DNA of 60,541 nt, the filler included, from Hausera hauseri (lineage: Eukaryota), in NCBI GenBank assembly GCA_046269625.1. It is 9 parts of 9 records of this genome, joined end to end, with 100 filler letters (N's around TTAATTAATTAA, not from the genome) between each part and the next. Parts side by side here need not be neighbours in the genome. Positions count along the whole stretch, not along the records: positions 18,674 to 24,949 come from JBJURY010118209.1; 8 more parts are not named here. The stretch is one strand, 5' to 3'. How positions within the stretch are numbered: the first letter of the stretch is position 1; the number at the start of each line of letters is the position of its first letter. The position numbers and the translations under genes were made by a program. Shown here one piece after another: positions 1 through 60,541 of the stretch. The notes under the pieces were generated by a model. The model was not told the DNA's origin, did not search any database, and saw only the letters and a list, made by a program, of their open reading frames with translations.

Positions 1-6
1 AGATAA

Positions 7-2341
7 ATCAATATCAACGAATTCCTGCAAGAAAATGTAACAGTTTTCACACCGATGTCTAAGGCAATATACCGACAAATTCATGTAGAGCTACAAGATA
101 AAGTCTGTACGGAATATAATCAAGTAGAAAAGATCCCCAACAACCTGAAAGGACTTACGGACAAAAATAGAAAAATTCGACTATATGCGATGCGGAGAGA
201 TGAAGATGCACGAGCTTATACCCTACAAAATCTGATAAAAGACGAAATTCGACACTACCGTGAAATATTTATACATCTAGCAGAAGGAGAAATTTATTAC
301 CGTATAGTCGGACAATTATGGGATGTGCAAAAAGGACGACAATACAAATTTAGTACTTTCCGTCTACGCGATAAGTGCCTCGAAAACCACGAGCTAGAAT
401 TTCGAACCGCAGCCTTACCAGTAAAAATAATGATAGAAGTTGTTCAAGAGGAAATTTCGCTCGCAATTCTACCCCCTTTAGTGTACCACCAACGACCGAC
501 AGAAGAAGAGATAGAAAACCATTTTGGATCTTATAAACTCGTCCAGGACGGACGAAATGTCCGCATCATCGCTACAAACTACGGGGAAAGCGACGACGGA
601 AATTACATACCGATCGAAGTCTCAATTCGAGATATGAACGGAGTTAGGATATATGAGAAGATCATCATACCCCGGAAAAGGGTGAGAGAAACATACGCGG
701 AAATAACCGGAATCCGAAAGGAAGATTTGATAAACGGAAGAGATATGAAACAAATAGAAGTAGAAATTAACCACTGCGTATATGGATGCATAATAGCAGG
801 TTTCCAAACTCAAACACAAATCGAGAAATTAAAAATAGATGAAAGGAATATCGCAGGAATACGAGAATTCTGGACGCACCCGAAAATAAGAGAGAAGATG
901 GATAACTTAGGCCGCCCTACTCCCATGACGATGGAAACCCAGTTCAAACGATCACAAGATCAACCGACAGCTATCCGCTTTCCAAAGAACGCAATATTTG
1001 CAGGAAAGATATATAACGTTAAAATAGAGCCATGAATGGTCTCCAATAAGCCCAAAACATAACCTACAAAGTACGATTAGTCCAAGAGAACTCAATCAAC
1101 AACACCGAAAACAGTTTTACCCATATTCCCCAGTAAGAATAGTAGAAACTAAAGGAAACAACAATATACAGATTACAACGCCCACTCAAAACAGCCCAGC
1201 TGAAATCGTTTCCTATGGATTCAACGTATCTAAAACCTCTAGAAATGAAGAGGAAGTGTTTCGTAAATCTCCACCCAAGAAACCCAAGTTAAAGGACACA
1301 CAAGAAAAAAATAAAGCGAGATCCATCTATAATTATTTATTCAAAAGAAAGGATAAAAAAGAGAGTTCAACAAATAAAAACCAGCAAAACAAACCAGGAA
1401 CATCTCACAAAAAGGAATTTCCGACACAGCGTCGAAATGAGCCCTCAATTACCGAAATAAATATTCTCAGGCAGAAAAAGAGTAAAGAGGACGTCCACTA
1501 TACCACGGAAGATCAAACAAGAATGTTGGTAACGACAGAATACTTTAGTCACAAAACAATAAAAGAAGCAACTTTTTTTGTGAAAATCACCCCAGCTCGA
1601 GAAGTACATAAAAATACATATATCTGGGAAGATCCTAAAATAGGAAAATATTTAACCGCAGTTTTCAGATCAAAAAGAACGGGAAAACTAACGGTACCAG
1701 TAGACAAGCAGATGCGAATAATCCTGAAAAAACAATACCAGAAGTATCAAATAGATGGAGAAATCTCAGATTTAGATAAAGACCTCGTCGCAGATTGGAC
1801 CCTAGTGCAAGTAAGCTGCGACCCAAGAAAGAGCTCAATTAACCCTAAACAGAAACAAATCCATGGATATTTATACCAAGATAAAGAGGAACTGGTATTC
1901 GAACCCATAGAACTCATATGTCAAGTCGACCTGGACAGAGAAAACTGGAATAAAGAAGATAATGAATGCCCAGTGTGCGAGGCAAGTTTAAAACAGGGCT
2001 ATGTAATATTGGATAACAAAGCATGCCGGCATAAATATTGTCGCGACTGCTTAGAAAGATGGACATTGGATAACGGTAAAACAACTTGTCCAGTATGCAG
2101 GGCAGAGGCCACGGAGCTTAAATACTACTCTAACGGAAATTATACTAGAATAGTCCGCATAAAGCCTCATTACAGTTATAACCTAGAAACAAACCTATCC
2201 AGGAACCAAGATACCCCAGATGATCCGTCAGATTTACAAGAACGAATGAATCGTTTAAGAAGTCCTAGACGCTTGGGCGTCACCTCTCCTGACGCAATAG
2301 GCACATCCGAGGATGCCGTTCAGGGAGGAGAAATGTTATGA
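7..2341 (+). pseudogene. LTR-retrotransposon accessory ORF (env position), copy 1: N-terminal domain, DEDDh-exonuclease-like domain, basic linker, conserved domain, C3HC4 RING; disrupted
   Basis: ORFs 55..1035 and 1256..2341 join through one frameshift (about 935-980) and a TAG at 1025-1027, where copy 2 has TGG. The exonuclease-like segment (about 553-873) reads EVSIRDMNGVRIYEKIIIPRKRVRETYAEITGIRKEDL. The RING (1967-2098) reads CPVC..CRHKYCRDC..CPVC. The region is collinear with 18797-21280. Confidence 0.8.
2322..2333 (+). promoter_or_regulatory. Polypurine tract (PPT)
   Basis: AGGGAGGAGAAA lies immediately before the LTR TG; copy 2 has the same motif at 21331-21340. Confidence 0.8.
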
Positions 2342-3083
2342 AAAACCAAATTGTAGATGAGAGTCAATTTGTAAATTAGAGAGGAAAACAAACCAGCCTA
2401 TGTAAATAATTTATTCCAATTTCATATCTATTAACTCGCTTGCTACATGTATATATTATTGAGCCATTATATCCATCTGTAAAATTATATTAGCCATTAA
2501 AAACCAACGTATATAGAAAACAAACCAAATTAACCATCGGCAATATGTAGAAAACATGATAAGCCATTTGTCTAATGAGAAGTAGTGATATATATATAAG
2601 CATGGACTGTGGAAGAAGAGACAGAAGTAGAGAAAACGAAAGAACCTCATCGACTATAGCGTTGATTTGCTGATATTACTAACGAAAAATTTGCAATCCA
2701 TTCACAACGTCAATATTGAACTATTCATCGATTGATATACGAAAGAATCCAAATTGACATTTTCCGTTAATTGTTGAGTGATTCGTCTGATCATTATATT
2801 GTGAGTATTACATCTTCTTTTAAAATCCCTAATAGTTTTCATCGGCCCTTAAGGCTGATTTGTGAGCACACTAAGTATAAATTTTGACGTAAATTATATA
2901 AGTACTAGAAACTACTAAAACCGTGCACAGGACACACACGCACTACATTCACATTCACGTAATATCGACATATTAGGCACATTCGTTTATCGAGACCGAT
3001 AAACCGAATTTGCAATAGAACAGAAATATCGAGTGTAAACTGTTATATAGCGGGAGACGTTAAGGGCCACCCAAAATATAACA
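2334..3083 (+). mobile_element. LTR (3' LTR of the exo-RING element, copy 1)
   Basis: TGTTAT...ATAACA inverted termini, preceded by a PPT, with a TATA-like run near 2590 and conserved blocks shared with 21341-22114. Confidence 0.8.
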
Positions 3084-3094
3084 CACACATACAT

Positions 3095-4110
3095 TACCAA
3101 GACTAAATTGGTGGCATACGACTTTGATATTCGTTACGTACCAGGAAAATCTATACCTCATATGGATGCACGATCGCGATTAAAATATCGAAACAAAGAA
3201 TATCAGGATTCGGAAGAAAAGCGAACAATGACTTTGTTTTTCGCGCATCCGGCCCATTTTCCGTCTTAGATGAAAAGGAAGTGCAAGAGGAATTACAAAA
3301 AGACAAAATACTAAGGAACATAATCAACCCACTCGTAATGGCAAACGGGATAAATGTTCTCAGGCGGAATTGCCCTACGAAAAGATTGTGGGAAAATTAA
3401 CCGTCGAAAATCACTTGTTGTATAATGGCACCAAGTTACTGATACCGGCCAGATTGAGTAATAAAGTATTTGCTGACTCAAAATTAACCAATCAGGAATA
3501 CAGTCAACATTACAGAGATTGCAAATAGGGCGTGGTGGCCAAATAAGATGGAGTTTGTATACAGGCAAATAAAAAATCGCAGAGCGCCAAAAACAGACCT
3601 CAGTGTGACAAAGATACGGACACCTGGCCGAAAGCAGCTCAGTTTGAAAGAATTCATATGGATTGGGCACATATAACAGACATAGGCAATTTGTTAATCA
3701 TTGTGGATGCAAGAACTAGCATCTCACTGCAACGACCACTTTATAAAATGTCAATGAACAATTTCCCCTAACTGTGGTATAGGATAATAGTCCGGAATTT
3801 GTAAGTGAAAGACTCAACGCATGCTTACGGAATCCAAGAGCGTCAAGTATGAAAACTCCTCCATATAACCACAGGTCTAATGGATCAACTGAACGGGCTG
3901 TACAGACAGTGAACCAAGCAGCAAAGGCAGGGAACTTCAATACAATGAAAATCGGTTTAAAGGAGATTCTACAAAAAATCTGTTTTATCACAGAATATCC
4001 ACAAGAACCAGAGGGCTTTTTCCGTAGAGATGGAATTCGATAATGGCACCAGTTGTGTCAAGTTCCTCACAAGGTAAAACGGTTTTCTACTGCAGTAGTG
4101 TAACATGGGC
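3095..4110 (+). mobile_element. Degenerate Ty3/Gypsy pol fragment (RNase H end plus integrase)
   Basis: LVAYDFDIRYVPGKSIPHMDA, RIHMDWAH..LLIIVDA, DNSPEF and TPPYNHRSNGSTERAVQTV appear across frameshifts. Confidence 0.8.
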
Positions 4111-4191
4111 TATCTGACACAAACATCTACCCCACTGCCGTTAATTAAATTGATTCAATAAAACAAAGTTCAGTTTGACTATTGGGTGAAT

Positions 4192-4291
4192 NNNNNNNNN
4201 NNNNNNNNNNNNNNNNNNNNNNNNNNNNNNNNNNNTTAATTAATTAANNNNNNNNNNNNNNNNNNNNNNNNNNNNNNNNNNNNNNNNNNNN
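4192..4291. other. Artificial contig spacer (N-TTAATTAATTAA-N, 100 bp)
   Basis: Identical 100-bp spacers also occur at 9499-9598, 18574-18673, 24950-25049, 30407-30506, 35353-35452, 39774-39873 and 56204-56303. Confidence 0.98.
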
Positions 4292-4327
4292 ATCATTTGT
4301 ACACACTAATATAAAAGAAGCCCATAG

Positions 4328-4365
4328 TGCTCTGACGAAGATCTTAATAAGATCGAAATATCAGC
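4328..4365 (+). ncRNA. Minimal type I hammerhead ribozyme (Penelope-like element type)
   Basis: gct-CTGACGA-a-GATCTT aat AAGATC-GAAA-tatc-agc: catalytic core boxes, 6-bp stem II, palindromic ATAT stem III and a gct/agc stem I. Confidence 0.65.
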
Positions 4366-4420
4366 TTCAAAAAATTTGCACCATTATTGTCCTGAAAAAG
4401 ATTTATCACTTTATATTATA

Positions 4421-6021
4421 TCAATTAGATTAAAACAATAATGAAAAAGACAGGTTTTTTTCAAACCAAATCTAAATTTTTATTAAATCAAACTTTACGC
4501 ATGGAAATCACACAGTAACATCAGACAGATGTCCTAGGGATATCACTAACACAAAACATGCTCAATATTTTGTTGGCCACTTCTGGGACGAATCACAGCT
4601 TCTAGGCGTTCTGGCATCGATTTAATCAGTGACACAATACTCGGCAGTCACCTCTGTTTACCACACTCGTTTCATTTTCTCTTCCAGATCACTCAGACAT
4701 GTTGGCCGCAGCTCGCCAACCTTTCTTTTCATCATCGCCCAGCAATTTTCGATAGGATTCAGGTCAGGTGAGTTACCATGCTATGGTTCCAAAACGTTGA
4801 CATTATTTTCATCAAGCCATCTCCGCACCAAGTGAGCAATGTGAGCCGGAGCACCATCTTGTTGAAAAGTTGTTCATGAGTGGGCTGCTAATGTCGGCAG
4901 GATGTACAGCTGAAGAAATGAGAGGTAGTGCGCCGCTGTTATTGTTGCTTTCTTATGAACCAGGTAGAGAGGACCACCACCGGCACATTATATTGATGTC
5001 CATATAATGATTGACGTCAAGTTTTTCACCCTGCCAACCGTGTATCGTGGATTGGAACGCTCTCCAATAGAACGGCGAACAAATGTGGAGAAGCTGTAGA
5101 ACTGTCTAATGACGTTTTTCATCACTAAACAGAGTGGTAGACCAATCAGCCACACTCCAGGTTTTATAGCGATGTGCAAATGCCAAGCGGTCCTTGATGT
5201 TTTTGGCTGACAAGTGAGTTCTCGGGCCAAAATCATGCTGGAGATGGTATCGGATTGTTCTGGGATTAGTGGGTGTGACAACTGAGAGGTGATGAATGAC
5301 GATAATGCAGTTGGATCTTTGAATACCATGCACTTGATAGCGCGATCAGTAGCTGGTGTAGTAACTCTTGGTCTTCTTCCTCGTTTTTTAGCCAGGAATG
5401 AGCCAGTTGCATGATATCGGGACAGACATTTCTGTACCGCACTTCGAGAGATTAGAAGTTGCTCTGAAGTTGTTGTGTAGCCTTCTTGACGTAAAGCAAC
5501 AATCTGGCTGACAATATGAGGAGTATCATAAGCTCTTCCCACGTATGATATGAAAGAGTAGATGGAAGAATGAAAACCTGTATTCCGCAACAACCGTTAT
5601 TTATAGGGGCTGCCATGCATTGCAACTGTCTCTTTCACCTTCAATCTCATTGGTTCATACATCTTGTTAAGCTGGCTTGCATGCTGCAGTCACGTTGCTT
5701 CAGTCTTGGCAACGTACCGGGGGCACACTACGCACATCTCTGAGTGATTTGTTAGAGAAAATGAAGCGAGTGTGGCAAATAGAGGTGACTGCCGAGTATT
5801 GTGCGTCACTGATTAAATCGATGCCAAAACGCTTAGTAGCTGTGATTTGTCCCAGAGGTGGACCAACAAAAAATTGAGCATTATTTCTGTATTAGTGACA
5901 CTCCTAGGACATCTGTCTGATGTTACTGTATGATTTGCATGCTTAAAGTTAGTTTGATTTAATAAAATGTAGATTTGGTTTGAAAAAAAACGTGTTTTTC
6001 ATTATTGTTCTAATCTAATTG
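4421..6021 (-). mobile_element. Tc1-family transposon, degenerate transposase (about 4563-5525), flanked by about 280-bp inverted repeats
   Basis: HTH region (SRSAVQKCL..GRRPRVTT), FSDE, FQQDGAPAH and NSPDLNPIENCW motifs; 4421-4700 is the inverted copy of 5733-6021. Confidence 0.85.
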
Positions 6022-6029
6022 CAAGAACA

Positions 6030-7465
6030 ATAAATAGGAACAGTAAATAAGTTTCCAACAATTACTGGCTGCCGGCTACCGACATGTTTGAAAGTTTTGC
6101 ACTGCAACTCAGAAACAATTAGATCCATACCACACTTCACTACAGTCAAACCTGTTTTGCAATAAGTTGCCACCCTCTATGAGAAGGCCAACATCCCGAT
6201 GGTGACCGAGCGTCGAGCCAGTGTGAAGATTGTGAACAAACTCCGTTCCATCCCCCTAAAATCGCAGAGATATTCTGGCCATGCAGAAGATGGAAGAAAA
6301 TCAACAAATGCTGCAGTCGACATTCCAGTTCTGGCCACCTGATGCAGAACGTCTGATCAAAGATGCCGAAAATCGGGCATTTCTGCAGTAAGCTTCGGTT
6401 CTTTCGACAAAACTGGCAAAGATAATTGAAAGACGTCATCAGCGTGAATCCACTGCCTCAAGATTTCATTACTGAAGAGCATTGAACAGCTGCTACCAGC
6501 CGACATCAGGTGCCAAAAGTCTGAGTATTTGTCACTCCTCTAACTCACATGTACTGCAAGTGGCGGCTTGCTTGCACGAAAGCAACTGACGCACCATGGA
6601 ATAACTTACAACTGTTCAAAAGACTGCTGCAGTATCAACTTGTCGACAAGAACATTTCTCAGTCTCCAGTGCGAGACTTTGGTCGGCATTTGTGGTACCC
6701 GACTGCTGAAATAGTGCCACTGTCACTTCAGCACTCGTGTGCCTTCACCGGAACACCAAGCTATTACTGATGTACTATTGCAAGTTCGGTCAGCCACTAA
6801 ATTACGAAGTCCTGGAATCGTTCTGCTGCCGGAATCGTTTACTGCCGTCACGCTGTCCACACTGTTGTCTGTTAGTGGACTCCTGGTTCACGATGTTCCT
6901 TCTGCAGATTGACAGTAGCTTTCTTCACCTGCCAGTCAGCGAATGGAACGCCAGTATAGGATACAAAACAAGCTTCGGAAACGTCAAAGCGGTGGATCTG
7001 GTGAATGATGCTGCTGAACGCGGTGTCAAGCTATCAACGGATTTTGTCAATGCTGTTCGTAGGGATGAACATTATCATAATGTGCGTGAGACAAAGCTCT
7101 ACCCCAAGAAAAAAATTAGTACTTAAGGCCTAAGCAGAAGGACCTTTGATAGCACAAACTGAACCATCAAATCACTTGGGAACTGAACATGTGTCTGCTT
7201 TCTAATGTGATCCAGTATTTTAATACTATATATTGTGTGTGATTTTCTGAAAAATAAAATGTTTTTTTCTTCGTCTAATGGGAAATGGCAATAAAATGCA
7301 TCGATTTTGCATATTCGGTTTTCTAAATACGTGATGGGACCTCTAAATCACTTTGGATTCTCAAAATGTTTTATACGCCTGCTCCATGCACACAGCAACA
7401 AACTGGAAACCCCGACAGCAAGAAATTTGAAACAATTTTTTGCCCAACAGATGTGACGCACCCTA
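6030..7465 (+). mobile_element. Internally deleted hATm-like DNA transposon
   Basis: RHLWYPTAEIVPLSL and VNDAAERGVKL motifs; ends in CACCCTA (reverse complement TAGGGTG, a hATm-type terminus) at 7459-7465. Confidence 0.55.
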
Positions 7466-7469
7466 TTAG

Positions 7470-8085
7470 TTAGTTCACATTTCAAGACGTATTTGTGTTA
7501 AATTTTGTTTGATTATGTGCAGATGTTTTCCTTCGATCCCATCATATATGAAAATTGAAAAGCAGCATCAGCTAAATGCAGGAAATAAAGGTGTGAAGTG
7601 TATGGGAAAGATATGACAGAATGTCAGCGCCAAAAACTGGTTCGGAAAGTTTCGTTCTACGAAATTCGATATTGAAGATGTGTACCTGTTGAAGCTGAGA
7701 AAGAGAGAATAAAGTTTGAAATTGCTAAATTATTGAATTTATCAAATTCAACCGTTCATGATCACGACAAACGATTTGGTTTTGTTTCAAAGCTCAACAA
7801 ATGGGTTCCACATATTCTCTGTCGCATTGACATCTGTGATTTGCTTAACAATCGTCAAGAAAATGATCCATTTTAGAAGTAAATCATAACTTGCGAATAT
7901 AAGCGATCATGGAGTAGAAGAGATGAAAAAAGTGATGCTTTCTGTTTGGTGGTTTTTTTTCTGAGCTTCTGCCAGACAATTCCACAACTGGACAAATTCA
8001 GTGATTCCATCAAACGGAAAAGGCTAGAAAATGTGTTGTGAGTCACAATGATAATGTCAGACGTCACACAAGTCAGAATCAAGCA
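7470..8085 (+). mobile_element. Degenerate mariner transposase fragment
   Basis: NWFGKFRS..FDIED, SKLNKWVPHIL (WVPHEL motif) and decayed ITxDEK-like sequence, with many stops and deletions. Confidence 0.7.
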
Positions 8086-8409
8086 CATTCACCAAATATG
8101 GTCCCGAACAAGCCAATAAATAAAATCAAAATATTTAAATTTCAGCATGTTTGATTGGAAATTTCTCGGCAGATTTTTATTTGCAACAGAGAAAATATAC
8201 TTTTAAAGTTTATCTTATCAAAATTTGTGTGTAACAGTTCGGAATTATTCATTGTTAGTCTTTGTCAAAGCTGAAACAAAATAAGAATCTAGAAGTCTAA
8301 CGAAACGAGTTAGAAATAGCTGTAGGAAGATCAGAAAAATGTCAAGTGAAAAAATGAAGAAAATAGTGAAATACAATAAGAATACGATGAAAGGAATTTC
8401 GAAAAAGAT

Positions 8410-8941
8410 TTAACGAAAGATAACAAACAGAAACCTTTCAGAAGCACAAAAGTTATCAAAAAAGGGCCTCATTGATACATTAAACCGAAGAAAATAAACG
8501 TACGCTGGTTTCTTAGGTTTCGGTACTACAACACCATCTTTAAGAACAATTGCTTTCTTCTTGAAGTGTTCAGGCCCTGCCCACATTCCAAGTACAGCGT
8601 TATTGGCCTCGGAATATTCATCGATCATGGAATTTACAAAATCTCTAACGCATGACAAATATGCACTGCTGCAAAAGAAAATCATTTATCACCCTTCTAC
8701 ATAAGTCATATCAATACTTTGTTGTGTCAGCTTTACTCGTGCCGATTGTCATTGTATTATCGTATTCATCATCCTCATTCGGTTTTTTCGAATCATCAAT
8801 TATAATCGGTTCATCATCATCATCAATGGCACCATCATCGTAATTATCATAATCATCGTGCATGATATTGGCAACTTGAAATACTCCTTCTGGAATGCTT
8901 TCCCTTTCAACNNNNNNNNNNAAACGATCGAGACCTTCCAA
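8410..8941 (-). pseudogene. NCAPH: Condensin complex subunit 2 (CAP-H/Barren)-like fragment
   Basis: DEYSEANNAVLGMWAGPEHF resembles the CAP-H EYSY...MWAGPDHW motif and follows an acidic D-rich tract. The fragment is frameshifted or spliced and has a 10-N gap at 8912-8921. Confidence 0.5.
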
Positions 8942-9949
8942 CCGATTCCGATGCTGTTGGATTCTGAAATTTAATGGTATCAGAAGAAGTTAACGATTTT
9001 ACCGATTATAAATTTACATGTAGTACATGTTCTAGGCCGTCTCAAACTTCCTGCCAATGAAGTTTCCATAAAATAAAATTGCCAACAATCGCTACTCATC
9101 AATATTTTATATTGATTTGGGAATACAGAAATTCAAAGTATAGTGCACATTACTTAATTAGGTGGATACTGTGTAAGAAACGTGAAAGATAAACGTGGGA
9201 TTGGCAATAATCAACAAAACACAGAGACACGCAAATTAAAAGTACATGGAGATATCGGTTATTATTTATTATAACTGATTATTGTTATGATCCGATTACC
9301 AACGTTATCACAAATTAAAAGCCATCTAATAGATAAAAGAGACGAATCCAGTCGTACATTAACTTCTGGTGTTTGCTATTCTCCTTTTTGGCCATTATTC
9401 GCCAATTACTGATCGAGTTTCAGAATGGAAATTGTAGAAGGTATATTATTTCCCATGTTCTGTATGTCGTTATCTCCCTTGTAATGACTCATTTTCATNN
9501 NNNNNNNNNNNNNNNNNNNNNNNNNNNNNNNNNNNNNNNNNNTTAATTAATTAANNNNNNNNNNNNNNNNNNNNNNNNNNNNNNNNNNNNNNNNNNNNAA
9601 AAGACAGTAAAATCCATGATCAAGCGCTTTAGTGAAATAAGCCCCCAAAAGTAGGCGTATCGCTCAAAATTGTTTTGATCGAATAACAAATGGAAATCTG
9701 TGCATTTGTTGGACCAAGACATCGTACCATCGTGTAAACTAGAATTGACCGCATCGGTAACATTAGTACATGACACCTTTGGGAGTTTGCTTACCCAGAT
9801 AGGAGAATACGTTAGACAACAATATTGCCAATTGAGAATTTCTCTCGATGATTTTACTGAATAATCACACTCACGCACACAACTGGGAATTAAAACCGAG
9901 GAGATCCTGGATTTGATAATTTTCTTTATTCAATGCTTTATTCAATTTG

Positions 9950-10600
9950 TTTCTCTAATCGATACCACCATACAATCAAGAATCCCATTCGTTGAGAGCT
10001 CGAACGGTGATGAACTGCTATGATTCGACTTCGTCACCGGGATTGCGGTTTTCAATAATTGCGCCATGTTCACATCGACAGACCAATTTAATATCGTTGC
10101 CGAGGTTGAATCTACGATACTGATAACAAACAGATCCCAAATTGTCATCTTCGTCTTCTTCAACAAAAGTATTCATATTTGTAAATGAATAAATTTTTTC
10201 CATAGAAATAACTTGCTGAATAAAATTATGATTAATATAAGTCGCCTTTAACGATAGACTCTTGGCCAAATTCAAATTGTTATTGTCATCAGTGGGTGGA
10301 TCAACTGCAGTTTCATTGACACTGACAAAATCAAAACTATTATTGCCGGACTGTTTGTCAAGGAAAAGAACGTCACCAATGCGAGTAGCAACAATATCCC
10401 ACGATTCCAGCGATCGTGAACAGCACATCAACGATGCAATTATCGTATTAGTGGCATAAACTGTGCCGGCATTGTCCTTTGTCAAATCTGGGATGACTGG
10501 ATCTTCGGTTGTCGTAACGTTGTGAATTAATTTGTTAAACAGTCTCAACTTCTGTGGATTTCTCGTAAAAATTCTGTCGTAATTTTTGTCATAATATCCA
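9950..10600 (-). pseudogene. EIF3D: eIF3 subunit D central fragment
   Basis: GYYDKNYDRI..HNVTTTEDPVI..VYATNTIIASLMCCSRSLESWDIV..LFLDK..VSVNETAVDPP..YRRFNLGNDIKLVCRCEH; truncated at both ends. Confidence 0.85.
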
Positions 10601-11020
10601 ATAAACGAAACACTTCTGCTAATCTACAACGAAATTGACTTTCAATTCGACTAAACGGCGAAGTCGAACTGGCCGAAAGATAATTTACACAAATAACTCC
10701 TTTTCGACTGGCGAGCTGCAAATAATTTGCAATTTGATCTTTCGGCAATGCAGCCAGTAGCAACTGTTCCGAAATGTCTGCTAACGACAAAATTGACATA
10801 GGATCCCCTTCAATTTCATCTCTAAATCGATACGCTTTAATTATGTTTTCCCAATTCTTTTTTGAACAATTTCGATTTCATTATTCTCGTTACTCGTTGG
10901 CGTTGTTCCATCAATTTAACGCCTTTAATTTAAGCTGGTTGTATCAATTCTTTACGAAATGCTGGATCATCTGGATGCATGTTGCAATAAGGAGAAAGTT
11001 CCGTAAATATTGCTGTTGAC
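10590..11020 (-). pseudogene. Adducin/Hts N-terminal fragment fused to the eIF3d fragment
   Basis: HPDDPAFRKEL..MEQRQRVTRIMKSKLFKKEL(frameshift)ENII..VICVNYL..ESQFRCRLAEVFRLLDI matches adducin MEQKKRVSMILQSPAFxEELE..PVNDL..EKLLRCKLAAFYRLAD. Contains a stop and a frameshift. Confidence 0.7.
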
Positions 11021-11329
11021 ATTTTGTAAAGTTCTAAATATTTAGTAAAATTGGAAATAAAAAGCAGAAAGATGTAAAATTAAGTTAAATTAAATATTTT
11101 GCTGCCATGAAAAAGTCCAATAAAATTAATTCGAGTAAATAATGAAACGTCATATCAGCGTGTTTATTGGATGCAGCCACATAAAACGAATCAATATTAA
11201 TATTCCATTCTGTTAAGTTATTCCTAACTTTATCTAAGACAATCTCATTGAAATCAAATCATTCAAATATATTCGTAAACGTAGCAATAGTATAAGACCA
11301 CAACTTCTTGAACGTTTTTTGTCACCAGA

Positions 11330-14300
11330 ATATGAATTGCTGCACGGAAATTTTAGAGGCGGAAGATCGGGACCCGCCTATGGGCCTTACGCGGTGGCTA
11401 CGGAGTCCCAGCTGTGTCCAACCAAATGTGCCAGAGGGCGCCGGCTGCTGTGGGTACTACATCACCCCCCCCGTGGCAAAGTGAAAACTATGAAGATTAA
11501 AACAGACGGGAATAAACAAGCGCTAAACGAAAAAGTGTATATGTCAGTTGGTCTTAGTGTGGACAAGACGTTGGGTATCTTCTATTGATTTTCCCTGCTA
11601 TATTTGCTGAATGTGACTGCGTGTTTTGCCTTTTTGCGGTGTGTTTGCTTGCAGAGGTTGAAGTTGGGGAAAATTGTCGGATTTTGTTGTGAGTGTTGTG
11701 TCATGCAAGGATGATTCAGAAAGAAGAGAAGAAGAGGGTGAAGGAGGAAGACAGATTGTTGAAGATGGATGGCTACAGGTATTCAAGAAGGTGTTGGAAA
11801 ACGAAGGAGTGACAAAAGGCGTAGTGGCGGATGAAGGAAGAGAGACGAATACTGGAGTGAAAGTTGCAACTGAATTAGACAAACGAGTGGAGGTAAAAGA
11901 TGAAACAGAGGTAGTAGTAGAAAGAGGAAGAGAGATAGAGATAGAAGTTGAGAGAAGAGGAAGTTGCCAAGTGGAAATGAAAGGAGTAAAAGGTGGTGTG
12001 TGAGGAGAGAGGGAGAAAGAAGGCGTCAAAGATGAGGAAAGTGTGGAGGGAGAAGGAGAGTGCGAGAGATGATGGCGAAGAGGTACAAAACAGAAGAGAG
12101 CAAAAAGATGGAGAAGTCGAACGAAAGTAGTTGGAAGGTGGTGTGCAAAAGGTTGGAATGATGAAAGGGGTGGATGGAGAGATTGATGAAGTCTAAATGG
12201 TGATTGATGGAGGAAGTACTGTAAATGGAGAAAGCAAGTTGAGAGAAAACGTTTTGGGAGAAAACGTAGGGGAAAGTGGATTAAGAAATTGAGCAAAGAT
12301 GGAAGGTGAATTGTTGGATTGCGCGTCGTGTGAAAATATTGATGGAGAAGTGGTTTCGATGGGAGACGTGTCGTCAATGAAGAAAGCCGGTTTAGGGTTA
12401 ATGATGTGGACTGTTACTTCTTTGCCGTCTTTGAGAATGATGATGTTGTGGGAGAGTGGACGATTTACTTTGTAAGGGCCGACATACTGAGGTTAAAAAC
12501 CACACGACGTCTGATTCTTTAGCCAAACGAACTTGGCAATATATAAATCGTCGGGAATGTAAGGTTTATTTCCGTGTAATAGTCTATAAAATGAGTCTTT
12601 GCTGATCTCAACGAAGTGTCTCTGTGCCACTTGTATGGTTTCGTCTGTAAGAATATTGTCCAGCTCAGTCAGCTTGAATAATGATCTGATAGGAGTGCCA
12701 AATAATGCTTCTGCAGGTGAACATCCTGCAGAAGTAGATGGTGTGTTCCGCCAGCCAAGCAGAACGTACAGAAGGAGTGTAGTCCAACTGCGATTGGACT
12801 CAGCAAGGATTCTGAGAGACGTTTTCATCGTTCGGTGAAAGCGTTCGAGAAGACCATTCGATTGAGGATGGTATGGTGACGTGTGAATGTGGTTAATTCT
12901 CAAGCGATTGACAAGAGCTTTAAACAGGTTGGATTCGAACTGTGGACCTTGGTCTGAAATGATGATCTAAACCTGCTGATCCAAGTGCGGATGAAAACTT
13001 ATGCGATTATTTGTGTGTTGGTGCTCCGAAGTCGGACAGCCTCTGTCCATCGCGAGGAACGGTCCATCATTGTGAGGATGAACTAACGGACGTTGTGTAA
13101 GGGTAATGGGCCTACAAGGTCAATGTGAACAGATTCGAAACGAGACGTGCAGGGGAAATGAAATACTGGTGGCTTTAGGTGCTTAGTAACCTTGTATTTT
13201 TGGCATACCACACACTGCCTATCCCATGCCTGCACGTCAGAGCGCATCGACGGCCATACTACATGCCGTTGTAAGAGTCGAAAAGTTGTCTTGGCACCGG
13301 GATGATGCAACGAATGGATGCTGTTGAATGCTTCTTTTTGAAGCGATTCAGAAAGGATGATTTTAAGATTATTAGGTTTGAAAGTGTCAAAGGCCACACC
13401 GTCGGTGGTTTTGCACGATTTAAAAGATTTAAGGATGTCAGGATGTGGCTGGTTTTGTTAATGTTTGGACTGAGGAAAAATTGGTTGTACAATCAATCGA
13501 GCTGACCGATCGGGACAAAAAGTCAACTACTAAATTTTCGACTCCGTTTAGGTGCTCAATTTGAAAATTAAATGTGGACAAATACGATATTTTCCTCTCC
13601 TGACAAGGAGAAGGTGATTTCATGGTGAGAATTTAAAGCAAGGGCTTGTGGTCAGTTTGTATTGTAAAGGTTCGTGCGGTTAAAACATACTTAAAGTGTT
13701 TTACGGCAAGGACCATTGCAAGCAACTCTCTGTCAAAGGTGGAATATCTTTTCTCTTGTGCCGTGAATTTTCGAGAGAAGAATTCTAATGGCTCATGGGA
13801 TCCATTTTTGACTTGATGGAGGACAGCACCTGCAGCTGTTGTGGATGCGTCTGTGATTAAGAAGAGTTCTGCATAGGAATCTGGATAGGCCAGGATTCCT
13901 ACGGTTGTTAAATTGTCTTTGAGGTGATCGAAAGCGTTGACTAGCTTGGCGGTCCATTGAATAGGCTGTTTCTTCTTGCCAGAGCTTAGTGATGCAAATG
14001 GAGCGGTTAGAGTGGAGCAGTGTGGAATATGCTTATGAATAAAGTGCAAGGTTTTGAGGAAATAACGCATCTCTGTTGATGTACATGGTAGCTGTATGTT
14101 TTTTAGCTGTGTTATGCGGTCTGGCTGAGGTGATTGTCCGGAGGAGCTAATAACATGTCCTAGAAAGTTGACCTTATGTTGAAAAAGGAGAATGTGGCAA
14201 AATTAATTTGCAAACTGTTTTGGTACAAGAGCTGAAAGATTAGACGTAAGTGTTCGGAGTGTTGTTTCGGGGAAGATGATGCAATTAGGATATCATCAAT

Positions 14301-17014
14301 ATAGGGATAGGCAAAGTTTAAACCTGATAGGACTGTATCGATATGCCTTTGGAAGGTCTGGGAAGCGCTACGGAGTTAAAAAGGCATGAAGAGGTATTTG
14401 AAAAGTCCGAAAGGTGTAATGACAGACGTTTTCGGAATGTTTGCTGGGGTCACCGGAATTTGATGGTATGCTTTGTGTAGATCAATGCAGGAAAAGATGG
14501 TCGAACCATGGAGCCTGTGAAGAATGTCGATGATTAATGATAGAGGGTTGGCATCCATTGTTGCTATGGAGTTAAATTGGCGGTAATCATAGCATGGGCA
14601 AAAGGTACCATCTTTTTGGAACCACATTCAGTGGTGAAAACCAGGGGTATTTGGATCTTCTGATTATTCCTGATCTTTCCAGTTTGAGAAACTCAGCCTC
14701 CACTGCCAGTCTGCGACGAAGCGATAGTGGACGGACCTTTTGACGTATTGGTCTTTGATGTTTTGTTACTATGTGATGGAAGGTGGATTGAAGTGGTACG
14801 AATGATTTGTCCTTTTGCAATAGACGTGTACAGAAAGACGAAATGTATTGTTGTAGATCAGGCGCCGACGATGAAAAGTTATCCGATGGTGTCGATGCAT
14901 CGTGACTGGATGCAGTTGAGGCATGAGTTGTAGACGAGGTGTTGTCACTGGGTGGTATTAGATGCGGGATGTTCGTGTTGAAGATGGTGTTGGCAGCTGT
15001 ATTATTAGTAATAGGTGCCACGCAGGTGGCAATATCATATTTGTCACCGTAGTAAAAATTTCTGTATAATGAATGATTATAAAAATAATTCAAATCGGAA
15101 GTCGTTTTCTTCTGTATTGACTTGCTGGAAGCGATTGCCATTGTGGTCACCGAAATGCTGCTAATTTGATTAAGATTATTTCCGCACTTTAAGGAACATC
15201 GTTTGCAGTCTACGAGTAAATTGTAGTGGGACATAAAGTCTGAACCCAATATAGGTGGGCATACATTGGCTACTGTATATTTCCATGTGAATGTGTTTGG
15301 GAAATGTGGAAGAGTAAACGTTAATTTGGTAACTTCAAAAATTTGTAAAGGTTCACCGGACGCAGTGAACAGTTGCTTTTTTGAAGTGAAATTGTTTTGA
15401 ATGGGAGTAAAGAGATTGCTGCGCTGGTGTCTATAAGAAAGTTAATGTTTTGCTTTGTTGGAGTGACAACTGCCGCTTCCAACGTAAATATAGCAAAAGA
15501 AATGTGTCGGCTATGTTTTTGCAGGTTGTTGCCTTTGATAGGACTTGCCGTGTGTCCTAGCGGCAAAATCATTTTCTGTAGCTGGTGAGTTTGGCCTACT
15601 ATTTTGTGTGAGTTTAGTAGTGTTGGTTTCATTGTGTGTGTGTTGTAGTTACAGCTAGGTAGGCATTTTTGTGCCTTTGTGCCAAATTTCGAGTGATAGA
15701 TGCAAACGATGTTACTTGTGTTAAAATCGGGGGAGTAAAATTTACAACTGATGCAGCATTTCTGAGAGTTATTACCAAATTTGTTATGGTAGTAGCAAAT
15801 AGACGACCGCATGGGCGAAGTCGACCGTTTCAGTCGTTGATTAAATACATTAGGGGAAGTAGCTCTAGAAAAACCCCGTTGAGGCAGCGTTAACTCATTT
15901 AATTTGTCGTTTATGTTGTCAATTGTTTTTTGCAGCATTTCATTTTCTGTGCGTAATTGCGCAATTTGTTGCTGCAGCATTGCATTTTGTTGTTGTTGTT
16001 GGTCCGTTGTTAATGCCGCAGAGATCTTTAATGATGTGTGTGAGTGCAGTACTTCATTGGCCTTGTCCGCCAGTTCAGTTAGCTTTTCCAGTGCCGTGGA
16101 TTCTTCAACCACGGTAAGCAAAGCTCTTATTTGAAGGGACAAGGCATTTAAAAAGTAGCGACGAAGAAGTTCTGGACTATGCTCAGATGTTACGCCAAGG
16201 GTATTGATATGAGACAAAGATGAGCGCAAGAATTTAGAAGGCTTTTGAAGGCCCATGGTGTTGTTAAAGAATCTGTGAATGATTGAATCGATTAACTGCT
16301 CAGTAAGCTTAAGAACGGCATTATAATGTTGAGTATAGGGGTCGGTGTGATGAAGGACGTCTATGATATTGGTAATTTTAGTTTTGATGGAAGCTGGTAA
16401 ATTAAAAAAAGGCTGTTGGCTTTGGATAAAAAGTCGACGACGTTCTGTGATTGGGGCCAGAATTGATGCAGTTTAGCCTAGTTTGAGTAGAGTTTTGGCT
16501 GTCGAGGAAGTATTCTGTGCAGGGTGAATGAGTGAGGAGTGTGTTGTGTCGAAGTTTTTGAAGCACATTGTTTGGGTAAGTAAGTTATAGAGATTGGTGG
16601 TTTGGTGAGTTTGTCCGTGGTATCAATTGTGGGTGATGAATCCATTCCACCACGGATACGGAAATGAATGTGAAGGCAGAAAAATGTTGTGGAAGGTTGG
16701 AGGGGTCCAGCAAAAGGCACTACAGATCCACTGTGCGTGAGACAGAAATCAGAGGAGTGAAGAGAAGTGATGATTTTATGGATGGCAGTTGTGTTTACAT
16801 GTATTACTGTATGTGTGCAAATGTATCTATTGTTTAGAAAAAAGAAAAGGAGATAAGGAGAGGTCGTGTGTCCGGGGGCGTGTCATGGTGCAGCAACGAA
16901 CGGTGCCGTCTGACCCAATGGCATAGGGTGGGCGGCGGTAATTTCAGTCTCGCCGTGACGGGCCGCAAACTGCGGGTAGCCGAGGACCCCGGTTGCAGTT
17001 CAGCGTTGACTACA
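11330..17014 (-). mobile_element. Ty3/Gypsy LTR retrotransposon, near full length, degenerate (family B copy 1)
   Basis: gag (MGLQKPSKFLR..YFLNAL..LTELADK; two CxYHxKFG..KC motifs), protease FLIDTS, RT (DLHKAYHQI, YPYIDDILI), RNase H (TDAS..DRELLA..TDHKPL) and integrase (HIDLVGPL, SNGLLERFHR). PPT at 11462-11472, then an LTR starting TGTAGT at 11461. Confidence 0.92.
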
Positions 17015-18545
17015 GACCCAATAGGATTATCGTCAAGTTGTAATTGGGCAGATTTTGATAAAGGCGTCTCAGGTACGACACAATCCGCAATTGCAACATG
17101 ATTGACAATTTGATGTCGAACTCTGTTCGCATCGTCCGATTTAGTAAAGGAGTGTATTGCAACAGACAATTTTCCTTTATCCGATCTAATTGCAATTTTC
17201 TCAACAGAAACAACTTCCGATTGGCATATAATTTCCGTATGATCATTTTTGTCAATATTCCGATAAATAAAATAATTTAATCCGTCCGGTAAAATGTCAT
17301 CTAAATGACTTTTCACTTTATATACGTGGGTTATTTCCAGTTTGCTACGATCTACACGTATTCGATCAAGACTCCATGTCAGTTCTGTGCCCAAAGATTC
17401 GGCGTTCGGTTCCAACTCTGATATTTTCCGTGTCAATGGAATAAGACTGATGATTCTGTGATTAACAACCTCGAAGAGTCGATAGGAATGAGAATTTATC
17501 TTTGTTAATCTTGCCTGACAAATCTAATCTGATGCACTTCCAGTTTTAGGCAAAGTTACTATAATTTCCATTTGCTTTTGAACATGAGTATCAACAAAAA
17601 CATAGCAAAACTGTTGCATAGCTTCAACTTCATTAATTGGAATTTTTAATAATTGGAAGTAGAGACGTCTATAACAGTTTGCAGAATGAAAATTCCCAGT
17701 CGGACAAGATAAAGGCTGATTATTTGTGTTAAGTAACGGCACATTTTGATTTGGCTTTCCACGTGGAAGAATGGCATTAATTTGCTGTTGAATTTGAGAA
17801 TTTGCTAGATCACCTAACGCTCCGTCGAAGGTTGTTCTGACGGGATCACCGGGAATAAGCTTGGTTTTGTATCTATGAGACGGTACCGAAGTCTTATAAA
17901 GTTGAATTTTAGCTACGTCAGCCCCATGAATATGTAAATCGAGAGATTTAAGAATTTCACTGTACCTAGCTTTTTGTGAAAGACGAATAACTGTTCTAAT
18001 AGGGCTAGGTTTATTATTTATGTCTCTGGAAGTAAGTTCACCAATTTTTTTAATAAATTATACATCTATTTTTTGTCGGAAATCTTCTAGGAAATCTTTC
18101 GCGTTTAGAATTGGTAAAGAAAGAGAACGTGTATTATATATACTGTGGGAATCACTCCTAGAGATCTTATATAAGGATGGTTTGACATTTGGCTCAAGTA
18201 TAATTATCATTCCATTAAATGGTGATATAAAGCTTTCACTAAAATTTATCAGTTAGATTTCATCCTCGTTCTTCCCATAATATCAGTTGAACATTTTCTG
18301 ATAAGTGAACAAACTTTCTTAAAACAGGAAATAGTTCTCTAACCTGAGGAGCAATTTTATAATGTATCCATCCAACGAAATGCATTGAATTATTGGCAGG
18401 ATCGAAATATTTGCAAAATATTAAAATCTGTTTTTAATCTGTAGGGGTTGAAGTTTGCGTAGGATTATAATCCGAAATATTATAAATATAAATATCATCC
18501 GAAAATACCGAACAAGTCTCCGACAAATAATACGTAAATATTGTA
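17015..18545 (-). pseudogene. USP7: USP7 (HAUSP) C-terminal UBL-domain region, disrupted
   Basis: FCKYFDPANNSMHFVGWIHY, QLILWEE, NAKDFLEDFRQKIDV*F, IRLSQKARY, IQLYKT..PGDPVRTTFDGALGDL, RRLYFQLLKIPINEVE and YRLFEVVNHRII parallel USP7 UBL2-UBL4. In-frame TGA, TAA and TAG (17524-17526) plus a frameshift; cut at about 17014 by TGTAGT-starting sequence. Confidence 0.8.
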
Positions 18546-18796
18546 ACTTCAGCATTATATTTTACAATGGAAANNNNNNNNNNNNNNNNNNNNNNNNNNN
18601 NNNNNNNNNNNNNNNNNTTAATTAATTAANNNNNNNNNNNNNNNNNNNNNNNNNNNNNNNNNNNNNNNNNNNNTACGTCTATGATAAAATAACCTGACAA
18701 TTACAGATCGGGTTATTCTATCATCAAACAAAGAATTAATTTTGGTTCAAAATCACACTTTGTCATAAGATTAACCCTTATTATTTATATTTTAGA

Positions 18797-21280
18797 ATGG
18801 TAAGTACCCAGATCCAGAAAATGAATTCGGGAAAAGTTTGACGTAGTATCGATGACTTCTTGCAGAGCTGTGCAACGGTGTTAATCCCTCAGTCAAAATC
18901 GATCTTTCGACAAATCAATTATAAATTACAGGGAAGAAACTTTGTAGAATATAAGAAAACTAGTGAAATTCCAAATAACTTGAAACGAAGTACGGAAGAA
19001 AATAGAACCGTACGATTGTACGCAATGAGGGACGATAAATATGCACGAGAAGACTGCTTGCGACAACTCATTCAATACGAACCGGTTTATCACCAAAATA
19101 TATTTATTCATCTAGCAGATGGAGAAATCTACTATAGATTAAACGATCAAAATTGGGATACGTCACAAGGGCGACAGAGCAGATACAGTACTTTTTTAAT
19201 TAACAGCGGAGACTTTCACCACTATAATTGCGAAGTAGAATTTCGAGTTGCCGCATTACCGGTTAAACTTTTGATTGAAGTACGCTATGAAGACGCAAAA
19301 TCTATTCAATTGCCACCCTTGCGGTTTAATCAGAGGTCCACTGAGAAAGATCAAGATGACCATCTGTATTCTTTTCGGTTAGTACAAGACGCCAGAAACC
19401 CTAGAATCATATCCGTAAACTACGGTGAAAGAGATGATGGGAACGACATTCCAGTTGGAGTATCTATACGAGAATTAGGAGAATCCGAAATTTGCACAAA
19501 GACCATCAGTCCCAGAAAACGGATAAGCGAACCTTATTCAGAATTTACAGGAATCAAGAAGGAGCAATTAGTTAATGGAAGAGACATCGAACTGGTTCGT
19601 GAGGAATTGCTCCATTGTCTATACAGAAGTATACTCGTCGGATATCAGGTAGAAAAGATCATGGAAAAATTGAAGTTACTTATTACTCATATAGCAGGAT
19701 TAAGGGAAATTGAGACTCATCCTGAAGTAATGGAACAGATGAAACAGACTGTTCAAAGGAGAAACGGCTATCTACCACAGACCGTAGAAGGTCGATGTAA
19801 GTTGATGTTAGAGGCCATGAACGGAGCACATGTTCGGATAAGCCGACTGCTGACAGTAAGCCAACGCTCACAATACTTACGAGACATATATGCAGGACTT
19901 AAGTGGGAGCATGAATGTACTCACGATAATCCTAGTCAAAATTTACGAAGTTCGGCCAATCCCGAAGGATTAAGTTCCAAGCACAGAAGGCATTTCAGGA
20001 CTTATTCTCCAATTAGAACTATCGAGCTAGTACCAGGAGATAGTTATCAAGTTACTATTCGGAAGACCGAATCAGAACCAGTCACAGCGGCAAGAGAAGT
20101 AGAAAATAAACCCAGTACCAGTCGAAATTTCAATCTAGACTCAATGAAACAAAAACCAAAAAATCAAGAAACGTTTAAAGCACCTAAAACCCTGGAAAAG
20201 AATAAAGACGGCAGAATAAGGACTACATTATCCACTGGAAAAAGAAAATTATCCTTATATAAGTTCCTTTTCAAAAAGAAAAATCGGGAAGAAAATAATT
20301 GGAAAATAATTGAAATAAGACAGAATCCAAAAGGACAGAGGTCCGAAACAAAATAAAAGCAACAGAAAAAGAATCTGAAAGCACAAAAAACCCGAATAGA
20401 GCGGAAACGAAACATTCTGAAGAAATAAAAAGGAAGATTAGAATCCAACCCCAAAGGAGGAAATCCGACAACGATGTCAACACCACCGAAATAAATATTT
20501 TAAAAAAGAAAAGATCGGAAGAGAACGTCCACTTTTCGACAAAAAAATACTTTCCCAGGTTACTGGTGACCGCTGAGAATTGTAGTGATCAGAAAATAAA
20601 GGAAGAGATGTTTTAAGTAAATAGTGCTGGAATACGAGAAATCCCAGATGGAGCATATGCTTGGGCGAATTCCGAGATAGGGAAATACCTAGCTCCCATA
20701 TTTAAATCAAAAAGAACTTGTAAGTTATTTGTCCCTGTAAACAATCAAGTCAAATTGATGTTTAAGAAGCAATACCAGACATACCAAAAGACAGGTGAGA
20801 TCCCTGGTTTAGACAATGAAACAATTAGGGATTGGACATTGGTCCCCATGAATTACGACCCTAGAAAAAGCTCAATCAACATCCAACAAAAGGAGCTATA
20901 TGGCTATCTGTATTCCAATCAAGACGAACTAGTACTTGAGCGAATCCGAATTATACCTAAAATAGACCTGGATGATGAAAACACGAATGAAGATGAAGAC
21001 ATTTGCCCAGTCTGTAAGGAAAGTATATGACAGGGATACGTCAAATTGGATAATCAAAAATGCCGACACAAATATTGTAGTACATGTCTTGAGACGTGGA
21101 CTTTGGTTTATGGAAAACTACGTGCCCAGTATGTCGAGCCGAGACAAATGGTCTAAAGCACTTCTCGAATGGTGACTTTAATAGATCTGTTCACATCCAG
21201 ACCCAACCCAGCGAATAGAGGCGAATCCAGTCGATGACAGTAGTCTTCGGAGTAGACTGGAACTACTGCGACGGCATTAA
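18797..21280 (+). pseudogene. LTR-retrotransposon accessory ORF (exo-like plus RING), copy 2; disrupted
   Basis: ATG at 18797 is in frame with ORF 18860..20356 apart from one TGA. The exo-like domain spans about 19394-19710. A frameshift occurs near 20300, after which the sequence follows copy 1 to the RING CPVC..CRHKYCSTC..CPVC at about 21004-21134. Confidence 0.8.
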
Positions 21281-21340
21281 TTGGACGCCACCTCTCCTGA
21301 CGCAATAGGCACATACGAGGTGTCGCTCACGGAGGAGAAA

Positions 21341-22114
21341 TGTTATGGAATGTACATAATAGAAGTATATTACGATAGTAGTTATTAGGTGTACTGTAAT
21401 AAATTAGTTTGGAATATTAATGTGAATGTTATTTATTATTTAATTAGAAATCTTAATGATTTATGTGAAATTTTCTGTATATCTGAAATTAGAAAAATCT
21501 GAAGAAATGCATAATAATCGACTACAATATTAGATAATCGAAATAATGAAATTTAATCTGTAAATAATCAATGAAAATGATGTAATCATCGGAAACTACC
21601 AGTATATATAGCGACCGAATTTTAGAATAAATCAGAACTCTTCGGAGTTAGACTCCAACGAGAAACTGAGCGAAAGATTCCAAAGACTTTCAGATTCAGT
21701 AGAGTGAGATAACAGAAACAAGGAAGACTGTCGTTGTGATATCGACTGTTGCGAAACTTCAGAGAAATTGATTGTCGACGATCGTAACGAACGATTGAAA
21801 ATTTTGTGCGAATTTGATAACAATTATAATTTAGTTTTTAAATCGTCTTAACTTCTATAGTTTTCCATCGATCCTTAAGATCGATTTGACTACACTAGGT
21901 CGATAAAATTTTACGTAATTTATATAGTTAAGAGGGAGCTCGTATTAACTATTGCACAGGAATCGCACAAAATACCTGCATTTATTAACGTTATAAGTCA
22001 TAAGGTACATCCTGATTTACCGAGAACGGTAAACCGCACCTGTTACCAAAAATAAGTGATTAAAACTATTGTTATATAGCGGGAGACGAGCAGGCCCCAT
22101 CCCAAAACATAACA
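21341..22114 (+). mobile_element. LTR of the exo-RING element, copy 2, with PPT upstream and PBS downstream
   Basis: TGTTATG...CATAACA termini, PPT GGAGGAGAAA at 21331-21340, and a TATA-like run near 21603. Confidence 0.88.
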
Positions 22115-22116
22115 AT

Positions 22117-22133
22117 TGGCGACCCTAGCAGGA
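22117..22133 (+). promoter_or_regulatory. Primer-binding site, probably tRNA-Arg
   Basis: TGGCGACCCTAGCAGGA starts 2 nt after the LTR end. Its complement ends in CCA and resembles the tRNA-Arg PBS TGGCGACC...CAGGA of 412/mdg1-type elements; the tRNA identity is inferred. Confidence 0.7.
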
Positions 22134-22524
22134 CAGTTTGTACCTCGCTAGACTACTACTTCAGCAGAGAATTTATTAAAGCAACATACCCGCGATCAGC
22201 GCATCGACACCAATTAATTGAACTGACTAGAATATAAAATTCGGGATATAAGTTCCTATATTTAAATAAGTGGGTTTTAAAGCACAAATATTGACAGGCA
22301 TAGTAGATCTAAACAATTGAACCTTAACGGTAAAGAGAATTCAAACTTAAGACGAACCCGTAGTAGAGCAAAAACAAACTCAAAGGAAAAGCGTTTATTA
22401 TCTTTAGTCACGCGTAAATCTAACAAATTTATCAGACCAGGATCAAGAAGTAAACTTCAAAGTTCCACCTAAATTAAGTGAACGACGCAAAATAGAAAAT
22501 ATAGCCCACGCAAATACAAATAAA

Positions 22525-24949
22525 ATGGCAGTTGTAATACCACAGCCAGACGGAAGCTGGACATTTTTACGTATGAGTCGTTGAATTTACCGGCATACGA
22601 CTGTGATCCGGAAGGATTAATTGAATTTCTCAAAACTTATAAACTTCACGCCAAAGGCATAGGACTAGAACCTCAACATATGATTAGACGATTATCACTT
22701 TATTTAAAGAATTTGGCCGCAGATGCCTATGCAGAGCTGACGGACGAAGAAAGGAGAGATTGGACATCGTTAGTAGGAGCATTAAATAGGAAATTATTGC
22801 CGACAGTAACCCCACAACAAAAGTTGATGGTGTTTTAAAATAGGACGCAACAGAAGGTAGAATCGGTTACCCAGTTTGCGTTTGCCTTAAAAAAAATTAG
22901 CAAACAGTTATATCAATACAATGAGAATTTCGAACGTGGCCAAGGCAAAAGATGAGGCCGAACGGTGAGCTGCGGAAAATGCAGTCCCGTCAGATTTGGA
23001 CGTAATGATGACAACACAATTAATTAATGGTATTTGGTCAACAGACCTGGTGAAACAATAATTTCTGGCGAGACCAGAAAATTTTGAGAAAACATTGCAA
23101 CTAGCACAAGAATTAGAGATGGCGCCAGACAGATATGCTAGGCAGAATGAACGTTACGCCGAACGGAACGAGCGTAGCAATAGAAATAGAAACATTGGAC
23201 GATTCCAAGAAAGCGGTCGAAATCGGAACTACGATATTAGGATGGATAGGAACCCATGTTACGAGAACAAAAATTTTAATTATAATCGGAACTCAAGCAA
23301 TGCGAATATGAAGCCGAATTATAGCTCGAACCAAGATGGTTATAAAAACAATAACAAAAGTTTCAAATACAAAGATGGAAATAGATAAAATGATTTTAGA
23401 AGCGATAAAAACAAAATTAGTAGAAATATTCAATTAGAATCCTCAAATCCAGGTTACTCTAGGAACTCGTGCTGGTCAAAATCGCCCATAAACGAAGACG
23501 GCAAACAACGGGTTGGTATAAACGGGAATTTGATATGCTATATGTGTGGCAAGGAAGGCCACATAGCAAGATCATGTCCGAATCCTCGAAGCGTTTCGTT
23601 TACCGAACCTGCTAAAGTAAAAATGATTAAAACACAAGAAGATTTAGAGGCAAAATATGGCCCAGAGGTGAGAGACGCAATTTTGTATATTCAAGATTCA
23701 CGAAGATACTTGAAAAGTCAAAGAGAAACTAATAACCCGCAAATACTGAAGTCTCGAAAAGAGTATGAGGATAACGTACAAATATTAGAAGTGTGTCATG
23801 GATTAGTTGAACCTCGAACGGAATACAAATACTTGCTGTCACCCGATAATAGTAATATGGTTCGCAAGATGAACGTGCCTGTAAAACCCGTAGGCACAGA
23901 AGAGGCAAGCGAAGTTGAAGTAGCATTGACATCGTCCAGCATAGACTTGGACGCTGAATCTAAAAACTCGACAGAAGGACGTCGCGATATCAGTGATGAG
24001 ATTAAGAGTGAGTATATAGCTCCATTAGTGCTTAAAATAATGAAGAATAGAGGTCGTAGTCTATCAATTAAAAGGAGACAAAAGGTCGATTAAGATCACC
24101 ATTAGAAAGAGACAACGTAGGAAAAACCGACTTCCAATATGTTGACGTAGAGGACAACCCGAGCTTTAACACTTCAGACGTGGAGCTTACCGAAGTTTTA
24201 GATACTCCAAGTACAACCGTAACAGTAGGAGACGCGAACAGCGAAATAAATGAGATATGTTCACTACCCAATAGTGAAGACGAAAGTGATGGCACAGGAC
24301 GAGTTAAAAGACTCGACGGGAAGATGTGGAGGATCAAAAAGTCATAAAGAAATGCAGATAAATTAAAAGAGATTAGGACAGTCCTAACCGATCCAGAGAC
24401 GATACGTCGTAATCTCGAGGAATTGGAGTATATAAAAACTCAAGTAGATGTGTCCGGAAAGGAGCAACAATTTGGGGAGAAAATGTACAAAGAATTTAAA
24501 CGGTACATTGAGGAAGATTTTAGAAGGGAGAAAGAACAGGAAGAATTGAATGAAATTGTGGAGAAATCAATTGAAGACAAAACTAGACTCACGGATAAAA
24601 AGCGGAATCTACTTCACCGACACATGGAATAATCAAGAGATAGAAATTAAAAGTAAAGTGTCAACTGACCAAGGATTACTAAAGACGTTAGAGACGGATC
24701 CAAAACAGAAGCGAACAAAACGGAATTTATAGAAACTGATGACCGAGATAGAAAATGCAGTAATCTATCACCTTAAAAATAAACCGATAAACAAATTAAA
24801 TGAAAACGAATTCTTAATACTAGGCATAAAACCTGTAGATGTTTCTCTCGTAATGGAAATATGTAAGTTCGCGTTCAACGCGCCTAAAGAATACGCAGAT
24901 ATAGGAATCCGCACAGCCTCGCAAGATAAAAGACGCTCCGAAATCTACA
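22525..24949 (+). mobile_element. gag of the exo-RING element (degenerate) with CCHC knuckle and long extension
   Basis: Capsid-like LSLYLKNLAADAY..WTSLVGAL..Q-K-ESVTQFA; N/R-rich linker; CYMCGKEGHIARSC at about 23536-23577; runs into the contig end. Confidence 0.82.
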
Positions 24950-25054
24950 NNNNNNNNNNNNNNNNNNNNNNNNNNNNNNNNNNNNNNNNNNNNTTAATTA
25001 ATTAANNNNNNNNNNNNNNNNNNNNNNNNNNNNNNNNNNNNNNNNNNNNGTGCC

Positions 25055-25371
25055 ATGCTGCGAAACGTAGGCTGTCATGGTCTATATCTTCATGCAATGG
25101 TGACAGAATGGAAGCTGAAATTATATTGCCACATCATTAGATCAAGCGGTCTTGCAAAAACTATCATGCAAGGCACTAGCACCAGGTGGCAGAAAACAGG
25201 GAGAAGACAGGGTCGACAGAAGAAACGATGGGAGAATATCAATGAATGGACAAGCCTGACGTTCAGTGTATCACAGAACACAGCAAAGAACCGAGACGAA
25301 TGGAGAACGGTGGTTCGAGGGTCATTCAATGTTCCCCAACGACCACCTTGTGTTACGGGACTGATGATGAT
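25055..25371 (+). mobile_element. RTE-clade LINE 3' end
   Basis: KLKLYCHIIRSSGLAKTIMQGT..RRQGRQKKRW..AKNRDEWR followed by a (GAT)n tail; a second short piece lies at about 25500-25605. Confidence 0.75.
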
Positions 25372-25619
25372 ATATACATTTATACGTGTATGTAAGTGCC
25401 TGAAAAGCGTGGAAACGAACTTTCAGCAAAAACACTGAGAAATAAAAAAAAAACAAGACACGGGAATTCAGATTGTCAGCAGTGATAGTAGTAATGAGGT
25501 GGGGTTGGGTAGGACGCAATGATGAAAGAACCGAATGTGAAATGGCATGGCCACGACACAAGATCAAAAGGTCATGCAAAAACTATCCTGCATGGCATTG
25601 TACCATATGGGAGAATTTA

Positions 25620-25970
25620 CTCGATGCTTAGGCTTTCTGCTTGTGTTGGCCGTGTTGTGTGGGATTTTTCCTCAGCAAGGTCCCCTCCTTGCCATCAAGA
25701 AGTTTCCATGCTTTTCTCCCATCTTTCCTGAGGTCTAGGTTATCACACTTTTTCTTTCGTGCTCTAGTTTTGCAGTTCTACTTGTCATTTTGACTTGTGC
25801 GGTGATCCTGTTGTACGCAGTTTTGTTTTTTTCAGGATTTGGATTTAGTTGTGTTTCCTTCCGTGCCTTGCATATTAGGTGGACTAGACGTTCTAGTTGT
25901 TGATTCCACAAAACAGTGGTATTTATGCGATTGCCATTGGGAATTGTTTGTTTGGCTGCCCTCAATTTAG
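25620..25970 (-). mobile_element. LINE ORF2 fragment (endonuclease-RT linker)
   Basis: RAAKQTIPNG..WNQ-LE-L...ARK..YNRITAQVK, degenerate. Confidence 0.55.
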
Positions 25971-26107
25971 CTGATCATTAACAGTATTGATGTTTTCATA
26001 TGCATTTATATAAATTTCACCAAGAAGTTGGTCATCATACCTCTAGTCAAACGCAGGATGAAAACACAGAAAGCCAATAACAGCATTTTTTATGGAGACT
26101 TCACTAC

Positions 26108-27960
26108 ATCTTCTTCTTCTTTCGTCCACGCTGATCTATATCTGCAGGTGTGCCTCCCTAATGAACTGCACAGTGTTATGGAGTTCTATCATGGAGCCAT
26201 ATAGCTTTGTGTCTAGTGAAGTTTCTCTTGACCAGTGAGTGTGCCTCAATGCATCATACTTGGTGAAGTTTTGGAAGATGCGTTCACAGTCTGGGGTAAC
26301 TGTCCACACGTGCACAAGGCAGATTCACCTATTTTTAATTTTGTGTACATGTGGCTGCGGCTGTACTCAGGCTAAATATTTTGACTTGTTCATTTTATTC
26401 AACAAATGATAGGTATCTAGTAATACTGAAGGTGATTTCTCGTGTATTTTTATCATACTCTTTATGTGGTCATGCGTTATTGGGATGTTTAGTTGCTTCA
26501 TTAGAGTACCGCCTTTGGCCAGAGTATCAGCTTTCTGTTTTCCTGGAATTCCACTGTGGGATGGGATCCATTGATGATAGCTAATTTTTGCCAGAGTGTC
26601 TTTCAGCTCTGTCAGTTTTATGCTCTCAAGGGTTTCTAAGACCGACTTTGCATCTGTGAGGAATACTAAAGGATATGAGCGACACTTAGTTCTTGAGAGC
26701 TGATCCGCTGCCACAATAATTGCTCTGACTTCAGAATTGTAGTTATTACTGTGCTTTCCCGTTGGTATGCTGAAAGTATTGCTGTTTTTATCAGGGTATT
26801 CGATAAATGCTCCCACCCCTCCATTCTTCATAGCGTTTTGAACTGATCCATCTGTATAGATACGAATCCACTGTTCTCGGGGGTATACGTCATCTTGGTG
26901 GTTTGGTGTTGCTGTTATCCTTTCTAGCTGATTGTAATGCTCTCGGCTGCATACACATGGTACTTCTATCATGATATCTATTTTTGTTTACGTTTCTTCC
27001 ATTCATGGTGTATATTGTGGAACGTGTGTCATGGGAATAGTTATATCTGGTAGTTCGGGTATTTGTTTCGGAATGTTCTTGGCCTGGTGTAAAAAGCTGC
27101 TTCTCTTTAGTCACCTCACTGTGGTATCCTGGAATGTTTCTTTCATTGAATGGTTCATCATGCTCTTGTATTTTTCTCCTTGAATCACTACCTTTATAGC
27201 TCTTCGTCCTTTTAAAGGCATTATAACAGTTGTTTTTTTTTATTTTTGTTATAGGTATAGATTTCATTGCACCTGTGATGATTCGGAGTGCTTGGGTTTG
27301 CAACTTGTCCAAACTGTATAACGTTGTATGTGATGCTGCGCACCGTGCTGATGAACTATATTCCAAGTGAGAACGAACACCCTGCTGATACATATTCTTC
27401 AGGATTCTATCATTTGCACCCCAAGTAGTGCCATTCAATTTCCTCAGGATGGCTAACTTCATTCTTGCCTTTGTTTCTGCTTTCCTAATATCGTGCTTCC
27501 AGGTAGGTCTGGTGTCAAATGTGACTCCTAGGTAAGTTGGCTGGCTGTCCTCTATTTAGGTTGTTTCGTATACGCTGATGGCTCCTGCTTTCTGTTTAGG
27601 TGAAAGTGTGAATAGTGTCGTTGATGACTTTCTGTGTTGATACTGACGCACCATTTCTCTGTCCATGAGGTCAAGGCATCAGCTGCTTTCTGGAGCCTTT
27701 TAGTGGCGGGTGTTGCATATTCTTTTTTACACCATATGACGAGGTCGTCTGCATACATCGCTATTTTTATTCCATTGGGCATTTGTTCCACTAGTTCCTT
27801 GATGAAGATGAGAAACAAAGTCGGCGACAAATCCCTCCCTGGTGTTCACCATGATGAAGTAGGACTTTCCTGCTTTTACAGCCTTCTAGATGTACTCCAG
27901 GTCTTCTATTATGTAGGTACGCTTTTGTCCATTTGTACATGTTGCCACATACTTGATAGC
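26108..27960 (-). mobile_element. 5'-truncated I-superfamily/Ingi-like LINE with RT and RNase H
   Basis: SPTLFLIF..MYADDL, YLGVTFD, TWGA..LEY and RNase H IYTDGS..SEVRAI..TDAKSVL..WIPSHSGIPG..ADTLAK; (GAA)n tail at about 26110-26122. Confidence 0.85.
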
Positions 27961-27999
27961 TCCTCGGTTTCCACAGCGGTTTTAGAAAAGGAAAACAGA

Positions 28000-29440
28000 C
28001 CACTGACCAGCTGATCCGTCTGGTATAAAACATCATTGATGCTTTTCAAAACAGAAGTCATGTTTCTTTAGTCATTATAGGTCCCAAGCAGGCATACGAC
28101 AGAGTGTGGAGATATAACATCTTCTATAAGATGCAGAAAATGGTAGTGGAATTAAGACTGTACAAATGGATCAAAGATTTAGAACGAATCGAAACGTTTG
28201 TACAACATACAGTGGAATAATATCAGGGAAAATACCGATCAAAGAAGGTCTTCCTCAAGGCTCAAGCCCAAGCTGCACCCTTTATCTCATCTATATCAAC
28301 GATCTGGCAAACTATATTAATGTGTTCAATGCCTTGTTTGCAGACGACCTTGTATGGGCAGAAGGCAAATCACCACTCCAACTTCAGAAAAAACTAAATC
28401 CTGCCCTAGCTGCACCAACAACCTACTGCAGTCTCAGGAAACTGCAATTAATTCAAGCAAATGAGTGTACACGGTTTTTACCCTCATGAATCAGACAGCC
28501 GGGAAAGATTTACAACTAAAATTAGATACCAAAATCGTGGCAAAACAACCCTACTTACCTAGGAGTTCAGTTTGACACTAAACTTACTTACAGAGTACAT
28601 GTTGACACGCTGGTAGCAAAGGCTTCAGTTACAGTAAATCTTATAAAAACGACTGGCAAGCTCTAAATAGGGAGCCAGTCAGCACACACTACGGCAAATA
28701 TACCTGGGATATACACGCTCTGTCATGGCATAAAATACCTGCTACTGTAAGCCACGGCCAGTCAGATCCAGAGGAACAGGTTAGACCGCACCCAGAACCA
28801 AGTACTGAGATTAATTTGTGGAGGCTTGCGATCTACACCAACAAATGCGTGAGAGATTTCTGCCAACGTGGACCCCCTAAAACTGAGGAGAGAATGGGCA
28901 GTTTATCACAATAGCAGAAAGATTTCTGAGAAAAGACAAAGACAATCCTTCGAAGAAGATTGTAACTAACCACGAACCCAAAAGGCGATTCGAGTAAACT
29001 TCTTTCATGTAAAGATATAAAAAGCTATCAGAATGCCAACAACACCAGTACCTAATCTTCCATTTCACACTGGAAACTATCCACTATTACGATGATTTTA
29101 TCGATGTTTACACGGATAAGCCTTTAAGGCAAAAGTGAATGCAGGATATGGAGCTGTAATCATTTAATCAGACACAGAAGAACCCATCAAGATATCGGGG
29201 CCTTGAAGTACATGGCGCACAAATTATGAAGCAGAAGTGGTCACCATTCATAAAGCTCTGACAAAAAAAATTGAACAGTTTGAATTCAGTGAAATGGAAC
29301 AAATACTATTGCGGTCTTCTCAGATTTACAGGCAGCTTTAACAGCAATAAAAAATTGGAGAATAAATTCGGTTGACACCGCCCAGAAGGTACAAGAAATA
29401 TGCCACAATATTATAAGCCTTATGGTGTAGATGTTCACAC
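28000..29440 (+). mobile_element. Second degenerate RT plus RNase H LINE, opposite orientation
   Basis: TDQL, KQAYDRVW, GLPQGS..LYLIYIND..LFADDL, YLGVQFD, VYTD and TNYEAE motifs across frameshifts. Confidence 0.8.
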
Positions 29441-29597
29441 GGGACCTCCGAGTTTATCGTCCATCTCCGATAGGACTAGGCGTCATTCTACCTACACATT
29501 GACCGGGGACAGCGTTATAGGTTTTTCCCGCCGCCGAACCCGTAATCTCTCGATCACAGGTTCGTAACGGTAAGGGTGAACACGCCACTGTCCACAC
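29440..29597 (-). mobile_element. tRNA-derived SINE remnant (Nin/Deu-like central domain)
   Basis: B-box-like GGGTTCG on the minus strand near 29535. The GGGACCTC.GTTTATCGTCC...CCGA.AGGACT segment resembles conserved invertebrate SINE cores (recognised from memory). Confidence 0.4.
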
Positions 29598-30506
29598 AAA
29601 AGCCAAACAAAATAAAAAAAAATGTTTGGATCATACAGAAAAGCGTAAATCAAGATGTTTAAAGTTTTAAACTTGTTTTGGTGTCAGCAAATAATTGATC
29701 TGAAAAGAAGCAATTAAAAATTTCGAATCAATAGGAGGATATCTGATCATCAGAAGTAACCCCTTCGAAAAAGCGTTTCAGCCCTTGCTTCTTGACATTC
29801 TAGGAGGGGCCAATGAGAAAAAATGGAAAGTCTGGAATAACTAACAATAAACAAAAGCATAAAAACTTAATATTTGACTCCTGAGTTTATCAATTTTCAT
29901 TCTTTTCATGATGCCAAAAATGTATGTGATGTTCTTTCATCATCAATAAATGTAAAATAAAGGGTAAATTACAGTTTTTTTTAAGAAACAGTTATTATTT
30001 CCAGACATTTGTGGTAATTCTTCTATTAATATCTATAATTGAAGATGTGTTTGTCTTGCTGATTAATTTTGCAGTGTTCTGGAGTTCTATCATGGAGCCA
30101 CTTCAGTATTACCAGCTGCTTATCATACACTTGATATAAATATTAGAATAAATGTTTTGTTCTGTTTGGAGCGAAACAAGGGAGAAGAGAGTAGCACAAC
30201 ACGTAAATACACAGCAACTAGAAAGAAACAAACAGTTCGTCTGACTTCTTTGCCTTATCTATTTCTGTCAGGCTAGCGAGTACTCTCTTCATATATAATG
30301 TATTTTTTTTTTATTGTTAATGTCACAGCCAGGGTCCCGGACTCTGGGACGAGTTCAAGTAATCGAAGTTGGAGCAATTTTTGAGTAGTCGAGCCGCAGT
30401 GACGTANNNNNNNNNNNNNNNNNNNNNNNNNNNNNNNNNNNNNNNNNNNNTTAATTAATTAANNNNNNNNNNNNNNNNNNNNNNNNNNNNNNNNNNNNNN
30501 NNNNNN

Positions 30507-33500
30507 TACTCCCCCGATTTTAATACAAGCAACATCGTTTGCATCTATCACGCAAAATTTGGAACAAAAGCACAAAAATGCCTGCCTGACTGCAACTACA
30601 ACATGTACAATAAAATCAACACTACTAAACTCACACAAAATAGCAGGCCATACTCACCAGCTACAAAAACTAATTTTGCCGCTATGACACACGGCAAGTT
30701 CTAGCAAAGACAACAGCCTACAAAAAGATAGTCGACACATTTCCTTTGATGCATTCACGTTGGAAGCAGCAGTCGTCACTCCAACAAAGCAAAACATTAA
30801 TTTTCTCATAGACACTGGCTCAGCAATCTCTTTACTACCACCAAAACAGCACATCCAAAACCATTTTATTTCAAAAAAGCAACTGTTCACTGAGTTCGGT
30901 GAACCTTTACAAACTTTTAGTGTTACTAAATTAACTCTCACCCTTCCGAATTTCCCAAACACATTCACTTGGAAATTTACAGTAGTCAATGTACGCACAC
31001 CTATATTGGATTCAGACTTTCTGTCCCACTACAATTTACTTGTAGACTGCAAACGATGTTCCTTAAAGAGCGGAAACAATTTTAATCAAATTAGCAGCAT
31101 TTTGGTGACCACCCGGGCTACCGCTTCCATCAAGTCAATGCAAAAGAAAACGACTTCCGATTTAAATTATTTTTATAATCATTCGCTATACAGAAATTTT
31201 TATTGCAGCAACAAATACGATATTGCCAACTGCGTGGCACCTATTACTGATAGTAGAGCAGCCAGCATCATCTTCAACACGAACATCCTGCACCTAATAC
31301 CACCTTGTCACGACATTTCGTCTACAACTCATACCTCTACTGCATCCAGTCACGATGCATCGACACCATCTGAAAACGTCTAATTGTTGCCCTCTGACTT
31401 ACAGCAATATATTTCGTCTTCCTGCACGCGTCTGTTGCAAAAGGACAAATCATTCGTACCACCTAAATCCACCTCCCATCACATAGTAACAACACATCAA
31501 ATACCAATACGTCAGAAGGTACGCCCGCTATTGCCTCGCCGCAGACAGGCAGTGGAGGCTGAGTTTCTCGAACTGGAAAAATCAGGAATAATCAGAAGAT
31601 CCAAATCCCCCTGGTCTTCATCACTGCATGTGGTTCAAAAAAGATGGTACCTTTCGCCCATGCGGTGATTACTGCCAACTCAACATCATAACAACAATGG
31701 ATGCCTACCCTCTACAATTAATTAACGATATTTTGCACAGGCTCCATGGTTCGACTATTTTTCCCTGCATTGATTTACAAAAAGCATACCACCAAATTCT
31801 GGTGGCCCCAGCGGACATTCCGAAAACGGCTGTCATCACACCTTTCGGACTTTTCGAATAACTTTTCATGCTTTTTGGACTCCGTAGCGCTTTCCAGACA
31901 TTCAAAAGCATATTGATACAGTCCTCTCAGGTTTAGACTTTGCTTATCCCTATATCGATGATATCTTAATTGCATCATCTTCCTCGAAACAACACTCCGC
32001 TCACTTAGGTTTAATCTTCCAGCGCTTGCACCAAAACAACTTGTAAATTAATTTCTCCAAATGCTCATTTTTCAACATAAGGTCAACTTCCTAGGACATG
32101 TTATTAGCTCCTACGGACATTCACCTCAGCCAGAGCGCATCACACAGATCAAAAACATACAGCTACAACGTACATCAACAGAGATACTTTCTTTCCTCGG
32201 AACCTTCCACTTCATTCATAAGTATATTTCACACTGCTCCACTCTAACCGATCCATTTGAATCACTAAGCTCTGGCAAGAAAAACTGCTTATTCAATAAA
32301 CCGCCAAGCTAGTTAACGCTTTTGATCACCTCAAAGATTATCTAAAAGCGTGGAAATCCTGGCCTATCCCGACTCCCACACAGAACTCATATTAACCAAG
32401 GATGCATCTACAACAGCTTCAGGTGCTGCCCTGCATCAAGTCAAAAAAGGACCTCATGAAGCATTAGAATTCTTTCATCGAAAATTCACGGCACAAATGC
32501 AAAGATATTCCACCTTTGACAGAGAGTTGCTTGCAATGGTCCTTGCCGTGAAACACTTTAAACATCCGCTAACCGTACGAACCTTTACAATACAAACGGA
32601 CCACAAGCCCTTGCTTCAAATTCTCACATGAAATCGCCTTCTCCACGTCAAGAGAGGCAAATATTGTATTTGTCCACATTTAATGTTGAAATTAAGCATT
32701 TAACGGAGTCGAAAATTAATAGCCGAATTTTTGTCCCGATCAATCAGATCGATTGATTTTACACCAATTTTCCCTCAATTCAAACGTCAACAAAACCAGC
32801 CACCTCCTGACATACTTAAATATTTTAAATCGTGCAAAATAATCGATGGTATGGCCTTTGACACCTCCAAACCTAATAATCCTAAAGTCATCCTTTCTGA
32901 ATCGCTTCAAAAGAAGCATTCAACAACATCCATTAATTGCACCATCCTGGTGCCAAGGCCACTTTTCGACTCTTACAACGCCAAGTAGTATGGCCGTCGA
33001 TGCGCTCTGACGTGCAGGCATGGGTTAGGCACTCTGTGTCATGCCAAAAATACAAAGTTACTATGCATTTAAAGTCACCATTATATCATTTTCCCTGCAC
33101 GTCTCGTTTTGAATCTGTTCACATTGATCTTGTAGGCCCACTAGCCTTAGATAACGGCCATCAGTTCATCCTCACAATGATGGACCGTTCCTCGCGATGG
33201 TCAGAGGCTGTCCGGCTTTGGAGCACTAACACAGAAACAATCATAGACGCTTTCATCTGCACTTGGATCAGCAGGTTTGGATCACCTTGCCACATCATTT
33301 CGGACCAAGGCACACAGTTCAAATCCAACCTGTTTAAAGCTCTTGTCAATCGATTGGGAATTAACCATATTCACACGTCATTATATTATCCTCAATCGAA
33401 TGGCCTTCTCGAACGCTTTTACCGAACGATGAAAACGTCTCTCAAAATCCTTGCTGAGTCCAATTGCAGTTGGACTACACTCCTTCCGTAAGTTCTGCTT

Positions 33501-34905
33501 GGCTGGCGGAACACACCATCTAATTCTACAGGCTGTTCATCTGCAGAAGCATTATTTGGTACTTCTATCAGATCATTATTCAAGCTGGCTGAGCTGGACA
33601 ATATTGCCACAAAGGAAAACATACAAGTGGCACAGAGGCACTTCGTTGCGATCAGCAAACACTCATTTTGTAGACTATAACACGGAAATAAACCTTACAT
33701 ACCCGACGATTTATATACTGCCAAGTTCCTATGGCTAAAGAACCAGACGCCGTGTGGTTTTCAACCTCAGTATATTGGCCCTTACAAAGTAATTCGTTTA
33801 TACTCCCACATCATCATCATCCTCAAAGACAACAAAGAAGTAACAGTCCACATCAGCAACGCTAAGCCGGCTTTCTTCATTGACGATACGTCTGCCATCG
33901 AAACCACTTCTCCACCAATATCTTTACATGACACGCAGCAATCCAAAAATTTACCTTCCATCTCTGCTCAATTCTTTAACCAACTTTCTCCTACGTTTTC
34001 TCCCAAGACTTCTACTTCAATTTCTTTTGACAGTTCAGCCCCTTTTCCCCATCCGATTTTGCACCTTTAAGCCTTTTCACACCTACTTCATCCCTTGCTG
34101 ACAAAATTCTTTCTCCTTTTACAAGACCTCCTCAGCCAAACACCACTTCGACTTCACCAATCTCTCCATCTTCTTGCCCTCTTCCGTTTTATCCCTCTTC
34201 GCAGTTTTTCCTCTCTTTTTCTCTCTCCTTCCACACCTTCCTCATCTTCGGCGCTTGCTTGCTTCCTCCCTCCTCACACATCGTCTTTTACTCCTTTTAT
34301 CTCCGCTTCGCAACTTCCTCCTCTCCCTACTTTTATCCCCATTTCTTTTTCCCTCTCTACCACTACCTCTGTTTCATCTTGCACTTCCACTCTTTCGCCT
34401 TATACCATTCCAACTTCTACTCCACTATTCATTTTTCTTCTTTCATCCGCTACTACACCTTTCATTGTCCCTTCGTCTTGTAACACTCTCGAATACCTTT
34501 AACTATCCCTTTTCAACAATCTCTCTTTCTCCTTCACCTTCTTCTCTTCATTTTGACTTGTCTTCGCACAACACAACACTCACAAGAAAATCCGACAATT
34601 TTCCCCCAACTTCAACCTCTGCAAGAAAACACACTGCATAAAGACAAAACACACAGAGTCACATTTAGCAAGTATAGCAGGGAAAAATCAATAGAAGGCA
34701 CCCAACGTCTTGTTCACACTAAGACCAACTGACACAGTCAATTTTTCGTTTAGCGATTTTTTCTTTCCGTCCAGTTTGGTCATCATAGTTTTCACTTTGC
34801 CACGGGGGGTGATGTAGTGCCCACAGCGGCCGGTACCCTTTGGATCATTTGGTTGGGCACGGCCGGGCATCCATCGCCGCCGCGTTGAGTCTATAGTCGG
34901 GCACA
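30507..34905 (+). mobile_element. Ty3/Gypsy retrotransposon (family B copy 2): gag end, PR, RT, RH, IN, PPT, truncated LTR
   Basis: Collinear with and closely similar to the reverse complement of 11330-15740; FLIDTGS, YPYIDD, HIDLVGPL; PPT GGGGGGTGA then TGTAGT at 34813. Confidence 0.92.
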
Positions 34906-35761
34906 TTCTTCTGACTCCTTGCCTTAAGAACTTGATAATTTTTTTTCAGGATGAAAATTCATTTTTTACACTGTTACTTCTGCCCATGTACGTTGCTGGA
35001 AACGAGATAAAAGTTTATAAAATTCTAGACAGCGAAGCAGTACCTCATGGCATACTTTTGTGTTCGTCATTTATCAGACTCAGTTAAGGCTATCGATCCA
35101 GAAAAACAAGACGGTCGAATATTCATATTAAAATATTATCATATTTTGACCAATGAAAGCGTAGATAAACATTTATTTTACTGTTTGTCAAAAATTCTAT
35201 CCGATTTTTTGTGGAATGCTATTTCAATTATCATAATTGTATTCAATCGGTGGCAGATCTTCACGTTAAGTTTATGTCAATCCTGTCGAAAATTCAGTAA
35301 AACCATAAAAAACTGTGTTGGAAAATAAACGAGTTAAAGTCGAACCCATCTTNNNNNNNNNNNNNNNNNNNNNNNNNNNNNNNNNNNNNNNNNNNNTTAA
35401 TTAATTAANNNNNNNNNNNNNNNNNNNNNNNNNNNNNNNNNNNNNNNNNNNNCAAATTCAATAGAATCCTCTATTATATTTGCCCAGGATGTGAGGCTGT
35501 ATGTGATGGAGAATACATGCAGTTTTATGGAGATCATATTGCCCATTTGACAGACTTCAAGACAAAGTCAACGAAGGCCATCTTTAATGAACAGCATGTG
35601 TATTGGTAATGGATAAATTATTCCAATGCGGAAATGACATATAAGGAATTTAATTTTCTAAAAATCAAATACACGAATTTTGTGAACATTAAATGCCCGA
35701 ATTTGTGCAGGATTTTGTGAATATCTGTAAGGGAAAAGCCAATCAATTATGTATTTGGACC

Positions 35762-36069
35762 TTGTTGTCATGGATCTGAATTTCATAGTTTTATAATATT
35801 AAAAATCATACAGTTTTGTCTGTAATATGTGAAAAAAATTATCTTAGAAAAATCAAAAATTCTGAGAACTACGTTAGGTAATTTTTGTGAAATTTGTTCC
35901 AATTATTTGGGTGATGTGTATAGAATTTTACTAATCATACGTTTTTATGAAATAGTTAATAATTTTAATGTTAATTCATATTAAGATTTTAAATTTTTTG
36001 ACAGTTCAGACACTTTTTATGATAAATTACAACACGATAAAACAATGTAGTTCGGACCCATGACAACAA
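35762..36069. mobile_element. MITE-like element with about 33-bp imperfect terminal inverted repeats
   Basis: TTGTTGTCATGGATCTGAATTTCATAGTTTTAT (35762-35794) versus ATAAAACAATGTAGTTCGGACCCATGACAACAA (36037-36069), with an AT-rich non-coding interior. Confidence 0.55.
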
Positions 36070-39000
36070 TGTAAGTTATAAAATTGAATCAAACGAATAT
36101 CTGACTTTTCCTGATCACCATGTATTTTCCATATTCATACACATCACCGTTTCGTCTACAACACTATCTATTAATCAATCTCCAAAACGATCAGGAAGTT
36201 TTCTAGCTCTTTTTTAAGAAGTCACAAATTTCTTCCATAGGACATAACGAGGCTGAGTGTAGTGCCGCGGTTTCGGGCGCGACCCTCCGTTTTCGGCAAT
36301 CGGGTCGCCGTTTGATGCAGCTAAACCGGCATTGTTTTCGGTTTGCATTTTGCCTTTTGGCCTTTGTTTGGTTGGCAGCCGTGCAGTCCATATCAGTGAC
36401 TGAAACGTGGAAATATTCAATCCATTTCAGAAAAGCACCAAAGGACCAACGATATTACTTCATGCCAATGGCACGAAAAACGTCGTCCAATATCGCAAAT
36501 TCTATTCCGATTTCACCGGGTAGTTGCAATGCAGAAACTACCCACAGTTCATATTTCACAGTCGAATTAATTCTGTTGAATCCTGATTATATTGGTGATC
36601 GGTTGTTTTACTTCCACGACCGTCAGAATGCCGAATTTTGTCCATTCCGCCAATTTCACTCATTTTACTCTTCCGTTGATTCCGATAAGAAAATTGATTT
36701 TGAATTAGACATCGAGTAATGTTTATAAAGAATGAATTATTTCGTGACTATTGTTAAAAGAAAATTGAAACAAGCAAACGAAGGCAGGAAATTTGTTCAT
36801 ATCACTATTTTACAATAAAACTCAAACATTATCCCAATATAAGAATTATCCTTTTACAACCAGTAATTAGACGCGTGAAAATTTCAAGGAATTATTATAA
36901 CCATATTTCAATCAATCAGATTAAAGTCGTTTCAACGTTGAATCATTAGAAGGCAGTACTAAAGATACGCATTCGAAATTGCCATCAAATATTATTCCGG
37001 TATCGTACAACCATTTATTCAATTCGTTCTACGTAAAATTGCCTATATATGCCAAGAATAAATTCATCAAATGTGACTCCAACTGAAATTATTGCCAATT
37101 TACCCGACTAAAGAAATCTACAAATCGGTGCCAACATTACCATAAATAATTAGGCATATTACATTTTAATGGAGTTGTGGGGTTGGAGTACAATTGTCGG
37201 ACTCACCCGACTTTTCTTATGCAGCGAGTGTATTTTTAATATTCACAATATTGGGCAGTTTTAAATTTTTTTAAATGCAATCGATAGTTTCAGTTTCTTA
37301 TTGGAAATCTTGTAGAAATATTTTTTTCATTTTCTTACTGCTATCACGATATCACTGGATATATTTTTAATATGTTTGATTTAAATGGGCAATATGCTAC
37401 AGTTAAGTCTCCCATTTTATTTTGCAGTGACAATTCAGGGGTGTCCATCATTGTTATTGGTGGGGTCAATTATGGCACCCCAAAATGTCGGATTATGTTT
37501 TAATTTATTCGGTATCTAACTTTATGAAAGAAATTCAACATGGGCCAACGATAACTACACTGAGCATTTTGAATAATACTTGCTGGTCTGATGTGACTCA
37601 CATTGTCGACCTGGGCGGTTTTTCCTATTAGAAATGGTCACTGCTCAAAACTCCACTTGACAAAAGATACGTGTCCCATCTTGTATTCAAAAAAATTGGT
37701 GAAAATGAAAAAAAAGTTATCGACTATTTACTCCGATCCTGATCACCATACGGTTTCAGTACCCCAATTCTGTATTCATTTGGATGTCGGGTCAGGGATT
37801 TGCCACAGGGTTAAATGTCGAGTGTATCGTAAAATATCCCTTGAAACCGACAATCCAGAAAAATGACGTTATGCTGATAACAATTTAGAATCTTCGGAAA
37901 CTAAAAAATCTCTGACACTTAGAATAATTTGTAATATCACTGTCGATAAAGTGACTGAAATGGCGTGCGGTGACGACAATAAATACATGCACAGAAAAAT
38001 CGCACAACGAAGGAAAATCCCATTTTCGATTTGATTAACAAAACATCCCAAAATGAATTCTGATTTACAGTGAATAATTACCGAGCAAATAAATACGATC
38101 GGAATATGAAAAATTACAATCAAAGTACGTAAAAATGGAATAAAATACGAATAAAATGCCAGGAAATAAACGATCACTAGTTTGAAAGGAAAGTCCAAAT
38201 GTGGTGATTAGATTGATTTGGAAACCACGCTGGCAATTTCTGAATTGAGTAAGATTATCACTAGAAAACTGAGAACGACAAATTAGTTAAAACGTAAATC
38301 GTATATGGCGTGTTTAAAAAATTAATTTTCTTAAGATGGGATTGAAAGTGTGCGCATTAAAACTTTTTTCTTTTTTCCTGCCATTGACATTGAAAAATAT
38401 TTACAAAATTTCGATAATTCTGCTCAAATTGACTCGGGTAAAATTGTTCGCGGTCCTTGTTGATTTTTAAAGAAGCAAAATGAGTTTAGATTTAGATTTA
38501 TAGTTGCTCATTGCTCATTTGAGATAAATTGGACGTTTAAGTATTTACAAAGTGTGGGGAGTTTTGATGTGTATACAGATTGTCGGAAATTTAAACATGT
38601 AAAAATTGTCGGAAAAAACTGCCGGGACAATATGGCTATTGCCTGTGTCAGAATACGTTTCTGTAAATTCGGTGTAGTTTTGGTTGTCTTATTTTAGTGT
38701 GAAAGCCAACTAGTAACATTGTTTTCAAAATTTCTTTTTGGTGCACTGTTTTCTCGACGAGATGTGAATTTGGTAATTGATCATGGTGTAACTCACCAAA
38801 AGAAAAAGGTTGCGCCCGTAACTGCGGCACAACACATCTGAGAAATCAAATCTACTTCTATCTAATGTACGAACTTTGATATTCGTAACATATAAATTGG
38901 TATACCAAGTTTGATTGCCTTATAAGTGGTGTTTTCAACTTATTTGAACAATGGTCAGTCCTTTCTTGAGGAATGTGAAGATATAATGGAGAACTGAAAT

Positions 39001-40494
39001 TCTGAATTTAAATTAAAAGCAAATTTAAATGTTAAAAAATTCAACCATGAACTTAATTTAAAAATGTCATTAAAAGTTTATTTTAATTTTGGAATTTCGG
39101 GAAATTTGTTTCGAAATGAGTATTTTAAGATAATAATAAAATTTTCAATAACTGGTGTTAACTTTGCAATGAGCAATTACAAACGATCAAATTCTGCTTT
39201 AGCGGACATACCAGAGGGCGGGGATTTTTCAACCTAAGCCAAGTTGGGCGACGATGTGGACGGCGTGGATGCGCCCGAGGCCAACAAGAAAAAACTAGCG
39301 CTTGACATCATTGAACTTTCTCGCTACATCTTTTGTTATTAAAAGATGTAATTCTCCTTAATTATATCATTTTATCTGATGATAGTCTGTGAAACGCCCG
39401 AAGCATATTGAGAAAATAAAATTTGAAAGTCGAGTTCCAGGTTTTTACAAACTCTAATCTAGTAAAATTTTATTAACCAATATTATTTTACATAAATAAA
39501 ATAACTTTCGATTTTATTTTCATTCACAAAATATATCCTATTTAAAATATACACATTAATGGGATCCATATTTGGTAAATCGTCGTCATCGGAAATGGAA
39601 TTCGAATTGCCATATACGAAGGAAGATGTGAAACAAAATTCAAATTCAGTCAGACAATATTGCGCTGAATATCACAAATACATGGAACTAAGAAAACAGC
39701 AATTGCTATACTCAGATAACAATTTAGAATTAAAGATCATTAATAAATGATTGTGACTGAAGTTTTCTGTTTTNNNNNNNNNNNNNNNNNNNNNNNNNNN
39801 NNNNNNNNNNNNNNNNNTTAATTAATTAANNNNNNNNNNNNNNNNNNNNNNNNNNNNNNNNNNNNNNNNNNNNGTAACTTTGGATTGCAGTTGAGACATT
39901 TCTGTGAAAAATTAGCATACATTTACTTATGTAAATTATATAACTGAAGTGTGATCATTTAAAGGACGTCTAGAAATGAATTACTTTTGAATTATTCTGG
40001 TTGATAACACATTCAGCACCCCAGTTACTCTAAACATCCAAATTAATACATGATATGGTTACGTGTGCTTTTAAATTGACTAAAGTTGTAAATGTGTTTT
40101 TTTTTTCTTGTTTGTTTTGGTGCCTGATTTGTGATGGACCGGCAGTTTTTCTGCTTGTTCCACCTAATTGACAAGCAGACAATTTCCAGCTGAAGTATTG
40201 GAATAAAAAGAATTCTGTAAAGATGTTTTTTCTGTTATTTAACACCTCAGATAAAGATGAACTTTGAACTCCTCACAAAGACTGCAGAAGCAAATCTACA
40301 GTAGAATTAATTATTTCAACATGGACCATAATGTTTGCCTGGCTTCACAATGGAGAAAATATTAAATAATTTATTATGATGAATTCACATTTTAATACTG
40401 ATCAAACTTTGCTGGTGTTAATATTTTATTACTGTTGTACTTTGAAGCCACGGATTGAAACTTTCTCTCTGTGTTCCTCCTTTTTGTGTTTCAG

Positions 40495-42878
40495 GTGGTC
40501 AACAGAAGGAGGTCATAGTGTCTAAATCTGACACGAATGTGTTAATAACAGACTACAAACCGTCGAGGGATTATGTTTTCAGTGTTATTGCTGTTCGAGG
40601 CAGAGAGCAGAGCAGACCGCTTCAAGGCAGATTTAAAGGTTTGTTTCAGACATTTTTACTTCTCCCCTGTTGCTGAGCACCGCTAACAAACAATAACTGA
40701 GCTCTACGTGATATTTCCTGCATAGAAACAGCATTTAAACATGTCCTCTTATAAACACTGAGAAATACCACGTGTATGACTAAAATAAAAAGTTAAATAA
40801 ATATCACAGAAATACTATTAAAATTAAAAGTAACAAAGTTTTACTCACTGTTCAGGTGTGGTAAGTCTTGAACTCTCTCACTTTCCGACAGATAATTCAC
40901 ATGCATAATTGAGATGCATTGTGGGAGATGTAGTTTATAGTCTATACTAGATTTAAAGCAGCTTATTTGGAGACATTAATACAGGGCTGTTCAGCTTAAT
41001 TGCTCTGGGGGCCACAGTTACTCAAAGCCACTAGCTGAGTGGCATGACAAGTATTGTCAATGTCAATGTCAAATTATTTATATAGCACATAAAAGCAACA
41101 AGAGTTGACCAAAGTGCTTCAAAATTCAGCCAAATTAGTAAAACAATAAAGCAACAAAAAAACAATATATGAAAATAAGATAATATAAAATAGAAAAATA
41201 GAACATAAGAAACATTATCTTTAAAAGAATCTCAAACTCTACCAGAATGAAATGCCAAGGAGTAAAATGAGTTTTAAGCAAAGATTTAAAAGTTTCAACA
41301 GTCTCAGCGGTCAGAATGTAAAGCAGTAATCCATTTCAAAGGTTTGGGGCAGAAACAGCAAAGGCTCAAACACCTCCACACTTTAGCGTAGATCTAGAAA
41401 CATTTAAAAGAAACTGGTTGCATGACCGAAGTGCTCTAACTGAAGTGTGGGTGTGAATGAGATCACACAGGTGGGACGGGGCCAGATCGTTTAAAATTTT
41501 AACAGTAAGCAATAAAATCTAAAAATTTTTCTTGAAATGAACAGGAAGTCAATGGAGAGAAGCCTAGAACCGGCGATATGTGTTTGTGTTTTTTAGTTTG
41601 TGTCAAAAGACGAGATGCTGTGTTCTGGACAACTTGTTATCGATGCATGACTTAGCGAGAAGTCTTAGTTGGAAAAAAACTGATTTCACAACAATTATCT
41701 TTCACCTTTCAAATTTGTTTACTTTGTTACGCTGATTCATAAATTTATAGCTTACCATTATGAAAACGATATTCATATTCAATAAGGTATAAAAGCAAAT
41801 GCATTTGTGGTTTTACATTTTTATTTTGGGACGGGCCGCATTTGGCTCACAGGCCTCAAGTTTGACACGTGCTGTAGGTAATAACTGTCACTGTTTCAGC
41901 TCTGTTGCTACCTCAATTCATGGCACAATGAAGGGGAGTCAATGGTGGGCTGATTTCACCCCCCCCCCCCCCCCCTTGGTACCTCAGTCTGTTCAGAAAT
42001 CAAATCTTTTTCAACCAAATACAGAACAGTCATCTAAAGGGCCCAGAATGGTCAATCTGCAGCCGAACAGTCGGCACGAGGTCATGTAGTGAGAGGTTTG
42101 TTTCCACACACACCTTTCATAGTCCAATGAGAAACATGGCACAGAGCTCCGGGTTTCTTCCCGCTGAAGTCACACTCCAATATCCGCTGTTTGGGCACAG
42201 ATCCATCACAGACAGAGTGCCACACTTCAGCAAACAGTTTCCTACATGCACAATATCTGTGCTCACATAATCCAGGAGTTTTTTTCCATTTAACTACCTT
42301 CATAAGTGTCTGGATGAGTCCTACACATTCATGGACCACCTCAGACAACTGATTCTCAAAACTATCCATGTCGCTTGCAGGTACAACAGCCAGGTTTTGG
42401 TTTTGGAATTAGAGTTGAATCAAACCCTCAAATGCTGTCATTGCTGTTCAAGTATGTTTCAGGACAAAACAACCCTCCCATGAATTTCTGGCCAATTATT
42501 AAGTAAGTTATTAATTAAGTATTCTGAGGGGGTTTGACCCCAGCCTTGTGTCAGAACAGGGCTGACAAAAAAAAAACAATGCATTTTTGTTACGAAACAG
42601 CATCATGGAGACTGGATTTTGCAGGTTTGATGGACCAAGCAGAGGCTTTAAGTCCCAGCTTGAGGTGTCTAGTGAAAGAATATTTAGTGTATTAGAATAT
42701 TAAAAGGAGAGCAAAATTCAAATATTACCTTAAATATGAAAGTTTCATTGACTTTCCTAATAATATCCATTGTTTATAGCTCATAAAGTTGAAAGAGGTG
42801 ATGGGCGTGACCAGACTGAGCCCCATCGGCAGACAGACTTAGCTGGACCTCCTGACCATGCCAACGAGATCTCTGGAG
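40495..42878 (+). CDS. Two exons (40495-40638, 42789-42878) of a fish FACIT collagen XIV-like gene: FN3 half-domain plus linker
   Basis: AG/GT-bounded phase-1 exons. GQQKEVIVSKSDTNVLITDYKPSRDYVFSVIAVRGREQSRPLQGRFK resembles the first FN3 domain of COL14A1. Confidence 0.6.
41055..41640 (-). mobile_element. L2 LINE 3' end (teleost type)
   Basis: (TTGACA)n tail, typical L2 3' UTR, and decayed coding sequence QNTASRLLT..HISPV..LHxLPV..AFAVSAP. Confidence 0.75.
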
Positions 42879-45689
42879 GTAAGAAAAACACACGCAAACA
42901 CTGTATCCAGGAAAGCAGGCTTCATGTAAATCTTTTTGCTTAAATGAAAAATGTAAACAAAATGAATTCCACTTAAGGGCCTTTTCTAAAAGCTGTCTCC
43001 CGGCTGTTGCTGGAGTCTTGTTGGAAAAACAGTCACTGTTGCTGTCTTTAACACTGACTTGGCAGGTCAGAAAGCCAAAACTATGTCTGGTGTCTGTGCA
43101 TTTTCATCAAATGCAACGGCATGCAGAGTTTGTCAAATGTCATCTCTTCTCTTTATGAAAGAAACATATGGACTGGCACACATTTTTTTCTGAACCAACA
43201 AGCTGAAGTAAAGATGCCAAAACCATTGGCAAACCAGTGGCAGTTGTGATTTGTGAAAACCACATTATGTAATGATAATGGACCATTTCATAGTCAAAGA
43301 TCATCACAAACGCACATGCACCAACCCATACAATTTAAGATGATAAATTTTAGTCATACAGACGCGATGTATTGGCACTAAATGGATTTGGTTAAACTTT
43401 CCTTTAGGATCATAGAGGAGAATTTTTCATAATTATATTTATGTTCCAAATGTTTTTGGAGCTTGTTAAATTTTCTCAATTCCAATGGTGTTTCTAGGTA
43501 AAGATCTTTGAATAGATTCAATGACCTGTGACCTGGAAAAGTTAGGTTCTGCTATGTTCACAAGAACTATGAAATGCTCTGTTCCTGATATTAGCTGAGT
43601 GAATCTTTTCATGTCTCTGTAAATGTTTGTTGTTCTAGAAGTAAACTGTCTATGGTAGAGTTGACACTTTTAATCTGCTAATATTTACATTTCTTCTGCA
43701 CAACATGAGAGATTGAAAAGAATGGCATTTGTTTCGAGTTGGCGTACTTGGTTTGGTCAAAGGGACCGATTATCACAATAAACTAAAAACAGCAGTGGTT
43801 CAGAAACAGAAATGTGAATACTGATTATTTGGTTTTAGTTTAGAGGTGCAGTTTCTGTTTCTCTGTACAGCTTGTCTTTGATTTAAAGAAAGGATAGTTT
43901 TATATTAAGTGCAGCATAAATTCCGTCTTCATGTGCAGTTTGAAGCTGCTGATGTAGCAGATGAGCAATATACACAATGAGCAATTAATTTCCATACAAT
44001 GCAACAAATTGGTTCTTGGGCTCTAAGCAGAATTCCAGTACATCACAATTTTCTTACTCACGGCAATTTTAAGAAATAGTTTGTCTAGTTATTATGTAAA
44101 AGGTCAGTTAACGATTTATGTTTTTTGCACCATATCATTTGGCGGTTACTGTATGTTAAGATATTATATATTTTTTTGTATTTGATCAGTAGTTTTGTTC
44201 TTTGTTCTTTGAGAAACAAAACCTTAAGAATTTCCACCCTTTAAACCAAAAACATGAACAACAATTTAAACAAACCTTTTTGAGATGAAACCTGTTTTCG
44301 TCTTCTGATGTCTAATTCTTGGATTTTAAATGTGGTAGTGTGCTGGGTTTTTTCTATACTGGTGAGTTCAAAAATTAAACAAGAAAATTGTCTTTCTGGA
44401 GGTTCATTCAATGCTGCAGCCTGTCACAAGTTCTACAGAGCATCTATAGAGGTTTGCGATGAAAATGCCCTTTTGGCTTTAAACCAGTGTTGTGAAACTT
44501 AAATATAAAATGTGTGTTACTCTGTCCACTTCGCTGCCATTCGTACCCACCTAGATGTACGCTGTGTCCGCTCCTCTCTAGTTAATTACCACTGTTTGTC
44601 TTTTTGAATCATTTGGTTTCAGAACAAAATGATTGATGTTTGTGTGTTTGCCACTGCCCTGCAGATGTAATGTAAATCCTCTCATTAACTATAAAGGTTT
44701 GTTTATATTGTGGGGTTTGTGCTGTGGCGGAGTACACGTGGTCTAAATCTGGGGTTAGGGTTGGTTGGTATTCAAGTGTTTAAAATCTTTGATTTTGTTA
44801 ATAAATTTTCATAGATTGTAGGATTTGTCAACTACATTTTCAGAGTCTGAAATCATTTTTATTCCCAGCTTGGTCATCTTTATCTGTTTACACTAGTATT
44901 TAACTAAGATCAGTTATATGTTATGTCAATGGATATGATGATGATCACATTACCTGTGATATTAAAACACAGTGGAGGGAAGCACTAGGATAACTACGTG
45001 GGAGCGCTGGACACATTTCACATAAAAGTTAAAAGTGCATGTATTAAAACTGGAAATCCTTAGAAAAATAAACATGTCCTTTAAAAAGAAAAGATTTAAC
45101 TCTTCTGAGAGGTTGGTAGTCGACTGAAGAACAGCCCATAAATACAGTGGCTGATTTATTTCAGCTAACAGAGAAACAGTCTGTAGGAAATGTGTTGCCA
45201 ACTCCACAGACAAGTGATGACAAAATTACTGTTTTGAATGAAAAATAAATAAAAAATCCCAACAATATGTCATCTCACCAGTGAACGAAAGTCCAGGTCT
45301 GATCTGTGAGTTAGTCTCTCCTATCAGCACCCAGTTGGGTCTCTGAGGCGTCTCACACTCCAGCTTTAAAGTCCTAAAGATACTAAAATGTATCTGGAAA
45401 ATGTATTGAGTTTTATTTACCTGAAAAAGTTGAGTTAAGTTTGTCTATTTAAGCCTAAACCATTTTTGATTAATCATCGTGTCTTATTAATCTACACGAT
45501 CAGTCAACTGGTTTTACTGATGAAACTCGTAGGCACGAAAAATGATTGCAACATTTTTTAAAACACCTTGATTTTTTTTCTTTTATTGTCAAAGTTTTGT
45601 TGGTGGATTCTTGCTTGGTGTACAAATTCAGTGGCTCAACATTGCACGAGTCACTGTTGTCATATACTGCAGGCACGCCAGTCAAGTAC

Positions 45690-46460
45690 CTGTCCTCTTT
45701 CATTATGAAGCCATGCTGTTGTAACGTGCAGAATGTGGCTTTGAATTGTCTTGCTGAATTAAGCAGGGATGTCCCTGAAAAAGATGTGGCTTGGATGGCA
45801 GCATATGCTGCTCCAAAACCTGTATGTACCTTTCAGCATTAGTGGTGCCTTCACAGATGTGCAAGTTACCCATGCCATGGAGACGAACACACCCCCATAC
45901 CATCAGAGAGGCTGGCTTTTGATCTTAGCTTTGATAACAAAACAGACAGACTTTTTCCTCTTTGGCCCAGAAGACATGATGCTCATGATTTCCAAAATCA
46001 TTTTGAAATGTGGACTCGTCAAACCACGGGACACTTTTCCTCTTTGTATCAGTCCATCTCAGATGAACTCAGGCCCAGAGAAGACTGCAACATTACTTGG
46101 TGTTGCTGATATCTGGCTTTGGCTTTGCATGGTAAAGTTATACCTTGACTTTTAAATGTAGCTTTGAACTGTTGTCACTGATTCTGGTTTTCTGAAGTGT
46201 TCCCGAGACCACGTGGTAACATTCATTACAGAATAATGTTGGTGTTTAATGCAGTGCTGCCAAAGGTCACGGATATTCACTGTTGGTTTTCAGTCTTGCC
46301 ACTTGCTTGCAGAGACTTGTCCTGATTCTCTCATCTTGATGATATGTAGACTGTAAAAGATAAAATCCCTAAATTCTTGCAACTAAACATTGAGAAAAGT
46401 TGTTCTTAAACTGTTGGACTGTTTACTCAAGCAGTTTTTCACAAAGTGGTGAATCTCAAC
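45690..46460 (-). mobile_element. Tc1 transposon remnant (teleost type)
   Basis: MVWGC..GMGNLHICEGTTNAERYIQVLEQHMLPS..QQDNSKPHSA. Confidence 0.85.
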
Positions 46461-49400
46461 CATGGAAAAAAGTCTGAATGATAAATAAAGTTGTTTATTA
46501 AAAAAAAAAAGTAATGTTGCCCTAAAGCCTAATATAACATGTAATTATTTTGTCGTTCACGCGTGCGCACATGTAAGTGTGCTCTGCGTGGGGAAGGGGG
46601 TCGCAGCTTTTCTGTCGATGCAATAAGGTGCATCCTGTTCAGTAACCACTGTTCTGCCACATGTTCTGTAAAAACCTGCTGGTAAACTGGATGAGCTGGA
46701 CGTCATCATGGCACTGCAGCAGAGACTCTCTGTTGTCCAACAGGATGGCCGCGCAGATGAAAAGCTCAAAGGTGAAGTCGGTGTTGAACGCCGGCGACTC
46801 CGTCTTCGACCTGTTCTCTGGAGACAAATCAACGTGAGGCATTTTCACACAGATAACAATCAGTTAGAGCTATACTACTTCCCCCTTACGCTCCCCTTAC
46901 AATTTGGAGGTTCACCTGTGCAGTATTTCTGTGCCAGCCTCTCCTGATAGCGAGCTCGGTCCACTTGTTGCGAAATGAGCTCCAGGTGGTCGCAACTCAG
47001 GATCTCGAACAAACGCAGGGCATCGCTGTGTTCAAACTCCCTCTGAAAGCCCAGGAGCAGCCACCTGAGACATGGGTCGACACGTCAGGACTGAAAGAAC
47101 TAAACTCACAAATCATTTGAATTTAAAAAGAGGGTGACGGGGTATTATGCAATGTCCAGGCTTCATAGTCTATCTAAATGCCTTAAAATTGGCCTCCGTC
47201 TCTTTAGGAACCTCCTGCCGTTTCAGACACTCCCACTTCAGCACGTCTTCATGACAATGAGGTAGGAGCTTTGCTTAAATAGGCGGTGCTTTGAACCAGC
47301 AAGTGTTTAAGCAGCTCCACATGGCTACCAGAGGAGATTCAATGATTTCTCAAACATGAATGAGTCAAAGCAACACTCTGGGTGTGTTTTTAATGATGGA
47401 ATGACATTATAACATGATATAAATATATGATATTGATTTAGCATAATCCACCCCCTCCCTTAAAATATATATATACATATATATATATATAGAAGGATGT
47501 TAAAGATCTACCTGTGGCAGAAGGTGAAACTCTCCATATTGTCTTTGACCAGATGAGCATACAGTGGAGGGTCCAGCTCTTTCAGCAGGGCTGCTTCCAG
47601 TTCTAAAAGACCGCAAACAAACCTAAATTCGTTAAAAAAGGAAATACAGGTCTATTTAGTCTAAACAACTAATGCACCGGATCCTTTCTGCCTGATTTTC
47701 AGAACACTATATAATTTACTTGTCATGCTTGATCTACTATCAGTACCCTGAGCAAATAATAAAAGCTTTCTTTGACTTTATTCAGATAAAATATACACAA
47801 CAGCATCCGTGAACGCAGTGTGCCACCTGTCTGTGTGCTTTTGCTACTTTCAACCATGAAGATCCACTCTTCAACTGTTTCACAAATGTGGGTGGAGCTT
47901 TGAGTTTTTGTTCAAAAACAAGTCAAGTCTTGTTGTGTTAGATCAACAACTCTTCCTCCATTTCTAGAAAAATGCTGCTTCGCGTCTTTTAGTTGGCACA
48001 ATTTTTTCCCCTTAGGTTGTCAATTTGTTGTAGAATCCATGTCAAGATTCTTTCATTTATAATAATCTTCAAATATCCTTGCCCCTCCTCACCTTTCTGG
48101 TAAACTCTTACATATCTGCCCGTTCTCCCAGGTCTGCTGATCAGTTGCTTCTGACTGAACCAAAAACGAGGGGTTTTTGAAATGGTGGGGCTAAAATTAT
48201 GAAATGAAATGCCCTTGTACATTAGACAGCTTAGCTGCTTATAAATCTTCATAAATCCTTATAAACAACCCCTTTTTTGTGTGTTTTTGTTACCCGTTTG
48301 GTTTTCTTGTTTCATTTCACTAATTATTAGATTAAGTACATATTTGTTTTATTGTACTGCACTGGAAAGGATTTTGTTTCTTTGATAAATTTTCAAGAGA
48401 TATATAAATAAAAACAAAATTTAGTCAAATATTTTCCCACCAGAGGTCTCCAGTATTTGTTCATCCTTTCTTTCCTTGTTTTTTTTTTTTGTAGAATCTA
48501 ATAAGCAAACATCACACATCATACAGACTGAAATGTTTCACAAAAACACATTTTAGTTGTTCAACTATTTTATCTGTATTTAAGTAGGAGAAATGTATAG
48601 GTCTGAGAAGTACAAACATTCTTTTTGTAAATAGTTTAATTCCGCTAAACAGAATAATAACAAAGAACCCCTTGAAATGTTATTTTAAGTATTTAGGCCT
48701 GGTATAAAAAAAGTGATTCATTATTGATAGGTAAAGTGCAAGATCAGATACCTGTTTGTAGATCATATGGATCATTGAAAAGAATAATGATGTCAAACAG
48801 GTAACTAGTGTTTCCCTAAATTCTCCAGAGACGTTGAATCCAAATAAATTTTCATTCCTCACCTATCTTCCTGTGCAGGCCGTCTGCCCTGAAATCCCGG
48901 GAGAACTTCTCCATGTAGCAAGAGAAACTCCAGAAGGCGTCGACCTCCGAGTCGAGGACCTCCAGGAAGCGGCTGCAAAGGTCGTTCATCCCCTGAGCGT
49001 AACTGACCTCTGGAGCGACAACAGGAGGTAAACGCTGCGTCAGGAGGAGAAAAGCTGCTCTGCTCTGACTCTGATGTGTCCGAGCTACTGACCTGGATGA
49101 AACGCAGCATAAGTGATGAGAACGTTCCTCAGCACCAACAGGTTGCCTAAACCTTTATCCCTGCAGGCACATTTAAATAATTAGTGTTGAATAAATCTGT
49201 AAAAAATGGTTTCACAAACCATTTAATCAGTTGAAAACATGTCTTCTCCTATTTTCCTTTTTTTCCTGGTGGCAGAAATTCAGCTCGCTGACAGAACTTT
49301 AGTCCTTGTTTGTTTTTCTGGTTAGCCATGTCCAACTTTTGTAAACACAGCTGTCGAGTCCCAAACTAGATGTGCTACTTCCACAGACAAATTAGCAGTT

Positions 49401-52329
49401 CGAAGACCCCCTCACGACAGACACCAAAGACAATTAAGTAGCTTCTACTGTAGGAGTGCAGTTGCAGCACTAAAATTGAAGAGTGCTCAACTTGCTTGAC
49501 GTGCGTTTAACGCATCGACTGATCACATCTCTTTGTGTCACCTGGTAGTCCCTAATAAGGACGAGAACGTTTGTACTCTGAAGGTTAAACAGGCTGGTTG
49601 TAAGGACTACAAACAGCCATGGTAAAGGCAGCCTGTGGTCTGAAAGCTTGCACCTGACAAGTACCTGAGGTCAAGGGAGATGATCTTGTTGGGGAATAAA
49701 ACTGCTGTCAGTGCTCAGTTTGATACATGTTAGAATGAGTACTCATCTTTAGTACAGTATGTTCTGTGATAGCTTACTTTCAGGGTTCTTGAGAGTCCAT
49801 TTTGAGAATTTATTATCAATCCAGGGTCACAATTCTGGATGAAACCAGAGACCTATTTCAGAGCAGGTCTGACTAGAATGGTTCCAGAGTTGTGGTTCAG
49901 ACACGTCACTAAATCTTATTTGCACTGAGAAAGGAAGGAGGAGGGAGGTGGAGTGGTTTTACTCCAACCACGAACAACAGCTGCTGATGGGAGCTGTAGA
50001 GTCCTGGCTGAATAAGAAGCTGCACTACTTCAGCTCTTCAGTGTTTTAGGTGAAGCCTGTCAGAAAGGATCTTGAAACTTTCTTACTTAAACATAGGAAG
50101 AAAAAAGGAGGAATTTGTTCTGGTGTTAGTTATTATCAGGGTATTTTCTTTCACGTAAAGAGCTGTTGATATTATGGACTCACTGGTAGTAGCTGAGGTC
50201 TCTGTTTGTTCAAGGGACGTCCTTATCAATGATCCGTATGGCTTCTCGCAGCTCCTCCTGGTCAAACACGACGCGCTCAAACAGAATCTTTCAACAGGAA
50301 AGAAAAGGTCCAGACAAAAACAGTTTTAGCGTGGTTTTATTATCTGACAGACATCTTCAATGTGCTTTGTGCTGATTCTAGCGGAGCAATGTAACTTGTA
50401 GCATTAGCAACACATACAAAACCATCAATGTACAGAACCTAAACTTGTGCAGTCTTAATGAAGGCGCTTTGATTAATCATATAAGCAACTTAACAAATGA
50501 TTATCAGTAACTCTTCCTGCTAATTAACAACACAATTCCCTTTCCGAGCAGGTGATCCCTAATGGCAGTAATGTGAGGTTACTTTCTTCCTTGCAATTTG
50601 TAAACTTCCAATAATTATTTATTAAGATTCTCAGCTTTTGTGGAGCTTTAGTTTGTATCATTATTAAATCGATACTTCCAATGAAAAGCATAAGAAGTAA
50701 TGCTCTTTGACTGACCTGACAACTGTTGGTTAAAACACTCCTAACACGCTGAACTGCAGAAAAAGTCTGATTCCAGAGTAAATAAATTAGTTTAACCAAA
50801 TTCAGTCCCGTTTGGTCATTTTCGCACTCCTGCAAAGTTAAACTGAAGTGATAAAAGATTATCAACAAAGCAGGATTTTAAAAATGTCTGCTCTGGAGTT
50901 GAGCTAAAAGGCAGCAGCTTGAGCAGGGAGGCACAGACATCTCCTCCAGCTCTATGGAGAGGATTCCAAGGTGTTCTCAGGTCAGATAGGAGAAATGCCC
51001 TCGCTGACAAATGTTCTGACCAATTTGGTCCAATCAGAAGCCATGTGGAGGCAGAGAGGACGGGACTCAAACACCCCACTTCTGTAGTACCTCTGTACGT
51101 CAGAGTGAGGTAAAATTTCACAAAGCATGACAGCAATAAAGTTACTTTTTAAAGTCTGTATTTCTCACCCCTAATTTACACTAAATGTGTGTCTGATCCA
51201 ATGCGCTCCGACTTCCGCAGCAAATACTCACCCATTCTAATCAATGAAAGGATTATACTGGCTCCGCACGGTGACGCAGGGCAGCAGTGAGCGGACGACG
51301 ATCCGCCAACAGGAAAAGGAACGAGCACAACATACGTATTTTTCAAAATAAGACACCATAAGGCTGAATAATTTTGTCGAAATCCCAGCTATATTAATCA
51401 ATATATGGATACATTTCTACACAAATACTGTCAGAATGTATTGTTCTGTTTGGGAAGCAGATACCAACAGGTAGCATGGTGCATATGTGCACACACACGA
51501 TACACGTGGATTTCATTTTAAAATCAGAAGTTTAAAAAACAAACAAACAGCGATACAGTTTCAACCATAGGTATCAAAACCCTTTATATCTATGTTTTCA
51601 GCTGTGTTTGGAGTTCATCTTTCACAGATTTTTTTTGCTCTGACTTTCACATTTATAACTGGATTTATCGTGTGATCTCCTTCCTGTACACACTTCCTTT
51701 TCTGTGCGTCGCACCGGAGCGGAGCTGAGCGAAGCGGATGCTGTATGAATTGCGACGCAGAGCATGCAGTGTAAATCCGGGGTCACGCAGGTGGTGGGGG
51801 TTGGGTGGCTGCTGTCAGCCCCAGACAACAGCGCAGGCTGCAACACAAAGCAGGAGGGGTGGTGAACTTATTTCTAGCTGAAAAACAGGTCAATATTTGG
51901 GTTTTTTTTTCATTTTATTTATTGTTTTTTTAAGAGCCATAAGCTCTGAGAAAAAAAATTGAAGATTTTTTTTATGCAAAATGAGAGGAAATCTCATGCA
52001 TGGGGCAAAAAAAAGTCCAATTTGGGTTGCATCTGCCGGCAGTGTGAACGTAGTCATGATAAGAGGTGATATTAATTCTGCGACTCCTATTGTTCTCAAC
52101 AGACTAAGTGACAGAAACAGTCACAGAAGCTAAGTATTTCCCCACACCTCTTTTGATTCCACACGGATTAATATCCTCTGAAAGCGTTTTTGAGCGCAGT
52201 GAGGAAACATCTCTATCAGCGATGTCTGAACTGTCAGAGGGAGCATCTGCATGGAATGGGCTGTTTGACCACGTAGCCTTGTGATCTGAAAGAGCCCCTT
52301 GTCTCTCCAGCCTGTCCTGGGTATTTTCC

Positions 52330-52500
52330 AGGATTGGACAGAGGTGTCCAGAGGACATCCTTACCAGATGACTGAACCACCTCAACTGGCTCCTCATGAT
52401 GTGGAGGAGCAACAGATCTCTATCAAGTCTCTCCTGTATAACTGGACTTCTCACTCTACCTCTAAAGGCCCCTGCATACTCCATCCGAACTGGCGAAATG
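52330..52500 (-). mobile_element. RTE (Rex3/Expander-like) LINE fragment in an intron
   Basis: RVRSPVIQERL..LLLHIMRSQLRWFSHLVRM. Confidence 0.7.
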
Positions 52501-52719
52501 GGTTCGGATTGTCGCAGTTTCATGACAAAAATTTCGTCATTCTGTTCGCATTGCCAACCGGTCCTCCCCCTCTCAGCACAAGGCCCTGGCCGAACTGTTT
52601 CACACTGTACTCTGTGCGAAGAGTTTTGTGACTGGTTTAAAGTTTGTGGACGTGTTTGTTTATACAGAAATGCAGTCAGCTGTCCTCTGGTCCCACAAGC
52701 TGTTTATTGTTCCTGATAG

Positions 52720-52850
52720 TGAGATGGAGAAATTTGATGAGCATTTAGCTGAGGAGGTGAGGAAATCCGTGCATTTGTACGATAGCTCCAGAAAAAGTTA
52801 TAAAGATAGTCAAATGCCGAGAAACTCCTGGGCAGAGTGTATTTGCCGAA
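52720..52850 (+). mobile_element. MADF/Myb-like fragment, probably PIF/Harbinger-derived
   Basis: LAEEVRKSVHLYDSSRKSYKDSQMPRNSWAE matches the MADF pattern LIxEVxxxxxLYDxxxxxYKDxxxxxxAW. Confidence 0.55.
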
Positions 52851-55640
52851 AGCCATGGCGCTCAGACGCTGAATTTTGTTTTAACTGCTCACTTAAAAAA
52901 AAAAAAAGCGACTCGCTCCATGAACCTGACTTTTGTAGCGGGAAGCAGCGATTTATAAAGACAGTCAAACGGCCAAAAACACGTGGATGGAGATAAAATA
53001 AACATTTTGCACATTGGAATCTAACTAATAATAACTTTGTAGCTTTAACCACGACAGATTTGTGGATAAATAACATCGCGTGATGAGTCGCTACCTTCCC
53101 CCCCCCACACTGGACTTCAGCGGAGTAAACCCCCTGTAATGACGTATGCTGCAGCGGGACGGGTTTCCCCAGGAGCTCGGCGCGGGGCGTCTCAGGGACT
53201 ATGAAGGTGTGTGCCGAAAACGAACGCCGAAAAACCATCGACTGTTTGGCTTCAGATGGAGTATGCAGAGGCCTTTAGGGAGAGTCCCGCTGCCCTGTGG
53301 AAAATCCCTTTTCGACCACCTGTACCTCCGACTTTGTTCTTTTGGTTACTACCTAACCCTCCGGTGAGAGCAGGATTGTAGACTGACAGGTAAACAGAAA
53401 TAAAATGAAAAATTCACATGTATAAATCAGACACGTGTTGTTTGGTCTAACCTGAGCTTGTAGCTCCAAGAAAGCCAGTCTGTCCCGAAACTCTTCAGAC
53501 TGGTCCTGGGTCTGCTGCTGAGCCTGAGCCTCCCTCTGGTCAAAGTACCTGACAGCTGAGACCAACTCAGCTGGATCAGGTCAGCAAACACGTTTTTATT
53601 AGTTTTCCTTTTTAAAGATATACCATAGATCAATGTGGGCTGAGTTGGACAGATGAAAACAGCCCAGTGTGCATGTTTGCGAAAGGTTACCGTCTGTGCC
53701 GTTCAGCTGGATCCTCACCGCCGAGGGCAGAAACTGCTGCCACTTTCTCTTCATGACGAGGTAACGCACCAGCAGCTGCTCGCACAGCAGGGAGCGCTCC
53801 AACGCCGTGGAGCTGCACGGGTACATCCCAAACAGGAAGCGCCACGCCAGGCCTCGCTCAGAGGGACAAACGCCACCTGAACAGGGATGAAGACATTTTA
53901 ATTATTCCTTCGAATCACTCTTAAGCTGCGGGTTTACAAGAGTTCTAATCCTGCAGTGGAACTAGACCAGGACTAATCCTGAATGGGGGAAACAAGAGAA
54001 GAGCTGTGAAACTGTGCAAAAATTCAATCAACATCTTAGTTTGAGATACATACATACTGTAAATGGAAATATTTTTGCACAGTGTTCTTAAAGCTTTCGT
54101 TTACCTCAGTGTGGAGCTTAAGGTCAGTGAAGCCATAAAAATCTGGGGGAAAGGAGGAGTTAGTTTCCACATTCCTGCTCACAGACATGTGATGTTGCTC
54201 CCCACAAAGAACTTTTCATGTTTAAAACTTTTCAAACCACATCAAAAATCCCCCTCAATTTTCTAAAAGGTCTTTGTTGTTTTATGTAGAAGTCATGCAT
54301 GGTGTTAATTACCCCAGGAGATTTGACAACAAAATGTTTTATTTTATGAGAGAATAGACGAATTGTGGCTCTGCTCCAGTCCTGAAGCAAAGTATCACTT
54401 GACTCGGTCTTGATGGGGCAGAGATTACACACTCGCAGTGCACTGATGCATTCGAATGCATTGAAAAAATAAAACACATTATTGCCACAAAGTCCCTAAA
54501 GATGATTTTTTTTAAAAAATCAGTCTTCAGAAACAAAACTGTGCCTAAAATGATTCAAAGCTGAGGTCCACAGTTACTGAAATTCAGGCATCAGTGGGGT
54601 TGCCCGATAATAGAGGAAACACTGCATTTTGTAAAAGAACAAGTATTATCATTTACTTATTTAAACTTGTTTATTTTGATCCACTGAATCATTAAAGTAA
54701 ACATTTCCATTGATTTTAGACCTTGTTTTAATCAAAGAAAGTTTAAAAAGATGTATTAATTTATCTTTATTATTATCAATTTTAAAGAGGTTATGGTGGT
54801 CCAGACTGAAGTCCCTCACAGGCTGGATGTGGCCCACAGGCTACCTGTTGAATAACCCTGCTCCAAGCTGTTTTTCCATTCATAAAGTTAAAGATTCGTT
54901 TAAAAAAACACGTAAATATACACAATCTGTACACAAGTTCAGCACCAGAACACAAAAAGCCACATCACCACTGATGAGAATAAAAAAATTTAAATTGTTA
55001 ATTTTAATAAATACATAGTGAGTAAATTGTGGTTAATTCAGTGAAAGATAATTTCAATAAAAGGCCACTTTCTATAAACTGTCACACACTGTTTTAATAA
55101 AAAAAAAATCTAAATCGAGTCGCTAACATTTGTTTTCAAATAAGTCATGACGATAACAGACCGTTTTTAAAGATGTGCATTCTGAGTCTGGACTCGTCCA
55201 CCCTGCCCTCGGAGTCCATGACCCCGGGTAAGGTGAGCCGTGAGGCGGACAAGGCAGGAGAGCTGACCGAGGCCACCCTCCTCCTCCTTCGGCAGCGGAC
55301 TTCCGGCTCCAGGCTGCCGGGACTCCGCTCCTCTGCTGCCGGCTGAAAAAGCGGCTCCCCGCCGTGGCCGTCCCGTCCTTCCATGCGTGACGAAAACCTC
55401 ACTTACTCAAGTTTGACGGCATTTTTATCCCTAAACAACACTTATTTTCCTTGCATTATTTTGAGTTGAGTCAGGAAAAACGAACCACAAAACAACCAAT
55501 GGGGGAAAAAAAGGTCTCCAGAACAACTTTCAGCTCATTATTTGCCTGCCTCAGAATTAGGACGAGTACGGCCCACATTCCAGGTGGAGTTCCCAAGCCG
55601 GGAATCAAAGTCCACCGTGAATCACCTTGAACATACTCTG

Positions 55641-55654
55641 CTGCCATCTAGTGG
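55641..55654 (-). promoter_or_regulatory. CTCF-like motif upstream of the TBC gene
   Basis: CCACTAGATGGCAG matches the CTCF core consensus; this is a sequence match only. Confidence 0.4.
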
Positions 55655-55849
55655 TGATTTTAAGGAGCATCAATGGACTTGTTTTAATTCAGAACATAAA
55701 CAAGAAAATATCCAGAATTCCCAACTCCTGACAGCTTATGAAATGTAACAAACCCATAAAGCACATTCATGAAAAATAAATTATTATTTTAGAAGAATCC
55801 ATGTGTCACATAGCTTTCTGCTCCAGGTGATCCTCAAATCGAATGTGCC

Positions 55850-56100
55850 CCCTTTCTGATTTGTCTGATTACTCTTTGCCTGATTCCTGCCCAGTGCCGT
55901 TATCTGTTTCCATGATCCCTTTCCACTTCTGTTACACGTTTGCCTGATCCTGTCCAGTTCTGTTACCCGTTTGCCTGATCCCTGCCAAGTTCTGATATGT
56001 ATTTGCCTGATCCCTGCCCAGTTCTGTTTCCTGTTTTCCTGATCGCTGTCCTTTTGCTGGATTCCTGTCTGGTTCTGATACCTCTTATTTTGCCTGTACG
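55850..56100 (+). repeat. Imperfect tandem repeat, unit about 31 bp (TTTGCCTGATCCCTGCCCAGTTCTGTTACCCG-like)
   Basis: GCCTGATC/CAGTTCTG recur roughly six times. Confidence 0.75.
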
Positions 56101-56559
56101 TCTGTCCATCTTCTAGTCAGGTAAGTTTTGTTTGAATTTGTCTCATGAGACAACTAATGGCGGTCACTAAAGCAAGCTCTAATAGCACTGCAAAGTTTTA
56201 TGANNNNNNNNNNNNNNNNNNNNNNNNNNNNNNNNNNNNNNNNNNNNTTAATTAATTAANNNNNNNNNNNNNNNNNNNNNNNNNNNNNNNNNNNNNNNNN
56301 NNNTAAAAAACAAACAAACAAAATGAAGAATTTCCGAAAAACAATTGTTAAACGTAAACAATCTACTACCAAGCGGGTGTTCGGTGGCAAGAAACGTGTA
56401 TCAAAACGAACCGCTACAGTGAAGTGATTAATCATTTTTGTGCTTTGTCGAACAACAAAAACTAGACGCAAATTACCGTCTCAGTGGCAACGGTTATAAA
56501 CAACTACGTCTCATCAGCATTAATGCGTCCTCAAAATGAAGCATGCGATTCAAACATAG

Positions 56560-56862
56560 CCGTACTTTATTACTTTGCTCAAGGCACCTACGAGACATAA
56601 GCGAAACATGCTGCGATCATTCTCATAGTTTGTAGTAGACGATTTGATGGTAATTTTATACATTATCGTTGTGGGTCACGTTGACATTGGTAGTGGAAAT
56701 CGCAATATACTAAAGTATCGAAAACGGCACATTGGCCTTGCCAACGCCCGTAGTAAACGACTGAAACGGGGGGTCATGTACCAGCAAGACGGTGGATTCC
56801 TTGGTGCAATTCTACTGATTGTCACGTCATTACTGGGTGGACTCATTGGTTTTACAGCATAG
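56560..56862 (+). pseudogene. Small Polinton virion protein with QxGG-FLGAIL amphipathic C-terminus
   Basis: KR..MYQQDGGFLGAILLIVTSLLGGL. Confidence 0.55.
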
Positions 56863-57009
56863 TATAAACAATGACGGTAAGTATATTATTATTCGGAGAT
56901 ATGGGTGCATGGTTTTCATCATTTTGCCCAGTTTACCGAATCTTTCATTTACGTTTCATTCTAATTGTTGCAATGCAAGCAAAACCGGCACCATCGACGA
57001 CGACAACAC

Positions 57010-58030
57010 CGATGGGCGACGTGTGGTTCGACCCGCGTCATCCCGTCGGGTATAGTGGCATCAACAAACTGGCAAAGATTGTCAAACAGACTCGGTAACA
57101 AACCCAATATTGGCTCGAGCAACAGTTAGCATACAGCCTACACAAACCGATAAGGAAGCAGTTTCCAACTCGTGCATATTGTGCTGCCGGTGTAAATAAC
57201 ATATGGCAAATGGATCTGATGGAAATGATTCTGTACTCTAGTATCAACGATGGGCAGCGGTACGTGCTGACATGTGTTGATGTGTTTAATCGTTTTGCAC
57301 GTGCAATTGACGTGAAATTTAAATTCGGTAAAGCGATTGCCGACGCTGTTCAGACACTGATGCAACAACAACAACAACAGCTCCCGAAGCATTTACAAAC
57401 GGATCGGGTAATGAATTCTACAACACCGATATTGCAGCGGTCTTGAAACGTTTCGGCGTAAACTACTACTCGGTGTTTTCCCAATACAAAGCTGCACTCG
57501 TTGAACGATTTAATCGAACATTGCGCGGTCGCCTAAACTAATTCTTTACGAAACAAGGCAACAAACGCTGGGTAGATGTACTACCGGATATTATTTATGC
57601 ATACAATCATTCGACACATTGTTGCATCAATGGATTACGGCCAGCTGACGTAATCGTTGATTTGGACATGTGGCTTTATCAAAACCGATGATGACGACAG
57701 GCAGTTAAACGCCCAAATTATAAAATCGGTGATTATGTACGTATTTCAAAAATAATTACGACGCCATTCATTAAAAATTTCAATCAAAACTGGAGCGACA
57801 AGGTTTTCCGCATTTCGGCAATCAACACAAAACAAACACCTGTCATGTACGTTTTAGAGGATGAAAACGGTGAGGAAATATGCGGTAAATTCTACGAACA
57901 GGAACTACAGGTGCTGTCCAAGAAACCCGATGTATATCGTATTCAGGAAATTCTACGTTCACATTGCAAAGGTTCGAATAAACAATATCTCGTCAAGTGG
58001 CACGGATACACTGCACCGAGTTGAATTTTT
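57010..58030 (+). pseudogene. Polinton retroviral-like integrase with C-terminal chromodomain
   Basis: FDPRHPVGYSGINKL, AYSLHKPIRKQF, WQMDL, YVLTCVDVF, LQTDRG-EF, ALVERFNRTL, GDYVRIS, NWS, FYEQEL and YLVKWHGY; frameshifts and stops present. Confidence 0.88.
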
Positions 58031-58042
58031 GCATCACAGATT

Positions 58043-58960
58043 CAATGAACAGCAGCAGCATTTACTTGGTACTTGATAGTAACAGATCATTATCACAAAA
58101 CGAAGACGATGACAAGACCGCTAATAGTTTACTATGCACTTGGACCAACTGGTCGATTTACGCCACGGAGCCTAGGAAGCGGCTTTGACGGAATTCACAT
58201 TTACATTTTCACCAATGACAATACGTCAGAACAGTGCTAATTACTTTACCCGACAAGAAACGTACTCTATTTCAGGTAGTTTGCGGACAATCCGACACAA
58301 TAACCGATATATTCATCGTAATTATTCGCGAAAAAATTTCTCGGTTTATGCTTATTTTTCAAACTACCGTATGAAATTAGTGCATTGAAATCCCATGGAA
58401 ATGCAGTTTAATTCTGTAGCTGATGCTCAGGCATGGAGTTTTCAATCAGTCAATGTACACTCAAAAACGTCTACGGCTAGGTAGACATGTTATAATTTGT
58501 GAAAAATTTGACCTTTCATTCAATGAGGAATCTGATATTATAGTAAATTGGACTAAATCAGAATCCGTCTTTCGCTCATATATTATACCACACTATTTAC
58601 TAATGGAAACGGAACTGGCATTGTGTGAATACGTCAATAAAACGGCTACATTAGCCGTAAAGACATGTGAAATAAACGCAGGTGGCCATATTTCGCTTAC
58701 ACTACATGACAATGTAATATATTTTGCCTTTGATGAATTATTGGCTCGGAATCTGGGTTTTCCAAAAAGTGAATTCTGACAAGTACAAAACATCGGGTGA
58801 AACTGTTTGCATTAATATGCTTAGACCCATGTACTTATCATTTTATCACAATATTGTGCACAGTATTTTTGTGTATATGCTTGATGAATTTTGGGAACCC
58901 ATTAAATTTCTGTTCAGGTCAACGACACATGTGACGTTACATTTTCGACGTCGTCAATAA
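58043..58960 (+). pseudogene. Polinton minor capsid (penton)-like gene, copy A
   Basis: IYLVLDSN..xEAALTEFTF at the N-terminus and IFVYMLDEFWEPIKF..THVTLHFRRR at the C-terminus. Confidence 0.6.
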
Positions 58961-59005
58961 TAAACAAACTACGTCATCACTATCATCGTCATCATCATCG
59001 AGATC

Positions 59006-60087
59006 ATGAGTATTTACATAGTGTTGCCGAACAACAGTTGTCCGACGACTCCTCCGAACAATTCCGTCAGTAAATACGTTGTAGATTGGAACAATTCTTT
59101 GGATTTATCTGGAAAATGGGAGGTTGCACTGATGGAATTTAACTTTTTCTATGCACCTGTGACATTGAAAGGTAGTATGAATATAACGTACAACAAGACT
59201 GTTACTGAAACCAATACACATTCTTGTCCTCTGACACTTACTAACAATAAAATAACAGTTGGAGAAACGGCCATTTGCATGACTGAAGCAAACTACGGTT
59301 CACACGGCAAAATCGCTGTTTTTATTTTAGATAAAAACTTACATTTTATGGCAGATTTTAAATTTACTGTTACCTTTGAATCCTCTGAGATGACGCAGAA
59401 ATTTGGATTCAAAAATAATGAGTACAAAGGTAAACATATTAAAAGTGAATATGTAGCTGGTTCAAGATGAAGTCCCGTATATTACCAGACAAGGCTGAAA
59501 TTTACTTATACAGCAGAAAGGGTGTCAACGTCATACGCATCGATTGGAGACATTGTCTATGGCGAATCTGTAGCACATTTCTGTCAACACTTTTGTAATC
59601 AAAAGTACAAGGAGATATTCAAAGTTTTGAGTCAAATGCAAATGGGTACATTAAATTTGAACTGGCTAAGGATATTGTCGATATTTCATTGAATAAAGCT
59701 TTGACCATGGTACTGGAATTTGGAAAACAGCGGTTTGATGCATCGACGGTGGCGGCGGCGGTACATGTTGCAACACTCAAACCCAAACTTAAAACTTGAC
59801 TAAGTCAAATGTACATTTACGTGAACTTCACCGAATCGATTTTCGTCGGTGGAATACGTGTACCGCTACTCCGTGCAATTTATTCGGAAAGCAGCAAATA
59901 TACTGCTGGCAACAATGTCACTGTCAAGCTCGATAATCCAATGTACCTAACTGTGGAAATTACATCTATAAACTATGTTGATGTGAATATCCGTTATCAT
60001 GCGGTTTACCTTATTGAATTTCCGTATGGTACCACAACCAGTCTAACTCTTCATTTCCGTCGAATCCAACAACAACAATATGATTGA
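59006..60087 (+). pseudogene. Polinton minor capsid (penton)-like gene, copy B
   Basis: IYIVLPNNS..NNSVSKY..LDLSGKWEVALMEF; MYIYVNF..IFVGG..VPLLRAI..TSLTLHFRR. Confidence 0.75.
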
Positions 60088-60438
60088 ATCCGAAATCGTT
60101 TCCATTAACATTAAACCCAAGCAGGGCGGTGAACTGCCGTATTTCGTTGGTAAACAGTATGGCTCTGGATGGTTGCGTGCATTGGCACGTTTAACATTTG
60201 CGGTGTTAAAGCGTATTGGAGCCGTGACAGAAAAACAGCACAGGGCGTACAAAATAAAAACAAATCGATTTTACCATCATTGGAGGAACACGCCTTGTCG
60301 GAAATAAAAAGCACTGCACCGGGAGTCGTTGAATCAGTCAAAAAACAATTCGCCGGCAGTGACTTGAGAAAACGCCGTAGAGCATCATCGAGCTCATCAG
60401 CTATAAACAAACATTGTTGTCGTACGATTTTCGACTGA
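60080..60438 (+). pseudogene. Small Polinton core-like protein (QYGSGW motif), frameshifted
   Basis: KQGGELPYFVGKQYGSGWLRALAR followed by a basic tail. Confidence 0.55.
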
Positions 60439-60445
60439 CCGACAA

Positions 60446-60541
60446 ATGGCACCTGCAAAATCTGAATTGTGTATATTTGACAAAGGCGCGCCACAAGTTG
60501 TTATTGACAATGCGGCATTTGAAGAAATCTACCCCGTTGAT
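60446..60541 (+). CDS. Polinton major capsid protein, N-terminus (truncated by the window end)
   Basis: MAPAKSELCIFDKGAPQVVIDNAAFEEIYPV matches the KSELxLF..Q..I....ExxP start of Polinton MCPs. Confidence 0.7.
   Translation, partial: MAPAKSELCIFDKGAPQVVIDNAAFEEIYPVD

Follow-up and report, generated by a model that had tools for sequence, protein, structure and literature searches.

The window analysed here, a stretch of 60,541 nucleotides from Hausera hauseri (GCA_046269625.1; filler included), consists of nine contigs joined by N-linker-N spacers. It holds two LTRs, LTR 1 on the contig at 1-4191 and LTR 2 on a separate contig at 18674-24949, in the following setting:

2270-2333, plus strand: pre-PPT segment and polypurine tract (PPT) of element 1, at the end of ORF3; pairing is possible between TCTCCT (2285-2290) and AGGAGA of the PPT (2326-2331)
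2334-3083, plus strand: LTR 1 (TGTTATG...TATAACA), the 3' LTR of element 1
21341-22114, plus strand: LTR 2 (TGTTATG...CATAACA), with ORF3/PPT of one unit before it and PBS/gag of the following unit after it
22117-22134, plus strand: PBS-like 18-mer, starting with TGG 2 nt past the end of LTR 2
22525-24093, plus strand: first AUG downstream of the leader (with A at -3 and G at +4) and a gag-like region, decayed and broken, with a zinc knuckle

Both LTRs have TG...CA termini with short inverted repeats, as expected of gypsy-type elements, and each directly follows a PPT, itself preceded by a decayed ORF3; the PBS-like 18-mer and a zf-CCHC gag are found after copy 2 only. The 18-mer may be of tRNA-Arg type, and the window contains no tRNA genes with which to compare it. 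On contig 18674-24949, the position of LTR 2 between ORF3/PPT and PBS/gag points to a single LTR common to two tandem units. Downstream of LTR 1 lie decayed pol-like remains from another element, and the contigs of both copies are cut before or after pol. The earlier note had assigned the two LTRs to a single element encoding an exonuclease-like and RING-bearing ORF3. This was not borne out, as they lie on separate contigs and the ORF3 products are 49% identical in amino acids; judged from their sequences, they are the LTRs of two diverged gypsy-type elements and not the pair of one element. ORF3 of copy 1 carries a RING finger (Pfam E 2.6e-9), and an RNase T-like domain reached an Atlas feature score of 0.90, which is a lead only.

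The segment comprising the end of ORF3, the PPT and the start of the LTR is 86% identical between the copies (2273-2337 and 21281-21344). Pairing of a word like TCTCCT with the PPT has been described for Sire and HIV (PMC3601003), and the pre-PPT segment showed no shared structure above shuffles (z -0.66). Host-gene cargo in the two U3 regions was considered and rejected, the longest stop-free frames having 65 and 71 codons. Compared by eye with the motifs listed in Table 3 of PMC3601003, the 5' TGTTATG fits Mag A (Ty3/gypsy) at 7/7 positions, and the LTR 3' end fits Mag C at 8/8 and Mag A at 11/12, this motif being close to the general LTR consensus. The LTRs are 750-774 nt long here, in contrast to mean training lengths of 174-213 nt in the Mag groups of that table's source (PMC3601003). 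The termini resemble Mag att motifs, and the window holds no pol of this family for a clade assignment.

Upstream of the alignable part of the LTRs, a putative promoter can be placed in each copy:

2589-2600, plus strand: TATA box 1 of copy 1, predicted promoter; transcription is predicted to start at the CA of 2622-2623 (CAGAA), 30 nt downstream of the TATA start (2593)
21603-21612, plus strand: TATA box 1 of copy 2; CA of CAGAA at 21633-21634, 29 nt downstream of the TATA start (21605)

The TATA-to-CAGAA spacing is 29-30 nt in both copies, though the sequence is otherwise unalignable. The U3 regions contain 8 (copy 1) and 11 (copy 2) ATGs, the last at 2602 and 21580. From the first TATA box onward ATG is absent: none occurs to the end of LTR 1 (2620 to 3083; 8.1 expected) and none in copy 2 up to 22525 (9.1 expected). 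A count of zero was reached in 0/1000 dinucleotide shuffles of each copy, ATG being the most depleted of the 64 triplets, and the segment between TATA 1 and TATA 2 taken alone gave zero in 0/1000 and 11/1000 shuffles. CAT is not depleted in copy 1 (11 against 10.3 expected) and slightly so in copy 2 (9 against 12.3). No other ATG-free run in the window, whichever the strand, is as long as that of copy 2 (945 nt); the next in length, of 884 nt, falls within the 3' part of an unrelated element, where composition is skewed. This absence of AUG from the first TATA box onward, found in both copies, is new here, and such a signature offers a simple way to place the transcription start in LTRs that cannot be aligned. 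These data suggest that transcription starts near 2623/21634 and that a leader of ~890 nt is scanned as far as the first AUG at 22525. The AUG depletion lends indirect support to plus-strand transcription of the hairpin region downstream of the TATA box, as the earlier note had claimed. Each LTR has two TATA-like words, and TATA box 2 (2893-2901) was rejected as the main promoter because the depletion starts ~300 nt upstream of it. Twelve letters of the leader (22320-22331) coincide with the start of a flatworm spliced leader (PMC3795323); the match stops there and is probably due to chance.

The same leader bears on the suggestion that this region is an IRES. Its length of ~890 nt and some degree of structure would suit an IRES, but a stretch of 890 nt with no AUG at all is the mark of scanning, the hairpins described below are small and lie 500-650 nt upstream of the first AUG, and the search of the window against Rfam that had been proposed as a check returned 0 matches at gathering score, the best E-values (0.91 and 0.065) being below gathering, at chance level and not common to both copies. 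Since the leader lacks upstream AUGs over this whole length, we consider an IRES extremely unlikely.

Conservation between the two LTRs is concentrated at their 3' ends, where only the last ~250 nt are alignable (68% identity, E 2e-12, blastn). The following modules lie there:

2841-2859, plus strand: hairpin 1, copy 1, 7 bp with loop CUUAA; loop plus G form a 6-nt palindrome
21867-21885, plus strand: hairpin 1, copy 2, perfect 7 bp
2876-2901, plus strand: conserved block, 21/26 identical, with a weak 5-bp stem, an ACGT loop and then the second TATA-like word (2893-2901)
2924-2932, plus strand: invariant TGCACAGGA word, 9/9 identical
2986-3003, plus strand: hairpin 2, copy 1, 7 bp with an AGAC/AGAA loop; AGGYACAT word just 5'
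22016-22033, plus strand: hairpin 2, copy 2, same fold as in copy 1

A two-row consensus fold of 2826-3083 against 21852-22114 (63% identity) reached -28.6 kcal/mol, compared with -9.6 +/- 3.2 in column shuffles that preserve the gap and identity pattern but not dinucleotides (z -6.0), and its SCI of 0.55 was matched by 0/100 shuffles. Control folds were null, with z 0.27 for the middle of U3 and z -0.17 for ORF3 at the same 63% identity, and folding of the single sequences was modest (z -2.29 and -1.75, dinucleotide shuffles). A pair of local hairpins, each of at least 7 bp and common to both rows, arose in 0/300 shuffles and their 3 double changes in 1/300. Identity along the alignment is modular: from hairpin 1 (21/31) on, it runs through 3/13, the ACGT/TATA-like block (21/26), 9/22, 9/9, 26/41, the surroundings of hairpin 2 (22/35), 11/32, 19/19 and 18/24. 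An alternative helix, 2833-2839/2908-2914, scores in the two-row fold but was discarded at a pairing probability of 0.01-0.02 (plus strand, copy 1).

All eight sequence strings on which the earlier note had built its model are present where it placed them, and the compensatory changes that it reported hold up for hairpin 1. Between the copies, hairpin 1 shows two double changes and one G-U/G-C change with an unchanged loop; given its 5 stem changes, keeping all pairs with 2 doubles would occur by chance in 0.4% of draws under the empirical substitution spectrum and in 4-5% under transitions only (p 0.004-0.05). Hairpin 2, with 1 double change, is the weaker case, all pairs being kept by chance in 3% (empirical) or 8% (transitions only; p 0.03-0.08); 200,000 draws were made for each hairpin. 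Pairing probabilities of the two hairpins are 0.91-0.98 in local folding, those of hairpin 1 in copy 1 dropping to 0.23-0.49 in two global folds. Spacers and U3 vary while the modules are conserved, and compensatory changes maintain the pairing of hairpins 1 and 2, the covariation resting on two full sequences, too few for R-scape-grade covariation, with 3 double changes altogether, all transition pairs. Immediately 5' of hairpin 2 (2975-2982, 22003-22010), the word AGGYACAT appears for the second time in each copy, the first being before the PPT (2299-2306, 21307-21314); it is possibly a repeated protein-binding word.

Hairpin 1 presents the self-complementary CUUAAG on a conserved stem in both copies, and its extended self-duplex (-22.0/-18.2 kcal/mol) compares with -8.5/-6.6 kcal/mol per strand for the hairpin, although such a duplex is possible for any hairpin and TTAA is common in AT-rich DNA. 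Because of the self-complementary loop and the extended duplex, hairpin 1 is a candidate dimerisation palindrome like Ty1 PAL, and among the functions earlier proposed for the region a dimerisation or replication signal is plausible by this analogy, whereas the IRES is disfavoured. Palindromes have been proposed for Ty1 dimers (PMC4974528), and like Ty1 PAL and the HIV-1 DIS kissing loop, hairpin 1 has a self-complementary loop able to form an extended duplex; it differs in lying inside the LTR, upstream of the PBS, in its AU-rich palindrome and in that its dimerisation is a prediction. Given its place inside the LTR, it would be present at both RNA ends.

Family-level conservation could be followed through the one public sequencing run that matched, X1 (0.65 of the words of the stretch), the search giving no RNA run. 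Assembled contigs of X1 were compared at 80% likeness, and 207 of them fell on 2815-3100. Their summed depth is 1,629-2,256 at hairpin 1 (2835-2864), 6,504-7,451 at hairpin 2 (2975-3004) and 1,841-3,422 at the U5 motif (3035-3074), compared with 51-330 in spacer bins (2865-2954, 3015-3034) and 12-17 in the private U3; none of these values is a copy number, as short overlapping contigs inflate them. Past the end of LTR 1 (3084 on) the depth falls to 4.5, and 15 contigs have loose ends behind 3083. The three motifs, exactly those singled out in the earlier note, are common to many more sequences than their spacers, an observation that is not independent of the window, since X1 may be its source or come from its species. 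The X1 contigs are too short to give phased variants inside the modules. As a separate observation, by far the highest summed depth in these contigs, 34,757, belongs to the segment around the PPT (bin 2225-2363), with 59 loose contig ends before 2276 and 63 behind 2337; to judge from these ends, the segment of ORF3 end, PPT and LTR start is a short cap common to many elements with different flanks.

Searches for further copies gave no third LTR within the window (blastn and a two-row nhmmer profile), a 36-nt match at 59929-59963 (E 0.037) being rejected as it lacks the 3' arm of hairpin 2. Exact-pattern scans returned 2 and 0 matches in viral contigs, 3 in metagenome contigs and 1 in genome contigs, all 6 consisting of the motif alone with no similarity in their flanks. 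Homologous protein searches gave no relatives among 5,524 and 5,364 candidates, and protein-led searches no related loci among 4 and 169 stretches. As these searches found no homologous LTR elsewhere, covariation stays confined to the two copies and is not family-wide.

Conserved words need not act as RNA, and we weighed the possibility that the modules are double-stranded DNA elements, namely transcription-factor palindromes, downstream promoter words and a duplicated att word, with the apparent covariation produced by template switching that repairs quasi-palindromes. In both copies TGACGTAA/TTACGTAA stands directly 5' of a TATA-like word within the conserved block (2876-2901, 21902-21927); TGACGTAA/TTACGTAA is presumably bZIP-like, and together with TATA-like words it recurs at 2885-2901 and 3044-3050. 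The invariant motif near the LTR end starts with an att word copy, and several conserved words, such as TGCACAGGA at 2924-2932, have no pairing support. These facts would fit DNA elements, yet a protein site keeps its sequence, whereas in hairpin 1 two pairs of the inner arms changed symmetrically around a constant loop; moreover, relative to the predicted start the region is 220-460 nt downstream, within the AUG-free leader. We therefore regard this explanation as unlikely. The block at 2876-2901 itself, whose weak stem has a pairing probability of 0.2-0.6, may represent a third, weak hairpin or else an internal promoter.

The position of both LTRs directly after an ORF3 with a RING finger and an RNase T-like lead recalls the bdelloid retrotransposons Juno and Vesta, in which an exonuclease-like (DEDDy) ORF3 lies just before the 3' LTR (PMC5408684); ORF3 here differs in being fused or adjacent to a RING finger. 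A hairpin might accordingly serve as the RNA ligand of the ORF3 pseudo-exonuclease/RING protein, in the manner of a Rev/Rex- or Tat-like pair, and catalytically inactive DEDD proteins can retain RNA binding, as reported in a section of PMC5408684. The association is one of co-location only, and such hairpins are expected in LTRs with no ORF3 at all, so that we give this idea, which the earlier note had also raised, very little credence. The terms hairpin, secondary structure and PBS are absent from the main text of PMC5408684.

The remaining features concern the end of the leader and the LTR's 3' end:

2623-3050, plus strand: predicted long R region, ~430 nt and AUG-free, both ends predicted
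3015-3035, plus strand: zone where a poly(A) signal probably lies (a non-canonical one in copy 1), placed by prediction
3041-3083, plus strand: U5 terminal stem, copy 1; an internal att-like word copy, TGTTATAT, pairs with the LTR end, and GGG with CCC; 3041-3059 is invariant
22070-22114, plus strand: U5 terminal stem, copy 2, with one A.C mismatch on the plus strand, G.T on the minus strand

The structured RNA domain put forward in the earlier note was to be closed by a long-range helix (2831-2838/3037-3044; 21857-21864/22062-22069). This helix proved to be at chance level: helices of at least 8 bp arose from its AT-rich 5' segment in 237/500 and 299/500 shuffles, it has 0 covarying pairs, and the positions of its partner are shifted by 3 nt between the copies. 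It pairs with a probability of 0-0.62 when the folded sequence contains the LTR end; a value of 0.78 was reached only for copy 1 cut at 3055, with 0.0 for copy 2 in an equal context, and in copy 1 the helix overlaps and competes with the U5 stem. Of the proposed domain there stand the shared fold beyond shuffles, the depth peaks and the AUG-free leader, but not the closure. A conserved domain in the leader, probably a structured one, is supported, and the conserved hairpin modules within it are real and probably functional as a set, which is smaller than the domain first proposed.

The second claim on this part of the LTR, an invariant 19-mer (3041-3059; 22070-22088) able to pair with the LTR end, fared better: the word is identical at 19/19 positions and complementary to the end (8 bp + 3 bp in copy 1; 7/8 + 4 bp in copy 2, where the stem ends 2 nt before the PBS), but with no compensatory change. 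The motif begins with a copy of the integrase att word (8/8 with the Mag C 5' motif; PMC3601003 Table 3), and LTR ends are complementary to an att-like word by nature, according to the same part of that source (PMC3601003); the 3' arm of the stem is fixed by integrase anyway. The plus-strand probability of the stem is 0.02-0.89 depending on context. In X1, a variant at 3051 (505/2,934 of the summed depth, 14 contigs) converts a mismatch of the stem into a pair.

Stability of the stem is also greater on the minus strand, which raises the possibility that the modules work chiefly as DNA hairpins, in minus-strand strong-stop DNA: there the complement of U5 would fold away and the R hairpins would be exposed for strand transfer, so that RNA structure would not be needed. 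In every context folding of the minus strand equals or surpasses that of the plus strand (alifold -29.1 against -28.6 on plus), the 5' hairpin that dominates in the minus DNA is the U5 stem (z -2.39, -2.14), and both of its mismatches are G.T pairs on that strand. Against these points, the wobble (G-U) pair in hairpin 1 speaks for the plus strand, the complement of an A-rich plus strand has more wobble pairs through composition alone, and the informative positions number only two. We hold a mainly DNA-level role on the minus strand to be improbable.

Between hairpin 2 and the invariant motif lies a poly(A)-like zone, with ATTAAA at 22059-22064 in copy 2 and a canonical AATAAA in some related X1 contigs. 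Cleavage occurs 10-30 nt downstream of the poly(A) signal in the LTRs treated in PMC2664473, from which R would be ~430 nt long and U5 would reach little beyond the terminal stem. This arrangement, with the zone between hairpin 2 and the U5 stem, invites the view that the hairpins control 3'-end formation by hiding the poly(A) site in the 5' LTR and exposing it in the 3' LTR. Precedents, as given in part of PMC2664473, are the HIV poly(A) hairpin and the R stems of HML4 and HTLV, and in copy 1 the closing helix forms only if the RNA ends near 3055 (0.78), a longer RNA forming the U5 stem instead. As that switch depends on a helix at chance level, with 0.0 in the equal context of copy 2, we find such control quite improbable.

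We favour, with somewhat better than even confidence, the reading that the modules are retrovirus-like R/U5 replication signals in the long AUG-free 5' leader of a gypsy-type family. They would be cis-signals in packaging and reverse transcription, the role of each hairpin being assigned by analogy, and the steps of the mechanism are given in falling order of confidence. First, transcription would start near 2623/21634 and the leader would be scanned to the first AUG at 22525. Second, polyadenylation near the invariant motif would place both hairpins, within an R of ~430 nt, at both RNA ends and leave little more than the terminal stem as U5. Third, hairpin 1 might nucleate RNA dimerisation through a kissing loop and then an extended duplex. 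Fourth, hairpin 2 and its minus-strand complement might serve Gag/NC binding or the first strand transfer. Fifth, the U5 stem directly before the PBS might modulate priming, like a U5-IR stem. Two further points count against this reading of the modules as replication signals: in retroviruses, signals for dimerisation and packaging are usually found downstream of the PBS and not in R, and a second TATA-like word exists at 2893-2901.

For the fifth step, the precedent is the U5-IR stem-loop of Rous sarcoma virus, a similar structure being present in Tf1. As in that system, an inverted repeat in U5 directly adjoins the PBS and overlaps the integrase end; unlike it, the U5 stem here shows no covariation, and its minus-strand form is the more stable one. 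For retroviruses and the Ty elements of yeast, good maps of cis-acting RNA structure exist. Conservation is higher in R/U5 than in U3, which PMC3601003 and PMC2664473 link to stem-loops. Conserved R/U5 stem-loops beside a variable U3 are a known LTR feature, and this kind of structure is expected. The present LTRs agree with the retroviral and Metaviridae ones in the variable U3 and conserved R/U5, in the TG...CA termini, in a residual conservation of long R regions tied to stem-loops, and in a TATA box upstream and a poly(A) signal near U5 (PMC2664473, PMC3601003). They depart from them in a predicted R of ~430 nt, compared with the 11-150 nt quoted in those parts of the two papers, in the freely changing spacers between modules and in a U5 made of a stem from a second att word copy. 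The excerpts of PMC2664473 and PMC3601003 that bear on LTR structure give none for an invertebrate gypsy LTR, and in the open-access literature our searches returned neither these modules nor the leader structure of an invertebrate gypsy element. Being small, sharply bounded and common to many related sequences, the modules are direct targets for probing and dimerisation assays.

A more far-reaching proposal, which we think unlikely but worth stating, is that the whole RNA-level replication code of these elements consists of three tiny modules in an unusually long R/U5 and a short PPT-LTR-start cap, the rest being free to change, and that this forms a portable cassette across many diverged elements. 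If so, any RNA placed behind the cap could be packaged and copied by the cassette.

The window also contains other mobile elements. A second gypsy family is represented by two copies, at 9599-18573 (minus strand) and 30507-34901, which are 85% identical over 4.4 kb; a profile search of the window found the modules studied here to be absent from it. After a G-run PPT and a TGTAG start, this family carries an eIF3d-like stretch (10018-10623, Pfam E 1e-65), and at its other end a USP7-like stretch (17524-18057). Finally, an 87% identical inverted pair (4422-4702 and 5734-6021) flanks a PAX/HTH ORF at 4988-5596, and pair and ORF together are a Tc1/mariner-like DNA transposon.

Follow-up and report, generated by a model that had tools for sequence, protein, structure and literature searches.

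We sought to determine whether the exonuclease-like domain encoded in two gypsy-type element copies of Hausera hauseri is catalytically inactive, and what the protein that carries it might still do. The window analysed was a 60,541-nucleotide stretch of assembly GCA_046269625.1, made of nine pieces joined by artificial N-flanked spacers, across which adjacency has no meaning. Copy 1 of the gene lies in piece 1 (1-4191) and copy 2 in piece 4 (18674-24949, JBJURY010118209.1). A first-pass annotation had described a captured domain of the ISG20/REX4 type, dead in both copies, and its motifs were found where it had placed them, IISVNYGERDDG and GYQVEKI in copy 2 and IIATNYGESDDG and GFQTQTQ in copy 1. 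The encoded protein begins with an oxygenase-like barrel, followed by the exonuclease fold, a linker, a middle domain of no assigned family and a RING finger. Its parts and surroundings are listed below.

18848..19297, + strand: copy 2, N-terminal double-stranded beta-helix domain (2OG-oxygenase/AlkB-like fold; model residues 1-150)
19397..19918, + strand: copy 2, predicted ISG20/REX4-type DEDDh fold without all five catalytic residues (model residues 184-357 aligned with ISG20 6-178)
19412..19420, + strand: copy 2, ExoI position, S-V-N for D-x-E, IISVNYGERDDG (S at 19412, N at 19418)
19427..19438, + strand: copy 2, acids of E-R-D-D, placed where beta1 ends and in its turn to beta2 (DSSP strands 185-195 and 200-209)
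19640..19660, + strand: copy 2, ExoII position by alignment, GYQVEKI for GHxLxxD/E
19850..19867, + strand: copy 2, ExoIII position, LTVSQR for HxxxxD (L at 19850 in the H position, R at 19865 in the D position)
19930..20553, + strand: copy 2, K/N-rich linker, poorly conserved (29% identity to the relative P0002)
20554..21000, + strand: copy 2, conserved middle domain (47% identity to P0002; in-frame stop at 20614-20616)
21004..21197, + strand: copy 2, C3HC4 RING finger, interrupted by a stop at 21028-21030 and by a frameshift near 21114-21117
21331..21340, + strand: copy 2, polypurine tract, read from sequence
21341..22114, + strand: copy 2, LTR with 7-base inverted ends (TG...CA), both ends aligning with the copy 1 LTR
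22117..22134, + strand: primer-binding-site-like motif (TGG...) 3' of the copy 2 LTR, read from sequence
22524..24090, + strand: broken gag of the next element, with a CCHC knuckle (zf-CCHC E 6.5e-6; gag of locus L006 E 4.5e-7)
7..1024, + strand: copy 1, barrel and dead DEDDh domain, with a stop at 1025-1027 after a frameshift that lies between 948 and 956
1028..2341, + strand: copy 1, linker, middle domain and RING, in an ORF that crosses the polypurine tract and ends in the LTR
2334..3083, + strand: copy 1, 3' LTR, read from sequence, followed by RNase H/integrase remnants

A profile of the two copies matched, among solved structures, PolC exonuclease (E 1.9e-5), SDN1 and ISG20L2, and a 36-row family profile matched ISG20L2 at 2.8e-27 and ISG20 at 1.3e-16. 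The Atlas returned RNase_T clusters with a top score of 0.90, used as a lead only. A structure model calculated from the 36-row family alignment without templates reached a pLDDT of 85 and a pTM of 0.81, while a model from the two sequences alone was unusable (pLDDT 37). The best match of the family-based model was ISG20 (Foldseek E 7e-8; VIA Z 18.7, rmsd 2.5 Å, 157 aligned residues), and the domain is accordingly modelled as a five-stranded DnaQ-like DEDDh fold of the ISG20/REX4 type. Profiles and model agreed on this scaffold, and the family alignment bore out the ExoI register that had been proposed for it.

The two-metal site of ISG20 is built from Asp11, Glu13, Asp94, Asp154 and His149 (PMC9157404). 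Model residue 184 aligns with ISG20 residue 6, which would place S189 and N191 on Asp11 and Glu13 provided that the first strand has no gap. In the family alignment S/A-x-N replaces D-x-E without a gap relative to intact members, in a register that agrees with the model offsets; a register with N as the first D was rejected because it contradicts both the family alignment and the structural offsets. The catalytic columns D, E, D, H, D read S, N, I, L, R in copy 2, A, N, Q, L, R in copy 1 and A, N, M, L, C in P0002. At ExoI, copy 1 has A-T-N (IIATNYGESDDG, A at 571 and N at 577) and P0002 has A-I-N. The ExoII acid is replaced by I in copy 2, by Q in copy 1 (Q at 817 in GFQTQTQ) and by M in P0002. 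The ExoIII H-x4-D has become L..R in both copies and L..C in P0002, the copy 1 residues (L 971, R 986) being read in another frame, past the frameshift. ExoIII falls outside the interval 19394-19710 in which the domain had been annotated, and which covers the front of the DEDDh domain.

If the acids of the GExDDG segment had taken over as metal ligands, as had been raised against the proposed inactivity, they should occupy the metal site. They lie instead in the hairpin after beta1, off the ligand positions as judged from strand placement with inferred distances; they vary in intact members, and only one E of the hairpin is common to copy 1, copy 2 and P0002. Structure and family alignment thus find the four acids and the histidine all replaced, in line with the claim that both copies are catalytically dead, and the domain is predicted to be inactive at ExoI, ExoII and ExoIII. 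The ECHC zinc motif of Maelstrom was absent among the invariant columns and no Maelstrom Pfam match was obtained in the 36 rows; judged by its residues, the domain is neither a member of the Maelstrom family nor an active DEDDh enzyme.

P0002 is an unbroken ORF of 870 amino acids that runs from the barrel and the dead nuclease through linker and middle domain to the RING, and a C3HC4 RING motif therefore stands in the same predicted ORF as the dead fold. The RING is also unbroken in copy 1, in its second frame. The linker of copy 2 contains a frameshift, with the frame changing between 20317 and 20554, and the stop in its middle domain is at 20614-20616. Frameshifts and stops are at different places in the two copies, both of which are broken and probably make no protein now. 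The middle domain had no match in Pfam or the Atlas. A splice start at an ATG-GT (18797-18805) with an acceptor at 18865 was considered for copy 2 and dropped because it would skip the IDDFLQ stretch, whose protein sequence both P0002 and the fragment P0003 preserve.

The barrel model (residues 1-150) matched Ofd2 (Z 9.9), ALKBH6 (Z 9.8) and ALKBH7 (Z 9.1). No conserved HxD..H metal triad of 2OG-Fe(II) oxygenases was found in 29 family rows, and the barrel is best described as a 2OG-oxygenase-like fold that lacks the triad expected of an active oxygenase. The barrel's IPNxLK motif is kept across the same 29 rows, together with an Arg in 83%, a His in 79% and a D/E in 93% of them. By strand order the conserved residues would lie on neighbouring strands and may form a non-canonical pocket, in intact and dead members alike.

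In both copies the gene lies directly 5' of a polypurine tract and a TG...CA LTR, which makes it the last ORF of a gypsy-type element. The PR-RT-RH-IN region expected upstream would lie beyond the ends of the window pieces; such a region is present at 2 of 13 loci of intact relatives. The copy 1 LTR is followed by RNase H/integrase remnants with no primer-binding site 3' of it, so this copy was likely inserted into another gypsy element. The element downstream of the copy 2 LTR is either a tandem neighbour or one joined by the assembly. The metagenome locus L006 (1344-6784) and the window (19025-24090) have the same order of exonuclease gene, non-coding stretch and gag; tandem elements with a common LTR, a circle or an assembly join are alternative accounts of it.

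We searched 1.84 billion representatives with the family profile and obtained 56 matches. Their barrel domain or their place in the tree assigned 33 to the element family; of the others, 18 were treated as host REX4-like, 4 are tandem-domain proteins and 1 is spurious. A word-based search returned nothing with copy 2 and, with the family profile, only two rows, both already known; IMG/VR gave no locus and phages no match. The 43 rows that were scored comprise the 33, the two window copies and 8 proteins from the 13 loci, some being near-copies of one another. All five catalytic residues (D or E at ExoII) are present in 26, 16 are dead and 1 is truncated. The four tandem-domain proteins (P0004, P0005, P0022 and P0031; 733-804 aa) hold several REX4-like domains, most without catalytic residues, and have hydrophobic N-termini that look signal-peptide-like by eye; they are possibly secreted pseudonucleases of another kind.

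The 13 loci came from two metagenome data sets that were scanned by intact-site patterns, so that only intact members could be found. Two of them (L001 and L004) have an env-PR-RT-RH-IN ORF just upstream, one (L005) has a TRAF gene upstream, one has a gag downstream and two have a purine tract and TG downstream; the others are too short or unmarked. In L001 (2-9037) and L004 (1-9621) the upstream region is a single ORF of more than 3000 aa in which a Monjiviricetes-type fusion glycoprotein precedes PR-RT-RH-IN. The TRAF-like gene of L005 (640-1845) is complete, with RING, zinc finger and MATH, and lies upstream of the intact exonuclease gene.

This distribution bears on the term captured, which did not hold. 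Intact members stand behind the env-PR-RT-RH-IN polyproteins of Burro-like elements, many members of the family are intact, and a long branch with 100/100 support separates the element family from the host REX4-like rows. The nuclease is thus a long-standing gene of these elements that lost its activity inside the family, and not a fresh host capture. Catalysis was lost either once or several times. A tree of the exonuclease domain alone needs one loss change (support 52/70, with long branches meeting; 10 short or odd rows left out), and a two-domain tree needs four, with a single clade not rejected (p-AU 0.275; 7 rows left out). The RING was present in 1 of 63 proteins, P0002, and apart from it was seen in the two copies alone; the other dead members are therefore without it, and the dead fold can do without a RING.

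The inactivation had been held to be ancestral, and the clade bears this out. P0002 and P0003 have the same A-x-N at ExoI, and together with both copies they form one clade (SH-aLRT 98; 96/97 for the three full rows). Since all five residues are lost in both copies and in the unbroken P0002, the loss predates the decay of the copies. Between the cores of copy 1 and copy 2, pN was 0.28 and pS 0.90 over 116 codons, with codon-position identities of 0.62/0.78/0.37; synonymous sites are saturated and the core proteins are 52% identical. Identity to P0002 is 45-52% in the core, 46% in the barrel, 47-50% in the middle domain and 29-30% in the linker. Because pN is below pS and the core is better conserved than the linker, the protein remained under selection after catalysis was lost. 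The fold was, on these figures, kept without its catalytic residues under a relaxed constraint that is weaker than in intact pairs: core identity in the dead clade is no higher than barrel identity (0.40-0.57 vs 0.43-0.54, 6 pairs), whereas in 6 intact pairs with barrel identity of at least 0.33 the core lies 10-36 points above the barrel. The ExoIII part is the least conserved (26-33% identity to P0002). One public run, possibly the one from which the window derives, contains many divergent copies, with 3536 contigs matching piece 4. On 19385-19570, 31 differences were listed for 26 contigs of this run, of which 12 are silent and 19 non-silent, including one stop. The N codon was free of differences, and the S codon is probably too close to the edge for reporting. 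These differences fit decay of the copies and carry little information on selection.

Since the fold stayed under selection after the loss, it likely acts by binding, probably to RNA, and not by cutting. We tentatively propose, at a probability of about 0.4 and largely by analogy, that RNA is bound, without metal, by the dead fold, which would thereby steer the RING of the same protein to RNA-protein complexes. The ISG20/REX4-type fold would bind RNA without metal instead of cutting it, the bound fold would bring the RING finger to such complexes, the RING may act there as a ubiquitin ligase, and the target could be a host silencing or surveillance complex. The Arg of a P-R pair after beta3 is kept in 3/3 clade rows, 11/11 other dead rows and 23/26 intact rows, while host REX4-like rows mostly have other residues at this position (commonest T, 45%); the Arg of G-I-R is likewise kept in the element family. 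In both copies the second acid position is taken by N and the fourth by R, P0002 having C at the fourth. PML also has a RING. Inactive Bombyx Maelstrom, described with N124 and R306 in its pocket, binds single-stranded RNA (PMC4408791), and the PML pseudo-exonuclease is reported to bind G-rich RNA and DNA (PMC13659232). Several observations speak against the RNA-adaptor reading, namely the neutral charge of the domain (28 K+R and 27 D+E in copy 2, 26 and 25 in P0002), the missing ribose contact, the C of P0002, the relaxed constraint, the weak ExoIII part and the dead members that are free of a RING. The ribose contact of ISG20 is made by Arg53 to the 2'-OH (PMC9157404); its position is Y in both copies and P0002, and intact element members also lack the Arg.

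The same neutral charge, with the ribose and phosphate contacts of ISG20 lost and a core conserved no more than other folded domains, would suit a protein-binding scaffold or substrate adaptor with no RNA role, as would the TRAF/MATH ubiquitin-pathway genes of related elements (L005; PMC6431247). We regard such a scaffold as possible and rather doubtful, since two arginines are kept in intact and dead members and the characterised DEDD pseudonucleases, Maelstrom and the PML PXL, bind nucleic acid as far as described (PMC4408791, PMC13659232). The domain might also be a vestige, kept folded only by its place between needed domains or by packing on the barrel. The relaxed constraint and long branches of dead members, the weakly conserved ExoIII part and the possibly several separate losses (four changes in the two-domain tree) are what a vestige would leave; but surface arginines are kept, protein identity is 52% where synonymous sites are saturated, and no full-length dead member with the domain deleted was seen, in a search that could return only proteins resembling the domain. 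This makes a vestige distinctly unlikely.

Residual cutting through other residues is very improbable. One hairpin E is invariant in both copies and P0002, and fly Maelstrom reportedly has a DEDD-independent RNase activity; but the four acids and the histidine are all replaced, the hairpin acids lie off the ligand positions, the E is missing in other dead members, and a single E cannot hold two metals. Equally little credence goes to a decoy, an idea of the first-pass annotation for which we found nothing in support; it would draw partners or substrates away from a host REX4/ISG20-like nuclease. Its appeal is that ISG20, the closest solved fold, is described as antiviral (PMC9157404), but the nuclease from which the domain descends was the element's own, with a long 100/100 branch to the host REX4-like rows, and the domain's 13% identity to ISG20 leaves little for mimicry. 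The RNA-adaptor reading can be extended to a wider and unlikely one, in which env-bearing gypsy elements carry a hitherto undescribed pseudo-oxygenase and DEDDh gene that is an active nuclease or, following a single loss or more than one, a pseudonuclease, and the dead form, having acquired a RING in this lineage, would be an element-encoded RNA-guided ubiquitin ligase against host silencing, the mirror image of PML.

DEDD pseudonucleases are known as host proteins, and exonuclease ORFs are known from rotifer LTR elements; exonuclease is listed among the known accessory domains (PMC6338049). The gene resembles ORF3 of the bdelloid gypsy-type elements Juno and Vesta, a DnaQ-like exonuclease gene behind pol, described as of the DEDDy/RNase D type with invariant residues intact (PMC5408684). 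The window gene differs in being of the DEDDh ISG20/REX4 type, fused to a barrel, dead in this lineage and accompanied by a RING. The intact relatives resemble the giant planarian gypsy elements Burro/GYPSM1 in the fusion glycoprotein in frame ahead of PR-RT-RH-IN at L001 and L004 and in the TRAF/MATH gene at L005 (PMC6431247), and their polyproteins share the layout of GAG-ENV-POL elements (PMC13524379); this likeness is one of the relatives' layout, the window itself containing no pol or env of its own elements of this kind. The accessible text of these two sources names no exonuclease gene for either group, the word exonuclease occurring twice in the searched Burro text, both times for Terminons (PMC6431247), and not at all in that of PMC13524379. 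The orchid Ty3/gypsy AlkB ORF is also a 2OG-oxygenase fold in an extra ORF and is described as an active m6A demethylase (PMC9289625), whereas the window barrel lacks the metal triad and is fused to a nuclease fold.

Among host proteins, the closest solved folds are human ISG20 and ISG20L2 (1wlj, 7yw5), at 13-18% identity and with the catalytic residues that the window domain lacks. The MAEL domain of metazoan Maelstrom is likewise a DEDD fold that is dead or active by lineage, with N and R in the pocket; unlike the window gene, Maelstrom is a host piRNA factor with an ECHC zinc site, an HMG box and measured RNA binding (PMC4408791). The likeness is a fold-level analogy, and RNA binding by the window domain is inferred. 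PML-1 PXL is a dead DEDDh domain with active relatives and a link to ubiquitin-proteasome action on a retroelement protein, but belongs to a host restriction factor related to Plex9/TREX1, whereas the window gene is encoded by the element (PMC13659232, PMC10123124). Exuperantia is a distant fold match only (Z 10.2). In the full-text literature searched we found no description of env-bearing gypsy elements with an ISG20-type gene that is joined to a pseudo-oxygenase and comes in both an active and a dead form; a prior annotation in Repbase, the primary Burro paper or supplements is possible. For the rotifer LTR-element exonuclease genes, sites are reported intact and no function is shown in the text available (PMC5408684). 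Natural active and dead versions of one two-domain gene make it possible to ask how a nuclease benefits its element and what outlasts cutting. Should the dead version prove to adapt a RING ligase to RNA, animal retroelements would have in it a candidate protein for counter-defence.

Elsewhere in the window, 10021-10623 (- strand) holds an unbroken piece of the host eIF3d gene (E 1e-65) with a gypsy element nearby, and another broken gypsy element is present in two copies about 87% alike (11467-15635 and 30607-34809). Integrase core and chromodomain remnants at 57099-58021 are presumably Polinton-like. The piece at 39874-56203 differs by eye from the other pieces in look.
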